Assembly: GCA_034670305.1 (NCBI GenBank)
Contig: JAXMNT010000001.1
Span: 96,001-160,000 of the forward strand
Direction: 5' to 3'
Source of the DNA: Deltaproteobacteria bacterium
GTDB taxonomy: Bacteria; Myxococcota_A; Polyangia; Polyangiales; Houyiibacteriaceae
Length of the DNA stretch: 64,000 nt
The notes under the pieces are model-generated. The model worked only from the letters and a program-made list of their open reading frames with translations. It was not told where the DNA came from and searched no databases. The position numbers and the translations under genes were made by a program. Shown here one piece after another: positions 1 through 64,000 of the stretch. The stretch's first letter is position 1, and every line of letters begins with the position of its first letter.

Positions 1-34
1 CTCGCCCAGCGCCTGCGAGTCAGGCGGCTCCGGC

Positions 35-185
35 CGTGCACCTGCGCAGGCCGAAGGCCGAGCAACTGGTGCACTCCCCAAGTGCGTCGTAGAGGTGGCA
101 GGAGTGCATCGACCGCGCGCAGCCGCCAAGTGCCCCGGATGAATCTTCAGTGATGGCCACACCAGGCGGCGAGCACGTCGATGTG
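35..185 (-). repeat. Dispersed structured element (module Z), copy A
   Basis: Reverse complement shares blocks with 50145-50299: 46/47 nt (35-81 vs 50253-50299), 16/16 (114-129 vs 50203-50218) and 15/15 (164-178 vs 50152-50166), with divergent spacers between blocks. Confidence 0.85.
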
Positions 186-202
186 CTCTGGACGCCGAAT
201 TA

Positions 203-236
203 GGGCCGCCAGTCTCGCGAAGCGAGCCAGGCCCGT
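203..236 (-). repeat. REP-like palindromic module X (ACGGGCCTGGCTCGCTTCGCGAGACTGGCGGCCC)
   Basis: Identical 34-mer at 50020-50053 and 33/33 at 50325-50357; hairpin core CTCGC-TTC-GCGAG. Confidence 0.85.
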
Positions 237-248
237 AGTGCCAATTAA

Positions 249-2075
249 CTAAGAACAGCAGGGGGCGGGAATCAGGAAGGGCAGGCAGTTCGGCAGGCCG
301 TCGTCGGTGACGGTGGTGGCCGAGCCGCGGATGCCGAGGCCGCCTTCGAGGCTGGCCTCCGGACAGAGGGGCACGCCGCACAGATGTTGAACCGGTCCGC
401 AACAACTCGCGCGGGCGGCTTCCGCTTCTTCGCCGTATTCGGAGAAGTCCCGGAACTCGATGTCCCGAATGCCCATGATCGCCGGGTCCGGCGCCTGGTC
501 GCAGCCACTGCGCCCGTCGGTGCGACCGACCGGGCCGCCCGGGTTCGGGTCCTGCACCACGAAGAGCGACGCGTTGCCCTGCTCCGCGACTGGGTCGTCG
601 ATTTGGCTCGGATCTCCGAGCGGGTTCGGCACGGTCCAGGCCTGACCAGAGAAGGTCCCTCCGGCGAGATCGCCACCGGTGCTCGAGAGCGCGGCGGGCA
701 CTTGGCAGCGGCCATCGAGGCAGGTCGTGCCTCCGGTGCATTCCATGCCCATGTCGGTGCAGGCCACGAGTCCGCCGCCGACCGGCGCGCCGCCAGCGAC
801 GCCGTGCAACACGTTGATGCCGTAGAGGCCGGCCGGAAGTTCCTGGCAGCTCACGGTGCTCGACTCATAGAACACCGTCGGGTTGCCCGGCGGGATGACC
901 GGGATCTGGCAGCGGTCGTCCGCGCCGTTGGTCAGCATCACGGCCACGGGCGGGATCACCATCTCGATGTCCGGGTACCAGACGCGCTGCAGCAGTGTCG
1001 TCGTCACCCGAACGCTCGGAATGAGCAGGATGCGGGGCACGCCCGTCACGGTCTCCGCTTCGGAGCGGATGCGCTCCATGAGCATGATCGGGGTGAGCCA
1101 TCCGATGCCCTGCGCGCCGAGGATCGGGTGTGGGTCCTGGGCGCCGTCCCGGTTCGCGTCCACTTCTCGGACGTACCAGGCGTAGGAGAACGGGTTCGCG
1201 GTGTCGACGGAGAGCCCGCCCTGGCCCATGGCGGTGAGCAGCGCCGCGGTCTGAGGGTCGTCGGGGTTGCGGTCGTAGAGCACGAGCCTCGTGGGGGCGC
1301 CTTCGAAGAGTTGGCGTTCGGCTTCGACCGTGTCGGTGGTCGTCGGCAGCGTGCCCTCGGAAGACAGGGGCGTGGTCTCGATCTGGAAGATCGGGCGCTC
1401 GGTGGAGACGGGGAGTCCAAGCGTGACGGAGATGCCGCCGACCAGTTCGCCATCCGGACGCTCTTCGATGGCGCCAAAGTCGATCGGGAGAAAGCGGGTG
1501 ATCGGGGCGGTCGGATCCAGAATCGCGCCGCCGGCGATGTCGCCTGCGGTCGGGAGGTTGGAGACGCTGAAGAACGGATTGAAGTCCTCGTCGTAGTCGT
1601 AGAAACCGCGGATCTGATACTGCACCGGGCCGCCGACGCCGAGCGGCAACTCGGGCCAGGTGAACTCGGTCGACCGCGTGACGACCACGCGGCGCTCTTC
1701 GGGCGTCGGATCCTCGGGCATGCAGTCGTCGAGCGACGTGAACAGAAGCGAGCCGGGCACGGTGAGCAGGTTGAGCGCGGAGGTCGCGCCGCCTTCGGGT
1801 GCGGGCGGGTTGGCGTGGTTGAAGAGCGTGAGGACGACTCGGCCGATGACCCGTCCTTCTTCGCGGTCGCACTGGGGACGCGGACCGGCGTAGAGCACGG
1901 TGCCTTCGATGACGCCGGTGGGATCGGGGGAGGTGCCGCCCATGCTGCGGAAGTCGTCGGTGTCCGGGTCCCCGCATCCGGCCGCGCCTGCGAGCACCAA
2001 GCCGAGGAGCGATGCCGCCAGTGGGGCAACGCGAAGGGAGGCTCGAATGAAGGTATTGGAACTGTGCTGTTTCAT
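249..2075 (-). CDS. Cys-rich hypothetical lipoprotein
   Basis: Lipoprotein-type signal (LVLAGAAGC), about 17 Cys, DANRDG Ca-binding-like motif; starts 8 nt after the stop of a TonB receptor gene. Confidence 0.8.
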   Translation of the reverse strand: MKQHSSNTFIRASLRVAPLAASLLGLVLAGAAGCGDPDTDDFRSMGGTSPDPTGVIEGTVLYAGPRPQCDREEGRVIGRVVLTLFNHANPPAPEGGATSALNLLTVPGSLLFTSLDDCMPEDPTPEERRVVVTRSTEFTWPELPLGVGGPVQYQIRGFYDYDEDFNPFFSVSNLPTAGDIAGGAILDPTAPITRFLPIDFGAIEERPDGELVGGISVTLGLPVSTERPIFQIETTPLSSEGTLPTTTDTVEAERQLFEGAPTRLVLYDRNPDDPQTAALLTAMGQGGLSVDTANPFSYAWYVREVDANRDGAQDPHPILGAQGIGWLTPIMLMERIRSEAETVTGVPRILLIPSVRVTTTLLQRVWYPDIEMVIPPVAVMLTNGADDRCQIPVIPPGNPTVFYESSTVSCQELPAGLYGINVLHGVAGGAPVGGGLVACTDMGMECTGGTTCLDGRCQVPAALSSTGGDLAGGTFSGQAWTVPNPLGDPSQIDDPVAEQGNASLFVVQDPNPGGPVGRTDGRSGCDQAPDPAIMGIRDIEFRDFSEYGEEAEAARASCCGPVQHLCGVPLCPEASLEGGLGIRGSATTVTDDGLPNCLPFLIPAPCCS

Positions 2076-2083
2076 GTCGTGCC

Positions 2084-4726
2084 CTACTGGAAGTGGTAGC
2101 CCACCGTGGCCAGGACCCGCGTGCTCAGACGTTGAGCGTAGGGGTGCTGCCGAATCTTGTTGTTCGTGAGGTTGAAGACGCTCAGACCGAGCTCGACTCG
2201 GTCGTTCGCGATCCGCGTGCCGATGCGCGCGTTGATGAGGTAGTTCGCGGGCAGCTCGAACTCGGTGAACCGCACCCCTTCGATGGCGTCGAACTCCTGC
2301 TCGAGCCAGACCTGCGCACCGGCCCAGTGAAAGTCGACGCCGATGTCGAGCCCGAACGGTGCGCGGTACTGCACGCCGAGGTTGAACTTGTGCCGGCTCG
2401 TGCGTTCTTCGGAGCTGCGCAGCTGGCTGTTGGTCAGGAAGGTCTTGTTGAACGCGTAGTTCGCGTAGATGTCGAGACCGGTGACCGGGTAGATCCGGGT
2501 GGCGATCTCACCGCCCACGACATCGAACTCCGCCGGGTCGTTGGAGAACGTGATGGTGCCGAGGTCGTAGCTCGCGGTGCCCGGGTCGTAGCCGCCGCGG
2601 CCCGCGCCGAAGTCGCCGAGCGTGAACGGGGAGACCTGCGAGAGGATCACGAGATCGGTCACGTGGTTGTAGTAGGCGCTGAGCTCCGCATCGAAGTACT
2701 CGCTCTCCGCGAACCGGTAGCCGAACTCGGCGCTGAGGATGCTCTCGGGTTTCAGCCTCGGCGCATCGAGCAGGTTCGCGGCCGGCTCCGAGCCGAGCGC
2801 CGTGACACCGACACCGGCGAGCGGGGTCGGGTTGTTGAGGTTGATGTAGCTCTCGAGGAACGTCTGCGTCCGGAACGCGGTGCCGACCGACGCTCGGATC
2901 GACTGGCCTTCGGTGGGGCGCACGACCACGGCGCCACGCGGCGAGAAGACCGGGCCGTCGAGCAACGGGTGGAAGTCGAGCCGGAAGCTGCCGACGATGT
3001 GGAGCTTGTCGAAGATCGAGAGGGTGTCCTGGAAGAACACCGCGCCGTGGTTCTCGAACCGCTCTTGGTCGAGGTAGTCCCAGTCGATCTGCTTGCGCCG
3101 GTAGGACGCGCCGAGGTGCAGGTTGTGATCCACGAGGAAGTGGAACTCGCGCGCGAGCTCACCCTCGATGTCGTAGGTGTTCCACTCGAACCGCGCGTGG
3201 AGCGCGTCTCCGCCGCGCGCGGGCGCGGGCAAACCGACCACCGACGCGACCCGGTTCCAGAACATGCGAAGCGAACCCCAGCTGGTCGTCAGACCCGCCA
3301 TCGCGTGGGAGGTCGGGCCACTCGCGAGGAAGTCCCGCAGCGGGCCGGTGCCCTGGAAGTTCTGGGTGTTCTGGTTGAAGCCCGCCTGGGCGTAGGCTTC
3401 GACTTCAGGCGTGAGTCGGTACCGAAGCCCGCCGTTCAGATGCACGCCTTCGAGCGCGAGGTTCCGGTCCCGTGGGAACGTGAAGGTGTGGTCGACGCGG
3501 TCGTCGTCGACTTCGCGGGTGAATCGGTCTTGCCGGTTGTAGCCGGCCGCGACCCGGTAGCCGAGTCGGTCGACGCGCCCACTCGTGGACACGTGTCCGT
3601 GGATGCGCCCGCCGTTGCCGCCGCCGAGCACGACGTCGGTGCGGGGTTCGCCTGGCGCCCGGGTGATGATGTTGATGATGCCGCTGAATGCATCCGCGCC
3701 GTAGAGTGCGGACGCGGGTCCTCGAACCACTTCGATGCGTTCGACGTCTTCGGGGTTGAACGGAAGGATGGACCAGAGCGTGGCGCCGAGCGGATCGATG
3801 TAGACCGAGCGGCCATCGATGAGCACCAGGGTCCGCGGCGAGAGGCGCTGGTTGAACCCGCGGAAGCTGATCGACACGTCCGCCGGCGTCAGCGTCATGA
3901 CGTCGGCGCCCGGCACGCGCCGGATCAGTTCGCCGAGGTTGGTGTGACCCGAGAGCCGGATGTCCTGCCGGGTGATGTTGGTGGTCGCGTTGGGTGCGTC
4001 GAGCGGGCTCTGCGCAAAGCGCGAGGCGGACACGACCTGCTCTTCGTAGATGTCTTCTTCACGCTCTGCACCGAGTTCGAGCGCCGGCTCTTCTCCGATC
4101 TCGGGGGTGGTGTCGGGCGGGGCCTCGCCCACCTGCGTGACCTGAACCGGGGTGCTGCCGCCCTCCCGCAAGGTGCGGGCGACCTCGCGCAATCGGGTGG
4201 CCCGTTCTCGGAGCGAGTCGCTCTGGGTGGCCTCGGCGAGCGTCTCGATCTGGTTCGCGGACTCTTCGAGTGCGGCGATCTCCTCGGCGGTGGCGAGAGC
4301 CTCGATGGGCGGCGCGACCTCTGGTGTCACGGCCGGCGGCGGCGTCTCGGTCTGCTGGGTGGTCTCCACCCGCGCTTCGACCGCACGGATGATGTCCTGC
4401 ACTTCTTCTCGGTCGGGCGGGTCGCTCGCGAGGTAGCGCTCGAAGTACTCGAGCGCGTTCTCGTACTGCTGCGCATCGGCGTAGGCGCGCGCGATGTTGT
4501 ACAGGACGTTCGGGTGGGGGAGCGTTTCGTACGCGACTTGGAGCTCGGCGATGCCCTCGTCGAGCGAGCCGTCCTGGATGAGCTGCATGCCGTGTCGAAA
4601 GTGTCGGCGCGCTTCGGTCCGGACATCGGCCTGAGCGACCGAGCCACCGAGCGCGGCGAACAACAGGCCGAGCAGGAGTGTGGTGCGGGCGCGGGAAGGG
4701 GCGCGGCGTTTGGGGAGGTGTCGCAT
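2084..4726 (-). CDS. TonB-dependent receptor with N-terminal TPR domain
   Basis: Signal peptide; TPR (ARRHFRHGM...PNVLYNIARAY); plug motifs VVSASR, LVLIDGR, ERIEVVRGPASALYGADAFSGIINIIT; barrel end FNLTN...VGYHFQ. Confidence 0.93.
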   Translation of the reverse strand: MRHLPKRRAPSRARTTLLLGLLFAALGGSVAQADVRTEARRHFRHGMQLIQDGSLDEGIAELQVAYETLPHPNVLYNIARAYADAQQYENALEYFERYLASDPPDREEVQDIIRAVEARVETTQQTETPPPAVTPEVAPPIEALATAEEIAALEESANQIETLAEATQSDSLRERATRLREVARTLREGGSTPVQVTQVGEAPPDTTPEIGEEPALELGAEREEDIYEEQVVSASRFAQSPLDAPNATTNITRQDIRLSGHTNLGELIRRVPGADVMTLTPADVSISFRGFNQRLSPRTLVLIDGRSVYIDPLGATLWSILPFNPEDVERIEVVRGPASALYGADAFSGIINIITRAPGEPRTDVVLGGGNGGRIHGHVSTSGRVDRLGYRVAAGYNRQDRFTREVDDDRVDHTFTFPRDRNLALEGVHLNGGLRYRLTPEVEAYAQAGFNQNTQNFQGTGPLRDFLASGPTSHAMAGLTTSWGSLRMFWNRVASVVGLPAPARGGDALHARFEWNTYDIEGELAREFHFLVDHNLHLGASYRRKQIDWDYLDQERFENHGAVFFQDTLSIFDKLHIVGSFRLDFHPLLDGPVFSPRGAVVVRPTEGQSIRASVGTAFRTQTFLESYINLNNPTPLAGVGVTALGSEPAANLLDAPRLKPESILSAEFGYRFAESEYFDAELSAYYNHVTDLVILSQVSPFTLGDFGAGRGGYDPGTASYDLGTITFSNDPAEFDVVGGEIATRIYPVTGLDIYANYAFNKTFLTNSQLRSSEERTSRHKFNLGVQYRAPFGLDIGVDFHWAGAQVWLEQEFDAIEGVRFTEFELPANYLINARIGTRIANDRVELGLSVFNLTNNKIRQHPYAQRLSTRVLATVGYHFQ

Positions 4727-7422
4727 CAGAACCGGAACGCTCCGCTCACCACGAATCGGGTGTCCATGGGCTGACTCAAGGGGTGCTGCCGGACCTTCTG
4801 GAAGAGCAGGTTCGTGCCGGTGATGCCGATGTCCAGCCGGTCGTCGAAGAGCCGGACACCGACGCGCGCGTTGAGCAGCACGTAGCCGTCGAGGTCGAAC
4901 GCTTCGAACCGGACGCCCGTGCGCGCATCCGTGACCTGTTCGACCCAGACCTGGTCGCTCACGTAGTGAAGGTCGACGTTGAGGTCGAGACCGAAGGGTG
5001 CCCGGTACTGGACGCCCAAGTTGAACTTGTGGGCGCTCGTGCGCTGGTCCTGACCGCGGACCGGATCGTCCTGGAAGTCCGCGTCGTTCAGCGGTTCGGT
5101 CTGGTTGTAGGCGTAGTTCGCGTACAGATCGAGGCCCGTGACCGGGAATGCACGAATGCCGATCTCCCCACCGACTTGGTAGAAGGTCGCGTCCTCGTTG
5201 TTGAACTGGAGGTTGCCGACCGGGAACGCCTGCGCGCCTTCGTCGTAGCCACCTTCGCCGGTGCCGAAGTCGCCGAGGCGGAACGTGTCGACCGAGCTGA
5301 GCTGGATCTCGTCGAAGACGAGGTTGTAGTAGACGTTCGTTTCGAGCGCGAAGTAGTCGGTCGCCTGGTTGGCGTAGCCGAGCTCGATGCTCACGATGCG
5401 CTCCGGGTCGAGGTTCTGGTTGCCCTGGCCGATGGCGGTGACGGCGCGGATCGGGGTGCGGTTCTCGAAGTCCAGGTAGGACTCGACGAACGAAGGCGAG
5501 CGGAACGCGGTGCCGCCCGTGAGTCGAAGCGCGTGTCCATCGACCACGCGCCAGACGAGCGAACCACGCGGCGAGAACTGGATGCCGTCGAGGAGCGGAT
5601 GGCGGTCGATGCGGAAGCTGGCGGTCAGCCGGAGGCGTTCATGGAGCTGAACGGCGTCCTGCAGGTACGCGAAGTAGTGGTGCTCGGTCTGGTCGTCGTT
5701 GAGCCAGTTCCACTTCACGTCCTTGTAGCGGTGCCCGACGCCGACGGCGAAGTTGTGATCGACGCCGAGGTGGAACTGGCGGTTGAAACTCAGCTCGGTG
5801 TCGATGACGTCCTGGTCGACCTGCCCGGTGGTGTCGAGCGCGCCGGGCGGGCGCTCGAAGGTGTCCACGTCCACTTCGAAGTGGTTCCAGTACGACTTGA
5901 GCTGAAGTCCGAAGGGCGTCGTGAGCGAGGCGTGCGTCTGGGAGAAGAACAGGTCCCGCACCGCGGTCTGGCGAAGGCGGCTGATGCCCTGGATCGCACC
6001 GTCGCCGACCGTGACCGACGAGCCCGCGCGCACGACGTAGCCCTCGCCGAGGTTGAGCCGGGTCTCTCCTGAGAACCACGCGTTCTCCAAAGCCTGGTTC
6101 GGCCGATCGTAGATCTCGCTGATGCCGTAGTCGGCGCGGTCCGCGCCCACCAGGTTCACGAACATGTCCGTGCGGTTGTAGCCGGCGGATGCGCGGAACG
6201 AGAAGGGTCCCGCGCGGTGGCTCACCGAGGTCGCGGCGCGTCCGGTGCGCCGGTTGCCACCCGCACCCGTGAGGTACGATTCGCCTTCGCCAGGTGTGCG
6301 CAAGATGATGTTCACGATGCCGCTGAACGCGTCGGCGCCGTAGACGGCCGCGGCCGGTCCACGAATGACCTCGATCCGCTCCACGTCCTCGACCGCGAAC
6401 GGCAGCATCTGCACGTAGGGGGACGCGAGGAAGTCGAGACGGACCGTGCGGCCGTCCACCAAGAAGAGCACCTTGTTCGCCTGTCGCCGGTTGAGCCCGC
6501 GGATGCCGACGTCGGTGTGGCCGGGGTAGTGCGTCATCACGTCGACGCCCGCGACGCGCCGGAGCAGCTGCGAGATGTCGGTGATGCCGCTCAGGCGGAT
6601 GTCCTGGCGCGTGATGGTGTGGGTCGAGTTCGGTGCGTCGAGCGGTGACTCCGCGAATCGCGACGCCGAGACCACCTCTTCTTCGAAGACTTCGCGCCGT
6701 TCTTCGCCGAGCGCGAGCTGCGGCTCGGAACCTTCCCCCGTCTCGGTGCCTTCGCCTGTGCCTTCGCTCGTGCCTTCGCCTGTGCCTTCCCCAGTGCCCT
6801 CACCCGTCTCGGTGCCCTCACCCGTCCCGCTGCCTTCGGCTTGCGCGCGGGCTTCGGTGCGGGTTCGAAGGTTGGCGGCCAAGACGCGCAGTCGGCGGGC
6901 CCGCTCGCGAAGCGAATCGCTCTGGGTTGCTTCGGCCAGGGTCTCGATCTGGGTCGCCGACTCTTCGATCGCGAGAATCTCCTGAGTCGAGACGGAGCTC
7001 TCGGGCGGCGGTGGCTCCACCGGCGTCGGCGCCTCGGTGACCTGCGGCTCCCGTGCGGCGAGCCGCGACTGCAACGCATCGAGGAGCGACTGCACCTCCT
7101 CGCGGTCGGGCGGGTCCGACGCGAGGTACTGCTCGAAGTAGTCGACCGCCTCCTCGTACTGATCCGACTCCGCATACGCGCGGGCTATGTTGTAGAGCAC
7201 GTTCGGGTGCGGAAGGATCTCGTAGGCGACTTCGAGCTCGCGAATGCCCTCGGCCGTTTCCCCCCGTTGGATCAGATCCATGCCGTGGCGAAAGTGGCGG
7301 CGCGCTTCGGTGCGCACGTCGGCGAACGCGGTGCTGGCACCGAAGAGGGTGCCGAGCAGAAGCAGCGCAGCGCAGCCATGCGACCAGCGTGCGCGCCAAG
7401 GGTGGGGATCGGGAACTCTCAT
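4726..7422 (-). CDS. TonB-dependent receptor with N-terminal TPR domain (paralogue)
   Basis: Same TPR N-terminus; GTGE-repeat linker; ERIEVIRGPAAAVYGADAFSGIVNII; C-terminal Phe. Confidence 0.93.
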   Translation of the reverse strand: MRVPDPHPWRARWSHGCAALLLLGTLFGASTAFADVRTEARRHFRHGMDLIQRGETAEGIRELEVAYEILPHPNVLYNIARAYAESDQYEEAVDYFEQYLASDPPDREEVQSLLDALQSRLAAREPQVTEAPTPVEPPPPESSVSTQEILAIEESATQIETLAEATQSDSLRERARRLRVLAANLRTRTEARAQAEGSGTGEGTETGEGTGEGTGEGTSEGTGEGTETGEGSEPQLALGEERREVFEEEVVSASRFAESPLDAPNSTHTITRQDIRLSGITDISQLLRRVAGVDVMTHYPGHTDVGIRGLNRRQANKVLFLVDGRTVRLDFLASPYVQMLPFAVEDVERIEVIRGPAAAVYGADAFSGIVNIILRTPGEGESYLTGAGGNRRTGRAATSVSHRAGPFSFRASAGYNRTDMFVNLVGADRADYGISEIYDRPNQALENAWFSGETRLNLGEGYVVRAGSSVTVGDGAIQGISRLRQTAVRDLFFSQTHASLTTPFGLQLKSYWNHFEVDVDTFERPPGALDTTGQVDQDVIDTELSFNRQFHLGVDHNFAVGVGHRYKDVKWNWLNDDQTEHHYFAYLQDAVQLHERLRLTASFRIDRHPLLDGIQFSPRGSLVWRVVDGHALRLTGGTAFRSPSFVESYLDFENRTPIRAVTAIGQGNQNLDPERIVSIELGYANQATDYFALETNVYYNLVFDEIQLSSVDTFRLGDFGTGEGGYDEGAQAFPVGNLQFNNEDATFYQVGGEIGIRAFPVTGLDLYANYAYNQTEPLNDADFQDDPVRGQDQRTSAHKFNLGVQYRAPFGLDLNVDLHYVSDQVWVEQVTDARTGVRFEAFDLDGYVLLNARVGVRLFDDRLDIGITGTNLLFQKVRQHPLSQPMDTRFVVSGAFRF

Positions 7423-9104
7423 CAGTACGGCTCTGCCTTGTATCCCTTGATGCCGACGGAAGCACCTCCGGACATCATCGTCACCATGCCCATGGGCGTT
7501 CGCGGCCGCGGCGGACGTCGGATCATGACCGAGGGTTCGGGGGTGGCTTCATCCAGCTCCGCGGTCACCGCGAGCGCGTCGGTGATGATGGTGCGGGTGA
7601 CCGTGAAGTCCCGATGTCCTTCCAGCTGGAACTGGAAGGTGATCTCACGGCCCGGTGCAGCGTCCGCGCCCGTCCACTCCACGTCGGCGGGCGTGGGCCC
7701 ATAGGTTCGTTCGCCGACCTGGACGAGCGCGCCCGACGGCTCGGAGCGAAGCGAGACGAGCACCCGCGCCACCGCGGGCTCCACCGGGCCCGGATCTTGG
7801 ATCGGATCTTGGGTCGGGTTCTGGCCGACCTCCTGGCCCGTTGCCGGCGGCACCGTGGCGATGGGCGGAGATGGACTGCGCAGCGCGATGTATCCCCCGA
7901 TGAGTCCCGCCACGAGGAGCGCGCCGCCGATGAACAGAAGCGCCCGACCTCTCTGAGAGGTGTCTTCGGGTTCGCCGAGCCGGTGATCGGGGAACGAGAT
8001 CGGCGGCGCCATGGCGTCGGAGGACGAGGGGCTCGAGGCGGGCGCACCCGTCGGCAACCCGAGCTGTGGTGTGCCGGTGACCTCGACGCTTCCAAAGCTG
8101 CCGGTGGAGCCGCCGCCGAGGGCGAACTCGCGGCTCAACGCGCTCTCCCCACTGCGGGAGACGCCGAGTCCGGTCTCGGCCGCGGTGTGCTTCAGCTCGA
8201 CCAGGAACGCGTCCATCGTGTCGAAGCGTTCCGCGGGATCCTTCGCCATCGCTTTGAGCACGACCTGCTCGAGGCGGGGATCGAAGATGGCGCCCGGTGC
8301 GGTCTCCGCCATCGTCGGAGGCTGCTCGTGCACGTGCGCCATGAGGATGTTGACCGAGTTGGGCCGGTCGAACGGCACCTTGCCGGTGAGCATCTGATAC
8401 AGGATCACGCCAAGCGCGTAGATGTCGCATCGGTGGTCGACGTGTTCGCCCCGAATCTGTTCGGGCGACATGTACTTGGGCGACCCCATGAACAGACCGG
8501 TCTGGGTCAGGTCTTCGCTCTTCTCGGCGAGGTCCTTCACCAGCCCGAAATCGAGCACTTTGACAAAGTCTTGTTCGTCGCCGTGTTTGACCAGAAAGAT
8601 GTTCGCTGGCTTCAGGTCGCGGTGAACCACGCCGAGCGCATGTGCTTCGCGCAGCGAGCGGCACATCTGGCGGGCGATGTGCATCGCGCGGTCGGGTTCC
8701 AGCCGTCCGTTCTCACGGAGGGCGCGGTGGAGCGTCTTGCCCTCGAGCAGCTCCATCGCGATGTAGTAGACGTCGTCGTCGGTCCGGCCGTAGTCGAAGA
8801 TCGTGACGGTGTTCGGGTGCGTGAGCTTCGCGCAGATCGACGCTTCCAGGAAAAAGCGTTTGTGGAACTCGGGGTCTTGGTCCCCGTGGTAGTTCGGGTT
8901 GAGGATCTTCAGCGCGACCTCACGGCCGAGCGGCGCCTGTTCGGCGCGGTAGACCTTGCCCATCCCCCCACGCGCGATGAGACCCGTGATGCGGAACCGG
9001 TCGTTGATCACCCGTCCGATGAGCGGATCGGGACCGCCCCGCTTCGGCGGATCTTTCACCGGTTGTTCGGGCGCAGGTGCCCCGTCCGCGTTGCTCGTCT
9101 CCAC
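7422..9104 (-). CDS. Membrane-anchored Ser/Thr protein kinase with periplasmic PEGA-like domain
   Basis: [29 protein letters not shown] motifs; TM helix LLFIGGALLVAGLIGGYIAL; SEPSGALVQVG; start re-chosen at GTG near 9104 because the ORF-track extension overlaps the divergent gene. Confidence 0.92.
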   Translation of the reverse strand: METSNADGAPAPEQPVKDPPKRGGPDPLIGRVINDRFRITGLIARGGMGKVYRAEQAPLGREVALKILNPNYHGDQDPEFHKRFFLEASICAKLTHPNTVTIFDYGRTDDDVYYIAMELLEGKTLHRALRENGRLEPDRAMHIARQMCRSLREAHALGVVHRDLKPANIFLVKHGDEQDFVKVLDFGLVKDLAEKSEDLTQTGLFMGSPKYMSPEQIRGEHVDHRCDIYALGVILYQMLTGKVPFDRPNSVNILMAHVHEQPPTMAETAPGAIFDPRLEQVVLKAMAKDPAERFDTMDAFLVELKHTAAETGLGVSRSGESALSREFALGGGSTGSFGSVEVTGTPQLGLPTGAPASSPSSSDAMAPPISFPDHRLGEPEDTSQRGRALLFIGGALLVAGLIGGYIALRSPSPPIATVPPATGQEVGQNPTQDPIQDPGPVEPAVARVLVSLRSEPSGALVQVGERTYGPTPADVEWTGADAAPGREITFQFQLEGHRDFTVTRTIITDALAVTAELDEATPEPSVMIRRPPRPRTPMGMVTMMSGGASVGIKGYKAEPY

Positions 9105-9219
9105 CACCCTCGACACCACCGTGTAGGGAGGGTCCCGACCCCCGGGGACCCAGCCTTCTTTCCAGTACCGGAGGATATCTGAGATCTGCCGACCGCGTCG
9201 AGCTTGTGGGCCGGCGGGG

Positions 9220-11370
9220 ATGCCGTACCCTCGGCGCATGCGCGCTTGGTGGAGGTCGTCCGGGGCACAAACCGCCACAGCTTGGGTGATCGGGGCCCTG
9301 AGCGTGCTGACTGTGGCGTTGTCGTTGCCGAGTCCCGGTGCCGCGCAACCCTCGTGGCTTGCGCGCACCCGCCTCGCGGAGCTGCGTTCTGAGCTGCAGT
9401 CGTCGTCGCTTGTGCTGCGGGAGCGCGCGGCCCGCCGGTTGGCGACCGAAGGCAGCGACGCGGGGGCGCGCCGTGTCTTGCTCGACGCGCTCACCCTCGA
9501 GCGTTCTTCCCGGGTACGCGTCGCGATCGCGCGGGCGCTCTCGTGGCGGGCCCACCCATCGATCGCGATGGGACTCATCGAAGCCCTCGACGCGTCGGGC
9601 GGGGCGGATGCCCGAGACCTGGCCCTGGCGCTCGCGACCGTCGACACGCCGGCGTCGCGCATCGCACTCGTCGATGCGCTCGGCCGCGACGACCTGCAAG
9701 CGGCGGCCCACGAGGCGCTGCTCGTCCTCGGGCCTTCGGTTGCACCGACCCTGGCCGGTCGATTGAGAGAAGACCCGACCCACATTCCCGCCATCGCGCT
9801 GCTCGGGGCGATGCGAGACGTCGGTTCGGTGCCTCTGCTGGATCGATTGGCCGCGTCGCCGGCGGTGCCGGTGCGCCGCGCTGCGCTCACTGCCCTCGCC
9901 GCCATCGGGGATGTCCGCGCGCGCCCCACCTTCCTTGCGCACGTCGACGATCCGGACGCGAGCATCGCGCTCGTCGCCACCGACGCGTTGCTCGGGCTCG
10001 CGACGGCGGCGGATGTGCCGAGGCTCGAGACCTGGTTGCCGGACGCGGTCGATGTTCGCCGCCGCCGGGTGCTCGAAGCGCTGCTTCATGCGGATGCGAC
10101 ACGCGCCGCGGCGATCCTGGCGGCCGAGGTGGGCTCCGCGGATCCCGACCGGGTGCTGATCGCGGGTGGAGTGGCCATCGACCACCCGCAGGTCGCGCTG
10201 TTGCCGGTGCTCTATGGCCTCTACGAAGAAGGCACCCGCCGCGCGGAAGCCGCTTCGGCGTTGGCGGAAGTCGACGGAGGCGCGGGCATCGGGGTGCTGC
10301 TGCGGGAGACGGTGCAGGCCGAAGACGGGTCCGAACATGCCCGCCGCGGCCTCGCGGTGGCGCTGCGCCGTTGGGGGGAACGTCTCAGTGTGCGCGTCCG
10401 GCGCCAGAGCATCGCGGCGTTGCAGGCGGGGGCGCTCGACGGACCGGCCGCCGCCCAGACGGTGACACTGCGCGCGCTCGCCCGAGATCGCAGTGTCCTG
10501 CCGCGGATCCGGGAGAACCTGGCCGCGGACGATCCCTCCGCGCGGGGATGGGCGGCTCAAGCCGCGGGCCTGCTTGGCGACGAGGACGTCGTGGACACGC
10601 TCGTCGAGGCGCTCGTCGAGGAAGCGGATCCGTCCGCCTTCCGTCAGATGGCGCTCGCCCTCTCCACCCTGCCCACCTCGGCCACCTCTGCCCACGCCCA
10701 TCGACTCTGGGCCGCTGCCTTGCCGGCATTCGCGGATCCCAGCCGCGTGGCGGAAGTGGCCCTGCTGGCTGCGAGTCTCGAGTTGGACGCGAGGGATCGG
10801 CGGCGCCGCGGGGTGCTGCTGCGCCGGCTTCTTCGACATGCGAGCGAGCGGGTTCGGTCCTCGGCGGCGTGGGCGCTTGGTCGGGCGGGGGAGACCAGCG
10901 CGTGGCGGGCGCTGCTCGATCGCGTCGACGTGGACGACTCGCTCACGGTGCGCCGCGCGGCTGCACGTGCGCTCGCGGTGTTGCGCAGCGGCGTGGTCCA
11001 GCACACCGTCGACGCCACGGCCGAAGGCTCGGAGAGCGGCACCGCCGCACGCCTCGCGCCCTTTGCGGACGACGATCCGAATGCGGAATGGGTGACGGAG
11101 ACCATCGACCGCCGTGGGCGCGGGGAGCGGGACGACACCGTCCGTGGGTTCATCCGGCGCGCCGGGCGCGGCATCCACACCCCAGCGGTCCTGGGAGGCG
11201 CGGAGGTGCTTCGCCTGCGGGTGGTGTCGGCGGCCGCGGCGGGTGGGGTCGAGATCGAGGTCCAGCACGCGGACGGCCGATGGGTTCGGACCCAGACCCT
11301 CCCGACCGGGGAGTACTTCCTGGCCGACCTACCGTCGCAGACGCTGGATGTCCGCGTGGTCGTGCAGTGA
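9220..11370 (+). CDS. HEAT/PBS-lyase-like repeat protein, probably secreted
   Basis: Repeated VRRAALTAL, VRSSAAWALG, VRRAAARAL units; hydrophobic N-terminus; start may be 9238. Confidence 0.8.
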   Translation: MPYPRRMRAWWRSSGAQTATAWVIGALSVLTVALSLPSPGAAQPSWLARTRLAELRSELQSSSLVLRERAARRLATEGSDAGARRVLLDALTLERSSRVRVAIARALSWRAHPSIAMGLIEALDASGGADARDLALALATVDTPASRIALVDALGRDDLQAAAHEALLVLGPSVAPTLAGRLREDPTHIPAIALLGAMRDVGSVPLLDRLAASPAVPVRRAALTALAAIGDVRARPTFLAHVDDPDASIALVATDALLGLATAADVPRLETWLPDAVDVRRRRVLEALLHADATRAAAILAAEVGSADPDRVLIAGGVAIDHPQVALLPVLYGLYEEGTRRAEAASALAEVDGGAGIGVLLRETVQAEDGSEHARRGLAVALRRWGERLSVRVRRQSIAALQAGALDGPAAAQTVTLRALARDRSVLPRIRENLAADDPSARGWAAQAAGLLGDEDVVDTLVEALVEEADPSAFRQMALALSTLPTSATSAHAHRLWAAALPAFADPSRVAEVALLAASLELDARDRRRRGVLLRRLLRHASERVRSSAAWALGRAGETSAWRALLDRVDVDDSLTVRRAAARALAVLRSGVVQHTVDATAEGSESGTAARLAPFADDDPNAEWVTETIDRRGRGERDDTVRGFIRRAGRGIHTPAVLGGAEVLRLRVVSAAAAGGVEIEVQHADGRWVRTQTLPTGEYFLADLPSQTLDVRVVVQ

Positions 11371-11858
11371 CGAGAGGTCTGCTCCTCGCGACATCGCTGG
11401 TCCTTGGCTGCGCTGCGCCGCTCGGATCCTACGGAGACTGGACGCGGGTGGGGTCGGAGGATGGTCGACTCGCGGTGCACCTGCCGACGCCGCCTTGGCA
11501 GCCGGTGGATGGGCCGGCGGATGAGCTGCGGCTGGAGATCCCGTTCGTGCGGGCCATGCGCCCGCCCACCTACGCCCTCCGGGTTCGGTTTCAGGGGGGC
11601 GACGCCCGCGCCCGAGCCGACCGAGACGCGGCCGCGGCCGGCGCAGACGACGAGCTCTTCGGACCTCGGCCGATCGAGACCGACGAGGGCCTCTCCGGCT
11701 TCGAGACCGTGGTGATCGACGACGACTTCCGTTCCACCCGCACGGCCCACTTCGATGCGCCGACCGGTGTGGTGACGGTCGTCGTCGAGGCCAACCCTCG
11801 GTTGGAGGACGACCCCGAGGTCGACGCGTTGATCCGAACGCTCGAGGTGCTCGAGTGA
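11367..11858 (+). CDS. Hypothetical lipoprotein
   Basis: GTG overlaps upstream stop; LLLATSLVLGC lipobox. Confidence 0.7.
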   Translation: MTRGLLLATSLVLGCAAPLGSYGDWTRVGSEDGRLAVHLPTPPWQPVDGPADELRLEIPFVRAMRPPTYALRVRFQGGDARARADRDAAAAGADDELFGPRPIETDEGLSGFETVVIDDDFRSTRTAHFDAPTGVVTVVVEANPRLEDDPEVDALIRTLEVLE

Positions 11859-12499
11859 TCGCGGCTCGGTTCGGGACCTGTGTGGGGTTCTTGATCCTGT
11901 GCGGCACCGTCGCAGCGCAGCCCCCCACTTCGGAGAACGCGGCCGGGCTCGCAGCGCCCCAGCCAGGCGTTCACCGACCGGTCACGTTTGCTCCGACCTC
12001 GCAGGCCGCACCGACCCCCACCACACCCCCAACCACGGAGGTCGCGACGTGGACCGGCCCACGGGTCCAGCTGGGGTATGGCCGCCTCCGTCTGAAAGAC
12101 GGGTTCGGGGAGGGGCAGACCCACCTCGGTACGTTCTCGGGATTCGCACCGACCGGCCGGGTCCGCGTCGCGGGCACCGGGGTGCTCGGATCGCGCGTGT
12201 ACGCACTCGGTCAGAACGATTTCGTGCTCGGGGTGCTGGCCCATGCGGGCTACCAGCACCTGTCGGACTTCGATCGTTTGGTCCCGTACGTCACGTTCGA
12301 CATCGGCGGTGGGGCCAGCATCGGCAAACGGTTTCGGGAGACCCAATCCCACGGTTGGCTGCTTTTCGGCCTCACCGCGGGTGTCGAGGTTCGGCTTTCG
12401 CGGGGTCTGCACCTGGGGATCGGGTTCGGATACGCCCGGGTTCGGCTCGACGGGGTGGGCCACCACACCGCATCGCTCGATCTGCACGTTGGCTTGTGA
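11855..12499 (+). CDS. Hypothetical small outer-membrane beta-barrel protein
   Basis: Signal peptide, Pro/Thr linker, amphipathic strands (AGYQH, GIGFGYARV, LDLHVGL). Confidence 0.65.
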   Translation: MIAARFGTCVGFLILCGTVAAQPPTSENAAGLAAPQPGVHRPVTFAPTSQAAPTPTTPPTTEVATWTGPRVQLGYGRLRLKDGFGEGQTHLGTFSGFAPTGRVRVAGTGVLGSRVYALGQNDFVLGVLAHAGYQHLSDFDRLVPYVTFDIGGGASIGKRFRETQSHGWLLFGLTAGVEVRLSRGLHLGIGFGYARVRLDGVGHHTASLDLHVGL

Positions 12500-12595
12500 C
12501 GCACTCCACCGTTGACCTGATCCCCCGTGGTGCGGCACTGTCACGCCTTCGGCGACCTCGGCTTTCGAAGTTGCCCCCCATGAGAAGAATCCGTC

Positions 12596-12841
12596 GTGAC
12601 GAGCGACTCCAACACCGAACTCGACGCCTTGTCCTTTGAACAAGTCGTCGGCCGCCTGGAAGAGGTGGTTCAGCGTCTTGAAGAGGGGGAACTCCCTCTT
12701 GAGGAATCGCTGCGCCATTTCGAAGAAGGCGTGCGCCTCGCCCGTACCGGCTCGCAGCGTCTCGACGCCGCGGAAGCCCGGGTCGAGCAGCTCCTGGTGT
12801 CCCGGGACGAACTCGTGACCAAGCCTCTGAGCGACGGATGA
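12596..12841 (+). CDS. xseB: Exodeoxyribonuclease VII small subunit
   Basis: LSFEQVVGRLEEVVQRLEEGELPLEESLRHFEEGVRL...LDAAEARVEQL family signature. Confidence 0.95.
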   Translation: MTSDSNTELDALSFEQVVGRLEEVVQRLEEGELPLEESLRHFEEGVRLARTGSQRLDAAEARVEQLLVSRDELVTKPLSDG

Positions 12842-12860
12842 GGAGGAGCCGGGTACCCCG

Positions 12861-14300
12861 ATGACCGCTGTGCTGACCGTGCCCACCCACTTCGGCGATC
12901 TGTCGGAGCTGTCCCAGGGACTCGTCGACCGAGTCGATGAGGAACGCATCATTCTGTACGGACCCGATCCGTACGACGAAGGATCGACGGTCGGCTTCGC
13001 CGTGCTGCTGGTCGACGGAACCACGGCGCTCGAAGGCCTTGGCCGTGTGGCCGCGGCGGTGGATGGCGGCGAAGCCCGCGCGCCCGAGACGCGGTGGGAC
13101 ATCGTGTTCGACTCCCTTCAACTCGAAGGGCGTTCGGAAGTCGTCTACGAGCGCATCGTGCTGGCCCGGCAGTCGCTGACCGGTGGCGACCCCGCCACGG
13201 GTGAAGTCTCGCTGGACGAACTCCAAGCCCAGACCGCCGCCGAAGAGGCCGCGGCAGCAGCTGCTGCTGAAGAAGCCACGGCGGACGCTGGTCCCGAAGC
13301 CGAAGGCGCCGCCTTCGACGAACACGCGTTCGAGGAACACACCGCCATCGCGGCTGCGGGCTACGAAGCAGACGCCTACGATGAGGCCGCCGCTGCCGAT
13401 TCGATTCCTCCGGAATCGATCCCGCCCGAGGCGAGCTTCGAAGCACAGGACGACGAGATCGCCGTCGAAGCCGAGGGCACCTTCGATTCGATCCCGCCCG
13501 GCGCTTCGGCCGATGGCACCGTCGACGAATCGTTTGGTGTGGAAGCCGACGTCGATCTCGACGCGGGGTTCGAAGCGCCGATCGAAGAAGCCGCGGAGTT
13601 CGACGCGGACATCGCCGACGACGTCGCCGACGTCGCGGAGGACTGGGACGACCCCGAGGAGCCGTTTCAAGAAGGCGCGACGATGGTCGCGAGCATCGAG
13701 GACATCGAGGCGCCCCCGGGCGCGCCGGCACCTCAGCTTCCCGACGCACCGGCGGGCTTTCAACTGCAGCCGACCGATGGCGTGCTGACCCGCCCGATGC
13801 ATCCGCCCGCTTGGTGGCCCGAAGCGTCCCCCAAACCGGAGCCGCTGCCGAGCACGGGCTACTTCGCGTACGAAGGCGGACTGCCGGTTCCGGCCGAGCC
13901 TCCCCGGCCCGACCTGGATCCCTCGCTGCGCGTCTCTCCCGCGCCGCGGCCCCAAGAGGGCCAGGACGCGCACGCCGCAGACCCGCCTGCGGCCCAAGCC
14001 CATCAGCCGCAGGACGATGCCGGCTACGACGATGCGCCGGCGTTCGAGGAGGCCCCCGAGTTCGAGGAAGACCTCGACGTCGAGGCCGACTCGTTCGAGG
14101 ACGCGCCAGAGGCCGGAGGCGAGGAATCGCCCGAGACGGTGGAAGCGCAACTCGATGACTTCATCGAGGACGGAGCCGAAGGCGAAGTCGAAGTCGGCTT
14201 CGACGACGGCGAAGAACCTGCGTTCGAAGACTTCGACGCCGAGACCCGCCAGGTCGACATGCCCGAAGGCGGCGAGCTCCCGGACCCCGAGACGCTCTAG
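12861..14300 (+). CDS. Acidic, largely low-complexity protein with a weakly PilZ-like N-terminal domain
   Basis: RBS-like GAGGAGG upstream; folded-looking N-terminus (GSTVGFAVLLVDGTTALEGLGRV); D/E-rich remainder. Confidence 0.7.
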   Translation: MTAVLTVPTHFGDLSELSQGLVDRVDEERIILYGPDPYDEGSTVGFAVLLVDGTTALEGLGRVAAAVDGGEARAPETRWDIVFDSLQLEGRSEVVYERIVLARQSLTGGDPATGEVSLDELQAQTAAEEAAAAAAAEEATADAGPEAEGAAFDEHAFEEHTAIAAAGYEADAYDEAAAADSIPPESIPPEASFEAQDDEIAVEAEGTFDSIPPGASADGTVDESFGVEADVDLDAGFEAPIEEAAEFDADIADDVADVAEDWDDPEEPFQEGATMVASIEDIEAPPGAPAPQLPDAPAGFQLQPTDGVLTRPMHPPAWWPEASPKPEPLPSTGYFAYEGGLPVPAEPPRPDLDPSLRVSPAPRPQEGQDAHAADPPAAQAHQPQDDAGYDDAPAFEEAPEFEEDLDVEADSFEDAPEAGGEESPETVEAQLDDFIEDGAEGEVEVGFDDGEEPAFEDFDAETRQVDMPEGGELPDPETL

Positions 14301-14312
14301 CAGGTCGCGAAA

Positions 14313-14433
14313 GCGACCTGCCCCTTGCCCCTGCCCTTGCCCCTGCCCTTGCCCTGAGTGCAGGCGAGGAGCAAACGAGCGACCTTGCCCTTGCCCCTGC
14401 CCTTGCCCTGTGCAGGCGGCGCAAACGAGCGAC
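14313..14433. repeat. Two ~55-nt copies containing (CCCTTG/CCCCTG)n between convergent genes
   Basis: Unit GCGACC-(hexamers)-GTGCAGGCG..GCAAACGAGCGAC occurs twice. Confidence 0.75.
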
Positions 14434-14497
14434 GCCATACTGCGAAGCAGCTGGCCCATCTGCACTGCGCAACTCCCATAGCCAGCTGCCCCCTGGA

Positions 14498-16834
14498 CTA
14501 CTGCAGATAGCCGAGCGCGCGCAGCTGCGCCGCGGTCTCGTCGTCGATGACGGTGCGCTCCGGGCGGTGGCGCCTCCGGCCCGGCTCGACTTCACCGCGG
14601 GTCTCTTGCAGCCGCAGCCCGAGCAGACCGCGCAGCCACCGGACCGTGAGCGGGTGGGTGTCTGCCAGGTCCTGTGCTTCGCCTGGGTCCTCCTGGAGGT
14701 CGTACAAGCGCGAGCGGTTGCGTGGGCGCTGCACGAGCTTCCATCGACCGACCGTGACCGTGCGCCAGTTCTCCATGAACCCGCTGACGGTCGCACGCGG
14801 TGCGTCGCCCGGCTCCCCACGCAACTCGCTGAGGAAGCTGCGTCCGGAGAGGTTCGGAGGCGCCTCCACCTCGAGCGCCTCGAGAATGGTCGGCATGACG
14901 TCGACCAGCCCCACCGGCGTCTCGATGCGGCGGGGTGCCTCGCCCGGAATGCGCACGAAGAGCGGCACGTGCAGCAGCTCCTCGTACACGCTGTGCCCGT
15001 GTCCGACCGATCCGTGGTCCCAGAATTCTTCGCCGTGATCCGAGGTCAGCAGCACCATCGTGTCGTCGGCGAGTCCGCGGCTCTCGAGTCCTTCCAAGAT
15101 CGCTCGGAAGTGCACGTCGTGGTAGCTGATCTCGCCGTCGTAGAGCGCTTCGAGGAACGCACGGTCGCGGGGGGTGGCGCGCAGTCGACCGAGTTTGATC
15201 TCTTCGAGGACCTGCGCGGTGCGTCCTGCCTGGATCGGTCCGTTGTAGTCCCCGCCGCCGTACATCTCGAGGAACGACTGCGGCGGCCGGTAGGGCACGT
15301 GCGGATCGATGGTGTGCACGTACAGGAAGAAGGGATCCTCCGCGTGGTCCTCTTGATGGGTGTCGAGCCAGGCCAGCACATCGGCCGCCACGAACTCCGC
15401 CTTGGTCCGGCGTCCTTCACGAATGTAGTTGCGGTAGGTGTCCCATCCCTGACGGAACCCGAACCGGTCGGAGACGAACCCGTTGCAGATGAACGAGCCG
15501 GTCCGGAAGCCGCTGTCCTGCAGCACCTCCGGCAACATCGTGACCGAGTTCGGCAACACCGAGCCGTCGAGCGTCGCGGAATGTTCCCAAGGCATGAGCG
15601 ACGTCAGAAGCGTGGCGACACTCGGCTTGGTCCAGTTCTCTTGCGAGTGCGCGTGCACGAACGTGGTCGCGCCGCGCGCGAAGGCCGAGAGGCCTGGCGT
15701 CTGCACCCGCGTGTCTGCGGCGTAGGGTTCGAGTCGATCCGCGCGCAACGTGTCTACGAGGATCAACAGAACGTTCTTCGGCTTCGCGAGCGTTCGCGAC
15801 TCTGGGGCCGGCACGTGCACGGCGACCTGGTGCAAGCGCAGATCGTCGCGGGCCTCGATCTCGAGCCGCACCACCGCGTCCGTCTCCGTGGCGAGGTCGA
15901 GGTCGAGCTCCCCGCGCACCAACACTTCTCGAGCCGCGCCGCCCTCTCTGCGCAAGCGCACCGTGGCCTCGCCGTCCACGAATCCGCGCAAGCGCGCGCT
16001 GGCTGGGACCTCGAGTGTCCACGCGAGCTGCCACCCCGCGTCCACCGCGACCGCTCGGCTCTCCTGCACCAAGGTCTCTCGCGGCGCCCGGCCTGCGGGC
16101 GCCGGTGCGTTCGGACCGATCCGCATCGACTTCAGCAGGAGCCCGACCCGGCCGATGCCCTCGACGGATCCAGAACGCGCCGCGCGCACGAGCAACTCGT
16201 TCTCGCCCTCGACCACCAAGGTCTCGGGCACCTCGACCGCGATCGTGCCGAAGCCTTCGCGGGGCAGCGCCGCGTCGCCGACGAACTCCCCGTTGAGGTA
16301 CAGCCGCGTGCGTCCGCCGCCTGGCGTCGATCCCACCAGTTCGATGTGCAGCTCCGCCGAGGCCGCGTGGAACTGCAACCGGCCCTGCCGACCCTCCGTC
16401 GCGAGCGCCGCGCCGCCGTCCACCTCGACCCGCCGGGAGGACGTGCTCCATCCGCCGAGCGTGTACTGCGCGGAGGACGCTTGCCCGAAGTCGACCACGC
16501 GGGTGGTGCCCTGCCAGACCTCCGCCCGCTCCATGTGGTCGAGCAAACCGAAATGGGTGCGGGTCGGCGGCGGGGGTGGCTCGGGCGGGGCCTCTGCAAC
16601 CGGCGCTGCTTCGGGCGTGGGCGCGACCGCAGGCGTCGGCGTCGGCGTGGGTTCGAGCTGGGCCGACGGCCCTTGCGAGCCGCTGCATCCGAGCGCTGCG
16701 GCGCCCCACATGACCCCGAGGCAGAGCACCCGCCAGTGCGGCCGTACGGTTCCAGGTCGCGGGGGTTGTCGTTGCGGTTGGGTCGGATCGGGGCGGCGGG
16801 TCGTTTCGTGGGCAGAGGTCACGCGGCCGAACAT
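14498..16834 (-). CDS. Sulfatase/alkaline-phosphatase superfamily lipoprotein
   Basis: NVLLILVDTLRAD, WTKPSVATLLTS, TSDHGEEF, GHGHSVYEELLHVPL, LYDLQEDPGE, QLRALGY; AALGC lipobox; true start probably downstream. Confidence 0.88.
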   Translation of the reverse strand: MFGRVTSAHETTRRPDPTQPQRQPPRPGTVRPHWRVLCLGVMWGAAALGCSGSQGPSAQLEPTPTPTPAVAPTPEAAPVAEAPPEPPPPPTRTHFGLLDHMERAEVWQGTTRVVDFGQASSAQYTLGGWSTSSRRVEVDGGAALATEGRQGRLQFHAASAELHIELVGSTPGGGRTRLYLNGEFVGDAALPREGFGTIAVEVPETLVVEGENELLVRAARSGSVEGIGRVGLLLKSMRIGPNAPAPAGRAPRETLVQESRAVAVDAGWQLAWTLEVPASARLRGFVDGEATVRLRREGGAAREVLVRGELDLDLATETDAVVRLEIEARDDLRLHQVAVHVPAPESRTLAKPKNVLLILVDTLRADRLEPYAADTRVQTPGLSAFARGATTFVHAHSQENWTKPSVATLLTSLMPWEHSATLDGSVLPNSVTMLPEVLQDSGFRTGSFICNGFVSDRFGFRQGWDTYRNYIREGRRTKAEFVAADVLAWLDTHQEDHAEDPFFLYVHTIDPHVPYRPPQSFLEMYGGGDYNGPIQAGRTAQVLEEIKLGRLRATPRDRAFLEALYDGEISYHDVHFRAILEGLESRGLADDTMVLLTSDHGEEFWDHGSVGHGHSVYEELLHVPLFVRIPGEAPRRIETPVGLVDVMPTILEALEVEAPPNLSGRSFLSELRGEPGDAPRATVSGFMENWRTVTVGRWKLVQRPRNRSRLYDLQEDPGEAQDLADTHPLTVRWLRGLLGLRLQETRGEVEPGRRRHRPERTVIDDETAAQLRALGYLQ

Positions 16835-16959
16835 AGCCCCGACGGCCGGATCCGGCGGAAAAGTGGTCGTCCGCAGTTGATTGGAGGGGAAGCGGAACGT
16901 TCTGTTATGGTCCGCGTGAATCGATGTTCGCGCGGAACGTCCTTCCTCCCACCAGGCCC

Positions 16960-17292
16960 ATGTCCTTCACCACGCTGCTCCAGCAGGCACTCCGAATCGT
17001 GCTCGTGTCCGCCACGCTCCTCGCCTCGACGGTGGCGTTCGCCGACGCGCTCGTGCACGTTCAGGTCCGCAATCCATCGAACGAACCCGTCGATGGCAGC
17101 GTGACGTTGCGGCCCCGTGCCGGCGGAGACCAGACCTACCGCTGCCAGACCGAAGGCGGCGACTGCGACATCCACGGGGTGCCGCCGGGCTTGTACACGG
17201 TCACCTTCGCGCCGCCCTCGGGCGAAGCCACCCCGCCGCGCAACGTGGTCGTGCCCGAAGGTCGCGTCACGCTCCGAGTCGCCGCCCAGTAG
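16960..17292 (+). CDS. Secreted carboxypeptidase-regulatory-like domain protein
   Basis: Signal peptide ending AFA; GVPPGLYTVTF motif. Confidence 0.7.
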   Translation: MSFTTLLQQALRIVLVSATLLASTVAFADALVHVQVRNPSNEPVDGSVTLRPRAGGDQTYRCQTEGGDCDIHGVPPGLYTVTFAPPSGEATPPRNVVVPEGRVTLRVAAQ

Positions 17293-17397
17293 TCGGCCCA
17301 GCAGTCGGCCCTCAGTAGTCGGCCCTCAGCAGTCGGCCCTCAGTAGTCGGCCGCCCATCCCATCAGTCGGCCCAGCAGTCGGCCCAGTCGTCGGCCT
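17287..17397. repeat. Tandem 12-14 nt repeat AG(T/C)AGTCGGCCC, about 8 copies
   Basis: Seen directly between two convergent genes. Confidence 0.8.
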
Positions 17398-17439
17398 CCC
17401 AATCAGCTCGGAATCAGCGCGGGTGCGGCCGCCCCGCCA

Positions 17440-17892
17440 TCAGCCCGCGGGTTCCAACTGCTCACCGAGCGTGGAGACGATCCGGGTCCAGCCGCCGTCG
17501 TGGTCGTCGCGCGACGACTGGTCCGGGAACCCGACGTGCTCGAGCGTCAGCCGGGTGCGGGCACTGTCCAGGGCTTCGAATGTCAGTGCGACTTCGCTCT
17601 CGACCCCAACCGTCCGAACGGAGACCCAGGTGAACGAGAGCCGGGCCACGCCCGAGTGGTTGGGCCGCTCGATCCGGCTGTAGACGCCGTGGATCGGGAC
17701 TCGGGTCTCTCCGATCACCATCGTGAGCTCGAACGCGCCTCCGACCCGCGCGTCCACCGTGATGTCTTGCACCTCGGTGCCGGGGGCGGGTTTCATGAAG
17801 ACCGCCAATGTCTCGGGGTCGAGCCACGCGTCGAAGACGCGGGCGATGGGCGCGTTCACCATTTGCGAGAGTCGAACCGGCTGCATCGTCAT
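17440..17892 (-). CDS. SRPBCC/AHSA1-like domain protein
   Basis: NAPIARVFDAWLDPE, DARVGGAF, LSFTW, TRLTLEH, HDGGW. Confidence 0.88.
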   Translation of the reverse strand: MTMQPVRLSQMVNAPIARVFDAWLDPETLAVFMKPAPGTEVQDITVDARVGGAFELTMVIGETRVPIHGVYSRIERPNHSGVARLSFTWVSVRTVGVESEVALTFEALDSARTRLTLEHVGFPDQSSRDDHDGGWTRIVSTLGEQLEPAG

Positions 17893-18239
17893 TCTTCGTC
17901 GTCCTCGTTCTCTTGTTCCACGTACACGGCGAGCGCCTCGAGTCGGTTGCCCCAGAAGGTCCGCGCCACGTCCAGCCACTCGACCATCGGGCCGAGCGCC
18001 TTCCAGTCGACGGAGAGGAGGTGCGCGGTGCCTTCGCGCCGCCGCACGACGAGCCCCGCCTTCTCGAGCACCTTCAGGTGTTTGCTCACGCCGTTCAGGC
18101 TCATCTCGAACGCCGACGCGATGTCACCGACGCGCATCTCTCCCGACTCGCGCAGGAGCGCGAGCACCCGGCGGCGGTTCGGATCCGCCAGCGCCTGAAA
18201 GAGAAGATCCAGGCGCGCGTCGTCGGAGTCGTTCGACAT
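17889..18239 (-). CDS. ArsR/SmtB family transcriptional regulator
   Basis: LFQALADPNRRRVLALL...VSKHLKVLEKAGLVVRRREG; FWGNRLEAL tail typical of SRPBCC-linked members. Confidence 0.92.
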   Translation of the reverse strand: MSNDSDDARLDLLFQALADPNRRRVLALLRESGEMRVGDIASAFEMSLNGVSKHLKVLEKAGLVVRRREGTAHLLSVDWKALGPMVEWLDVARTFWGNRLEALAVYVEQENEDDEE

Positions 18240-18250
18240 CGTCTCGAAGG

Positions 18251-18691
18251 TCAGATCGCCAAGTCGTTCGGAAAGGGTGCACCGGTGCCCGTCTCGACGA
18301 GCGCCCGGAGACTCAGAAGGAAGGTCGCCCACTTCATGCTGCAATGCGCGAGGAACGGCGTGGTCTCTTGCCAGTCGTCGTGTCCGAACGCGAGCAACGT
18401 CCGGTTCGGCTTCTCGGGATCCGGGGTGCTCAACGAGAACCGCACTTTCGTGTCCGTCCATTCGGGCGCGCCGGACGTGCATGTCCATTCGACGCGCTGA
18501 TCGGTCTCCAAGCCGGTGACCTTCATCAAGGTGACGTGCGCCCCGAACCGGAACGCGATCTCGCCATTCAGTGTGGACTCGCCACTTGTGGTCTCGGTCC
18601 ACCAGGCGGCGAGACCATCGATGGTGGAGAGGGCGCGGAAGACGTCGGCCGGACTGGCCTCGAGGTGGATGGCGTGTCGGATGTGGGACAT
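18251..18691 (-). CDS. SRPBCC domain protein
   Basis: ASPADVFRALSTIDGLAAWW, EWTDTKVRF, CSMKWATFLLSLRALVETGTGAP. Confidence 0.88.
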   Translation of the reverse strand: MSHIRHAIHLEASPADVFRALSTIDGLAAWWTETTSGESTLNGEIAFRFGAHVTLMKVTGLETDQRVEWTCTSGAPEWTDTKVRFSLSTPDPEKPNRTLLAFGHDDWQETTPFLAHCSMKWATFLLSLRALVETGTGAPFPNDLAI

Positions 18692-18726
18692 GGGAAATAC
18701 CTTGGTGGGAGTCTCGGCTGTGCCAT

Positions 18727-18774
18727 TCAACTGGCAGGTTGATCAACCTATAGGTTGAATAGAGAAGAAGTCAA
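18727..18774 (-). promoter_or_regulatory. Two abutting TCAAC-N6-GTTGA operators overlapping a sigma70-like promoter
   Basis: 18727-18742 TCAACTGGCAGGTTGA; perfect palindrome TCAACCTATAGGTTGA at 18743-18758; minus-strand TTGACT-N18-TAGGTT. Confidence 0.7.
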
Positions 18775-19086
18775 CCTCAGCAGATGGATCGTCGAGCGTC
18801 GAACCACGACTGCACACTCCGCAAGCTGCACCGCACGTGCTGAATGCGGGGACCTGTGCTGGGCACCTTATGTGCAGAGTGCGCCGATTGAACCGATTAA
18901 CTGCGCCAGGGCGTGCCCTCAGCGGCCTGGCGTGCCATCCCGACACGCTTGTGTCTCGGGAGGCCCGCGAGAGACCAGCAACATCGTCGGTCCCCCGCAC
19001 CCAGCGGGAACCATGGACCTTTTTGGCGACTCGTTGTAGAAAGCGCCCCAACGCGGCCCGATCCCTCCGGACCGCAGGAGAACCGA

Positions 19087-21408
19087 ATGCGAGCCCAACT
19101 TCACCGCCTTGGCATCCTTCGCCTCGCCCTCCACATGCTCTGCGGCGTGTCGTTGGCCTTCGCCTCGTTTGGCGTGTCCTCGACCGCGGACGCACAGTTC
19201 GACGACGAGTTCGACGACGAGTTCGAAGAAGAAGAGACGCCACCCCCGACCACGACCACCACCGCCTCGGACGACGCGTTCGATGGCGACGATGAGTTCG
19301 ACGACGGCTTCGAGGAGGATCTCGAAGACGCCAACTCCGAGTCGGGCACGGGCGACGTGGCTGATGAAGACGAGGAAGAGGAAGACGAAGACGAGGACGA
19401 GGACGAGGACGAAGAACTCGAAGCCCGCCTCTTCCGCGCGCAGAACACCTGGTTCGGTGCCGCGGGTGGTCTTCACATCCTCGACGCCGGCGGCGGCGCG
19501 GTCGGAACGTTCCGCATCCAGCTCGCGACGGAGTTCTTCTTCGCGTCCGACTTCATCAACGTCGGCGACGACGCGGACCACATCGGTGGCGCCCTCTCGC
19601 TCGGTTGGACCGTGCACGAGAACGTCGAACTCTGGGCGAGCGTGCAGTCCTACGCGAACAGCAACAGCACCGGCGACCCCACGCTCTTTCAGGTGCTCGG
19701 CGACGCGCAGCTCGGTGTGAAGGCCTTCGGCCGCGTGCTTCCGTTCCTGACGGTTGGCGGCGACTTCACGCTTCAGCTCCTCAACACGGTCGGCGACATC
19801 GGCGTGGTCTTCAAGAGCACGAGCTTCGGCCTGCGCGCCAACATGACCCTCGACCTTCGTGGTCTCGACAACCCCGTCCCGTTCGTCGCGCGCTTCAACT
19901 TTCAGTACTACTTCGACAACAGCAACAAGCTGGTCGGAGACGTCGAGGACGCCCGCTACGCCAACCTCGAAGACCCGGCGGGCCCGGCGTCCTGCGAAGG
20001 CCTCGAACCCGGCGCGCCGTGTGAACACCGGCACCTCATCAACACCGTCGAGCGCTTCGGCCTCAACATCAACCGGACCGACTTCTTCAACATCGGCATC
20101 GGGCTCGAGAGCCCGCTTCGAGTCGGAACCGACTTCCACCTCAGCCCGCTCGTCGAGTGGCGCATGGCCATCCCGGTCAACCGCCAGGGCTTCGTCTGTC
20201 TCATCACGGACGACGGCGGCGACGAGTGCCTCGACCAGGCCGGCGTCTCCGCCTTCCCGATGGACCTGACGCTCGGTGTGCGTGTCCTGCCGCCTGTCGA
20301 TGGTCTGAGCATCTTGCTCGCCGCCGACATCGGACTCACTGGCAAGTCGACGTTCGTTCGCGAGCTCTCGCCGAACGCGCCCTACAACCTCTACCTCGCG
20401 CTCGCCTACGCCTACGACCCCTCGCCTGAAGTTCAGGCCGAGCCGGAAGTGCGCGAAGTCGAACGCCGCGTCGAAGTGCAGCTTCCCCCGCCGCTCCAGG
20501 GCCGCATCCGCGGCGAAGTGGTCGAGCAGGGCGCAGGCACCCCGGTGCCGAACGCCGTGGTTCGATTCCCCGGCCGCGACCTGACCGCGCTCGTCGCCGA
20601 CGAGGCCGGTGTCTTCACCAGCTACGCGCTCGACCCTGGCGAAGTGCAGCTCGCACTCAGCCACGACGAGTACAACGACGGCGCCTGCGTCGCGACGATT
20701 CCCGACGAGCGGCCCGAAGAGGGCGAACTCATCGTCCAGGTCCGCTGCGAACTCACCGCGCTTCCGCGCGTGGGTGCGGTCGCCGGTCGTGTGGTCGGCA
20801 GCGACGACGGCAACGGCGTCGCCGGTGCCACCATCGCGCTCACCGGCCCGGCCACCCGCAACCTCACCGCAGGCCCGGATGGCAGCTTCAGCGTCGCCGA
20901 CCTCCCGCCCGGCACCTACACGGCACGGGTCGAAGCCGAGAACTTCCTCATCAAGATGGACACCTTCGAAGTGGTCGCGCGTGAAACCGCGAACTCCACC
21001 ATCACGATCGTGGCCCGTCCGCGCAACGCGCTCGTCCGCCTCCGCGGTCGAGACATCCAGATTCGGCGCAAGATCAACTTCGCGACGAACAGCGCCGACA
21101 TCCTCCCGTCGAGCGACCCGCTCCTCACCGAGATCGCCGACGTGCTGATCCGCAACCCGCAGGTGACCGGCGTCGAGATCCAGGGACACACGGACGACCG
21201 TGGCCCGTCCGCCCGCAACCAGACCCTCTCGGCGGAACGCGCCGAGTCGGTTCGCACCTGGCTCATCGCTCACGGCGTGAACGCCTCGCGTCTGACCGCG
21301 CGCGGCTTCGGTTCGAGCAACCCGCTCGTCCCGAACATCACGCCGAGCAACCGAGCCCGCAACCGCCGCGTCCAGTTCGTCATCACCGCCCAGGCCGAAG
21401 CGCCCTAG
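19087..21408 (+). CDS. OmpA-family outer membrane protein with acidic N-terminus, barrel and carboxypeptidase-like domains
   Basis: AGGAG RBS; signal peptide; C-terminal [32 protein letters not shown]. Confidence 0.9.
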
Positions 21409-21433
21409 CGTTCGACGGACTCCGTACGAAGAG

Positions 21434-21463
21434 ACCCGCGCGTTCCTGACGCGCGGGTTTTTT
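21434..21463 (+). terminator. Rho-independent terminator
   Basis: ACCCGCGCG/CGCGCGGGT stem followed by a T run, downstream of the OmpA gene. Confidence 0.85.
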
Positions 21464-21476
21464 CGTGCCGCCGCGA

Positions 21477-21745
<269 letters not shown>

Positions 21746-21795
21746 GCTCTGCCGAATCCATTGCAGCCAGCACCGATGTCCGCGAGACTGACGCG

Positions 21796-22359
21796 GTGAT
21801 TCTGCCGCGCCATCTCTTCTCTGTTCTCCTGGGTGTCGCTGCGATCGCAGCCGCCTCACCAGCCCACGCCACCACCACGACCGCGCTCGAGATGCAGGAG
21901 CTGGTGTCGCAGTCCGATCTGGTCGCGCTGGTCGAGGTCGCCTCCCAGTCGACGCGCTTCGACGCACGCGGGCGCGTGGTCACGGACGTGCGCCTCCGCA
22001 TCGAAGACGCGATGCGGGGCGATGTCAGTTCCGGCGACGAAGTCGTGATGGTGCGGTTCGGCGGTGCGGTCGGAGACATCGGCATGCGCATCGAGGGCGA
22101 ACCGGCGTTCGTCGACGGCACGCGCTACCTCGTGTTCGGGCGCCGATGGCAAGGCGTGTACCGACCGGTCGGCATGTCGCAGGGTGTGCTCCGCGTGGAT
22201 CGCGACGCGCGCGGCGAACGCGTGTTGCCGGGTGGGGGTGGACTCTCGCTGGTTCGGCGCACCTCGGAAGGCCGTGTCGTGCCCGCGGCCGCGGCGATGC
22301 TTCGGCCACGCTCGCTCGATGCCGTGGTCGGGGAGATCCGCGACCTGCTCGCCCGATGA
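21796..22359 (+). CDS. Secreted hypothetical protein
   Basis: Signal peptide ending AHA; beta-rich ([39 protein letters not shown]). Confidence 0.75.
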
Positions 22360-22366
22360 CCGCGCG

Positions 22367-23230
22367 ATGACGGTCCGCGCTTCGCTCCTCGCAGTGGTCG
22401 TCCTGAGCGGCTGGTCCTCGTCCGCGTCCGCGTACTGCCGCTTGACCACTTCGGACGCCAACCCGGAGGGGCGCGCCTGCGTGGAAGAAGGGCGGCCGCT
22501 CGAGTGGCGCCGCGGCTGCATCGGGTACTCGCTCGAAGCGATGGGCAGCCGGTTTCACACCTTGGAGGACGCGCGCGCGGTCGCCGGCCGGAGCTTTGGC
22601 GCATGGCTCGCCGCCGCCTGCCCCGAAGGTCCGCTCCCCCTGCAGATCGTCGAGACGGAAGAACTCGTGACCTGCACGCGACCGGAGTACGACGGAGACG
22701 ACGGAAACTCGAACGTGCTCTCGTTCCGGGGCGACTGGCCGGAGGAGTACTCGGCCGGTGCATTCGCGATCACGACCGTGTTCCACTCGCGCAGCACCGG
22801 CGAGATCCTCGACGCGGACATCGTGATCAACGAAGAACACTTCGAGTGGACCATCTGTCCGGAGCGCGGCTGCGTCCGCGACGAGTCGGGCGAGTTCACC
22901 CAAGTCGATTTCGAGAACGTGCTCACCCACGAGGTCGGACACTTCCTCGGGCTCGCGCACTCCGACCGCGGCGGCAGCGTGATGGATCCGGGCTCGCCGA
23001 TCGGCGACACGAACAACCGGGTGATCCGCACCGACGACCGAACCGGCGTCTGCGAGACTTACCCACCTGGCACCGACTACGGCGAGTGCGACTTCGAACC
23101 CCGGGGCGGCTTCGACCCGAGCTGCGAAGGGGAGGGTGGCTGTTCGGCGGGGGCGCCGATCGGTGGCGCCGGTGGGTTCGCCGCCCTCGCCGCCCTGGTG
23201 CTTGTGCGCAGGGGCTCGCGTCGAACCTGA
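22367..23230 (+). CDS. Matrixin-family zinc metalloprotease with MYXO-CTERM-like tail
   Basis: HEVGHFLGLAH, Met-turn SVMDP, ILDADIVIN; C-terminal GGCSAG, hydrophobic stretch, RR. Confidence 0.9.
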   Translation: MTVRASLLAVVVLSGWSSSASAYCRLTTSDANPEGRACVEEGRPLEWRRGCIGYSLEAMGSRFHTLEDARAVAGRSFGAWLAAACPEGPLPLQIVETEELVTCTRPEYDGDDGNSNVLSFRGDWPEEYSAGAFAITTVFHSRSTGEILDADIVINEEHFEWTICPERGCVRDESGEFTQVDFENVLTHEVGHFLGLAHSDRGGSVMDPGSPIGDTNNRVIRTDDRTGVCETYPPGTDYGECDFEPRGGFDPSCEGEGGCSAGAPIGGAGGFAALAALVLVRRGSRRT

Positions 23231-23240
23231 GGTGCGGGCT

Positions 23241-24089
23241 ATGCTGGCGCTCGTGCGCTTGCCTGCTTTGGTCCGGATGATGTTCGTGGGGTGCCTTGCC
23301 GCGTCGGCCACTGCCTCGGCCCAGTCCGCTGACGAGTCCGACGAAGCCGAAGCGTCGTCTCCCTCGGCGCTCGATGATCGGGCCCGCGCCCACTTCGTGC
23401 TCGGCCGGTCCCAGTACGACGGCGGGGAGTACGCGGCGTCGATCGAGCAGTTCGAAGCGGCCTTCGAGATCAGCGGCCGCTCCGCGCTCCTCTTCAACCT
23501 CTACCAGGCGCACCACCGCAACGGCGACCTGGCCGAAGCCATCGACTACCTCGACCGCTACCTTGCGAGCGACGCCCAGGTCACCGATGCAGACCGGACG
23601 ACACTCACCGCGCGTCTCGAGAACCTCCGCGCTCAGAAAGCGGAAGAAGACGCGGCTGCGGCTGCGCGCGCCGAAGCCGAGGCAGCCGAAGAAGCCCGCC
23701 GGCTCGCGGAGCTCGAGAGGGCGCAGCAAGAAGCGTCGAACCCGGTCCGGACCGCGGGCTGGGTCGTGCTCGCGGTCGGTGCCGCATCCACCGCGGCGTT
23801 CGGTCTCTTCGCTGGTCTCGCGCTGGCGGAAGACTCGAACCTTGCCGGGACCTGTGGCGCCGACGCGGGCGCGTACTGCTCGGACAGCGAACTCGGCCGG
23901 CTTCAGACGTTGACCCGCGCGGCCGACGTCAGCATCGCCGTTGGCGCTGCGGGTCTCGTGACCGGCCTGGTCCTGCTTCTGGTCTCTCGGCCGGACGCCG
24001 ACGATGCGGGTGGCGAGCAAACGACCTTCCGGCTCGAGCCGAGCCTGAGCGCCCAGCGTGCTGGCCTTTCCGTGCGGGGGACGTTTTGA
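23241..24089 (+). CDS. TPR protein with C-terminal membrane segments
   Basis: ARAHFVLGRSQY...ALLFNLYQAH TPR; two hydrophobic helices; terminal strand GLSVRGTF. Confidence 0.8.
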   Translation: MLALVRLPALVRMMFVGCLAASATASAQSADESDEAEASSPSALDDRARAHFVLGRSQYDGGEYAASIEQFEAAFEISGRSALLFNLYQAHHRNGDLAEAIDYLDRYLASDAQVTDADRTTLTARLENLRAQKAEEDAAAAARAEAEAAEEARRLAELERAQQEASNPVRTAGWVVLAVGAASTAAFGLFAGLALAEDSNLAGTCGADAGAYCSDSELGRLQTLTRAADVSIAVGAAGLVTGLVLLLVSRPDADDAGGEQTTFRLEPSLSAQRAGLSVRGTF

Positions 24090-24892
24090 TCCGTTCGCTC
24101 ACTCTGGCCTCGGTGCTGTGCGCCTTTGGCTGCTCGGTCGTCTTCGATGGAGACCGCCACACCGGCAACCCACCGCCGGTCGAAGACGGCGGCCCGCCCC
24201 CGGATGCGGGTGCACAACCGGTGGCCTCGTCCGACGCGTGCAACCGGTTCGCGAACGTGATCTGCGAGGCGGTCTTGCGGTGCTGCTCCGTTCAACGCGA
24301 CGGCTGCGTGGGCCGGGAAGAGACCTGCCTCCGCGACTGTGTGAACGCGTACCAGACCACGTGTCTCGAAACGATCGTGCCGTTCACCACCGACCCGATC
24401 GCCGGCTACGACCCACAGATTGCGGGTCAGGTGCTCTGGGATCTGGCCGGAGGCGCGGCCAGCTGCGATCCCCGCGTCGTCGAGATTTTCGCGTACGACT
24501 ACATCGACATCCCACCCGGCAGTCTGAGCGCGGGCGACACCCGCTGCGACCCCCTCGATGGACTCGAGTTCGACGTGGTGCGGGCGCTCTACTGCGAGGG
24601 GGATCTCGAATGCGTCTCGAACGGCGGTCTCTTCGGCACGTGGATGTGTGGCGCCCAACGCGCCGCCGGGGAACCCTGCGTGACCTACCTCGAGTGCCAG
24701 GACGGACTCGGGTGCGGCGTCGGCGGGGTCTGCGGCGCCCGCCAGCCGGCCGGGGGCCCCTGTCGTCTCGCGGGGGACTGCGTCTCGGCCATTTGTGTGG
24801 GGGCGGACGCGATGCCGGGGCGCTGTTTGGAGCTCAACGAGTACAACGCTTACTGCGTTTCCCTCGGTGGGGCCGAGCCAACCGACATGTAG
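24086..24892 (+). CDS. Cys-rich lipoprotein
   Basis: AFGC lipobox; many Cys in repeated small modules (GEPC..C..GLGC, GGPC..C). Confidence 0.78.
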   Translation: MIRSLTLASVLCAFGCSVVFDGDRHTGNPPPVEDGGPPPDAGAQPVASSDACNRFANVICEAVLRCCSVQRDGCVGREETCLRDCVNAYQTTCLETIVPFTTDPIAGYDPQIAGQVLWDLAGGAASCDPRVVEIFAYDYIDIPPGSLSAGDTRCDPLDGLEFDVVRALYCEGDLECVSNGGLFGTWMCGAQRAAGEPCVTYLECQDGLGCGVGGVCGARQPAGGPCRLAGDCVSAICVGADAMPGRCLELNEYNAYCVSLGGAEPTDM

Positions 24893-24999
24893 GTGGTCTT
24901 TCGGGGCGCCATTTGGGCGCGCCGGCGCCAATCGGCGAGACCCGCCCGCATCCTGTGACGCTTGACGCACCTTCGACAAGGCGCGTATTCACCGAGGCC

Positions 25000-26028
25000 A
25001 TGATTGCGCCTTCCCTCGTCCGCGTTCTTCCTCTCCTTGCGATCGTTGCGTTCTCGTCCGGTTGCGACCTGACCAAGCTCACCGCGAACTCGACCGCCGG
25101 ACTCTTCCAGCGCGCCGCACCCGCGTTCGAGCAGCACTGGGACTACGATCTGGCGGGCGCTGCGCTCCCCGGCAACATCGTCCAGATGGAAGGACTGATG
25201 CGGGTCGTCCCGGAGAACGAGATCATCGTCATGAACGGCGTGCGTCTCTACACCGCGTACGCCTACGGATGGATCGAAGACCAGGTCGAAGAGGCGCAGG
25301 ACCGCGGCGACTACGACGAAGCCAACCGGCTCATGTTGCGCGCCCGCTACATGTACCAGCGCTCCCGCGACCTCGCCGTGCACCGCGTCTCGCTCGACCA
25401 CGAAGGCTACCAAGAAGCGTACGACGCTGGGCTCGATCGGTTCCGCGCGTGGCTCCAGGAAGAGTTCACCGAGCCGGAGGACGCCGAAGGCCTTCTGTGG
25501 ATCGGCTACTCGTGGGGCTCGTACATCAACGCCTCGAAGGACGACATGGTCGCCGTCGCGGACCTTCCCTTCGCGCAGGCCCTCGTCGAGCGCTCGGTGG
25601 AGCTCGACCGCACCCAGTTCAACTACGCGGGCATGATCTTCCTCGCCGTCGTCGCGACTTCCGCACCGGGCGCCGATCTCGAAGAAGCCGGCCCCATGTG
25701 GGAAGCCGCGATCGAAGCCACCGAGCGCAAGAACCTGCTCCTGCTGGTGAACATGGCCCGGACCTACGCGGTGAAGCGTCAGGACCGCGAGCTCTACACC
25801 TCGCTTCTGCGCGAGGTCCTCGAGGCCGGCGACATCAACCCCGAGCAGCGCCTGACCAACATGATCGCCAAACGGCGCGCGGCCCGGTACCTGCGCCAAA
25901 TCGACGAGCGCATCCCGCCGCAGCCCGAACCGGCCGCCGCCGCACCGACGCCGCCGACGCCGCCGACCCCGCCGGCCACCCCCGCGACCCCTCCGGCCAC
26001 CCCTGCCGCACCGGCTGCCGGCCGCTGA
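25000..26028 (+). CDS. TRAP-T component (TatT-like lipoprotein)
   Basis: SSGC lipobox; DYDLAGAALPGNIVQMEGL, YAYGWIED, NMIAKRRAARYL; directly upstream of dctP. Confidence 0.8.
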   Translation: MIAPSLVRVLPLLAIVAFSSGCDLTKLTANSTAGLFQRAAPAFEQHWDYDLAGAALPGNIVQMEGLMRVVPENEIIVMNGVRLYTAYAYGWIEDQVEEAQDRGDYDEANRLMLRARYMYQRSRDLAVHRVSLDHEGYQEAYDAGLDRFRAWLQEEFTEPEDAEGLLWIGYSWGSYINASKDDMVAVADLPFAQALVERSVELDRTQFNYAGMIFLAVVATSAPGADLEEAGPMWEAAIEATERKNLLLLVNMARTYAVKRQDRELYTSLLREVLEAGDINPEQRLTNMIAKRRAARYLRQIDERIPPQPEPAAAAPTPPTPPTPPATPATPPATPAAPAAGR

Positions 26029-26149
26029 TTTTTGGGCACGGTTGAATCTCTCGGACGGATGCCCGTCCCAGAGGGGTCGCCACCGTGCCACTGCGCATGA
26101 AGCAGACGCCTGCTAAAGCGAAACTGGAAGACAACCTCCGAGGACAACC

Positions 26150-27154
26150 ATGAAGCGACGGATCACCCTTACCTGCCTGCTCACCGCACTCGCCTTCATG
26201 GCGCCGGGCGTGACACCTCAGGCAGTGGACGCCCAACAGGCGACCGAACTGCGCATCGCCACCGTGGCCCCGGAAGGCTCGCCCTGGATGCGCGTCTTCC
26301 GCGCCTGGGACCAAGAACTGCGGCAGCGCACCAACAACCAGCTCGGCCTGACGTTCTACGCCGGCGGGAGCCAGGGCCAGGAGCCGGACTACATCGACAA
26401 GATGCAGGCCGGCCAGCTCGACGGCGCGGCCGTGACCTCGACCGGCCTCGGCCAGATCGTGCGTCCCGTGCTCGTGCTCTCGGCGCCCGGCGTCATCGTC
26501 AGTTACCCGCAGCTCGACCGCGCGCGTCGCCGCATGGCCCGCCGCTTCTCGCAGCAGTTCCAGAGCAACGGCTACGAGCTCCTCGGCTGGGGCGACGTGG
26601 GCAAGTCCCGCATCTTCTCGACCCACCGCATCGAGCAGCCCTCCGACCTGCGTCAGCGCCGCCCCTGGGCCCCCCGCACCGACGCCGTGTTCAGTGAGTT
26701 CTTGAGCGTGGTCGGCGCCAACCCGCGCCGCCTCGGCATCCCGGAAGTCATCGGCGCGCTCAGCCAGGGCACCGTCGACACCGTGCCGGCCTCGGCGCTC
26801 GCCGCCGTCTCGCTCCAGTGGCACACCCGCCTGCGCTTCTTCACGAAGGACAACAGCGGCGTGCTCATCGGCGCGACCATCCTCAAGAAGGACCGCTTCG
26901 ACTCCCTCCCCGACGACCAGCGCACCGCGCTGTCGGAGACCGCCGAGCGCGCCCACCGTCTGCTTCAGCGCGCCATCCGCCGCGAAGACGACCGCTCCCT
27001 GCGCGTCGTCCAGCGTCGCCTCACCGAGGTCGACGGCTCCGCCCACGAAGCCGCCTGGCGCGAAGCTGCGGAGACCACCCGCAACCGGCTCGCCGGCCGC
27101 CTCTACCCGCAGGCCCTCCTCGACGCGGTCATCCGCGCCGCCGGCGAAGAGTAA
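26150..27154 (+). CDS. dctP: TRAP substrate-binding protein (DctP/TatP-type)
   Basis: LRIATVAPEGSPW, FYAGGSQG, KMQAGQLDGAAVT, ALSQGTVD. Confidence 0.9.
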   Translation: MKRRITLTCLLTALAFMAPGVTPQAVDAQQATELRIATVAPEGSPWMRVFRAWDQELRQRTNNQLGLTFYAGGSQGQEPDYIDKMQAGQLDGAAVTSTGLGQIVRPVLVLSAPGVIVSYPQLDRARRRMARRFSQQFQSNGYELLGWGDVGKSRIFSTHRIEQPSDLRQRRPWAPRTDAVFSEFLSVVGANPRRLGIPEVIGALSQGTVDTVPASALAAVSLQWHTRLRFFTKDNSGVLIGATILKKDRFDSLPDDQRTALSETAERAHRLLQRAIRREDDRSLRVVQRRLTEVDGSAHEAAWREAAETTRNRLAGRLYPQALLDAVIRAAGEE

Positions 27155-27182
27155 GCCTCCTACCGAGTCCTACTGCTGAACG

Positions 27183-27216
27183 AAGCCCTCGACCACAACG
27201 GTCGGGGGCTTTCTTC
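27183..27216 (+). terminator. Terminator-like hairpin
   Basis: 12-bp stem AAGCCCTCGACC/GGTCGGGGGCTT followed by TCTTC, after dctP. Confidence 0.7.
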
Positions 27217-27232
27217 GTTGGCGGAAGCGGCG

Positions 27233-27421
27233 AAGGGCGAAGGGCGAAGCCGATGCCGAATCCGACGCCGAAGCCGACGCCGAAGCCGACGCCGAAGCCG
27301 AAGCCGACGCCGCGAAGCCGACGCCGAAGCCGACGCCGAAGCCGAAGCCGAAGCCGACGCCGAAGCCGACGCCGAAGCCGAAGCCGACGCCGAAGCCGAG
27401 GCAGAAGCCGAGGCAGAAGCC
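27233..27421. repeat. (GCCGAN)n hexamer microsatellite
   Basis: Reverse complement of the 21477 repeat type; lies between convergent genes. Confidence 0.9.
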
Positions 27422-27424
27422 TCC

Positions 27425-27964
27425 TCAGCCCGCGACGTGGAGCGCCATCTGGATGTCCGTGATCGCCAGACCATCCACCCTGAATCGGTCTGGCGTCCGG
27501 CCGAGCCGTTCGAAGCCCAGCGATTCGTACAGCGCCGACGCAATGTCGTTGCCCTCGAAGACGCCGAGATCGATCCAGTCGATGCTGGGCTGGTTGCGTG
27601 CCCAATCGATCGCGGCGTGCATGAGCCGCCGACCGTGCCCATGGCCACGGTGCGGTCGCTCGATGCCGATGCCGCAGTCCACGCGATGCATCGCGGCGCG
27701 CAGGTCGGCCCCCGCAAGATGCACGCTTCCGACCACTCGACCGCCCTCCCAGAGTCCCCACGCGCGGCGCCACCCCAGTGCGTCCAGCGGCGTCGCCCAC
27801 CGGCGGAGCGCCTTGCTCCGAACGTCGGCTTTGTCCTCCGGTTCATTGGCGCTGTAAGGCCCCGACGGTAGATCTCCCTCGGTCCCCGATTCCAGATCGT
27901 GGGCCGCGAGGTGATCGACGTACGCGTCGACGTCGTCCTTCGCGAGCATTCGGATTCGGTCCAC
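27425..27964 (-). CDS. GNAT family N-acetyltransferase
   Basis: GIGIERPHRGHGHGRRLM; NDIASALYESLGF. Confidence 0.88.
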   Translation of the reverse strand: MDRIRMLAKDDVDAYVDHLAAHDLESGTEGDLPSGPYSANEPEDKADVRSKALRRWATPLDALGWRRAWGLWEGGRVVGSVHLAGADLRAAMHRVDCGIGIERPHRGHGHGRRLMHAAIDWARNQPSIDWIDLGVFEGNDIASALYESLGFERLGRTPDRFRVDGLAITDIQMALHVAG

Positions 27965-27969
27965 TGGGG

Positions 27970-28878
27970 TCAGCCCTTGAAGGTGCTGGGGCCGAAGTCG
28001 CCAAACGGGTCGTCGCGGTCGTGCACGGCGGCTTTGAAGCCCTTCGCCATCGCCTCGGCCTGGAACGCGTAGCCCTCGCGGGTGTGCCGGGCGATCCCAT
28101 CGAACGTGACGCCGAGCATCTGGGAGCTGGCCAGACCCTGCGCCCACAGCGCTTGGTTGATCACCTGCTTGTGCATGATGAGCTGGTTGATCGGGTTGCG
28201 CGCGATCCGCTCGAGCAGGATCTCGAACCGTTCGTCGAGGCTCGCCGCGTCCGCGTGTTCGATCGCCAGACCCCACTCGACCGCTTCGCGGCCGTTGAGG
28301 CAGTCGCCGGTCAAGAGCAGCCGCTTCGCGCGCTGGGGTCCGAGCCGGTACGCCCACATCATGGTGGTGGGCACGCCCCACACGCGGGCCGGCGGGTACC
28401 CGATCTTCGCGTCGCTCTCGATCACGAGCAGGTCCGAACACAGCGCCATGTCGGTGCCGCCGGCGACGCAGAAGCCATGCACTTTGCAGACGACCGGTTT
28501 GTCCGCGAAGAAGAGCGACATGAAGCCGCGCACGTTGCGTCGCATCATCTGGTAGTCGGTCATCGGATCCCAGGTCTCGCTGGGCAGGTGGTTCTTGGCG
28601 ACCACCGCCGGGTCGAGCGGGCCGCCGGCCGGGCCACCGACCTCGTCTTGCCCGGCGCCTTCCGCCGAGGCGACGAGATCGTAGCCGCCGCAGAACCCTT
28701 TGCCGGCGCCGCTCAAGGCGACGACGTGGACCGCGGGGTCGAGGTCGGCGCGTTCGATGCACGCGGAGAGCTCGACCGGCATGCGCAGGGTGATGCCGTT
28801 GCCACGGTGCGGCCGGTTGAGGGTGATGCGGGCGATGCGTCCATCGACCGCGTACGTCATGGTCTCGAGCTCGGTCAT
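27970..28878 (-). CDS. Crotonase/enoyl-CoA hydratase family protein
   Basis: ITLNRP, FCGGYDL, KPVVCKVHGFCVAGGTDMALCSD, AKRLLLTGD. Confidence 0.93.
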   Translation of the reverse strand: MTELETMTYAVDGRIARITLNRPHRGNGITLRMPVELSACIERADLDPAVHVVALSGAGKGFCGGYDLVASAEGAGQDEVGGPAGGPLDPAVVAKNHLPSETWDPMTDYQMMRRNVRGFMSLFFADKPVVCKVHGFCVAGGTDMALCSDLLVIESDAKIGYPPARVWGVPTTMMWAYRLGPQRAKRLLLTGDCLNGREAVEWGLAIEHADAASLDERFEILLERIARNPINQLIMHKQVINQALWAQGLASSQMLGVTFDGIARHTREGYAFQAEAMAKGFKAAVHDRDDPFGDFGPSTFKG

Positions 28879-29132
28879 GCGGGTTTGCTACCACGCCCTG
28901 CCGGCGAAGGCGCGGCCCCGTAGCGAGTTCGGAGCTCGGGGAGAACGGCCCGATGGGCTGAAGAACGCCCCAAAACCTCGGCCGGTTCTCTTTCGACCGG
29001 CCGCAACTCTCTGGACACGGGCCAATGGGGGCGCGGTACCATCCGCGCGATGAATTTCCCCATGCTTGCTGTGCGAAGCGGGTTGCCGCTTCCTCGAAAC
29101 GCAGCGCTGTCTTTCCAAAGCGCAGTGCAGTC

Positions 29133-30023
29133 GTGAGAGAGAAGCTTCAGCGGTTCGACCGCGGGCTCGCGCGTGGCGAGGCGTTGATCGCGACGGTCGT
29201 CCTGCTCTCGCTCGTCGTGGTCGCCGCGGTCCAGTCCACCTTTCGAAACTTCGCCGACGGCGGCGCGGATTGGGCCAACAGCGCGCTCTCTTACATGCAC
29301 TGGGGCGATGGCTTCATGGAGAAGGCCACGCTGTGGCTCGCCATGCTCGGTGCGTCGCTCGCGACCCACTACGACCGCCACATCGCCATCGACGCACTCT
29401 CGCGGCTGGCCAGTCCGGTCCGTCGCGCCGTCATGCGCGGCATCGTCCAGATCTTCGCGTCGATCACCTGCTTCTCGTTCGCGCGCGTCGTGCTCGGCGC
29501 GTTGCTCGCCAAGGCCGGCCGCATCCCGGCGGAGTTTGGCGTGTTCGACGAGAACTTCGACACCATCCACATCTGCCTCGGCACCGCCGAACAGATCGAG
29601 AACGCCGGCTACACCCGGCCGGACATCTTCTGCGGCGTGCGCGGCTTGCTCGAGGGACTCAACCTCCAGGTGAACACGCCCGAGCGTGCGATGGACCTGC
29701 TGGTGCCGGCGCTCTTCTGCGTCATCGCGGTGCGGTTCATGATCAAGGGCATCGGCGCGTTCCTGCGGGTGCGCGAAGGCGGCATTCCGGACCACGAACT
29801 CGAGGGCGGAGACGACCCGACGCGTCTGCCCGACGAGGTCGAAGCCGACCGCGCCGCCGAAGGACTGAAGTCGGCGGATTCCTCGGACTCCACGGAGCCC
29901 GAGACCAAGCACACCAAGAAGACCAAGCTCGCGAAGAAGGCCAAGAAGCCCAACCGCGGGCCCGCGGCCGACGAAGGCAAGGCTGCCAAGCCGTCCACCT
30001 CCAACGATTCGGAAGAGGAGTAG
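29133..30023 (+). CDS. dctQ: TRAP small permease with loop insertion and basic tail
   Basis: LWLAMLGASLAT..RHIAIDAL motif; four TM segments; precedes dctM. Confidence 0.82.
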   Translation: MREKLQRFDRGLARGEALIATVVLLSLVVVAAVQSTFRNFADGGADWANSALSYMHWGDGFMEKATLWLAMLGASLATHYDRHIAIDALSRLASPVRRAVMRGIVQIFASITCFSFARVVLGALLAKAGRIPAEFGVFDENFDTIHICLGTAEQIENAGYTRPDIFCGVRGLLEGLNLQVNTPERAMDLLVPALFCVIAVRFMIKGIGAFLRVREGGIPDHELEGGDDPTRLPDEVEADRAAEGLKSADSSDSTEPETKHTKKTKLAKKAKKPNRGPAADEGKAAKPSTSNDSEEE

Positions 30024-30026
30024 GCC

Positions 30027-31595
30027 ATGGACATCGCAATCGTCCTCTTCATCGTTCTGCTCGCACTCCTCGGCGCGCCGCTCTTCGCCATCTTCGCGGC
30101 GGCCGCGATGCTGCTCTTCGCGCAGCTGACCGACACGAGCATCACCGGCGCCGCCGCCGACATCTTCAGCGAGAAGTTCGGCGAGTCGCCGCTGCTCGTC
30201 ACCATCCCGCTCTTCACGTTCGCGGGCTACATGCTGGCGGAGAGCGGCACCCCACAACGATTGGTTCGGGTGTCGAGAGCCTGGTTCGGCTGGATGCCGG
30301 GTGGCCTCGCGATGGTCTGTCTCGTCGCGAGCGCGTTCTTCACGACGTTCACCGGCGGCAGCGGCATCACCATCGTCGCGGTCGGCGGGCTGCTCTTCCC
30401 GGCGCTGATCAGCGAGAAGTACCCGGAGAAGTTCTCCCTGGGTCTTGTGACCTCGGGCGGCTCGCTCGGCCTGCTCTTCCCGCCTTCGATTCCGATCGTG
30501 ATCTTCGCCGTCGTCGCGAACATCAAGATGGAATACCTCTTCCTCGCTGGTCTCGTGCCCGGCGTGCTCACGATGATCGTGCTCGCCATCTACGCGGCGT
30601 ACGTCGGCGTGAAGATCCCCGACATCCCCCGCCAGGGCTGGAACACCAAGGAGTCGCTGAGCTCCCTCTGGGAAGTGAAGTGGGAACTCGCGCTTCCCGT
30701 CGTGCTCGTCGCGGCGCTGCTCCTCGGCGTTCTGCGCATTCACGAAGCGGCGGCGTTCACCGCGTTCTACGTGCTGGTGATCGAGGTCTTCATCTACAAG
30801 GACGTGAAGATTGGCGCGGACGTCCCGCGCATCGTGCGCGAGTCGATGACGCTCGTCGGCGCGATCCTGGTCATTCTCGCCACCGCGGTCGGCTTCACGG
30901 GCTACCTGATTCAGGACCAGCTGCCGATGAAGATCCTCGAGGCCATGAGCACGATGATCGACAGCAAGATCGCGTTCCTCATCGCGCTCAACATCTTCTT
31001 GCTCGTGGTCGGCATGCTGATGGACATCTTCAGCGCCATCGTCGTCGTGGTGCCGCTCATCTTGCCCATCGCGCGTCAGTTCGGCGTGAACGACTACCAC
31101 CTCGGCATCGTGTTCCTGCTCAACCTCGAGATCGGCTACATGACGCCGCCGGTGGGGCTGAACCTCTTCATCTCGAGCTTCCGGTTCGGCAAACCGATCA
31201 CGGTGCTCTACAAAGCGGTCTTGCCGTTCATCGCGCTGCTGATCGTGGCGCTGCTCATCACCACCTATGTGGAAGAGCTATCGCTCATGCTCTTGCCGGA
31301 TGAAGCCACCGAACAAGTCTTCCCGGACGACGGCGCTGGCGTCGGTGGCGGGCTCGATGAGATCGAGAACGAGAACGAGAACGGCGGCGGTGGACTCGAC
31401 GACCTCGAGGACGACCTCGGCGGCGGCGGGCTCGACGATCTCGAAGACGAGTTCGGCGGGGGTGGCCTCGACGCGCTCGAAGACGAGTTCGGCGGCGGAC
31501 TCGACGCGCTCGAAGACGAGTACGGCGAAGACGAACTCGAGGACGACGGCGAAGTCAGCCCGCTCGACGCGCTCGAGGACGAACTGGGCGACTGA
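30027..31595 (+). CDS. dctM: TRAP large permease with acidic repeat tail
   Basis: IPLFTFAG, GSLGLLFPPSIP, EIGYMTPPVGLNLF. Confidence 0.93.
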   Translation: MDIAIVLFIVLLALLGAPLFAIFAAAAMLLFAQLTDTSITGAAADIFSEKFGESPLLVTIPLFTFAGYMLAESGTPQRLVRVSRAWFGWMPGGLAMVCLVASAFFTTFTGGSGITIVAVGGLLFPALISEKYPEKFSLGLVTSGGSLGLLFPPSIPIVIFAVVANIKMEYLFLAGLVPGVLTMIVLAIYAAYVGVKIPDIPRQGWNTKESLSSLWEVKWELALPVVLVAALLLGVLRIHEAAAFTAFYVLVIEVFIYKDVKIGADVPRIVRESMTLVGAILVILATAVGFTGYLIQDQLPMKILEAMSTMIDSKIAFLIALNIFLLVVGMLMDIFSAIVVVVPLILPIARQFGVNDYHLGIVFLLNLEIGYMTPPVGLNLFISSFRFGKPITVLYKAVLPFIALLIVALLITTYVEELSLMLLPDEATEQVFPDDGAGVGGGLDEIENENENGGGGLDDLEDDLGGGGLDDLEDEFGGGGLDALEDEFGGGLDALEDEYGEDELEDDGEVSPLDALEDELGD

Positions 31596-31660
31596 ACGAA
31601 GCGACGGCCGCAGGTGTCCCTTCTGGGGACGTTTGCGGCCGATGCGCGTATGACTCGACC

Positions 31661-32776
31661 ATGGGACTGGTCGGGTCTGGGTTCGAGAAGATGTATGCGA
31701 AGCGGCGGCAGCTCATCGCCGACGAAGCCGCAGGCGCGGGGTCGAAGTTCTTCGCATTCGAACAATCGGGCAGCGGCTCAGCCGGGGGCCTCGTGGCCCA
31801 CGCGATCCGGGCGAAAATTCCGCTCGTCGATCAGAAGGTCGATGGCGTGCAGGTCTTCGGCTTCGAGACCCAGGGCGTGCGGCACATGTACGTGCAGCCC
31901 TGGTCGGGGGTCCACCCACTTCCCGGAGAACACCACGCGTGGCTGCACGGGAGCTTCCGGTCGCCGATCGCGTTCGTTCGATCGATCGTCGGGTTCCGCT
32001 GGGACGCGGGCGGCGACGAAGAACTGAAACTCTGGCTCGGCGGACAGCCCGAGCTGACCGCGGCGATCAACGCGTGTTCCGGCAAGTGGAAGGCGAACGG
32101 CGGGGGCATGTCGCTCGACTGCAAAGCGCAGTTGACGAGCCTTGGCGACGGTCGCGCGCACCTCGTGCAACACGCGGGTCACCACGGCGGCTTGCTCGGG
32201 ACCCAGATCGGCGTGCGCGAGTTCCTGGGTCTGGGCGCGACGCTCGCGGGTCTGCTCCCGCGCGAACGGCAGCCGGCGCAATCGCCCCTTCGCGGCGTTG
32301 CGTACACCGAAGTGTTCCAGCGGTGTCTGCTCTCGCTCGATGGCCAGCCCCCAGCGACCACGCAGGCGCGCTCCTACCTGGACGTCGTGCGCGCGGCGGG
32401 ACACGCGCACGAGTCCGAGACGTTCTTCGTGCACGACTGGCCACCGGAGATCGATGGCAACGTGCGCTCGCTGGTCCTGCCCGGCCACGAACGCGGCGCT
32501 CCGATCGCAGCAGTCTTGGATCTGACCGCCCTCGGTTCCGGCAAGGACGCGGTCGTGCTCACGGCCACGTCCCTCTACATGCGTTCGGTGGGCGACACCC
32601 TCGGCTTTGCGCTCGAGGAGCTGCACGCGGTCGAGCCTCCGAAGGGGCTGCTCATCAAGACGGTGAAGGTCACCCTCAAGAGCGGCCGGTCGATGAAGGT
32701 CCAGGCCGGCAGCGACGCCTCCGCGCTCTACGCGGTGCTCGGCGCGGTGTCCGCGCAGAACCAACACGGACGTTGA
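31661..32776 (+). CDS. Hypothetical protein
   Basis: Protein-like composition in the GC-biased frame; no recognised motif; start may be 31691. Confidence 0.65.
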   Translation: MGLVGSGFEKMYAKRRQLIADEAAGAGSKFFAFEQSGSGSAGGLVAHAIRAKIPLVDQKVDGVQVFGFETQGVRHMYVQPWSGVHPLPGEHHAWLHGSFRSPIAFVRSIVGFRWDAGGDEELKLWLGGQPELTAAINACSGKWKANGGGMSLDCKAQLTSLGDGRAHLVQHAGHHGGLLGTQIGVREFLGLGATLAGLLPRERQPAQSPLRGVAYTEVFQRCLLSLDGQPPATTQARSYLDVVRAAGHAHESETFFVHDWPPEIDGNVRSLVLPGHERGAPIAAVLDLTALGSGKDAVVLTATSLYMRSVGDTLGFALEELHAVEPPKGLLIKTVKVTLKSGRSMKVQAGSDASALYAVLGAVSAQNQHGR

Positions 32777-32885
32777 GGCTCAGTCGCTGGGCGTGGGCTC
32801 AGGCGGCAGCAATCGGTAGCCGGCCACCATGCGGTTGCCGTGACCCGGGTTCGCAGCCTGTGACCTCCACATGTTGCGCTCGTAC

Positions 32886-35105
32886 TCAAGGTGCCTCCGA
32901 GTTCGGCGTTGTGATCGACCGCAGGGTGATCTCGGGGATCGGCTGCCGGTCTCGGTCGCACTCCGGTACGTCGCGCTGGCAGGCCCGCAGGAGCTGCGGT
33001 TGCTGGTCGGGCACGCGGTAGCGGAGGAAGATCTGACGCAGCCGTTCGACGTCCGGTCCTTCGGTCACGGCGAGGCTCTGCGAGCGCAAGAGATCCGGGT
33101 TTCGGGGCCCGAGTCCGAGGCCGTGCGCGGCGGCATCCACCGTCGCGATGGGGTCGACGGTGTCCACGCTGCCGCGGGCGCGCGCCAGGTCGCGCCACGC
33201 GAACACGTCGCCCGGCGCCATCGCGGCGACCGCGCCGTAGGCCCGCGCGGCTTGTTCCCACTGCCAGACCTGCGCGTAGGCGTGGCCGACCGCGCGCTGG
33301 GTGGGTGGGGCGCCGGGGAGCGCTTCTTCGGCGAGCGCGGCTTCGGCGAGCGCTTCTTCCAGTCGGCCTTGCCGGGCCGCCACCCGCGCGCGCAGGACGT
33401 GGGTCGCCGCGCGGGCTCGGTCGCCGGGTGCGATCTCGAGCGCGCGCGCGAGCACCGGACGGGCTTCATCCAGCCGCTCCTGCACCCCATGCAGCAGACC
33501 GATCGCGTACTGGTTGAGGCGTGGCCAAAGGACTTCGGCCGTGGGCAAAGCATGCCCCAGGGTGATCTGCGCACCCGAGATCTCCGTGATCGGCGCTTCG
33601 GCGCATCCGTCGATCGGGGTGCCGCCGAATCGACGCGTCGCGCGGGCGAAGGCGCGGCCGCGGGCGTCGCGGGTGGCGCGGCAGGCGAGGGTGCGCATGG
33701 CGGCGGGGTGCCGGCGGTGGCGCAGGTGCGCGCGGATGGTGAGGCCGGTGAGATCGACGTCGTCTGGAAGGTCGCCGCTGTAGCGCACGACGAGTGCGTC
33801 GCGTGCCTCGAGGCTGCGATCGAAGGCGAGGGCGCGGAACCGGTGCACCATGTGGGTGAGGTCCGGGCGGCCGTCTTCGTCGAGCAACACGGCGCGCAAC
33901 GTGAACGCGGTGGGATCGGGGGTGTCGGCGTGTTCGGTGCCCGCCGATGCGAGCACCTGTTCGCCATTCGAGACCTCGACCTCGAGCCAGAGGTCCTGCA
34001 GATCTCGGGTGCCGCCGGGGAACCGGTGGCCGGTGTCCCGGTTGAAGACGACCACGTCGAACGCGAACGCGCCGGGCACCGCAACCGCCGACTCCGCTGG
34101 GAGACGCCACTCGTTGCCGAAGCGCACCGCGGCGACATCCACGGTCGCGGAGCCGCGCAGTCGGTCTTGGGCGCGGGCGAACGCCGCCGGGTCGGTCTGG
34201 GCGAGGAGGCTGGTCTGGGCGGCCGCGACCCGATGCGACCGAACGCGTCCGGTGTCGTCGCGCGCGAGATCCGTGAGCGCATCTTCAGGCGCCATGTGGC
34301 AGTCCTGGCAGATCTGTTCGACCGGCGGTTCGACCTCGATGCGCTCCGCGTGCGCGTTGGCGTATACGCTGCGGCGCCATGCACCGATGTCGTCGATGCC
34401 GCCGAGGTGGTGTGGGCTGCCCATGTCTTCGTTCACGAACGAGCGGTGACAACTGCCGCACAGGCCCGCGGTGCGAAGTGGTCTCGGGGTCATGCGCGCG
34501 ACGTGGGCCGCGACCTCCGCCGCGCTGTTCGGATCGGGCAGAAACGCGGGGGCCACGTCGAGGGTGAAGCTGGCGTTGCCATCGGGCCGGACCTCGGTGA
34601 CCGAATGGCAGACGAGGCAGGTGATGCCCGCGTGGGCCGCGGGATCGTCGGGGCGCACGACGGCGGCATCCATCGCACCGCTGACCAGCAGTACCGGATC
34701 GTGGCACCCGGCGCAGAACCGGCTCGCCTCGGGGCCGCGCACGCGGCGGAACTCGTCGACGGTGGGCCGGTACCAGGGGTTGTCGAACGATGCGTGGGCG
34801 TGCGCGCTCGACTGCCAGTGCGCGACGACGTCTGCATGGCACGGGGCGCACTGCGCGACGTTCGCGAGGTCCTCCTGCGGGGTCCCGGCGAGTTCCATCT
34901 GAGATGGTGCGAACGCGCCGGGTTCGTGGGGGAAGCGGGGGCCGAGCGGATCGGTGTGCAGCGGCTCCGGAGGAGGTTCGATGTCTGGCTCGAGGTCGAT
35001 CGGGGGCGCGACCACCGGCGGATCGGGTGGCGGCGCGTCCCCGCCGCACCCGAGCGCGACGAACGCTGCACCGGCGATCGCACACCAGCGGAACCAACCT
35101 GGCAT
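32886..35105 (-). CDS. Pentaheme c-type cytochrome lipoprotein with C-terminal TPRs
   Basis: CAPCH, CAGCH, CLVCH, CGSCH, CQDCH; ALGC lipobox; GHRFPGG; TPR-like C-terminus. Confidence 0.85.
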   Translation of the reverse strand: MPGWFRWCAIAGAAFVALGCGGDAPPPDPPVVAPPIDLEPDIEPPPEPLHTDPLGPRFPHEPGAFAPSQMELAGTPQEDLANVAQCAPCHADVVAHWQSSAHAHASFDNPWYRPTVDEFRRVRGPEASRFCAGCHDPVLLVSGAMDAAVVRPDDPAAHAGITCLVCHSVTEVRPDGNASFTLDVAPAFLPDPNSAAEVAAHVARMTPRPLRTAGLCGSCHRSFVNEDMGSPHHLGGIDDIGAWRRSVYANAHAERIEVEPPVEQICQDCHMAPEDALTDLARDDTGRVRSHRVAAAQTSLLAQTDPAAFARAQDRLRGSATVDVAAVRFGNEWRLPAESAVAVPGAFAFDVVVFNRDTGHRFPGGTRDLQDLWLEVEVSNGEQVLASAGTEHADTPDPTAFTLRAVLLDEDGRPDLTHMVHRFRALAFDRSLEARDALVVRYSGDLPDDVDLTGLTIRAHLRHRRHPAAMRTLACRATRDARGRAFARATRRFGGTPIDGCAEAPITEISGAQITLGHALPTAEVLWPRLNQYAIGLLHGVQERLDEARPVLARALEIAPGDRARAATHVLRARVAARQGRLEEALAEAALAEEALPGAPPTQRAVGHAYAQVWQWEQAARAYGAVAAMAPGDVFAWRDLARARGSVDTVDPIATVDAAAHGLGLGPRNPDLLRSQSLAVTEGPDVERLRQIFLRYRVPDQQPQLLRACQRDVPECDRDRQPIPEITLRSITTPNSEAP

Positions 35106-35112
35106 CAAGCGC

Positions 35113-35215
35113 CGCCGCCGGCGTTCATCGGGCGAGCCGCTGTTCGACCTCGCGTCGGTGCCGCGCCGCCGGCGTTCATCGGGCGAGCCGCTCTTCGACC
35201 TCGCGTCGGTGCCGC
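35113..35215. repeat. 51-nt tandem duplication of a gene 3' end
   Basis: Two copies with one mismatch, period 51. Confidence 0.9.
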
Positions 35216-36216
35216 TCCGCCAGCGCGCGCCAGGGGTCTCCGTCTTCGCTCAGCGCGAGGTAGTCGGTCCACGCCCGCAGGGCCTGTTGCCAGTGCGGCC
35301 GGGCGTCTTCCCTCGGCGCGGCCTCGGCGTACGCCATGTGACCGAGCGCGACGTAGTAGTGCACTTCCGACTCCGGCTCGAAGAACACGTTCGGGTCATC
35401 GGTCAGCCCCTCCATCCCGCCGCCGAACACGCTCCGGGCGCGTGCGGCGTGGTCGAGTGCGCTGTGGTGTTCTCCGAGTCGATCGAGCGCCACGGCCAAT
35501 CCGAAGTGCGCGAGGAAGAGCGACCGTTCGTCCGTCGCCTCTTCGGCGTAGTCGATGGCGAGCTCGTAGTACGAGACCGCGTCGGTGAGCTGTCCATCCA
35601 TCATCAACGTCTCGGCGAGGTTGCTCGATGTGGTCGACGCGCTCTGCGCGGACATCGTGGCGGCATGTTCGAGCGCGCGTTTGTATTCGACGATCGCGAC
35701 CGCGGTCTCGCCTTCGCGGGAGTGCAGGAGCGCGAGTTCGAACGCGACGACCTCCGGCAGGTACGCCGGGTCGAGGGCTCGGACCTGGTGGTAGAGCGCG
35801 ATGGCTTCGGCCACCCGTCGCTCGGGCGCTTCTCCGGGACGGGGACGTTCGTACATGGCGGTGCGGACCGCGAGCTCGATCAGTGGTTCCGGGTCTTCCG
35901 GCACCAGCGCGTGCGCGCGGCGGAACCGTTCGATCGCGCCTTCCAGCCACGCTGCGTAGAGGTGCGGGCGCCGGTTGTTCCGCTCCTGAAGGGCGCGCGC
36001 CACGAGCACCCGGCCATGCCGCATGAGCACCGCGACGCGCCGGTGGCCGGGTTGCCGAAGCTCCCGCCAGAAGTCGGAGGTCTGCTCGACCGGACGTGTC
36101 ACCGCGGCCGAGCCAGGCGGGGCGGAGGTTTGCGCGGCGGTCGGCACAGATGGGCCGATCGAGGCCGCGAGGACCAGCCCGCACAGCGCATGCCGGGTGC
36201 CGCGTCGAAGACTCAT
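35176..36216 (-). CDS. Secreted TPR protein
   Basis: Signal peptide; SNLAETLM, AHFGLAVALDRLGE, VFFEP..HYYVALG. Confidence 0.78.
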   Translation of the reverse strand: MSLRRGTRHALCGLVLAASIGPSVPTAAQTSAPPGSAAVTRPVEQTSDFWRELRQPGHRRVAVLMRHGRVLVARALQERNNRRPHLYAAWLEGAIERFRRAHALVPEDPEPLIELAVRTAMYERPRPGEAPERRVAEAIALYHQVRALDPAYLPEVVAFELALLHSREGETAVAIVEYKRALEHAATMSAQSASTTSSNLAETLMMDGQLTDAVSYYELAIDYAEEATDERSLFLAHFGLAVALDRLGEHHSALDHAARARSVFGGGMEGLTDDPNVFFEPESEVHYYVALGHMAYAEAAPREDARPHWQQALRAWTDYLALSEDGDPWRALAERHRREVEERLAR

Positions 36217-37088
36217 CGCGGCCGCCGGCGGCGGGTTCGTTCGCGCACGGGTGGCGCCGCCGCGGCCTGCGCGTGTTCGAGCCACGGGCCGTCGGTGATC
36301 GCCTGCCACGCTGCCCGGGCGCCGCCGTCGTCCGTCGCCATCAGCACCAGCGCGCGCCGGGCGTCGCGTTCGGTGGGCGGCACGAACAAACTCGCGAGCA
36401 GTGCGTCGAGCCGCCCCCGCGCCGCGACGCGCCGCGCGTGGTCGCGCCATTCGACCGCTTCACCGGTGCGATGCAGCGCGAGCGCGATGCCGAGTGACGC
36501 GCGGGGGTCTGCGCCGCCCGATCGCAACGCCTCTCGGTAGGCACGGATTGCGGCGTCCGCGTGCGCAGGTCCCTGTGCGAGCAAGACGTCGCCGTACAGA
36601 CCGTAGAGCGACTGCCGCTGCGGCCCGGGCCGCATCCGCCCCAGCACTCGGGCCAGCACCTGCGCCGCGAGCGCGTGGTCTCCGCTCCGTGCCATGAGTT
36701 CTCCGGCGCGGGCCCCGTCCTGCGGATCGTCGAGCGCCGCGGGGTCGAGTTCCAGCGCGCGGCGCACGTCGGCCTGCGCCGAAGCCAGGTCGCCCAGTTC
36801 CCCGGCTGCGAGCGCCCGGACGACGAACGCTTCTCCGCGCTGGGGCAATCGGCGGGCGGCGGCGTCCGCCGAGGTGCGCGCTTGGTCGAGACGACGTGCC
36901 CGCAGGGCCGCACGCGCCCGCGTGACGTCGGCGCGCCAGGCACCGAGGCCTGGGGTGCGGACTTCGTCCCAGAAGTCCGAGGCGTGCGCTTGGCTCGGAG
37001 GGAAGGTCGACAGCCCCAGGAGTGCGACGAACCCCAAGAAGAGAGGTGCCAGGGCCAAAGCACGGCGGATCGCAGGGGCACAACGCAT
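36213..37088 (-). CDS. Secreted TPR protein
   Basis: Signal peptide ending AHA; TPR-like (VRRALELDP, ASLGIALALHRTGE); ATGA-coupled to the next gene. Confidence 0.72.
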   Translation of the reverse strand: MRCAPAIRRALALAPLFLGFVALLGLSTFPPSQAHASDFWDEVRTPGLGAWRADVTRARAALRARRLDQARTSADAAARRLPQRGEAFVVRALAAGELGDLASAQADVRRALELDPAALDDPQDGARAGELMARSGDHALAAQVLARVLGRMRPGPQRQSLYGLYGDVLLAQGPAHADAAIRAYREALRSGGADPRASLGIALALHRTGEAVEWRDHARRVAARGRLDALLASLFVPPTERDARRALVLMATDDGGARAAWQAITDGPWLEHAQAAAAPPVRERTRRRRPR

Positions 37089-37163
37089 CACAGGCGCAGG
37101 GTACGATCGCTCTGGGCGAGGAGCGAGCTTGTCGAACGGGGTCATTGGCGACAGGTTCTTCGA

Positions 37164-38189
37164 GTGGAGTCCCTCCTCAGACCTTGGCTGCTGGCTCGAT
37201 TTCTCAGCGGCCTGACCGCGGCCGCCTTGTGTGTGGTGGCGGTGCTGGTCGCCATCCGGGTTCTGAAACACTGGCGGGTCGGCTCCACCAGCGAAGGGCA
37301 GCTGGTCCTCGAGCGGCGCGCAGAGCTCGTCGCGACCCTGGTGCAAGCGGGGCTGCTGCTGGCGCTTCTCGGTCTGGTGTTGCTGGTCCTCGCCGCCGAT
37401 CGCAGCGCGGACTCGATCCGCGGCGCCATGTGTGCGTACGGCGTCTTCGACGCGACCCCGGTCGGCATGTGGCCGCTCGCGACCGGCAGCCTCGCCGCGC
37501 TCGCGTGTGCGGGCTGGTTGGCCTTGCACCGACTGGATCTGCGCGTGGCGCAACCGGTGCTGACCCGGCGCAAGTTCACCGCGCTCTTCGTGGTGGCGCC
37601 GCTGGTGTGGCTCGACCTCGGCACGTTCGTGGCGTTCTCCTCCGGCCTCGACTTCGACGTCGTCGCGTCCTGCTGCAGCGTCGGCCTCGACGGCGGTGCG
37701 ATCGGCCAGTGGGGCGCCGAGGCCTCCGCGGGCGTACGCGGCCTGACGTTCTTCGTGGCGGCGCTCGGCCTCGCGGTCGCTGCTGCGGTGAGCTTCGTGT
37801 GGGTGTGGCGCCGGCCGGGCCGATTCGCGGCCATGGTGGGCGCGGTGCTCTCGCTGCTCGCCGCGATGGCGATGGTCCCCGCCGTGCTCTACTTCATCGC
37901 GCCTCACGCCTACGAAACGCCCCGCCACCTCTGTCCATTCTGTCTGCTTCACGCGGACGTCGGTGGCATCGGGTGGCCGCTCTTTGCCAGCGTGTTCGCC
38001 GGGACCGCGCTCGGCGTCGGCATGGGTGTGGTCGCGTGGCAGCGGGGCGCCGGCGTGACAGCACCGGCGCGCGAAGTGCTGCGTGGGCTTGGCCGAGTGG
38101 GCGCGCTTCTGTGGGTGAGTGGGGCGCTGCTGGCGGCGTTCCCCGTGGTTCGATACTGGTGGATGACTGGAACAGGTTTGTTCGGATGA
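37164..38189 (+). CDS. Polytopic membrane protein with Cys motifs
   Basis: About 8 TM segments; GAMCAYG, ASCCS, HLCPFC. Confidence 0.8.
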   Translation: MESLLRPWLLARFLSGLTAAALCVVAVLVAIRVLKHWRVGSTSEGQLVLERRAELVATLVQAGLLLALLGLVLLVLAADRSADSIRGAMCAYGVFDATPVGMWPLATGSLAALACAGWLALHRLDLRVAQPVLTRRKFTALFVVAPLVWLDLGTFVAFSSGLDFDVVASCCSVGLDGGAIGQWGAEASAGVRGLTFFVAALGLAVAAAVSFVWVWRRPGRFAAMVGAVLSLLAAMAMVPAVLYFIAPHAYETPRHLCPFCLLHADVGGIGWPLFASVFAGTALGVGMGVVAWQRGAGVTAPAREVLRGLGRVGALLWVSGALLAAFPVVRYWWMTGTGLFG

Positions 38190-38629
38190 GACGATGGCGC
38201 TGGGCTCTGGGTGCAATGGTGTGTGCGGCTCTGGCGTGCGGCGGCGACGGAACGTCGACCGAGGGCGCCCCTGCAGAAGTCGCCGAAGCCCCGAGATGTG
38301 CGGAGTGCGGCATGCGCACCGACACCGCGCCGCGCTGGGTCGCGGGGCTGGGCGACGACCGCTTCGACGCTCCGAAGTGCCTCTTTCGGTACGCGGCCGA
38401 CCAAGGCACCGATCCCATCGGTGGCTGGGTCACCGACTACTACGGCGGCACCCGGCGCCAGATCGGCGAAGTGACGTTCGTCGCGGGCAGCGATGTCCAG
38501 AGCCCGATGGGCGACGACCTCGTTCCGCTGCTTGGCCACAGCCAGGCCGAACGCTTCATCGCGGACCACGGCGGCCGTGCGCTCGCTCCGGACGCAGTGG
38601 ACGCGACGGTGCTCGAAGCGCTGCACTGA
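38186..38629 (+). CDS. NosL-family lipoprotein
   Basis: ALAC lipobox; CAECGM, FDAPKCLF, VTDYY, GSDVQSPMGDDLVP, FIADHGG. Confidence 0.85.
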   Translation: MRRWRWALGAMVCAALACGGDGTSTEGAPAEVAEAPRCAECGMRTDTAPRWVAGLGDDRFDAPKCLFRYAADQGTDPIGGWVTDYYGGTRRQIGEVTFVAGSDVQSPMGDDLVPLLGHSQAERFIADHGGRALAPDAVDATVLEALH

Positions 38630-38649
38630 CCTCGCCGCTGCTGTGGTGG

Positions 38650-39459
38650 TCAGCCGGACACCAGGCGGCCGTCGTCGATCCGAACCGTGCGGTCCACGCT
38701 GGGCGCTTCGGCGAGGCGCGGGTCGTGGGTGCAGGCCAGGATGCTCTTGCCCTGGTCGCGCACGCCCGAGAGCAACTCAATGATCTGCGTGGCGTTGTCC
38801 GCGTCGACGTGGGCCGTCGGTTCGTCGAGGAGCAGCACGCCCGGGTCGGTGATCATCGCGCGCGCGAGTGAGCCGCGCTGACGTTCTCCGCCGCTCAGCT
38901 TCTCGATGCGGGTGTCCGCCTTCGCGCCGATGCCGAACTGCTCGAGCAGCATGTGCGCGCGTTCGGTGTCGGCGCGCGTCGGCCCGCCGGTGGGAACGAG
39001 CGGCAACAGGACGTTCTCGCGCAGCGTCATGCCGTCGATCAGTCGATGGTCCTGCAGCACGATGCCGATGTGGCGCCGGCGGGCGCGGGTGCGGTGGTGG
39101 TCGCGCATCTTGGTGAGGCTCTCGCCCTGCAAGCACACCTCACCCTTGGTCGGCTGCACGAGCCCGCCGAGCAGATGCAGCAGCGTGGTCTTGCCGCTGC
39201 CGCTCGGGCCGAGCAGCACCACGAACTCGCCGCCGGACAGGCGCAACGAGACCTCGCGCACGGCGAAGACTCTCTGGCCGCCATCGAAGAAGCGTTTGGT
39301 GACGTTCACGGCTTCGAGCGCCGTCTGCTCCGCGGTGCCTTTCGGCGCGGTGCTGCCCTCGAGAATCGCAGCGGTGTCTTCCGGCGCGGCGGTGTCTTCC
39401 GGCGCAGCGCCGTCTTTCGGCGCGCGCTCCTCCGAGACGCTCTCGTCTTCATCCCTCAC
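38650..39459 (-). CDS. ABC transporter ATP-binding protein (LolD/MacB-like)
   Basis: GPSGSGKT, LSGGERQR, LLLDEPT, THD. Confidence 0.92.
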   Translation of the reverse strand: MRDEDESVSEERAPKDGAAPEDTAAPEDTAAILEGSTAPKGTAEQTALEAVNVTKRFFDGGQRVFAVREVSLRLSGGEFVVLLGPSGSGKTTLLHLLGGLVQPTKGEVCLQGESLTKMRDHHRTRARRRHIGIVLQDHRLIDGMTLRENVLLPLVPTGGPTRADTERAHMLLEQFGIGAKADTRIEKLSGGERQRGSLARAMITDPGVLLLDEPTAHVDADNATQIIELLSGVRDQGKSILACTHDPRLAEAPSVDRTVRIDDGRLVSG

Positions 39460-40619
39460 CGCATCGCCTCGCTGGGATCGAGCGTCGCCGCGCGCCACGC
39501 GGGCACGATCGAGAGCCCGAGGAAGGGCACCACCACGATCCCGAAGAGCATCACGAGCGCGGACGGATCCAACGTCGGTCGCAGGTCGAGCGGCGGATGC
39601 AGTGTGCTCCATCCGAAGAGCGCGCCGGACAGCCCAGGTGCGCTCAGGACGAACACATACACGTACGCCAGCACCACCCCGAACCAGGTCGCACCCAGGC
39701 ACAGCAGGAGGCTCTCCCACAACCGCGCCGCCAGCACGTCGCGCGTCTCCCACCCGATGGTCTTCAGGACCCCGATCTCGCGCCGCTCGGCTGGGCTCAG
39801 CCCGGTGAAACGCTCCCAGCCGATGAGCAAGAGCGCGAGCAGCACCGGCAGCAACATCGCGCCCAGCAGTCCTCCGCGTCCGTCGAAGGTCAGCTCGTAG
39901 GTCCGCACGAGCGCGGTGCGTTCGAGCACCCGGGCACCGGGCAGCCGCTCCTGGATCTGCGCGGCCACGACGGCGGCCTCCTCGGGGCGGGCGAGCTCGA
40001 TCGCGAGATCGGTGGCCTGGCCCTCCGGCATGCCGAGCAGGCGGCGCGCCACCGCATCCGTCGTGTAGAGCACGTCGTTGCTCTGCAGCGCACTCTCGGT
40101 CCGGAAGATGCCGACGACCTCCAGCACGACCACTTCGTGCTGCGGATCGGGCAACGCGATCCGGTCCCCGACGTGCACCGCGAAGCGCTCCGCCAGGCCC
40201 GCGCCGAGCAGTGCTTGCGGCACCCCGGTGGGTTCCGCCGAGAGGTCCTGCCCTTCCAAGAGCGTGGGCGGCACCGCGCGCCAAGTCGTGCCCACCACGG
40301 TGGCGTTCGCGGCGATCGCTTCCACGAAGACGTAACCCCAGACCCGCGGGCGCACCGATCGCACCCCAGGACCGGTGGGCACCACGTCCGCATCGGCGTC
40401 GATCAACGCCGGGCGCCCGGCCACGAGCCGCTGCACCACCAGATCGGGCGTGCCTTCAATCGCCGCCCGCCATTCCGCGCGCAGTCCATCGGTGAGCCAG
40501 AGCACGCTCGCGTAGGCACCGACCACGAGGCCGAGCGCCAACCCGAGCGCGAGTTGGCGACCGAGGCGGCGCCGGAGCGATCCAAGCGCGAACACCAGCA
40601 AGGCCCGTTGCCGTTTCAT
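39456..40619 (-). CDS. ABC permease, FtsX/MacB-like
   Basis: N-terminal TM, periplasmic domain, ERREIGVLKTIGW, PAWRAATLDPSEAMR. Confidence 0.9.
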   Translation of the reverse strand: MKRQRALLVFALGSLRRRLGRQLALGLALGLVVGAYASVLWLTDGLRAEWRAAIEGTPDLVVQRLVAGRPALIDADADVVPTGPGVRSVRPRVWGYVFVEAIAANATVVGTTWRAVPPTLLEGQDLSAEPTGVPQALLGAGLAERFAVHVGDRIALPDPQHEVVVLEVVGIFRTESALQSNDVLYTTDAVARRLLGMPEGQATDLAIELARPEEAAVVAAQIQERLPGARVLERTALVRTYELTFDGRGGLLGAMLLPVLLALLLIGWERFTGLSPAERREIGVLKTIGWETRDVLAARLWESLLLCLGATWFGVVLAYVYVFVLSAPGLSGALFGWSTLHPPLDLRPTLDPSALVMLFGIVVVPFLGLSIVPAWRAATLDPSEAMR

Positions 40620-41008
40620 CGGGACGGTTCGCTCTCGGTGTCGCCGCGCGGCGGGACCGGGGGACCGAGCCACGCGCCGGCGGGATCGGTGTCGAAGCTG
40701 GCCGGAAGATCACTCATCGGCGCCATCGGCTCGACCTGGCTCGGGTGCCGGATCCACCGAGCGCTGGAAGACAGCGCGAGATCGGCGAATCCGAGACTCC
40801 GTGCGAGCTCGGCCCGCGCCTGGTCGCGCTGGGTGTGCGTGTTGCGTTCGGTCCATGCGTGCACGCCGAGGCCTCCCCCGATCAGCGACATGGCCGCGAA
40901 GACGAGTCCGAGAAAACGAAGCCGGCGGCGGACGAACGCGGGAGGTCCGTTCCGGTCGGCCGTGGTCGGTCCGGAGACTTCGCCGGCGCTCGTGACTTCC
41001 TCGGCCAC
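40616..41008 (-). CDS. Small single-TM hypothetical protein
   Basis: TM helix followed by LGFADLALSSSARWIRHPS; coupled to neighbouring genes. Confidence 0.65.
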   Translation of the reverse strand: MAEEVTSAGEVSGPTTADRNGPPAFVRRRLRFLGLVFAAMSLIGGGLGVHAWTERNTHTQRDQARAELARSLGFADLALSSSARWIRHPSQVEPMAPMSDLPASFDTDPAGAWLGPPVPPRGDTESEPSR

Positions 41009-41009
41009 G

Positions 41010-41777
41010 TCAGAACGAGACGAAGAGCTGCGTCAGCAGGGCGTCGGCGATCAAGATGGCGATCGAGACGGCCACGACCGAACGGGTGGTGGAACGGCCC
41101 ACACCTTCGGTGCCGCCGCGGGTGCTCATGCCGAAGTGGCAGCCGAGCACGGCCACGAGGAACCCGAAGAACGGCGCCTTGCTCAGACCACTGAGATAGT
41201 CCTGCATCGTGACGCCATCGAGCGCGGAGCTGATGTACTGCGATGCAGGGATGCCATACGAGGTCGTGCCGATGAAGAGCGAGGCGGACATGCCGAGCAG
41301 CAGCGCGATGCACGCGATGAGCGGCATGATGAGGACGCTCGCGAGCACCCGCGGGACGACCAGCTTGTGCACTGGGTCGGCACCGAGCGCACGGATCGCG
41401 TCGATCTGTTCGGTCACCGCCATCGAACCGAGCTCGGCCGCCATCCCCGCGGCGACCCGCATGCCCACCACGAGAGAGGTCAAGGCGGGCGCGAGTTCGC
41501 GCGCCATGCTGAGGGCGATGACTTTGCCGAGTGCTTCTTTCGCGCCGTACTTCTCCATGAAGAAGCCGAACTGAATGGTCATGACCATGCCGACGAAGAG
41601 CGCTGTCGCGCTGGCGAGGGCCATGCTCTTCACCCCGAGCAGGTAGATCTGGGAGATGAACGCTTTGCCTTCGAACCGGGTGCTGAAGAGCGTCCGAAAG
41701 AACCGAACGCCGAGCAGCGCGGCTCCGCCGATCTCGGAGACCCCTTCGCGGAACCCACTGCGGTGTTGTTGGCTCAC
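41010..41777 (-). CDS. mlaE: MlaE-family ABC permease
   Basis: RELAPALTSL, AAELGSMAVTEQIDAIRALGADP, GTEGVGRSTTRSVV. Confidence 0.9.
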   Translation of the reverse strand: MSQQHRSGFREGVSEIGGAALLGVRFFRTLFSTRFEGKAFISQIYLLGVKSMALASATALFVGMVMTIQFGFFMEKYGAKEALGKVIALSMARELAPALTSLVVGMRVAAGMAAELGSMAVTEQIDAIRALGADPVHKLVVPRVLASVLIMPLIACIALLLGMSASLFIGTTSYGIPASQYISSALDGVTMQDYLSGLSKAPFFGFLVAVLGCHFGMSTRGGTEGVGRSTTRSVVAVSIAILIADALLTQLFVSF

Positions 41778-41805
41778 GGACGGTCCACAGATGCGGCGAC
41801 CGCGT

Positions 41806-42312
41806 TCATCGGGTGGAGAAACTCTCGAGCATGGTGGCGAAGATCGGACGGGCGCGCTGGAATGGCGCACCCGGTGGGGCGACGAGCGCGAAGTCGTAGG
41901 TGCAGTTGTCCTTCTTGAGAACCACGAAGTAGAGCTCCCGCACGACCCCGTCGAGTTTCGCGCGGGCGTGGGTGTGCAGCGCCTCCCGGCCATCCATGGG
42001 CTGCAGTTCCTGCGACTCGATCTCCCGTTCGGTGAACCCCACGAAGAGATGGTTCGTCAGCGCGGTCAGTGGCACGTCGTACTCGACGCTGCACGTCGAG
42101 TTGGCTTGCACCACGGCACCGATCGACGCGCTCCGCCACGCGAGGTCGTTCTGGCGATCGACGTCGATCGATTGCCAGCCCTCGCCCGGGGCGCGCAGCG
42201 CGTAGCGGGTCTCCCCGTTGGCGTACTCTCCTTGGACGTAGGTGCCGCCGCCACTGCAGGCCGCAGTGAAGAAGCAAGAGGCCAGGAGGAGGCGTGACCA
42301 CAGAACCGTCAT
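41806..42312 (-). CDS. Hypothetical lipoprotein
   Basis: TAAC lipobox; DVPLTALTNHL, LDGVVREL..VLKKDNCTYDF. Confidence 0.72.
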   Translation of the reverse strand: MTVLWSRLLLASCFFTAACSGGGTYVQGEYANGETRYALRAPGEGWQSIDVDRQNDLAWRSASIGAVVQANSTCSVEYDVPLTALTNHLFVGFTEREIESQELQPMDGREALHTHARAKLDGVVRELYFVVLKKDNCTYDFALVAPPGAPFQRARPIFATMLESFSTR

Positions 42313-42384
42313 TCGGCGGCGAGCGTAGCAGTTCTGCGGAGGATGGCCGCTGGTGTTGGAGCCCCGACGGGGGTAGATCGCAGC

Positions 42385-42747
42385 ATGATCGTCGTCACCA
42401 ACCGCATCCCCGTCGCCGAGGGCCATGAGATCGACTTCGAAGACCGATTTCGCAAGCGAGTGCACCTCGTGGATCGGTCCCCCGGCTTCATTCGCAACGA
42501 GGTCCATCGTCCCCGGCCGATGAAGCTGGACCACGCCAGCGGGACCTGGACCGAGGACCCGGACAAGAAGGGCTACTACGAGGTCAAGACCTGGTGGCGT
42601 TCGTTCGAAGACTTCGTCGCGTGGACCAAGAGCGACTCGTTTCGTGAAGCCCATTCGAACCGGCCGCCGAAGGAGATGTTCCGCGGTCCGAACGAGCTGA
42701 CGATCCACGAGTGCTTTCTGAGCACGGACGAGGACGACGGAGTGTGA
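42385..42747 (+). CDS. Antibiotic biosynthesis monooxygenase family protein (IsdG/HmoB-like)
   Basis: MIVVTNRI, FEDRF, PGF, TWWRSFEDFVAWTKSDSFREAH. Confidence 0.85.
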   Translation: MIVVTNRIPVAEGHEIDFEDRFRKRVHLVDRSPGFIRNEVHRPRPMKLDHASGTWTEDPDKKGYYEVKTWWRSFEDFVAWTKSDSFREAHSNRPPKEMFRGPNELTIHECFLSTDEDDGV

Positions 42748-43559
42748 GCCACCGCCGACTTCTCGGCGAGGGGCGCAGCGCCCGCGTCTGGGAGATGCCG
42801 CATCCGACGTGGAAGTCCGTGGCATGCAAAGAAGGGCCGCCGGTGGAGGCCCTGCGGCGTGAACACGAGGCGCTGACCCGGTGCGCGCATGGTGGGGTCG
42901 TCCGTTCGTATGGACTCGCCGGCGAGGCCCTGCTGCTCGAGATCATCGAGGCGTCCGACGCGCACGGGACCGATGCGTTCGAGTGGGTGCGCGGCCGGCC
43001 GCCGGTCGTCGAGGAGAACGTGCCGCGGCGGAACTTGCCGGTCGCGTTCGGCTACGACCAGCAGGAGGAAGGCGAGAGCGCGTACGTTTCCTGCGGCCCG
43101 GTCGGGTACGCGCGGCTTCGCGTCATGATCGACGCGCTCGCGGCCTCGCTGCGCGCGGTCCATGCCGCGGGGTACGTTCACCTCGACGTCTGCGGCGACA
43201 ACGTCCTCGTCGAACAGCCGAGCGAGCGGGTGGTGCTGATCGACTTCGACCTCGCCCGCCCGTTGGCGGACGGCGCCCAATCCGGGATGTCGTTTGCGGG
43301 GCGCGCCGCGCACATCGCGCCTGAGCTCGGTCGTGGCGAGGTGTCTCCGGCCAACGATTGGTATGGGCTCGGCGTGTTGGCGTTCGAAGCCGCCAGTGGA
43401 CAGCTGCCCTTCATCGGGGGCGGCGGGGAAGTGCTCGTGCGCAAGCAGAGCCTCGAAGCGCCCAGACTCTCCACCGTGCTCGAGGACGTGCCGCCCGACC
43501 TCGACGAGTTGGTCGCCGGTTTGCTGAAGCGCTCCCCCCAGACGCGGTTGCGGCTCTGA
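42744..43559 (+). CDS. Atypical protein kinase-like protein
   Basis: GEGRSARV, VACK, HLDVCGDNVL, DFD, APE, DWYGLG. Confidence 0.75.
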   Translation: MSHRRLLGEGRSARVWEMPHPTWKSVACKEGPPVEALRREHEALTRCAHGGVVRSYGLAGEALLLEIIEASDAHGTDAFEWVRGRPPVVEENVPRRNLPVAFGYDQQEEGESAYVSCGPVGYARLRVMIDALAASLRAVHAAGYVHLDVCGDNVLVEQPSERVVLIDFDLARPLADGAQSGMSFAGRAAHIAPELGRGEVSPANDWYGLGVLAFEAASGQLPFIGGGGEVLVRKQSLEAPRLSTVLEDVPPDLDELVAGLLKRSPQTRLRL

Positions 43560-43632
43560 GGGCCGCTCGCGGTCGGTGGCTCGGGCACGCCCGCGCGTGG
43601 ACGCAGAGGGCCGTCCGTGCTTCCTTCCGCGC

Positions 43633-44544
43633 ATGCGTTTGCGGTTTGCCTCGAAGGTCTGTCTGGTGGTGGTGCTCGCGGGCTGTGCGTCGCGGCAAGA
43701 ACAGGGGCCCGAGACGCCCGACCAGTTCGTGCGCGAGATGCCGCCGGCCTCGGAGATCCGCAACCTGCGCACCGGGGAGACCGTCTCCGAACAGGAGCTG
43801 CTCAGCGATCTGCTGAGCGCGCGCGTCGTCTACCTCGGGGAGTCGCACGACGAGACGATGGATCACGCCATGCAGTACCGGCTCCTCCGGTTGCTCTACG
43901 CACAGGACCCCGCCCTCGCAGTTGGCATGGAGATGTTTCAGGAGCCGTTTCAGCCGGCGCTCGATCTCTGGTCTCGCGGCGAACTCGACGAAGTGGCGCT
44001 CCGCACCCGCACCGAATGGGACGACCGCTGGGGTTTCGACATCCGCCACTACCGGCCGCTCCTCGAGATGGTGCGGGCGCACGGCATTCCGTTCTGGGCG
44101 CTCAACGCGCCGCGCGAGCTGACCCGAGCGGTCGCGCGGGGTGGCTTCGAGGGGCTCACCGACGAACAGCGCGCGCAGCTGCCCGAGCACCTGGGCATCG
44201 ACGACGCGGCCCACCGCGCCATGTTCAACGAAGCGATGGCCGATCATCCGCATGCGCACGACGCGGCGGCGCTCGATCGGCTCTACCACGCGCAGGTCGT
44301 CTGGGACGCCACGATGGCGCGCAACGTCGGACGCGGACTCGCGGCCGGCGCGTCCCGGATGGTCGTCCTGGCCGGTTCGATGCACGTCCGGGCCGGGCTC
44401 GGCATCCCCAAGCGCGCCGAGTCTTCTGGCGGTCGCCCGTACCGCGTCGTGTTGCCGGTCGACGCCGACGACGCCGACGCGATCGAAGCACTCGAAGAAG
44501 CCGACCCGCGGCCCGCGGACTACCTCTGGATCTGGTCCGACTGA
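43633..44544 (+). CDS. ChaN-family lipoprotein
   Basis: LAGC lipobox; VVYLGESHD, GMEMF, YRPLLE, ALNAPREL, AQVVWDATMA, LAGSMHV. Confidence 0.85.
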   Translation: MRLRFASKVCLVVVLAGCASRQEQGPETPDQFVREMPPASEIRNLRTGETVSEQELLSDLLSARVVYLGESHDETMDHAMQYRLLRLLYAQDPALAVGMEMFQEPFQPALDLWSRGELDEVALRTRTEWDDRWGFDIRHYRPLLEMVRAHGIPFWALNAPRELTRAVARGGFEGLTDEQRAQLPEHLGIDDAAHRAMFNEAMADHPHAHDAAALDRLYHAQVVWDATMARNVGRGLAAGASRMVVLAGSMHVRAGLGIPKRAESSGGRPYRVVLPVDADDADAIEALEEADPRPADYLWIWSD

Positions 44545-44545
44545 A

Positions 44546-44625
44546 TTCTTGGGGCTTTGCCCCGCAAGGAGATGCGCGCATCCCCCTCGGACAACAAACA
44601 ACGCTCGCTTCGCGAGACGGGCGGA
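44546..44625. repeat. Partial REP-like modules Y and X between convergent genes
   Basis: TTCTTGGGGCTTTGCCCC and GCTCGCTTCGCGAGACGGGCGG. Confidence 0.55.
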
Positions 44626-44626
44626 C

Positions 44627-46120
44627 CTAGCGTTCGCTGCGGATCCAGTGGAGGAGTTCGCGTTGGTCGAGCGGGTCGTCGCTCATCGCGGCGAGCAGAC
44701 CCGAGGCGTCGCCCCCGCCGGACAAGAACTCGGTTGCCCGCACAAGGGCATCGGGTTCCCGGGCGAGCACCGCGGCCACCATCGCGTAGCTCTGGTGGTA
44801 GGCGAACCGGGCGCTCTGCGCATCTTCGATGACGACGAAGCTGCCTTCGATCGAAGGGAAGGGGATCAGCGATCCTTCCCGCGCCACGAGCGCGAGCCAA
44901 CGTTGCAGGTCGGGTGGCGGCCGCTGGTGAAACCGCTGCGCCACGCCTTCGTGAAACCACAGCGGCGCACTCGGTGCGGCGAACCGCAGCTGCGCGTGGA
45001 GACTCTCGTGCCGCAAGACATCCCGCTCGCTCGGCGCGCCGATGGTCGGGCGGGCGATGCGCAACGACCCGTCGAACATCGCGGCCGTCCAACTGGAACC
45101 GCAGGTGGCCTGTCGGAACGCCGACCGGGACCCGTACACGAAGACGTTCAGCGCGGGTCGGCGTGGTCCGCCGAGCAGCTCCGAAGCCTCGTCGAGTGCG
45201 CCGATGACCGTGTGATGGATGCGCAGCACCTCCGCGGGTTCCATGTCGGGCGGATGGTGGAGATCGACCCCGTCGCGCTGCACCGGATCGAGTGCGTTCT
45301 CGATGCGGGCGCGCCGCTCGACGAGGGGCCGGATGGCATCGGCCCAGGCACACTCCGGAACCTCGCGGCGGTACGCGTCGAGTGCGTTCAGCGCGTCGCG
45401 CCCATGGCCCTGCCGAACCTCCAAGATGGCGAGTGAGAGCGCGACGCCCGGCCATTCCGCATCGCGCGACACCGCCCTGCGCAGCGCGTCGCGTTGGGCG
45501 ACGTCGTCTCGCTTGCGACCGGCCCAGACCGCACGGGCCAGCGCACCGAGGGCACTCGTGGACGCTTCGATGCGCTCGAGCCGCTCCAGACGCGCCTCGG
45601 CCTCTGGTTCGTCGTCGCGCACCATCGCGTGCACCATGCTCCAGAACGCACCTGCCGCGGCGTGGTCGTAGCCCGCCGCATCGGTGCGGTCCGGGGCACG
45701 CTCCAGCGCCGCCAGTCCGGCGTCCACGTCTTGGCCCGAGAGCACCGAGCGCACCCCCTGCCTCAGCGTGTCGCTGGCGTCCTCCGGCAGCGCGTACGCC
45801 CGGTCGCGCAGCTCTTCTTGGACGAGGGTCACGGCGTGACCGAGGTTCTCGCCCGAGGGCCGCACCCCTTCTCCGCACCCGGGCAACTCCAATCCGGGCA
45901 GTCGCAAGGTGCCGCCCGACGCGCCCGACTCCGCCTGAGGTTCAGGCGCTTGCTCCAGCGCACCCGACGCGGATGCTTCGGCTTCCGCGGTCGGCCGCGG
46001 CACCGGCGGTTCCGGCGCACGTGGATCCCAGTGGGGGCTGGAACGCAGGATCCCGAACACGGCCACCCCCACGAGCACGAAGGCGAGCGCGAACAGACCC
46101 TTCGCCGTCCTCGGAGTCAC
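44627..46120 (-). CDS. TPR plus peptidase MA-like (gluzincin) protein
   Basis: N-terminal TM; LRHESLHA...PLWFHEG; AYHQS. Confidence 0.75.
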   Translation of the reverse strand: MTPRTAKGLFALAFVLVGVAVFGILRSSPHWDPRAPEPPVPRPTAEAEASASGALEQAPEPQAESGASGGTLRLPGLELPGCGEGVRPSGENLGHAVTLVQEELRDRAYALPEDASDTLRQGVRSVLSGQDVDAGLAALERAPDRTDAAGYDHAAAGAFWSMVHAMVRDDEPEAEARLERLERIEASTSALGALARAVWAGRKRDDVAQRDALRRAVSRDAEWPGVALSLAILEVRQGHGRDALNALDAYRREVPECAWADAIRPLVERRARIENALDPVQRDGVDLHHPPDMEPAEVLRIHHTVIGALDEASELLGGPRRPALNVFVYGSRSAFRQATCGSSWTAAMFDGSLRIARPTIGAPSERDVLRHESLHAQLRFAAPSAPLWFHEGVAQRFHQRPPPDLQRWLALVAREGSLIPFPSIEGSFVVIEDAQSARFAYHQSYAMVAAVLAREPDALVRATEFLSGGGDASGLLAAMSDDPLDQRELLHWIRSER

Positions 46121-46130
46121 CGGTCGAAGA

Positions 46131-46733
46131 TCAGCGCGCTTCGAGCACGGACAACGAGACCCGCACCGCCCGGCGCAGGTCGTCCATCGGCACACCGGCG
46201 CGGCGCATCATGCCGAGCCCATGCAGCGTCCCGGTGAGGTGCACGGCGACGTCGCGCGCTTCCAGATCGGCGACCTCGCCCTTCTCGAGTGCGTTGGTGA
46301 GCGCGTGTTCGAAGGCCGCGTTGGTGCGGGCGAAGAACTGTTGCACGGCGAGGGCGACGTCGTCGTCCTGGCCGCCGAGTTCCATGCAGATGCGGCCGAC
46401 CATGCAGCAGCGCTTCGGCTCGGAGTCTGCGCTCGGCTCGCCGCCCAGGCCTGCGAAGAACTGGTAGATGGCCGGCAGACTCGCGTCTTCTTCTTCGAGC
46501 ACCGCGAGCTTCTCGCTCGCGCGCTCCATGTAGCGGGTCAGGGCTGCGAGAAAGAGCGACCGCTTGTCCCCGAACGTGTTGTAGAGGCTCTGCCGGCTGA
46601 TCCCCATGTGGCACAGGAGTGCCTGCAACGAGGTGGAGCCGTACCCATCGCGCCAGAACAGGTCGAGCGCCCTTTCGAGCACCGCGTCCGTATCGAAGTT
46701 GCGAGGTCGTCCGCCCATGCGTTCAGTCATCAT
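46131..46733 (-). CDS. TetR/AcrR family regulator
   Basis: GRPRNFD..LFWRDGYGSTS..GISRQSLYNTFGDKRSLF. Confidence 0.93.
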   Translation of the reverse strand: MMTERMGGRPRNFDTDAVLERALDLFWRDGYGSTSLQALLCHMGISRQSLYNTFGDKRSLFLAALTRYMERASEKLAVLEEEDASLPAIYQFFAGLGGEPSADSEPKRCCMVGRICMELGGQDDDVALAVQQFFARTNAAFEHALTNALEKGEVADLEARDVAVHLTGTLHGLGMMRRAGVPMDDLRRAVRVSLSVLEAR

Positions 46734-46801
46734 GAAGAACCCGCCGGGGTCGGTCAATTCCAGCCCGGCACATGGATGAGACGCGATGGGCGTCCCGACC
46801 G

Positions 46802-47386
46802 TTACTCCGACTCGTCGGTTCGACCGATCGAGATCGCCTGTTCAGTGTCGTCGCTGCGTCCCGCAGGCACCGGTTGGTCGACGCCCTCATCGGCAGGCGA
46901 CCCACCGCTCGGTTCGACAAGCGATGCATCGGGTGTGGACGCTGTGACGGGCGAAGCATCGGAGGACGCGTCGGCTTCGGGAGCGGGTTCGCTCGGGGAA
47001 CCCTTGGCGGTCTCCAGCGGGTGTTGCTCGGACGCCGCACCGTTCTTCATCTGACACCGGCCCTCGAAGTGCACGCCTTCGCCGATGAAGATGCGCTCGG
47101 TCTCGATGTCGCCGAGCACCGAACAGGGCGCATGCAACTCCACCAACTCGCGGGCGCGGATCGCGCCGCGCACGACGCCACCGAGCACGATGAGGGTGCC
47201 GACGTCGATGGTCGCGTCGATCGATGCGCCCTCGCCGACGATGAGGATGCCTTCGCTGAACACTTCGCCTTCGAAGCGGCCGTCGACGCGTACCCGTCCC
47301 TCGAAGGTCAGCTTGCCCTTGTACTCGGTGCCGCGACCGAGGAGGGCGCTGATCTCGCCGACGTGGGGTGTGAGATCGTTGCTCAT
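46802..47386 (-). CDS. Bactofilin (polymer-forming cytoskeletal protein)
   Basis: LLGRGTEYKGKLTFEGRVRVDGRFEG...GVHFEGRCQM. Confidence 0.9.
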   Translation of the reverse strand: MSNDLTPHVGEISALLGRGTEYKGKLTFEGRVRVDGRFEGEVFSEGILIVGEGASIDATIDVGTLIVLGGVVRGAIRARELVELHAPCSVLGDIETERIFIGEGVHFEGRCQMKNGAASEQHPLETAKGSPSEPAPEADASSDASPVTASTPDASLVEPSGGSPADEGVDQPVPAGRSDDTEQAISIGRTDESE

Positions 47387-47440
47387 GACAGGTTCAAGTG
47401 CGCGACGTGCGGCGGTGGAAAACGAACCGCACGCAGTCGT

Positions 47441-48784
47441 CTATTGCAGGGCGTAGCCAACCTGCACGCCGAAGTTGAGCGCCTTGTCGGTCATGGAGTC
47501 GCCGTCCGCGCCCGCGGGGCGGTCCGCCGGGCTCGCGCCCGCGCCGGTGAACGAGACGCCGTAGCGCGTGAAGCCGAACCGCGCACCGACCACGATGCCC
47601 ATCTCGAGCGTGGCCAAGAGCGACAGGCCGATGTCGAACCCATTCGCGGAAGCGTCCTCCCCGAAGGTCGGCGTGAGGTCGCCGACGCCGAACGTCAGCC
47701 GGTAGCCGACGTCGACGCGCGCCCGCAGCAACTCTTCGTACACACGCACGTCGCCGGCCAAGCCGATGCGGAGGAAAGTGTACTTGGAAGAACTCATCGA
47801 CGAGTTGTCCCCGAGGGAGAACGAGTCCAATCCGAACCCGAGCATCGCGCCGATGCGCGCGTCGTCGTCGCCGATTGGGTAGAGGTAGCCGACGTGCAGC
47901 AGAAACTGCATCGCGGTGGTGCTGAGCACGGGGCCGAAGCTCCCGTCCGAGAGTTGCTCTTGGCTCTTGAGGCCCAGGCTCACCCCGAAATCGACCTGGG
48001 CGTAGATGCCGCGGATCGCGCCGGCGCGATCACCCATCGGGTACGACGAGAGCTGCAGCGTGAGCACCCCGAAGGTGCCGGAGTCGTAGTCGCGGCCCCC
48101 CCCACCCAGCAGATCGAGCGCTGCATCTCGGGTGCGGCCGTCGAACCCGAGCAGTCCGACGAAGCGCGGCAGGCCACCTTCGGTGGCTTCCTCGTCCTCT
48201 TCTTCTGCCTCTTCGGCTTCCCAGGTCTGTCGCTGCGCGGCGGCGGCGGCGGCGGCGGCGGCATCGGCCTCTTCGCGCTCCCGCTGTTCCTGGGCTTCGC
48301 GGGCGGAGATCGCCTCGAGCGCCTGGTCGAGCGCTTCCGAAGCGGCGCGACCGATGCGCCCGAGTCGGGCGCGGCCGATCGGCGCGGGCCCTTCGCGCAT
48401 GGCGACTTCGTTGCCGATCGCGTCGTGGATCCGGATCTCGGTTCGGCCGCGGCTGCCGCGTCCGCGCACCCTGCCGCTCACGAAGAGCGAGAGTCCCATC
48501 TCCCGTGCCACCGAGGCCATGCCCGGCGCTTCGTCGAGGGTCGCGCCGGTGTTGCGCGCGTTGTCCTCCACCTCGGCACGCCCCATGAGGTTGATGCGCT
48601 CATCGATGGCGCGAATCACCGCGCTTCGGGCGGCAGACCCACGCGAGCCGCTGAACCGCAGCACGACGCCCGTGCGGTCCGACTGGGCTTGCACGGGCTG
48701 TGGGAGGGCGAGGACCACGGCGCACGCCACCAGGGCGGACGACGCCAACGGAAGGCGTCTTGCGAACGAAACGAAGGACGGCAT
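47441..48784 (-). CDS. Hypothetical outer-membrane protein (N-terminal domain, Ala/Glu linker, beta-barrel)
   Basis: Signal peptide; amphipathic strands ending FGVQVGYALQ. Confidence 0.7.
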   Translation of the reverse strand: MPSFVSFARRLPLASSALVACAVVLALPQPVQAQSDRTGVVLRFSGSRGSAARSAVIRAIDERINLMGRAEVEDNARNTGATLDEAPGMASVAREMGLSLFVSGRVRGRGSRGRTEIRIHDAIGNEVAMREGPAPIGRARLGRIGRAASEALDQALEAISAREAQEQREREEADAAAAAAAAAQRQTWEAEEAEEEDEEATEGGLPRFVGLLGFDGRTRDAALDLLGGGGRDYDSGTFGVLTLQLSSYPMGDRAGAIRGIYAQVDFGVSLGLKSQEQLSDGSFGPVLSTTAMQFLLHVGYLYPIGDDDARIGAMLGFGLDSFSLGDNSSMSSSKYTFLRIGLAGDVRVYEELLRARVDVGYRLTFGVGDLTPTFGEDASANGFDIGLSLLATLEMGIVVGARFGFTRYGVSFTGAGASPADRPAGADGDSMTDKALNFGVQVGYALQ

Positions 48785-48871
48785 GCCGCGTTGTAGCGCG
48801 AGGACGGCCTTCGGTTCCAGTTGGAGTTCGAAGGGCGCTCGGCTTCGCTCCGCTCCGCGCGGCGAAGTCTT

Positions 48872-48925
48872 CGAGCGAAGCAGCACGCCCTGTCACGGAC
48901 GGGGTTTGGGGGCTGCCCCCAAGAA
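48872..48925 (-). repeat. REP-like module Y
   Basis: Reverse complement TCTTGGGGGCAGCCCCCAAACCCCGTCCGTGACAGGGCGTGCTGCTTCGCTCG closely matches 50058-50115. Confidence 0.75.
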
Positions 48926-48927
48926 TC

Positions 48928-49932
48928 TCACCGCACCAGGCCCTTGACCGCCGTGGTGCCGTCGAAGACGAGGCCGATCGAGACGCTTCGGCAGCGCCCA
49001 TCGATGCGATCGAGGTCCGCCGAACCATTCAGGATGATCTCGAGGGTGGCGGCGTCGAACTCGGTCACCTCGGCCAAGCGCATCGCGGTCTCCTCGACGT
49101 CGAGGCTTCCTCCGATGACCCCGCGGGCCAGGCCGGTTTCGGAGATGTCGAATCGCGAGCGGACCCGCTTGAGGTCGAGCTCCACGGTGTCCATCTCGAA
49201 CGGCACCGTGAGGGTCAACGACCCGGGTCCGGCGTCGAGGCGTCCGTCCACGATGCGACCGGCGAGGCTCACTCGAATGGTGGTGCCGTCGTCGAGGAAG
49301 GAGCGGGGGTCGAGGTCGAAGGTCTGTCCGGGCACGTAGCGGAAGTCGGCCATCAACATGGGCATCTCGACGCCTTCGGGCAGCAGACCGAAGAGCACGT
49401 CCACTTCGACTCGGTCGTCGTTGACGAAATCGTCGACGCCCCGCACCTCGAGCAGCACCAGCACGTTGCCGAGCCGCACGTTGCCGATGAGGTTCGAGCG
49501 GACGTGCAGCATCTCTTCTTGGCTCGCGAGCGTCGGTCCGAGGCGGTTGTCCACGCCGGGCTCGTTGTCCGGCGCCGGCGAGGTGAAGTCCTCGCGGCGG
49601 CAGGTCTCGAGGTCGTCGGCCGCGCTGACCCGATCGTCCAGGTCGAACCCGGGAACGATCGCCGGGTCGCCGCCTTCTTCGGCGGCGGCCACGTCCATGA
49701 AGTCGAGCACGTAGACGTAGGTCTCGCCGGTCAGCGGTCCGGCATCCGTGCCCGCGTCGGTTCCGCCATCGGTTCCTGCGTCGTCCGCCAGGACATCGTC
49801 GCCCGACGGGGCATCGACGGCGGCCGCGTCCAGCTGGCCCGCGTCCTCGTCCGGCGGGGGCTCCCGATCGGAGCACGCGCTGAGGACAACCAAGGAGCAG
49901 AGCAGAAGGCGAATCGAGTTCACGGAGGACAT
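48928..49932 (-). CDS. Hypothetical lipoprotein
   Basis: LSAC lipobox; DAG-rich linker; GFDLD, GVDN, CRSVSIGL. Confidence 0.75.
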   Translation of the reverse strand: MSSVNSIRLLLCSLVVLSACSDREPPPDEDAGQLDAAAVDAPSGDDVLADDAGTDGGTDAGTDAGPLTGETYVYVLDFMDVAAAEEGGDPAIVPGFDLDDRVSAADDLETCRREDFTSPAPDNEPGVDNRLGPTLASQEEMLHVRSNLIGNVRLGNVLVLLEVRGVDDFVNDDRVEVDVLFGLLPEGVEMPMLMADFRYVPGQTFDLDPRSFLDDGTTIRVSLAGRIVDGRLDAGPGSLTLTVPFEMDTVELDLKRVRSRFDISETGLARGVIGGSLDVEETAMRLAEVTEFDAATLEIILNGSADLDRIDGRCRSVSIGLVFDGTTAVKGLVR

Positions 49933-50007
49933 GGCAAACCGTACCCCGCGAACCGCCCCCTTCGCAGCCCCCAGCGAGCGCCACCTCACGTGCAACCCAC
50001 GTACACC

Positions 50008-50357
50008 TTGTTTCCCAAGACGGGCCTGGCTCGCTTCGCGAGACTGGCGGCCCTTTCTCTTGGGGGCACGGCCCCCAAACCCCGTCCCGGTGACACGGCT
50101 TGCTCGCTTCGCTCGGCTGCACCGTGTCGGTCTCGCGCCCGTCGCACCTGCACGTGCTCGCCGCCTCCTGCACTTGATGGGATGAAGAAGCATCTGTGGC
50201 GATTGGCGGCTGCGCGCGTCCAGGCGCTCCTATCGGCGCTCTCGGGGCGCGATTGGGGAGTGCACCAGTTGCTCGGCCTGCGGCCTGCGCAGGTGCACGT
50301 GTCGGTAAGCCTTTGTTTCCCAAGACGGGCCTGGCTCGCTTCGCGAGACTGGCGGCC
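50008..50357 (+). repeat. Composite repeat X-Y-Z-X bounded by 45-nt perfect direct repeats
   Basis: 50008-50052 identical to 50313-50357; Y at 50058-50115; Z at 50145-50299. Confidence 0.88.
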
Positions 50358-50387
50358 TTCGGCCTCCTCCTCGGTTTCGTGCCTTGA

Positions 50388-50436
50388 GGGCAAGGGCAGG
50401 GGCAGGGGCAGGGGCAAGGGCAGGGGCAGGGGCAAG
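50388..50436 (+). repeat. (GGGCAR)n G-rich hexamer run
   Basis: Reverse complement of the 14313 hexamer type. Confidence 0.75.
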
Positions 50437-50546
50437 GAGCGACGGCACGTGCTCCTTTTCAGGAATGGGGACGGGCGGCGGGACGTAGGTTGGGTACCCT
50501 GGATGCGGCGGCTGAATGTCCGTCGAGCCCACCCGTCGGAACTGTG

Positions 50547-51125
50547 ATGCGTTTTTTCACCCTCTTGCTCACCGCCTCGTGTTCGCTGTGCTTTGCGCCC
50601 CGCGCCGATGCGCAGGAGAGGGCGACCGACGAACATGGGGTGACCACGCAGCTCTTCGAGCACCCGGGTGCCGGCGTGCGGGGCGGAGAAGCGTGGGGCG
50701 AGGTCGATGCGCCCCTGACCGAGGTCCTGGCCGTGGTTCACGACTACGCCAACTACGCGGAATTCCTCCCACATTTCCAGACGTCGCGCGTCCTCGCCCA
50801 ACGCGGTCACCGGGCGCGGGTCTACATGGAAGTGAGCATTCTGCGCGGGAGCGCCACGCTTTGGGGGCAGTTGATGATCAACTCCCGAGAAGCCGGCGGC
50901 GCCCATGTGATCGAAGCCAGTCTCACCGAAGGAAACATGGACCACTTCGTGGCTCGCTGGGAACTCCGCCCGCTGGACGGCGGTTCCCGCACCCAGGTGA
51001 AGTTCCGCATCCTCGTCGAGCCCGATCTGCCGGTTCCAGCGCTCCTCGTGGGGGTGGAGAACTACAAATCCGCCCGCCGCACGATCCGCGTGCTGCGCGA
51101 GCGCATCCTCGCGATTCGTCCCTGA
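50547..51125 (+). CDS. Secreted SRPBCC/Coq10-like cyclase-fold protein
   Basis: Signal peptide; VDAPLTEVLAVVHDYANYAEFLP, EGNMDHFVARWELRP. Confidence 0.8.
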   Translation: MRFFTLLLTASCSLCFAPRADAQERATDEHGVTTQLFEHPGAGVRGGEAWGEVDAPLTEVLAVVHDYANYAEFLPHFQTSRVLAQRGHRARVYMEVSILRGSATLWGQLMINSREAGGAHVIEASLTEGNMDHFVARWELRPLDGGSRTQVKFRILVEPDLPVPALLVGVENYKSARRTIRVLRERILAIRP

Positions 51126-51301
51126 GCCAAGGGGCAGTGGCGGCAGGAAGAGACGTTTGACCCACTCGGGGGTGGGTGCTAGTTCGCGCGCGCTTGGTGC
51201 TTCGGCCCGCTGCGACCGCGCGATTCCCTTGTTGGGTGCGGTCAATGGCCCCAGCACTGCCGTGACGCCTCCCGCACACGCTTCCCCCGACCTCCACGAC
51301 C

Positions 51302-51766
51302 ATGATCTTCCTCCAATCCATGCTCTCCTCGGGCTCGATCATCGACCTGGATGGAACGTTCTTCCTCCAGCTCGGCATCTTCGTCGTCGCGTTCTTCGTT
51401 CTTCGAGCGCTCATCTTCAAACCCGTCGTCGCGGTGCTCGAAGCACGCGAAGAGGCGATCGAAGGCGCCGCCCGCGACGCCCTCCAGTTCGAGCGAGAGG
51501 CCGAAGAGAAGGAGACCGCGTTCTCCGACGAGATGCGCCAGGTCCGCGCCAAAGGCACCGCCCTTCGGGAGGAACTCCGGGCCAAGGCCAAGGAGACCGA
51601 AGCGCAACTGCTCGCCGACGTGCGCGCCACCACCCAGGCGGAGTTCGACGAGGCCGACGCGTTGCTCAGGGCCGAGGCCGACAAAGCCCGCGCCGAGATC
51701 GCCACCGGTACGCCGGCGCTCGCCGCTCAGATCGCCGCCAAGCTCCTCGATCGAGAGGTCGTCTGA
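51302..51766 (+). CDS. atpF: F0F1 ATP synthase subunit b'
   Basis: IDLDGTFFLQLGIF..LIFKPVVAVLEAREEAI; coiled coil; position in operon. Confidence 0.88.
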   Translation: MIFLQSMLSSGSIIDLDGTFFLQLGIFVVAFFVLRALIFKPVVAVLEAREEAIEGAARDALQFEREAEEKETAFSDEMRQVRAKGTALREELRAKAKETEAQLLADVRATTQAEFDEADALLRAEADKARAEIATGTPALAAQIAAKLLDREVV

Positions 51767-52626
51767 TGATTCGCCTGCAACGCACGCTGCTCGCTTTGGC
51801 CCTCTGCGGCTGGCCGATGATGTCGGCCGCGCAGGAGCCAGAGCTTCCGCCCGGTCACGAACACGAGACCGCGGAAGAACACGCCGCCCACGCGCACGAC
51901 GACGACCACGACCACGACGAAGACCACGATCACGACGAGCGTCCGGCCGGTCACGAACACGAGACCGCGGAAGAACACGCCGCCCACGCGCACGACGACG
52001 ACCACGACCACGAGCGTCCGCCCGGTCACGAACACGAGACCGCGGAAGAGCACGCCGCACACGCGCACGGCGACCACGACCACGGCGAGCACGCCCACGA
52101 AGGGCACGGCGAAGTCACGCTCTCGATGATCCTCGCGGACGGCAAGTTCCGCGCGTCGGTGCTCTGCTTCTTGATCCTCGGGTTCATCCTCATCTACGCC
52201 GGTCGCCGCAAGGTCCGCGCGTCGCTCGAAGCCCGGCGCCGCGAGATCGAAGACGCCGTCGCTGAAGCGCAGCGCAAGAAGGCCGCCGCGGAAGCGAAGC
52301 GAGAAGAGTTCGAAGCCCGTCTCGCCCAGCTCGACGACGAGGTCGAACGCATCCGCACCGAGGCCAAGCAGACGGCCGAAGAAGAGCGCGACCGCATCGT
52401 GGCCGAGGCCAAAGCGAAGGCCGAATCCGTGCGGCGCGACACGAAGTTCCAGATCGAGCAGCGCTTCAAGCAGATGAAAGAAGACCTCACGGGCGAAGCG
52501 ATCACCGCCGCCGTGGCGGCCGCCGAAGCCATGCTCAAGGACAAGACCACCGCATCGGACCAGCAGCGCCTGGCCGACGCCTACCTGAGCGAACTCGAAG
52601 TCGCAGCCCGCGAGGTGACCTCATGA
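51766..52626 (+). CDS. atpF: F0F1 ATP synthase subunit b with signal peptide and His-rich repeat extension
   Basis: TGATG-coupled start; TM FLILGFILIYAG; LEARRREI coiled coil; DQQRLADAYL; precedes atpH. Confidence 0.88.
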   Translation: MIRLQRTLLALALCGWPMMSAAQEPELPPGHEHETAEEHAAHAHDDDHDHDEDHDHDERPAGHEHETAEEHAAHAHDDDHDHERPPGHEHETAEEHAAHAHGDHDHGEHAHEGHGEVTLSMILADGKFRASVLCFLILGFILIYAGRRKVRASLEARRREIEDAVAEAQRKKAAAEAKREEFEARLAQLDDEVERIRTEAKQTAEEERDRIVAEAKAKAESVRRDTKFQIEQRFKQMKEDLTGEAITAAVAAAEAMLKDKTTASDQQRLADAYLSELEVAAREVTS

Positions 52627-53159
52627 GCGGTTCCGCATTCGGCCATCGCTACGCTACGGCGTTGCTCGAGTTGGCCGCCGAGACGAGTCAGACCGCCAAG
52701 ATCCAGCGCGACCTCGCGTCGGTCCTGGAGACCTGGCAGGAGAGCCGCGAGCTCCGCGACGTGTTCGAGAACCCCGCGTTCTCGACCGAAGTGCGCGCTG
52801 GCGTCCTCGAAGGCGTGTCGAAGCGCCTCGGCCTGAGCCCGCTTCTCACCAACACCCTTCGGCTCCTCTCGGACCGGGGCCGCTTGCGGCAGCTTCCGGA
52901 ACTCGTCGAGTCGTTCAACACGCTCGCCCAAGACGAGGGCGGCGTCGTCGCCGAGGTCACCTCCGCGACCGAGCTCTCCGCGTCCTACTACACGAAGCTC
53001 CAGATGAGCCTCGAGAAGTCCCTCGGCAAGAAGGTGACGGTGGTCAAGAAGACCGATCCGTCCCTCATCGCCGGCGTCGTCACCCGCGTGGGCGACAAAG
53101 TGTTCGATGGGACCGTCGCGTCCCGCCTCCGCCACCTCCGCGAGGGTCTGCTCCCGTAA
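52623..53159 (+). CDS. atpH: ATP synthase delta subunit
   Basis: RYATALLELA, AEVTSA, DPSLIAGVVTRVGDKVFDGTV. Confidence 0.95.
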   Translation: MSGSAFGHRYATALLELAAETSQTAKIQRDLASVLETWQESRELRDVFENPAFSTEVRAGVLEGVSKRLGLSPLLTNTLRLLSDRGRLRQLPELVESFNTLAQDEGGVVAEVTSATELSASYYTKLQMSLEKSLGKKVTVVKKTDPSLIAGVVTRVGDKVFDGTVASRLRHLREGLLP

Positions 53160-53242
53160 CCGGGGCCGCCTCGATCTCGTCTTCACCGCTCCCGTTTCCC
53201 CGACTCCGTGCACGCCTGAGTGCACCAACCCACCTGGATTGA

Positions 53243-54913
<1,671 letters not shown>

Positions 54914-54919
54914 GCCGAA

Positions 54920-55801
54920 GTGGCCAACCTCAAAGCCATTCGCAAGCGCATCGGCAGCGTCAAGAACACGCAGAAGATCACGCGTGCGATGAAGCTCGTG
55001 GCCGCGGCGCGGTTGCGGCGGGCCCAGGAGGAGATCCTGCAGCTTCGTCCGTACGCGCTCAAGACCCTCGACGTGCTCAGCGCGGTCGCTGCCCGGACCG
55101 CGGACGAGACCGACGACCAGCACCGTCTGCTCGACGTGCGCAAAGTCGACCACGTCATGCTCGTCGTGCTCACGTCCGACCGCGGGCTCGCTGGCGCGTT
55201 CAACTCGAAGATCTGCGCCGCCGCGTACCAGAAGTGGAAGGCGCACGAGGCGGAGGGCCACAGGGTCAGCTTCACGGTGATCGGCCGCAAGGGCCGCGAG
55301 TACCTCAAGCGTCGCGACGCGCACATCAAGCACGACTTCACGGGCGTGTTCGAGGATCTCTCGATGGACCGCGCGGGTGAGATCGGCCGCACGATCGTAC
55401 ATGAGTACGAGCGCGCCGAGTCGCCCGACATGGACGCGTGTTACCTCGTCTACAACGAGTTCAAGAGCGCGATTGCCCAAGAGGTCGTGGTCGAGCAGCT
55501 CTTGCCCATCGTTCCGAAGGAACTCCCCGAAGACCAGGTCGGCGATTTCATCTACGAGCCCACCAAGAAGGCGCTGCTGGACCGGCTTTTGCCGATGTAC
55601 GTGGACGTCGAGGTCTACCGCGCGCTGCTCGAGTCGGTCGCTTCCGAACACGGCGCGCGCATGACCGCGATGGACGCCGCGACCACCAACGCGAGCGAGA
55701 TGATTCACAAGCTCACGCTCAAGTACAACCGAGCGCGACAGGCCGCGATCACCACCGAGTTGATGGAGATCATCGGTGGCGCGGAAGCCCTCAAGGGCTG
55801 A
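54920..55801 (+). CDS. atpG: ATP synthase gamma subunit
   Basis: RIGSVKNTQKITRAMKLVAAARL, SDRGLAGAFN, NRARQAAITTEL. Confidence 0.97.
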   Translation: MANLKAIRKRIGSVKNTQKITRAMKLVAAARLRRAQEEILQLRPYALKTLDVLSAVAARTADETDDQHRLLDVRKVDHVMLVVLTSDRGLAGAFNSKICAAAYQKWKAHEAEGHRVSFTVIGRKGREYLKRRDAHIKHDFTGVFEDLSMDRAGEIGRTIVHEYERAESPDMDACYLVYNEFKSAIAQEVVVEQLLPIVPKELPEDQVGDFIYEPTKKALLDRLLPMYVDVEVYRALLESVASEHGARMTAMDAATTNASEMIHKLTLKYNRARQAAITTELMEIIGGAEALKG

Positions 55802-56866
55802 TTGCCAACTCTGCTTCCATTGATCGCACCCTCGCCGGGGACACCGGCGGAGGTGCGTCGTCGTTTTCGGGACCTGCTGCGCGGCGGTTTCGAGGTCAAA
55901 CCTGCGGGGGAGGCCAAAGACGATCCGGCGCGGCTCGTCCGGCGCCACCCGGCGGCGTTCGAGCTGGATGTGTTCGGCCGAAAGATCTTCTTGAGCGAAG
56001 CGCGCCAGAACCCAGCCATCCGATTCTTCGTGGCCTACGTCGAAGACGTGGACGCGCGCACGCGCACGTTCCGCCCACGCATCTTCTACAAGGACATCTC
56101 GCTCGTGTGGCGCGTGGCGTCCCACATGATCGCGCAGGGCGACGAGTTCTGGATCGGCAAGGGCGACGTCGAGACGGTGGTGGAAGACGGCTACGAGGTG
56201 ACCCACTCGTTGGAGCACACGACCGACCTGCCGTTCGAGATCCAGGACGTGCTGGAGCAGTGCAACCGCGCGTCCAACGTGCGTGAGGACGAACCGGTGC
56301 TCTGGGATGTACTTCGCAACGCCCCCAGCGGCCGAGTGCAGCCGTACCAGGACTTCGTCGCACCGCGTCTTCGCGACGCGGGTCTGTCGCCCAACCGCGG
56401 CCGTCCGGTCGCCAAGTTCACCCGCGCCGGCGACCCGAGTTCGCTCCAGTTTCGTCCCGGGTTCGGGCCGAACTTCGACACGGCCGAGTTCACGTACTCC
56501 AAGAGCGTGACCTATGGCGGCCAGCTGCGCCGCGCCCGGATCCTCTCCGGCAACGGCAAGATCCAGTACCTGTTCTTCCAGGGCGAACAGCACGTCTGGA
56601 TCGCGCCGCCGCAGACCTTGCGGACCGAACTCTCCTCGTACGGCGTGCGCACCGCGTCGGTGAACGCCCCCGATGATCTCTTCCTGCCCGGGTTCGAGTA
56701 CCACTACGTCGACGAAGACAGCGGTGAGTTGGTCTCGCAGATCCCGAAAGGCTACGCGGGTCCGCAGAGCGAACACGACGACGGCCGAGCGTGCGCGCGC
56801 CCTTGGCTCGACGCCCTCCCGGTCGTACAAGACTTCCGCGCGGCGTTCGGCGACTGGTCCGGCTGA
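55802..56866 (+). CDS. Hypothetical protein immediately after atpG
   Basis: TTG right after the atpG stop; GC-biased coding frame; RIFYKDISLVWR, WIGKGD, PGFEYHY. Confidence 0.75.
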   Translation: MPTLLPLIAPSPGTPAEVRRRFRDLLRGGFEVKPAGEAKDDPARLVRRHPAAFELDVFGRKIFLSEARQNPAIRFFVAYVEDVDARTRTFRPRIFYKDISLVWRVASHMIAQGDEFWIGKGDVETVVEDGYEVTHSLEHTTDLPFEIQDVLEQCNRASNVREDEPVLWDVLRNAPSGRVQPYQDFVAPRLRDAGLSPNRGRPVAKFTRAGDPSSLQFRPGFGPNFDTAEFTYSKSVTYGGQLRRARILSGNGKIQYLFFQGEQHVWIAPPQTLRTELSSYGVRTASVNAPDDLFLPGFEYHYVDEDSGELVSQIPKGYAGPQSEHDDGRACARPWLDALPVVQDFRAAFGDWSG

Positions 56867-56899
56867 GGCGTCGCCGAACCATCGCTTCGCCGCACCCGC

Positions 56900-58558
56900 T
56901 CAGTACGGGTTGTCGCGGTAGTTCTCGTCGACGACGACCGAGTCCCCGGTCATCGAGCCGGCGGCCATCATCGAGCTCGACATCGTCTGGCGCATCCACA
57001 TGCGTCCGGTCGGTCGCACGCGCTCCGTCTCGGGCAGGGTGCCTTCGACGGTGAGGGTGGCGCCCGCGATCGTGCGGGTGACGGTCGTCGTGTCGTGGCC
57101 GTCGAGTTCGAAACGGAAACTGACTTCCCGGCCCTCTGCGGCGGCGTCTCCGACCCAGACCACCGATGCCGGCGTCGCGCCGTAGCTCCGATCGCCGACG
57201 AACACTTCTGCACCGGGCGGGTCGGATTGCAGGGTGACCTCGACGCGCGCCAGCGGCGCGGCTTCGCCGCCCATGCCGGTGGCATTCATGTTCGTGCCTG
57301 TGACCGGCACCGCGCTCATCGCCGTCGCTTCGGTCTCGGTCTCGGTCTCGGTCGTGTCGACGATGGGGTCTGCGTCCGAAGTGCCGCTGGTGACGAAGTG
57401 GTACCCAGCGCCCGATCCGATCGCGATCGCGGCTGCGAAGAAGATCAGTTTGCCTTTGCCTCCGGACGGCTGCTCTTCCGGCAGCGGAGGAAGCTCGATG
57501 CCCGAGCCACTCGCACTGGAGGTGCTGAGCGAACCACCCACCACTTCGGGCGGCGGCGTCGAAACCGTGATGCCGATGCCGAGCCCGCCGCTCGGCGTGT
57601 GGCTCGTGCGCGCCGAGGACAGCTCGTACTCACCGGAGACGGAGATCGAATGGCTCGAACTCAGCGGTGCACCGAGCACGCCGCTCGCCTGCTTGAGCGC
57701 CAGGATGAGGTCGTTCATCGAGCCGAAACGTTCCTCCTGGTTCTTGCGGAGACACTTCAGCACGACCTGCTCGAGCTCTTCCGAGATCGCGACGCCATCG
57801 GCGCGCGTCATCCGCGGCACGTCGTCCTTGATGTGGGCCATCAAGGTCTGCACCTGGGTGCTCTTTTCGAACGGAACCGCGCCGGTGAGCATGTAGTAGA
57901 GGATGACGCCGAGCGAGTAGACGTCGGTCCGTGCGTCCACGTCGTCGCCCTGGATCTGCTCCGGCGACATGTACTTCGGAGACCCCATGAACAAACCCTG
58001 CTGGGTGAGCTCCTGGTTCTCTTCGACGTTCTTCACGAGCCCGAAGTCGAGCACCTTCACGAACGAGTCTTCGTCGGCGTGGGTGGTGACCAGCACGTTG
58101 GCCGGTTTCAGGTCGCGGTGGATGACACCGAGCCCGTGGGCTTCGCGGACCGAGCGTGCGATCTGGATCGCGATGTGGATCGCGCGAAGCGCTTCCATCG
58201 GTCCATGCATCTTGAGGAGTTGCGAGAGGGTGAACCCCTCCACGAACTCCATGACGATGAAGTAGATGTCGTCGCTCGTCTTGCCGTAGTCGAAGACGGT
58301 GACGGTGTTCGGGTGCGAGAGCTTCGCGGCGGTGGACGCTTCGAGGAAAAAGCGCGCCTGGAACTCCGGGTCCTCTTCACCCTTGTAGCGGGGGTCGAGC
58401 ACCTTCAACGCGACCTCGCGACCAAGGGGCGACTGCCGCGCCTTGTACACGCGCCCCATGCCACCGCGCGCGATCATCTCGAGGATCTCAAAACGATCGT
58501 TGATGACACGACCGATGAGGGGGTCGGGTTCTTTCTCGGGGGCGGAGGCTTCAGTCAT
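56900..58558 (-). CDS. Membrane Ser/Thr kinase with PEGA-like domain, paralogue of 7422-9104
   Basis: [38 protein letters not shown]. Confidence 0.92.
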   Translation of the reverse strand: MTEASAPEKEPDPLIGRVINDRFEILEMIARGGMGRVYKARQSPLGREVALKVLDPRYKGEEDPEFQARFFLEASTAAKLSHPNTVTVFDYGKTSDDIYFIVMEFVEGFTLSQLLKMHGPMEALRAIHIAIQIARSVREAHGLGVIHRDLKPANVLVTTHADEDSFVKVLDFGLVKNVEENQELTQQGLFMGSPKYMSPEQIQGDDVDARTDVYSLGVILYYMLTGAVPFEKSTQVQTLMAHIKDDVPRMTRADGVAISEELEQVVLKCLRKNQEERFGSMNDLILALKQASGVLGAPLSSSHSISVSGEYELSSARTSHTPSGGLGIGITVSTPPPEVVGGSLSTSSASGSGIELPPLPEEQPSGGKGKLIFFAAAIAIGSGAGYHFVTSGTSDADPIVDTTETETETEATAMSAVPVTGTNMNATGMGGEAAPLARVEVTLQSDPPGAEVFVGDRSYGATPASVVWVGDAAAEGREVSFRFELDGHDTTTVTRTIAGATLTVEGTLPETERVRPTGRMWMRQTMSSSMMAAGSMTGDSVVVDENYRDNPY

Positions 58559-58867
58559 GGGTGTGTTCGTGTCTCGCAGGGCGCGCAGCACGAAATGGGG
58601 GAGTGGGTCCGACCCATTCCCCACCGCCAGTGTCGACGGGACCGCGTCTGCTGGCAAGTCCGACCCCATCGATCGCTCAGTCCTTGTCCCCGTTTGGGGG
58701 ATTCGTCGCCCACCGCTGGAGCGACGCACCTCTTGACCGCAGCCCGACCGCCCCCAGAACTGGGATTGCGGACCCCAGACCGATCGGTCGCGCCCGCCGC
58801 CCACAAGCGCTCCAGAACCAGAATTGCTTCATGGTTTCAACCGCTTGAGCCTCGCACACACCCTCCG

Positions 58868-60405
<1,538 letters not shown>

Positions 60406-60411
60406 TCCACC

Positions 60412-60834
60412 ATGGCGACGAAGCTCCTCACCCTCGAAGTCACGACCCCACTCGGCCTCGCGCTCCGCACGGAGTGCGAGTTCGTCGAGGCGCCGAGCGT
60501 CAAGGGTGAGTTCGGCGTGTTCCCGGGTCACCTTCCGGTGCTCGCGGCGCTTCGCTCTGGGCTTCTCAAGTACAAGTCCTCGGGCAAGGTGCACGTGGCC
60601 GCACTCGGACCGGGTTTCGTCGAAGCGGAACCGGGCCACGTCAACGTCCTCTCCGATCTGTTCGCGACCGCGAAAGACATCGATCGCAAAGAGACAGAAG
60701 CAGAGCTGACCGCAGCGTCTGCGGCGCTCGCCGACTACAAAGAAGCGTACGTCGGTGCGGACTACGAAGAGTTGCAGCGCAGCGTCGACTGGGCGCGCGC
60801 CAAGCTGCTCTGCCTGGATCGCGCCAAAGCCTGA
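60412..60834 (+). CDS. atpC: ATP synthase epsilon subunit
   Basis: LEVTTP, GEFGVFPGHLP, GFVE; follows atpD. Confidence 0.93.
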   Translation: MATKLLTLEVTTPLGLALRTECEFVEAPSVKGEFGVFPGHLPVLAALRSGLLKYKSSGKVHVAALGPGFVEAEPGHVNVLSDLFATAKDIDRKETEAELTAASAALADYKEAYVGADYEELQRSVDWARAKLLCLDRAKA

Positions 60835-60859
60835 CGATTTCTGAGCGCCACGCGTTCGT

Positions 60860-62956
60860 TCAGAACAGCGCGTCGAGCGCCGCGAAATCTTGTTCCGGCG
60901 CGACGGGCGCGGGCGCCAACGGCAGAAGCAGAACGGCACGTCCAGCGGCGACCACGACGTTGCTCGCTCGGATGTCGCCGTGCGTGACGCCGCGTGCGTG
61001 GAGGATCTTGAGGGCCTCGCCCACCTGAGCGCGGGCGACCCCGCGCATCCCCTCGTCGAGCAGCGCGCGGGTCATCGGTTCGCCCTTCGGGTGTTCGAGC
61101 ACGATCCGTTCGAGCTCTGGGTCGATGTCGAAGATCGCCTGCAGGAACGGGCCGTCCGCGGACGAGAGCGCTTGGAAGAACGCCACCTCGTCGGGCGCGA
61201 GCCCACGCAAGCGCACCATTCGCCCGAGCACGCCATCGGTGGCGAGCTGCGTCCCGTCGTCCAGCGTCTCGGTCACCGCGAATCGGTCGCCGGCCGGTGG
61301 TGGGATGCTCGGGGGCAGCGACTCGCGCGCCGGCTCGGCCGCCGGCGACTTGAGGCCCGCGTCTTGGACCAGCTGCTCCAGCACGTTCTCGTCCGGGTCG
61401 GTCCAGTCGAGTGCGTCGAGCATCTGGCGCACCTCTTCGACCGACTGGGGCCGATCGACGATCTGCTTCTCGAGCAAGGCGGCGATCAGATCGTCGAAGC
61501 CGCGATCGAGGTGCGTGCGAATGCGGGTGGGCCGGCGCGGGGTGTCCTGCAAATGCTGGGTGACGAAGTCCGGGCCAGGGAAGGGCAGTTGTCCGGTCAG
61601 GAGCTGGTAGAGGATCACACCGAACGCGTAGAGGTCGGTCGGCGCCTTGGGACGTTCGGAGCCGGTGATCTGTTCGGGCGCCATGTACGCGAGCGTGCCG
61701 AGCATGGCGCCCGTGAGGGTCGCGCCGAGATCCTGCAAGTGCGCGACCCCGAAGTCGCCGATCTTCACGTCGCCGGTCGCGCCGAAGAAGACGTTGGCGG
61801 GTTTGAGGTCTCGGTGAATGACGCCGCGGCGGTGCACCGCCTCGAGCCCGCGCAAGATGGAGGTCGTGACGTGCCGAACAATCGCGAGTGGCAACGCATG
61901 CGCGGCGTCCTCGATGCGATCGCCGAGCGTGCCCCCGGGCATGTACTCCATCACCAAGAACGGCCCGTCCGGGTTGAACTCGAACACGCGGACGACGTTG
62001 GCGTGGTCGAGCCCCGCGGCGACGCGCGCTTCCTTGGCGAACCGCACGTACGCATCGCGGCCTTGTGCGCCTCGACCGACGGTCAGGACTTTGACGGCGA
62101 CCTCACGGTCGTAGAACCCGTCGTGTGCAAGCAGCACCCGCCCGGTCCCGCCTGCGCCGAGGGACCGGAGGATCCGGTAGCGCGCGGCCAGGAGCTGTGA
62201 CTTCTTCTCTCCCTTCGCGAGCCCGGCGATGCCCCGGGGGTTGCCAAAGGTCTCTTGAAGAAAGTCGGGCACGCGGATGGGCAACGACCGGTCTTGCGCG
62301 CGCAGCCGGTCGAGACATCCGGCGGCCGCTTCGTTCATCTTGAGCGCGTCGAAACACGCGACGAGCAGCTCGAGCGCCGCGACCTTGCGCTCCGGGTCGT
62401 CTTCCGCTTTTTGGAGCGCGCGCGCCGCGTGATCGAAGCGGCCGAAGTGCGCGAGGATGCGTCCGAGGCGCAACGCGGCTTCGCCATCGGTCGGATCTTC
62501 ACGCACGCGCCGTTCGTAGAGGATGCCGGCCTTGCGGTAGTCGCCGCTGTTCTCGAGGCACCGCGCCGCTTCGAAGAGTTCGCCGGCCCGTTCGAAGAGT
62601 GCGGCGGCTTCTTCGACTTCCCCGGCGGCTTCGCGCAGACGCGCCGCGTCGATCACGCGGCCCTTGCCCTCCGCGACGCTGGCGGCCCGCAGCGCTTGCT
62701 CCGGGTGGTTCGGAAGCACCGAGAGCAGCCGGAACATCGCGTCGCGATCGTTGCCGGCGAGTGCGTACTCGTACGCGAGCGCGAACATCTCCGCCTCTTC
62801 CGCGATGCGCACCGCATTGGGCCAGTCCCACACCGCGGCGTAGAGCTCCGCCGCCCGCGCCGCGTCCCCATCCTGGAGGCACAACATCGCCGCCTCCGCA
62901 TACCGCCCCGCCGCCCTCAGCGCGTCCACCTGTGCGTCGAGATCGTGATCCGCCAT
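60860..62956 (-). CDS. Cytoplasmic Ser/Thr kinase with N-terminal TPR-like repeats and a C-terminal degenerate kinase-like segment
   Basis: [24 protein letters not shown]; later [10 protein letters not shown]. Confidence 0.88.
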
Positions 62957-63006
62957 CGCCCCCGCACTGTAGCGCGGCCAGCCACCACATCGGGGTCCGG
63001 ATCCGG

Positions 63007-63245
63007 ATCGGCTTCGGCTTCGGCGTCGGCGTCGGCATCGGCTTCGGCATCGGCTTCGGCGTCGGGTTCGGCGTCGGCATCGGCGTCGGCATCGGCTTCG
63101 GCTTCGGCATCGGCTTCGGCATCGGCTTCGGCGTCGGGTTCGGCGTCGGCATCGGCGTCGGCATCGGCTTCGGCATCGGCTTCGGCATCGGCTTCGGATT
63201 CGGCTTCGGATTCGGCTTCGGGATCGGGATCGGATTCGGCTTCGC
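63007..63245. repeat. (TCGGCN)n microsatellite with an internal 72-nt duplication
   Basis: Variant GTCGGGTTCGG at 63061 and 63133. Confidence 0.9.
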
Positions 63246-63255
63246 CCGACAAACC

Positions 63256-63287
63256 ACGGGCACGGGCACGGGCACGGGCACGGGCAA
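63256..63287. repeat. (CACGGG)5 hexamer run
   Basis: Seen directly. Confidence 0.8.
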
Positions 63288-63352
63288 CGACAATCCTCGG
63301 TGTCGGCCTTCGAAGTGGCGGCGGGGGTTCGCTCGTCGCTACCCTCTCGCGC

Positions 63353-64000
63353 ATGTCGCCTCGCCTCCGCCGACTCGCCGCGCCCGCCTTCGTGCACGCG
63401 TTCTGTTTCGTCTTCTTCGCGACGGCGGCGGCGGGTCAAGACGGAGTGTCGTTCGAACAAGCCGCGCCTCCCGGCGACGAGCCCCCGTCGGTGGACAGCG
63501 ACGACGACGCAGGGGAACGCGCCGCGTCCGCGGATGCGAACCGCGAGGATTCAGAATCCGAAGACGCCGAGGAGGACGAGGAAGGCGGCGTTCAATCGAT
63601 CCTGCCCGTCTTTCGCCTGGCGTTTGGGAGCGCGCTCGGGTTCGAGCCGAGTGGTCAGCGTGGGTTCACCTTCGACTTGGCGGGTGGGGTTCGTCTTCTC
63701 CTGCGCGAGGGCAAGCACCATCCAACGCTGATCTTCGAGACCGGCTACTCACGTCGCGGCGGCGACTTCGGCACCCACGACATGCTCTTCGCGGCGGGCG
63801 CGGGGTGGACGGGCAAAGCGGTGGGGATCCAGTTGGTGGAGACGATCACGTTCGCCACCCAGGTCGGTCGACACGAGTCCGGGATACGCACCGGTCTGCG
63901 CCTCGAGTTGCTCATGGGGATCGTCGGGGTCGAGATGGCGCACCAGGTCACCTTCCGAGACCCGGACAACGCCCACGAGTTTCGGGTCCAGGCCTACCTC
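63353..64000 (+). CDS. Partial outer-membrane-like hypothetical protein running off the window; absent from the ORF track
   Basis: [29 protein letters not shown] signal, acidic linker, amphipathic strands ([24 protein letters not shown]); no stop before 64000. Confidence 0.7.

Follow-up and report, generated by a model that had tools for sequence, protein, structure and literature searches.

Organization of the locus

The window, a 64-kb stretch of DNA (C1:96001-160000), contains a quartet of co-directional genes on the minus strand. Their order in the open reading frames and translations is kinase, receptor 2, receptor 1 and lipoprotein, as claimed by the initial annotation. The kinase gene (7422..9104) encodes a bitopic Hanks-type Ser/Thr kinase of 560 residues with a GTG start and a Pkinase domain at residues 41-298. 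It is followed by two TonB-dependent receptors with N-terminal TPR extensions: receptor 2 (4726..7422, 898 residues; TPR 45-115, Plug 261-369, barrel 442-872) and receptor 1 (2084..4726, 880 residues; TPR 46-112, Plug 242-350, barrel 387-853). The last gene (249..2075) encodes a Cys-rich lipoprotein of 608 residues with its lipobox cysteine at position 34. The TGATG stop/start overlaps at 7422 (kinase/receptor 2) and 4726 (receptor 2/receptor 1) and the 8-nt gap between the receptor 1 stop and the lipoprotein ATG, all reported earlier, can be read directly in the sequence. A longer kinase frame reaches 9980. The GC content by codon position upstream of 9104 (0.61/0.74/0.81) is non-coding-like, and within the kinase (7422-9104) it is 0.69/0.47/0.84. 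The earlier statement that the window lacks an ECF sigma factor also held, as none of the 41 genome-wide Sigma70_r2 profile matches falls within it; the neighbour of the receptors in the cassette is the kinase.

The kinase and its C-terminal motif

The catalytic domain (8211..8984, minus strand; aa 41-298) is predicted to be cytoplasmic and matches Pfam Pkinase with 172.5 bits. The Hanks catalytic residues are all present, and K66, H161-R162-D163, N168 and D185-F186-G187 are invariant in 24 kinase sequences, as are VALK and an 11-letter motif across the 24 orthologues. Identity of this domain to same-order orthologues is 65-82%. The top NCBIfam model, PknB_PASTA_kin, covers the catalytic domain (327.6 bits, model positions 1-272 of 563). 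Assignment to the PASTA kinases (PknB/Stk1 equivalog NF033483) was rejected, the score being below the cut-off of 450 and PASTA repeats being absent. The genome has at least 150 Pkinase matches and about 150-200 kinase genes.

The translation contains a single transmembrane helix, ALLFIGGALLVAGLIGGYIAL (7881..7943, minus strand; aa 388-408), and this hydrophobic block aligns in 24 orthologues. Because the helix comes after the cytoplasmic catalytic domain, the C terminus of the kinase is predicted to be periplasmic rather than cytoplasmic; its final residues make up a motif that is kept throughout the phylum. A PEGA-like beta domain, predicted to be periplasmic, lies at about aa 447-518 (7551..7766, minus strand). 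The initial annotation had listed helix, PEGA-like domain and tail. Helix and tail are plain in the translation; the PEGA (PF08308) match is partial and below the cut-off in the window kinase (17.9 vs 20.8 bits), and support for it comes from the orthologues, 22 of 24 of which match PEGA at E<=0.01 (best 9.5e-6).

The protein ends in GYKAEPY (aa 554-560; 7425..7445, minus strand), read from the translation and kept in orthologues. The form GY[KR]x[DE]PY was found in 22/22 same-order kinase orthologues, and GYxxxP occurs within the last 6-13 residues of all 15 distant kinases from other myxobacterial families. This short G-Y-x-x-x-P motif is the sole periplasmic element of the kinase that is conserved across all compared loci, and it forms the end of a tether that is rich in proline or contains PEGA. 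Ten of the 15 distant kinases have no periplasmic part beyond the motif and a spacer of 130-250 residues rich in Pro, Glu, Lys and Ala; distant-kinase spacers read EPEPEP, PRPRPR or KPTPKPEAKP. One to six residues follow the motif in 6/22 same-order kinases and in most of the distant ones, which means that a free carboxylate need not be recognised. The strict form of the motif occurs in a single open reading frame of this genome. The window also encodes a paralogous kinase with a PEGA domain and a comparable tail, ENYRDNPY, but no adjoining receptor; such tails are therefore not exclusive to receptor-linked kinases.

The receptors and their TPR extension

Both receptors have the parts of a TonB-dependent receptor, with Plug (PF07715) at 80 and 74.8 bits (cut-off 23.9), TonB_dep_Rec_b-barrel (PF00593) at 96.7 and 100.4 bits (cut-off 27) and a final F in both translations. 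Among NCBIfam models the closest are those for siderophore, B12 and haem receptors, with scores far short of the cut-off in every case. The extension matches TPR_19 (25.6 and 33 bits, cut-off 25), and no STN domain is among the receptor Pfam matches at E<=0.01. The signal peptides end in AQA/AFA, followed by DVRTEARRHF. In receptor 2 the TPR module (aa 35-125; 7048..7320, minus strand), predicted to be periplasmic, carries the phylum-wide conserved pattern ARRHF...PHP..LYNIAR.Y; in receptor 1 it occupies aa 34-124 (4355..4627, minus strand) according to Pfam and the translation. The module is small, with about two repeats and a capping helix. Next comes a conserved helix, amphipathic in receptor 2 (aa 146-190; 6853..6987, minus strand), which has an equivalent in distant homologues and is read in the translation of receptor 1 at about aa 144-187 (4166..4297, minus strand). 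The two receptors share EESA(N/T)QIETLAEATQSDSLRERA in this helix. A conserved TonB-box-like EE(Q/E)VVSASR, judged by eye, lies immediately ahead of Plug, and in receptor 2 reads EEEVVSASR (aa 247-255; 6658..6684, minus strand). The signal peptide, TPR, shared helix and TonB-box-like sequence described previously were thus all recovered from the translations and Pfam, and the order TPR, helix, linker and TonB-box-like sequence is conserved phylum-wide.

The two receptors are 50% identical overall, with 68% identity in the TPR and 45% in plug plus barrel. Between the two tandem receptors, TPR segments are more alike within a genome (identity 0.85) than between genomes (0.70), and for the barrel the values are 0.46 and 0.57. 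Synonymous sites of the TPR segments are also homogenised in 4 lineages. This homogenisation is consistent with both receptors having to serve one partner.

The lipoprotein

The lipobox LAGAAG-C follows a hydrophobic stretch, its cysteine (Cys34) is invariant in 14 orthologues, and lipidation is predicted. The protein has no Pfam or NCBIfam match. An N-terminal beta-sandwich is seen in the AF2 model (aa 50-225; 1401..1928, minus strand), and the C-terminal segment (252..404, minus strand) is rich in Cys and His (CCxPxxHLCGxPLC ... CC) with invariant and nearly invariant Cys columns. Distant loci match the lipoprotein in the beta-sandwich only, which is its phylum-wide conserved part. By Z score, the best fold matches of the sandwich were the secretin pilotins ExsB and AspS (2yjl_A and 5wec_B) at Z 6.5, a value not unusual for matches between beta-sandwiches. 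Neither a SusD-like nor a TbpB-like fold was among the matches. The initial suggestion that the lipoprotein forms a surface lid found no support, the weak fold match of the N-terminal beta-sandwich being the only one. A SusC/RagA class for the receptors was rejected (TIGR04056 at 32.2 and 33.8 bits vs 368, with a lipoprotein outside known families). The lipoprotein directly follows the receptor in all 32 loci with room upstream, and in 15 of 18 distant loci a lipobox protein starts -11 to +41 nt from the receptor stop.

Conservation of the gene order

The order kinase, TPR-receptor, lipoprotein holds at 22 of the 29 assessable loci anchored on the lipoprotein in related genomes and at 6/6 loci from more distant families of the order. 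In other myxobacterial families, where the receptors are just 30-36% identical, a kinase lies immediately upstream of the receptor in 15/17 assessable loci, with gaps of -8 to +274 nt and frequent overlaps. The initial annotation had made its proposal depend on linkage of such receptors to kinases in other genomes, and they are linked in most of those examined, in counts that come from related genomes and not from independent samples. Within the order, ribF and a HEAT-repeat gene also belong to the synteny block, and inheritance of gene order may account for some of the linkage in that group. These neighbours are absent at the distant loci; wider synteny therefore does not explain the kinase linkage there. 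A receptor of the same family (P0051) is present in Sandaracinus amylolyticus, a relative available in culture, so that bench tests are feasible.

Among 41 relatives, 20 encode the receptor and an orthologue-level kinase, 2 the receptor only, 2 the kinase only and 17 neither; the kinase of one kinase-only genome has no motif. The receptor-lipoprotein pair occurs without an adjacent kinase in 7/29 same-order and 2/17 distant loci, and three genomes with such a locus encode a motif-bearing kinase elsewhere. Two genomes of one genus have a second kinase/TPR-receptor pair at a separate locus, with neither motif nor lipoprotein, and the lipoprotein, not the TPR, is therefore a possible partner of the motif.

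Pairing of TPR modules and kinases elsewhere in the genome

Of 23 TPR modules elsewhere in the genome that resemble that of receptor 2, 12 have a Pkinase domain no more than 3 kb away, the expectation being 2.8 +/- 1.6, and none of 2000 random draws reached 12. Four of the eight such TPR paralogues tested are fused to PEGA. Several of the adjoining kinases have a PEGA domain and then a short aromatic C-terminal tail. When Cys-rich proteins near these pairs were compared with the lipoprotein by BLASTP, nothing significant was found.

Discussion

To our knowledge, all signalling routes described so far from TonB-dependent receptors to the cytoplasm use an anti-sigma/ECF sigma pair. FecA-FecR-FecI, PupB-PupR and FpvA-FpvR are known systems of TonB-dependent cell-surface signalling (PMC7186176, PMC11637429). 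The cassette resembles these systems in that the receptor has an extra, predicted periplasmic domain ahead of the putative TonB box, its gene adjoins one for an inner-membrane protein with a single membrane pass and a C-terminal part predicted to lie in the periplasm, and receptor occupancy would be reported to the cytoplasm. It differs in that the extension is a TPR plus helix and not an STN domain, a Hanks Ser/Thr kinase takes the place of the anti-sigma factor in the inner membrane, with the ECF sigma absent from the window, and the periplasmic contact would be made by a short peptide at the end of a flexible tether instead of a folded C-terminal domain. The lipoprotein, moreover, is a fixed third component. 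The literature searches turned up no description of the cassette, which probably couples a receptor in the outer membrane to protein phosphorylation in a manner not previously reported.

The arrangement recalls other known systems in part. TonB and TolA have an N-terminal membrane anchor, a long Pro/Glu/Lys-rich spacer that spans the periplasm and an end that reaches an outer-membrane receptor. The spacers of the distant kinases are likewise rich in Pro, Glu and Lys and would place their terminal element towards the receptor; however, the kinase lacks the TonB C-terminal domain, having only a motif of 6-13 residues, and bears a kinase on the cytoplasmic side where TonB has a short ExbBD-bound tail. 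PknB, PrkC and StkP are also bitopic Hanks kinases with an extracytoplasmic C-terminal part, whereas the ectodomain in the cassette is PEGA plus tail, or tail alone, with no PASTA repeats, and the link is to an outer-membrane receptor in a diderm. As in SusC/SusD and TbpA/TbpB, a lipoprotein gene directly follows that of a TonB-dependent receptor and is co-inherited with it, although this lipoprotein matches neither a SusD-like or TbpB-like fold nor any known family. TPR domains bind short terminal peptides, as in Hop with the EEVD of Hsp70/90 and PEX5 with PTS1. Here a TPR module is similarly paired, by gene context, with a short motif conserved close to or at a partner's C terminus, but it has about two repeats only.

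The following mechanism is proposed. The inner-membrane kinase would have a cytoplasmic catalytic domain, one transmembrane helix and a long flexible periplasmic tether, a topology taken from the translation; the tether would be proline-rich, with a PEGA domain in this case, and terminate in the short G-Y-x-x-x-P(-Y) peptide. The receptor, duplicated in this lineage, would present its TPR-plus-helix on a flexible linker just before the TonB box, in the position of the STN signalling domain of FecA-type transducers, and the lipoprotein encoded directly after it would complete the outer-membrane part. The tether may reach the outer-membrane complex, where the terminal motif and/or PEGA would dock onto the TPR extension. 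Ligand binding or TonB-driven movement of the plug would alter this contact, and kinase activity, hence Ser/Thr phosphorylation of cytoplasmic targets, would then report receptor occupancy, with direction and substrate both presumed. The initial annotation had already suggested signalling through TPR and tail; the kinase linkage, the conserved motif and the recurrent TPR-kinase pairing lend it partial support, and we infer the central step, binding of the tail by the TPR with ligand binding read out as phosphorylation. We give roughly an even chance to the module being a conserved, three-component, envelope-spanning, kinase-based analogue of TonB-dependent cell-surface signalling.

Several other explanations were considered. 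The module and the direction of signalling would be the same if G-Y-x-x-x-P docked on the lipoprotein beta-sandwich, with the TPR-helix employed otherwise, in TonB/ExbD-type recruitment, receptor oligomerisation or holding of the lipoprotein. This would fit the phylum-wide conservation of the N-domain as the only such part of the lipoprotein, its constant place after the receptor (32/32 and, at distant loci, 15/18) and the second kinase/TPR-receptor pair, which retains the TPR and has lost both motif and lipoprotein. However, motif and lipoprotein were lost together only once, in one genus, and at other sites in the genome TPR modules of this type pair with kinases where BLASTP found no homologue of the lipoprotein among nearby Cys-rich proteins; we judge docking on the lipoprotein to be decidedly improbable. 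It is unlikely, too, that the genes form an uptake operon in which the kinase is coupled indirectly, its ectodomain sensing nutrient or envelope state without touching the receptor and regulating expression or metabolism. Both receptors do have a complete Plug and barrel and a TonB-box-like sequence, as ordinary transporters do, their nearest models are siderophore, B12 and haem receptors, though far below cut-off, and many kinases have PEGA ectodomains without receptor linkage. Yet the folded ectodomain is missing from 10/15 distant kinases, so a ligand-binding sensor is not the conserved feature, and the conserved TPR extension would be left unexplained.

A structural or secretory system, in which the cassette serves as an anchor across the envelope or as a route for export or assembly, with the kinase only regulating it from inside, is suggested by the middling pilotin matches of the lipoprotein, and Myxococcus is known to have a TonB-dependent-receptor-like export protein, Oar. 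Since the Z score is ordinary for a beta-sandwich and the cassette encodes no secretion components, the chance of this is small. Finally, functional coupling may be absent and adjacency may only be gene order inherited among mutually related genomes, a view to which the ribF and HEAT-repeat genes of the same-order block lend some weight. But adjacency survives at 30-36% receptor identity where those genes are no longer neighbours, with frequent gene overlaps, the tail motif is conserved along with the linkage, and a paralogous kinase/receptor pair exists at a separate locus, all of which makes mere inheritance of gene order very improbable indeed.

The preferred reading, docking of the kinase tail on the receptor TPR, can be tentatively extended. 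Myxobacterial Ser/Thr-kinase TonB signalling, in which the G-Y-x-x-x-P of a TonB-like tether plugs into the receptor TPR and ligand capture leads to cytoplasmic phosphorylation, may be one case of a general rule whereby the tail of every membrane kinase is matched by a TPR partner of its own in the periplasm; we regard this as possible but doubtful. Myxobacterial kinomes are very large and inputs are known for few of their kinases, and this phylum-wide cassette offers one kinase family a concrete candidate input. It supplies a short conserved peptide motif that is open to mutation or synthesis, and a testable model of how a signal crosses the periplasm. Furthermore, kinases are repeatedly paired with small TPR proteins, which suggests that docking of this kind may account for many more orphan kinases.

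Organization of the cassette

The source genome comprises 7.9 Mb in 105 contigs with approximately 68% GC, and the window corresponds to C1:96001-160000. The cassette of four co-directional genes described in the initial annotation was confirmed by ORF analysis, Pfam searches and the translations. It encodes a 560-residue Ser/Thr kinase with a Pkinase domain (7422-9104, minus strand), receptor 2 of 898 residues (4726-7422, minus) and receptor 1 of 880 residues (2084-4726, minus), both matching Plug, TonB-dependent barrel and TPR, and a 608-residue lipoprotein with a lipobox and no Pfam match (249-2075, minus). The codon-position GC of all four ORFs followed the pattern of real genes, while that of the frame upstream of 9104 did not. 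Direct reading of the sequence bore out both TGATG overlaps and the spacing of 8 nt. The translations showed the signal peptides, the lipobox, the helix shared by the receptors, their TonB-box-like EExVVSASR, and the TM helix and GYKAEPY tail of the kinase. The PEGA-like domain proposed for the kinase remained under threshold in the window protein (17.9 vs. 20.8 bits), although PEGA was found in 22 of 24 orthologues. By domain content the receptors are genuine TonB-dependent transporters; they scored far under the cut-off of all named NCBIfam receptor families, and public annotations name the receptor just "TonB-dependent receptor". The NCBIfam match of the kinase was limited to the catalytic domain.

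The cassette is adjoined upstream by a divergent gene encoding a HEAT-repeat protein of 716 residues (9220-11370, plus), a homologue of which is located upstream of the kinase in some nine related loci and is not seen in distant loci. Downstream of the lipoprotein gene, ribF follows after approximately 2 kb (C1:94105-96248, including window 1-248). This interval holds merely one doubtful small ORF and gave no Rfam match; in most relatives ribF is the next gene, within about 100-200 nt of the lipoprotein gene. Scans of the operon boundaries returned 0 promoter-like sites and three terminator-like sites, each on the plus strand, a number that did not exceed the yield of shuffled sequences. The window also encodes an 835-residue protein (18901-21408, plus) in which CarboxypepD_reg repeats are combined with an OmpA domain at the C-terminus. 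Further envelope and degradative genes occur near this gene, including a sulfatase (14498-16966) and an M10-like peptidase (22049-23230).

Conservation of the kinase-receptor-lipoprotein linkage

The TPR-receptor was found in 22 of 41 related genomes, and 20 loci were fetched from these 22. A kinase orthologue with a catalytic domain 68-81% identical preceded the receptor or receptors in 12 of the 20; five loci had no kinase, two represented a separate paralogous pair and one was truncated at the end of its contig. The phyletic pattern across the 41 genomes was both genes in 20, kinase only in two, neither in 17 and receptor only in two, both of the latter being fragmented assemblies. When the lipoprotein served as the anchor of a second scan (33 loci), one or two TPR-receptors lay directly before the lipoprotein gene in all 32 loci with room upstream. 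The kinase orthologue was present in 22 of these 33 loci, absent from seven and not assessable in four. The upstream neighbours in the seven kinase-less loci were unrelated (gyrB, an M32 carboxypeptidase, an FHA/T2SSE protein and a SpoU methylase), and in three genomes with loci of this kind the kinase, with its tail, is encoded elsewhere.

More distant families of the order had the kinase, the receptor and a homologue of the lipoprotein N-domain, in that order, in six of six loci. Receptor homologues were detected in 51 of 301 sampled Myxococcota genomes, concentrated in certain families, and 18 loci were fetched from families outside the order. Of the 17 loci assessable for the kinase, 15 had it immediately upstream in the same orientation, with gaps of -8 to +274 nt and catalytic domains 41-50% identical; one of the two kinase-less loci belongs to a genome with two receptor copies, the first of which does have the kinase. 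A lipobox protein of 350-430 residues starts -11 to +41 nt past the receptor stop codon in 15 of the 18 distant loci, seven of the 18 gave weak tblastn matches to the window lipoprotein, and neither ribF nor the HEAT gene was found in any of them. The association of TPR-receptors with kinases, on which the initial annotation depended, was thus seen across Myxococcota in 22 of 29 loci (seven without), six of six and 15 of 17 assessable loci, counts that come from genomes related to one another.

Receptor extension

The layout of the receptor extension is constant from the source order to distant families: signal peptide, TPR, linker, helix, low-complexity linker and TonB box. The TPR consists of two repeats, starts with (D/E)ARRHF and includes PHP..LYNIAR.Y, and the helix is amphipathic and conserved. 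When the TPR-helix region was searched by sequence against the PDB, the matches were confined to designed or consensus TPRs and weak natural ones. The receptor 2 linker (6700-6850) contains the Gly/Thr/Glu low-complexity repeats GTGEGT/GTGTET, and in some genomes (fetched loci L070, L072 and L089) the same type of repeat fills both the receptor linker and the periplasmic linker of the kinase.

A single receptor is the usual state, and the tandem arrangement reflects a duplication found in only part of the order. Barrel identity was 0.46 for the two copies of one genome, 0.57 for orthologues and 0.45 for the cross comparison; the barrels of the tandem receptors behave as old paralogues. TPR identity was 0.85 within a genome vs. 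0.70 and 0.69 between genomes, and in four lineages the synonymous sites of the TPR were homogenized as well. This homogenization is episodic gene conversion, which fits with both receptors being obliged to match one partner. The receptors of the window gave no clear signal of TPR conversion, with identical codons at 40 of 65 positions in the TPR vs. 38 of 74 in the plug.

Kinase tail

The motif GY[KR]x[DE]PY ends 22 of 22 same-order orthologues, at the very C-terminus in 16 and followed by two or three residues in six. The form G-Y-x-x-x-P was present within the last 6-13 residues of all 15 distant kinases, for example PEGYKPSPY, PAGYKSNPFD and PEGYMGLPDDFQ. In 10 of the 15, the whole periplasmic part is a low-complexity Pro/Glu/Lys/Ala spacer of 130-250 residues, with runs such as EPEPEP, PRPRPR and KPTPKPEAKP, that ends in the motif. 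The motif was invariably present, and a PEGA-like block in only five of the 15 distant kinases. Located where a flexible, TonB-like spacer ends, the motif is thus the sole element of the kinase's periplasmic part to be retained throughout.

The strict form of the motif occurs in only one ORF of the source genome. A paralogous kinase (56900-58534, minus), with 48% identity across residues 23-560, combines a TM helix with a PEGA-like block and the looser tail ENYRDNPY, and no TonB-dependent receptor adjoins it. Paralogues resembling this kinase in two relatives have GYHDSPY and DYRDNPY as their C-termini.

Lipoprotein

The model of the full lipoprotein had a pLDDT of 72.5, and its best Foldseek match was 3r4r_B (E 9e-4, TMq 0.14). 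The VIA-wide best match, a middling one to pilotin-like lipoproteins with a Z of 6.5, covered only residues 51-227, and this matched N-terminal part is a beta-sandwich. When the C-terminal 381 residues were folded alone (pLDDT 72.1), the best VIA match had a Z of 3.4 and Foldseek returned nothing at E<=0.001. The leads in the protein atlas were all below 0.9 and pointed to Myxococcota clusters and CarboxypepD_reg proteins. The C-terminus (249-404, minus) carries a conserved CCxPxxHLCGxPLC and a terminal CC, without family or fold match; this Cys/His pattern could represent disulfides or a metal site.

TPR proteins beside other kinases

The best matches to the receptor TPR within the source genome were small secreted proteins. 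The TPR was fused directly to PEGA in four of eight TPR proteins tested (29-72 bits), indicating that the two periplasmic modules which the cassette distributes over receptor and kinase share one chain elsewhere. Of 23 TPR matches, two of which belong to one protein, 12 lay within 3 kb of a Pkinase domain vs. 2.8 +/- 1.6 for random positions, and none of 2000 random draws reached 12. Many of the adjacent kinases combine a TM helix and a PEGA domain with a C-terminal tail that is short and aromatic. A membrane Ser/Thr kinase followed by a small secreted TPR protein recurs at C9:17351-21652, C32:42458-46110, C43:26213-28713, C5:153786-157272 and C14:23928-27950; these TPR partners are often PEGA-fused and end in ..G.F. 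The possibility of a recurrent triad of kinase, TPR protein and Cys-rich lipoprotein was considered and rejected. The neighboring Cys-rich proteins had no significant BLASTP similarity to the window lipoprotein, and two Cys-rich ORFs beside kinase-TPR pairs look like wrong-frame calls.

A second, divergent kinase/TPR-receptor pair, known from two genomes of one genus, adjoins groESL (locus L056:3888-8260 in relative G022 and locus L057:6676-11023 in relative G011). Its kinase shares 36% identity and terminates in a PEGA domain, with no GY motif; its receptor keeps the TPR, lacks the conserved helix and is not followed by a lipoprotein.

A candidate trans-envelope signalling module

The favoured reading of the cassette is a three-part trans-envelope signalling module, to which we assign an even chance. 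The kinase tether would dock onto the outer-membrane receptor complex, and the state of the receptor would be reported as phosphorylation via the tethered kinase. Docking of the tail on the TPR, as originally proposed, is the leading putative contact within this signalling reading, at clearly less than even odds overall. When receptor 2 residues 33-192 and kinase residues 440-560 were submitted to complex prediction with custom alignments, the scores were 0.18 and 0.15 vs. a mark of 0.32, and were given no weight in either direction. The main variant of the module has the tail motif docking on the lipoprotein instead. The second pair, which keeps the TPR and lacks both motif and lipoprotein, speaks for it in that the motif might belong with the lipoprotein; we nevertheless regard this contact as improbable.

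It is unlikely that the kinase is only indirectly coupled to the receptor, and a structural or export role of the cassette is decidedly improbable. Mere synteny would leave the genes without a shared role. In its favor, the position of ribF directly behind the lipoprotein gene in most relatives means that the block conserved within the order is wider than the cassette, which was counted against the argument from linkage. However, the source genome has at least 150 Pkinase matches, so that kinases account for just a few percent of its genes, yet the kinase neighbor is retained at 30-36% receptor identity. With the reservation that the genomes compared are related, this argues for function rather than chance, and synteny alone is very improbable.

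FecA-type cell-surface signalling is the most similar in its way of working. However, the cassette lacks the STN domain and the anti-sigma/ECF pair, which are the defining tests of that family; Sigma70_r2 was absent from the window, in agreement with the initial annotation. The kinase qualifies as a true Hanks kinase and not as a PASTA kinase, and the receptor-lipoprotein pair is not SusC/SusD-like. A literature search, supplementary tables aside, turned up no account of a TPR-TonB receptor linked to a kinase. In the main text of the bacterial STK atlas preprint (10.1101/2025.01.12.632604), there were 0 mentions of TonB, PEGA, outer membrane or tetratricopeptide. The cassette is testable in a cultured relative, for which Sandaracinus amylolyticus is a candidate.

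Follow-up and report, generated by a model that had tools for sequence, protein, structure and literature searches.

The window, the 64,000-nucleotide stretch of DNA analysed here, comes from the 7.9-Mb assembly of a marine myxobacterium and contains an atp operon whose genes run b′–b–delta–alpha–gamma. The junctions of this operon are overlapping or short; the ATG of b (51766–51768) and the TGA stop codon of b′ (51764–51766) have an A in common (TGATG), and the stop codon of atpF overlaps the ATG of atpH. The genes, and the putative ribosome-binding site of b, are as follows.

51302..51766, + strand: atpF′, subunit b′, 154 aa, without signal peptide or tail (PF00430, 40.1 bits)
51753..51758, + strand: Shine–Dalgarno-like GAGAGG, 7 nt 5′ of the b start codon (read from the sequence)
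51766..52626, + strand: atpF, subunit b, 286 aa (PF00430)
52623..53159, + strand: atpH, delta/OSCP (PF00213, 151.8 bits)
53246..54913, + strand: atpA, alpha, 555 aa (PF00006, PF00306, PF02874)
54920..55801, + strand: atpG, gamma (PF00231, 341 bits)

Subunits a and c, with small membrane proteins upstream, are encoded on a different contig of the same assembly, and a single subunit a gene was detected in the whole genome.

The 51766–52626 frame is a real atpF gene encoding F0 subunit b. Its product matched PF00430 at 56.2 bits (cut-off 28) over residues 131–257 only. Translation of the + strand gave MIRLQRTLLALALCGWPMMSAAQ at the start, followed by three repeat units, a hydrophobic helix and a coiled coil, an exact match to the 26-His, three-repeat protein described in an earlier reading made from the letters without database searches (the sequence-only reading). 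An AlphaFold2 (AF2) model of b, built with a 13-sequence alignment, placed helices at residues 119–124, 126–260 and 263–285, with pLDDT values above 90 from about residue 130 over most of the length. Together, hydropathy analysis and AF2 gave the layout of subunit b, in which one membrane helix leads into a long uninterrupted helix. The protein did not reach the NCBIfam equivalog level (the best model, NF005606, scored 57.1 bits against a cut-off of 137, and TIGR01144 scored 41 against 65.5), a shortfall that reflects divergence of this b and leaves its Pfam-level family membership unaffected. Residue 12 of b′ aligns with residue 120 of b; the signal-like segment and the tail are therefore present on b alone and not on b′. 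Within b, the following parts were distinguished.

51766..51831, + strand: signal-peptide-like segment, aa 1–22 (inspection; layout conserved in relatives)
51832..52113, + strand: putative periplasmic tail, aa 23–116, 94 aa (composition count; AF2 disorder)
51847..51942, + strand: repeat unit 1, aa 28–59, long Asp/His linker (TRF, DNA repeat search)
51943..52017, + strand: repeat unit 2, aa 60–84, short linker (TRF, DNA repeat search)
52018..52113, + strand: repeat unit 3, aa 85–116, Gly/His linker, ending in the membrane-proximal His residues (DNA repeat search)
52150..52203, + strand: membrane helix core, aa 129–146, ASVLCFLILGFILIYAG (hydropathy script; AF2 helix from residue 119)
52204..52623, + strand: cytoplasmic stalk helix (AF2 helices 126–260 and 263–285; PF00430 match 131–257)

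The N-terminal 22 residues resemble a signal peptide. By inspection, the segment has an n-region with Arg3 and Arg6, a hydrophobic stretch at residues 7–16, Pro17, and Ser20-Ala21-Ala22 (SAA) before Gln23; AF2 modelled residues 3–20 as a helix. At same-family loci from other genomes, a hydrophobic segment ending in the same A-x-A-Q is followed by an acidic His-bearing stretch and then by the membrane helix. All 19 of these loci hold the signal-like start, the tail and the membrane helix in one open frame, often with a GTGATG or TGATG arrangement at the ATG. The sequence-only reading had the anatomy right: the protein begins with a signal-like segment, its tail must be periplasmic, its start is coupled to the stop of b′, and its core is that of a normal b. 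Translation from Met121 (MILADGK) instead, the downstream start which that reading had raised against itself, is unlikely: the upstream frame is kept in 19 of 19 loci, a Met occurs at this position in only two of 20 loci, the window included, and no Shine–Dalgarno-like site was seen in the sequence before it. Codon usage does not discriminate between frames here, with a GC3 of 0.80 in the tail frame versus 0.905 in the +1 frame. A lipoprotein signal was also considered and rejected. The lipobox recognized by signal peptidase II is [LVI][ASTVI][GAS]C; the candidate L-A-L-C14 has Leu at −1, and relatives do not conserve its Cys. Were the signal-like segment to remain uncleaved, b would form a hairpin carrying the same tail as a periplasmic loop.

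The tail contains 26 His, 20 Glu and 14 Asp (34 Asp/Glu) and 2 Arg by script count. All 26 His fall within the 89 aa encoded by 51847–52113, as the sequence-only reading had counted, and every one of their codons is CAC. Disorder is predicted for the tail: the AF2 model assigned it no secondary structure, with pLDDT below 50 for residues 23–71, 76–80 and 82–114. The tail must be periplasmic, because it precedes the only membrane helix, whose C-terminal stalk side is cytoplasmic, and because it follows the signal-like segment. Three His residues lie close to the membrane, H106 (52081–52083), H111 (52096–52098) and H114 (52105–52107). In a 32-sequence alignment H114 was invariant and H106 nearly so, and H111 was invariant in the 13 closer sequences. 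A Pfam search of b at E up to 0.01 returned no family other than PF00430, and no metal-binding domain in particular.

To place this protein among its relatives, we combined a word-indexed search, which returned 68 relatives, with HMMER, run exhaustively against 1.84 billion representatives, which gave 4052 matches at E up to 0.001; the best 150 of the 4052 were listed. Of the resulting 210 proteins 207 were analysed, the query included; two were left out for lack of alignment to the core, and a third was lost in the scripted analysis. In this set, 185 of 207 have a signal-like start and a stretch of 35 aa or more ahead of the membrane helix, with a median tail of 53 aa containing 6 His (11%). 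The shorter His-containing extensions that the sequence-only reading had mentioned in related b subunits are thus real. Asp plus Glu exceed Lys plus Arg in 184 of the 185 tails, a His lies within 25 aa of the membrane helix in 169, and the dipeptide HG occurs in the last 30 aa before the helix in 144. At least 10 His were counted in 40 tails and at least 20 in three. The window tail has the highest His count (26) of the 207 proteins, the other relatives having 0 to 21. Some relatives (L012, L019 and P0024) have long tails rich in Ala, Glu and Pro with few His, which indicates that His is dispensable for the basic role of the tail, whatever that role is.

Named genome records with close relatives are from Polyangiales, Sandaracinaceae or other Myxococcota MAGs; the exceptions are a few whose labels are vague or odd. 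To widen the sample, b genes were compared in 40 genomic regions, drawn from as many genomes and from 39 families across the phylum. A tblastn match was obtained in 34, and about 32 of these 34 b genes have a signal-like start as judged by eye. At least one His precedes the helix in 21 of the 32 signal-bearing proteins, and at least three do so in 10. These sequence comparisons suggest that signal-bearing b subunits occur phylum-wide and that long His-rich tails are concentrated in the order of the window. P0066, a b built along similar lines, was traced to Pirellulaceae MAGs, so the design occurs in Planctomycetota too.

The three repeat units each consist of the motif PxGHEHETAEEHAAHAH followed by an Asp/His or Gly/His run. 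At the DNA level the copies begin at 51832, 51928 and 52003; the spacings of 96 and 75 nt are both multiples of 3, and all length differences between units are therefore in frame. Tandem Repeats Finder (TRF) reported a 75-nt period (score 271). The 45-nt cores of the units are identical at 42–44 of 45 positions, and units 1 and 2 have a 67-nt exact block in common, the longest exact repeat. Such near-identity points to recent expansion or gene conversion. The motif E(T/S/V)A(E/A)EH is present in 13 of the 207 relatives; eight of these have a single copy, four have two, and the window alone has three, in agreement with the view of the sequence-only reading that size and repeat structure are what is unusual here. 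L002 comes from another genus; its two units encode nearly identical peptides even though nine of their 45 bases differ, seven of the changes being synonymous and a single codon altering the residue. This mostly synonymous divergence indicates that the repeat peptide is under purifying selection and is not mere slippage-prone filler. Within this genome the motif was found only in atpF, bar one loosely similar loop. A database search with the tail alone gave four matches among 7997 candidates, all of them AtpF, and no other protein family.

For a genome-wide view of this composition, all six frames of the 7.9-Mb genome were scanned for 40-aa windows in which His and Asp/Glu each numbered 8 or more. 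The scan returned 75 frames, 12 of which were judged to be real coding sequence, and the b tail ranked fourth by peak His density. The His/acid density of the b tail is far beyond chance. Besides b itself, four of the 12 real frames belong to energy-converting membrane complexes, making five in all.

NuoL with a His/acid segment (TIGR01974, 627.7 bits)
caa3 oxidase subunit IV, both ends His-rich (TIGR02229, 76.1 bits)
NrfD-like subunit with a His/acid segment (PF03916)
multi-helix membrane protein with a His/acid segment, neighbour of the NrfD-like subunit

The same composition was found in this genome on other, non-respiratory proteins, including two with links to metals.

CzcB/NccB-type efflux adaptor (TIGR00999, E 3.3e-32, 111.7 bits, below the 319.3 cut-off; also the RND adaptor family TIGR01730, 120.7 bits, above the 94.9 cut-off)
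protein with a CPVCGM-type metal motif (genome scan)

With its place between helices 13 and 14, the NuoL insert probably faces the cytoplasm, which is the uptake side of that pump, and His/acid tails are thus probably not all on one face of the membrane. In the caa3 subunit IV genes of 20 relatives, acidic C-terminal tails are common, and His is often replaced by Ala, Glu or Pro. Subunit a, which has a His-bearing N-terminus, begins MGFFDEHAHEAALPEH and ends EEHEEHH, and subunit c has a signal-like start of its own and an acidic tip. The closest solved relatives of subunit c are the proton-translocating rings of cyanobacteria and chloroplasts, one of which also has ES. The Q...ES...Y pattern in the c-ring had raised Na+ coupling as a possibility.

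The tandem pair of diverged b-type genes is shared with the b/b′ stalks of cyanobacteria, chloroplasts and alphaproteobacteria, and the closest solved c subunits are those of cyanobacteria and chloroplasts. Chloroplast subunit I (b) has a short N-terminal presequence that is removed, and we know of no His-rich luminal or periplasmic tail on the b or b′ subunits of these groups. In the present operon, by comparison, a signal-like segment and a tail are found, and on b only. Canonical b subunits have few residues outside the membrane, and E. coli b has no signal peptide. The b described here shares with the E. coli and Bacillus PS3 subunits, as these are presented in reports of their structures (PMC7251095, PMC6377231), an N-out membrane helix flanking subunit a, a cytoplasmic stalk helix and a place in the atp operon before delta. 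It differs in having 22 signal-like residues and about 100 aa outside the membrane, and in scoring below the NCBIfam equivalog cut-offs. A search of the full-text literature outside subscription journals turned up no account of a bacterial b subunit that is His-rich or bears a signal. What is known is thus an ordinary subunit b; what is new, and apparently undescribed, is a lineage-wide outer appendage of which the window holds the extreme case. In the usual view, subunit b is a passive strut of which hardly anything protrudes outside the membrane. Most of the roughly 200 relatives instead have an outer tail that is predicted to be exported and whose composition, and in part of the clade also its sequence, appears to be selected, a lineage-wide elaboration of one of biology's best-studied enzymes.

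Considered jointly, it is very probable that the gene encodes the genuine b subunit of the sole detected F-type ATP synthase, synthesized as a Sec-type precursor and inserted as a type-I membrane protein, and that its disordered tail arose by recent tandem triplication. Mature b would have about 100 aa outside, one membrane helix and a stalk helix inside. The outside part would be a disordered polyampholyte of 26 His and 34 Asp/Glu, grown by recent tandem triplication of a 25–32-aa unit that relatives carry once or twice.

The position of the tail bears on what it might do. According to the structural reports for Bacillus PS3 and E. coli, the N-termini of b lie in the periplasm and flank subunit a (PMC6377231, PMC7251095). 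The two b helices of the PS3 enzyme are described on opposite sides of subunit a, with the periplasmic half-channel as a cavity between a helices 1, 3, 4 and 5 (PMC6377231), and in E. coli the N-terminus of b reportedly contacts a c C-terminus and the N-terminal helix of subunit a, which is periplasmic (PMC7251095). By analogy with these structures, a flexible chain of 94 aa anchored at the N-terminus of b could reach the inlet. ATP6 of the ice worm Mesenchytraeus solifugus offers a precedent, an F0 stator subunit that has a short, disordered and His-rich appendage close to a proton-channel mouth (PMC6047255, PMC12035521). The 18-aa ice-worm extension has been proposed to act as a proton shuttle (PMC6047255), and its fusion to E. 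coli AtpB is reported to raise ATP synthesis about fivefold (PMC12035521).

We therefore favour, with a probability of roughly 40%, the proposal that the tail acts as a local proton reservoir or collecting antenna at the proton inlet. Interleaved imidazoles and carboxylates would bind protons at near-neutral to mildly alkaline pH and pass them to the inlet, which would raise the local supply where protons are scarce in the bulk phase, seawater being an example. The tail would also bind any Zn, Ni or Cu that is present, and such binding may modulate the effect. This proposal is favoured by the inlet position, the mixture of imidazoles and carboxylates, the compositional conservation in about 185 relatives and the ice-worm precedent, and also by the five of 12 His/acid genes that fall in energy-converting complexes, together with the tips on subunits a and c. 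Several points count against it. The ice-worm extension, as described, lies at the C-terminus of subunit a on the opposite, exit (matrix/cytoplasmic) side (PMC6047255) and is an analogy only; the tail described here is 94 aa long, acidic, located at the N-terminus of b on the entry (periplasmic) side behind a signal, and has no sequence relation to it. Purifying selection on the motif accords better with specific binding than with simple buffering, and some relatives have the long, His-poor tails noted above. If the tail does feed protons, nature has provided a gradation, from 0 to 26 His and from one to three units, in which to test whether local proton supply limits ATP synthase, an old issue in bioenergetics that concerns localized versus bulk coupling.

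An unlikely extension of the proton-antenna proposal is that Polyangia, marine and soil, and independently some Pirellulaceae, place tunable His/carboxylate antennae on the proton-uptake faces of energy-converting machines, with capacity set by repeat copy number. Under such a scheme the b tail would serve the periplasmic inlet, helped by the His/acid tips on a and c, while NuoL-type pumps would have an antenna at their cytoplasmic inlet, if the NuoL topology given above is right. The tails would jointly support a localized proton circuit along the membrane, and the three-unit, 26-His tail of the window would be the most expanded example known.

The main rival to the proton antenna is that the tail is a periplasmic module binding Zn, Ni, Co or Cu, acting as a sink that shields the inlet from inhibitory ions, as a store, or as a metal-dependent regulator. 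We consider this possible, if somewhat doubtful. HDHDH, HxH and HxxH runs with flanking carboxylates are typical metal ligands and bind Zn, Ni and Cu, and His-rich periplasmic metal-binding segments are familiar from ZnuA-type loops. The b tail holds such runs beside carboxylates, and the same composition on the CzcB/NccB-type adaptor, on the protein with the CPVCGM motif and on other non-respiratory proteins argues for metal binding and against the antenna. The unit PxGHE(H/G)ETAEEHAAH is under purifying selection and spaces its His and Glu residues in a helix-like i+3/i+4 pattern, as would suit a defined site. The loops of Pseudomonas aeruginosa PA4063, reported as a His-rich, disordered periplasmic zinc binder, likewise combine His with Asp/Glu (PMC8561739). 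PA4063 and the ZnuA-type proteins are, however, soluble metal-trafficking proteins, whereas the present segment is tethered to ATP synthase, and neither Pfam nor the tail-only search found homology between them. Moreover, the tail matches no known metal-binding family in Pfam (only PF00430 at E up to 0.01), and ATP synthase has no transition-metal requirement. The spread among relatives, from 0 to 21 His with some tails almost His-free, would be odd for a dedicated site, and metal homeostasis leaves the enrichment on respiratory complexes unexplained. The evidence on protons versus metals is circumstantial and fits both. Should the tail prove to bind metal instead, a bacterial ATP synthase would for the first time be seen to carry an appendage that handles metals.

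It is improbable that the tail is a docking or assembly element, whose partner might be the loops of a or c, a respiratory complex or an envelope component, or that it serves as an acidic spacer that positions the enzyme. Conservation of the motif across genera and its restriction to AtpF, both in this genome and in the tail-only search, would suit such a role, as would the invariant, membrane-adjacent H114 and the reported contacts of the E. coli b N-terminus with parts of a and c (PMC7251095). The motif is, however, present in only 13 of 207 relatives while the compositional bias is general, AF2 gave no structure for the tail, and no partner was identifiable.

A neutral origin of the expansion, by low-complexity slippage tolerated on an exposed tail, or in part by an assembly artefact of copy number, also appears rather unlikely, and it concerns the third unit only and not the tail as such. 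The near-identity of the unit cores implies that the expansion is recent, and short tandem repeats are plentiful in this genome. On the other hand, every indel is in frame, the units of L002 have diverged mostly at synonymous sites, and two-unit forms are present in separate assemblies (P0010, P0011, P0013, P0015, L002 and L028). Copy number was checked with independent contigs from four runs, all belonging to one study that may itself have supplied the sample behind the assembly. These contigs stop inside the repeats (pieces 51500–51875, 51846–51878, 51947–52046 and 52020–52400); none of the listed pieces covers 51879–51946 and none spans the array, which counts in favour of an artefact. The longest exact repeat, 67 nt, is of a length that ordinary reads can span. 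A 33-nt piece, of which the assembly has exactly two copies (one in unit 1 and one in unit 3), was present at about 1.4–1.9 times the depth of the flanks in the four runs, which is what a three-unit assembly predicts. With regard to the concern in the sequence-only reading that the repeat number might be artefactual, three copies are consistent with the contigs and the depth, and are not independently proven. A 95%-identical protein (P0002), encoded on a 2.6-kb contig, is annotated as 166 aa and begins just after the tail, which likewise counts towards a neutral or artefactual expansion; this annotation may be a gene call truncated at the repeat break.

Long tails on subunit b were also found in other genomes. 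Planctomycete b subunits from Pirellulaceae MAGs (L177-L180) have a signal-like start followed by a tail of ~100 aa, which is of independent sequence and whose residues include Lys, Glu, Ala and His. Tails of ~200 aa were present in the b subunits of four relatives (L012, L019, P0024 and P0035); these are Ala/Glu/Met/Pro- or Gln/Pro-rich and contain few His, and therefore a b tail can be long without being His-rich. A 95%-identical b subunit (P0002), encoded on a 2.6-kb contig, is annotated as a 166-aa protein that starts just past the tail. This short form may reflect a gene call cut where the assembly breaks in the repeats.

Two further features of the window lie in and directly beyond the ATP synthase genes:

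53246-54913, alpha subunit, 555 aa
55802-56866, ORF of 354 aa, immediately after gamma

The nucleotide-binding domain of alpha was matched by Pfam as two separate stretches, the better of which covers residues 149-306 (profile positions 1-157 of 213), and this split suggests an insertion of ~50 aa past about residue 306. The gene that usually follows gamma is that for beta; both beta and epsilon are absent from this part of the window, and a Pfam search with the 354-aa ORF returned zero matches.

Subunits a and c are encoded on another contig (C25) of the same assembly, at locus L021:

1300-2154, subunit a gene, 284 aa
2224-2550, subunit c gene, 108 aa

Subunit c begins with a signal-peptide-like segment ending in VPAFAQ, and an acidic tip, DGEGANSND, lies between this segment and the first helix. 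Among solved structures, subunit c is most closely related to the cyanobacterial and chloroplast proton rings. In subunit a, ~65 aa opening with MGFFDEHAHEAALPEH precede the first helix, and the C-terminal end is EEHEEHH. Small membrane proteins, possibly AtpI/AtpZ-like candidates, are encoded upstream of the subunit a gene.

Respiratory proteins of this genome also carry His/acid-rich segments:

contig C9, 146834-149839, NuoL (L107)
contig C4, 34775-45495, respiratory cluster with three His/acid-rich segments (L108, L109, L111)

NuoL has an Asp/His-rich insert of ~45 aa, DDHAHDEDEDDAHDDDHDDAHDDAHGHDDHGHGDHG, between two late helices, and a C-terminal extension of ~290 aa past its last helix. 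Within the C4 cluster, caa3 subunit IV is His-rich at its N-terminus and bears a His/Asp/Glu C-tail of ~75 aa, a multi-helix protein without known family contains a (GDEH)n loop, and an NrfD-like subunit ends in a His-rich C-tail. Acidic C-tails were found again on caa3 subunit IV of relatives.

The window also contains a short intergenic array:

50388-50434, hexanucleotide tandem repeat, (GGGCAG) x 7.8

Dozens of comparable short-period arrays were detected genome-wide in the six-frame scan, and some of their frames read HRHRHR or GHGHGH.
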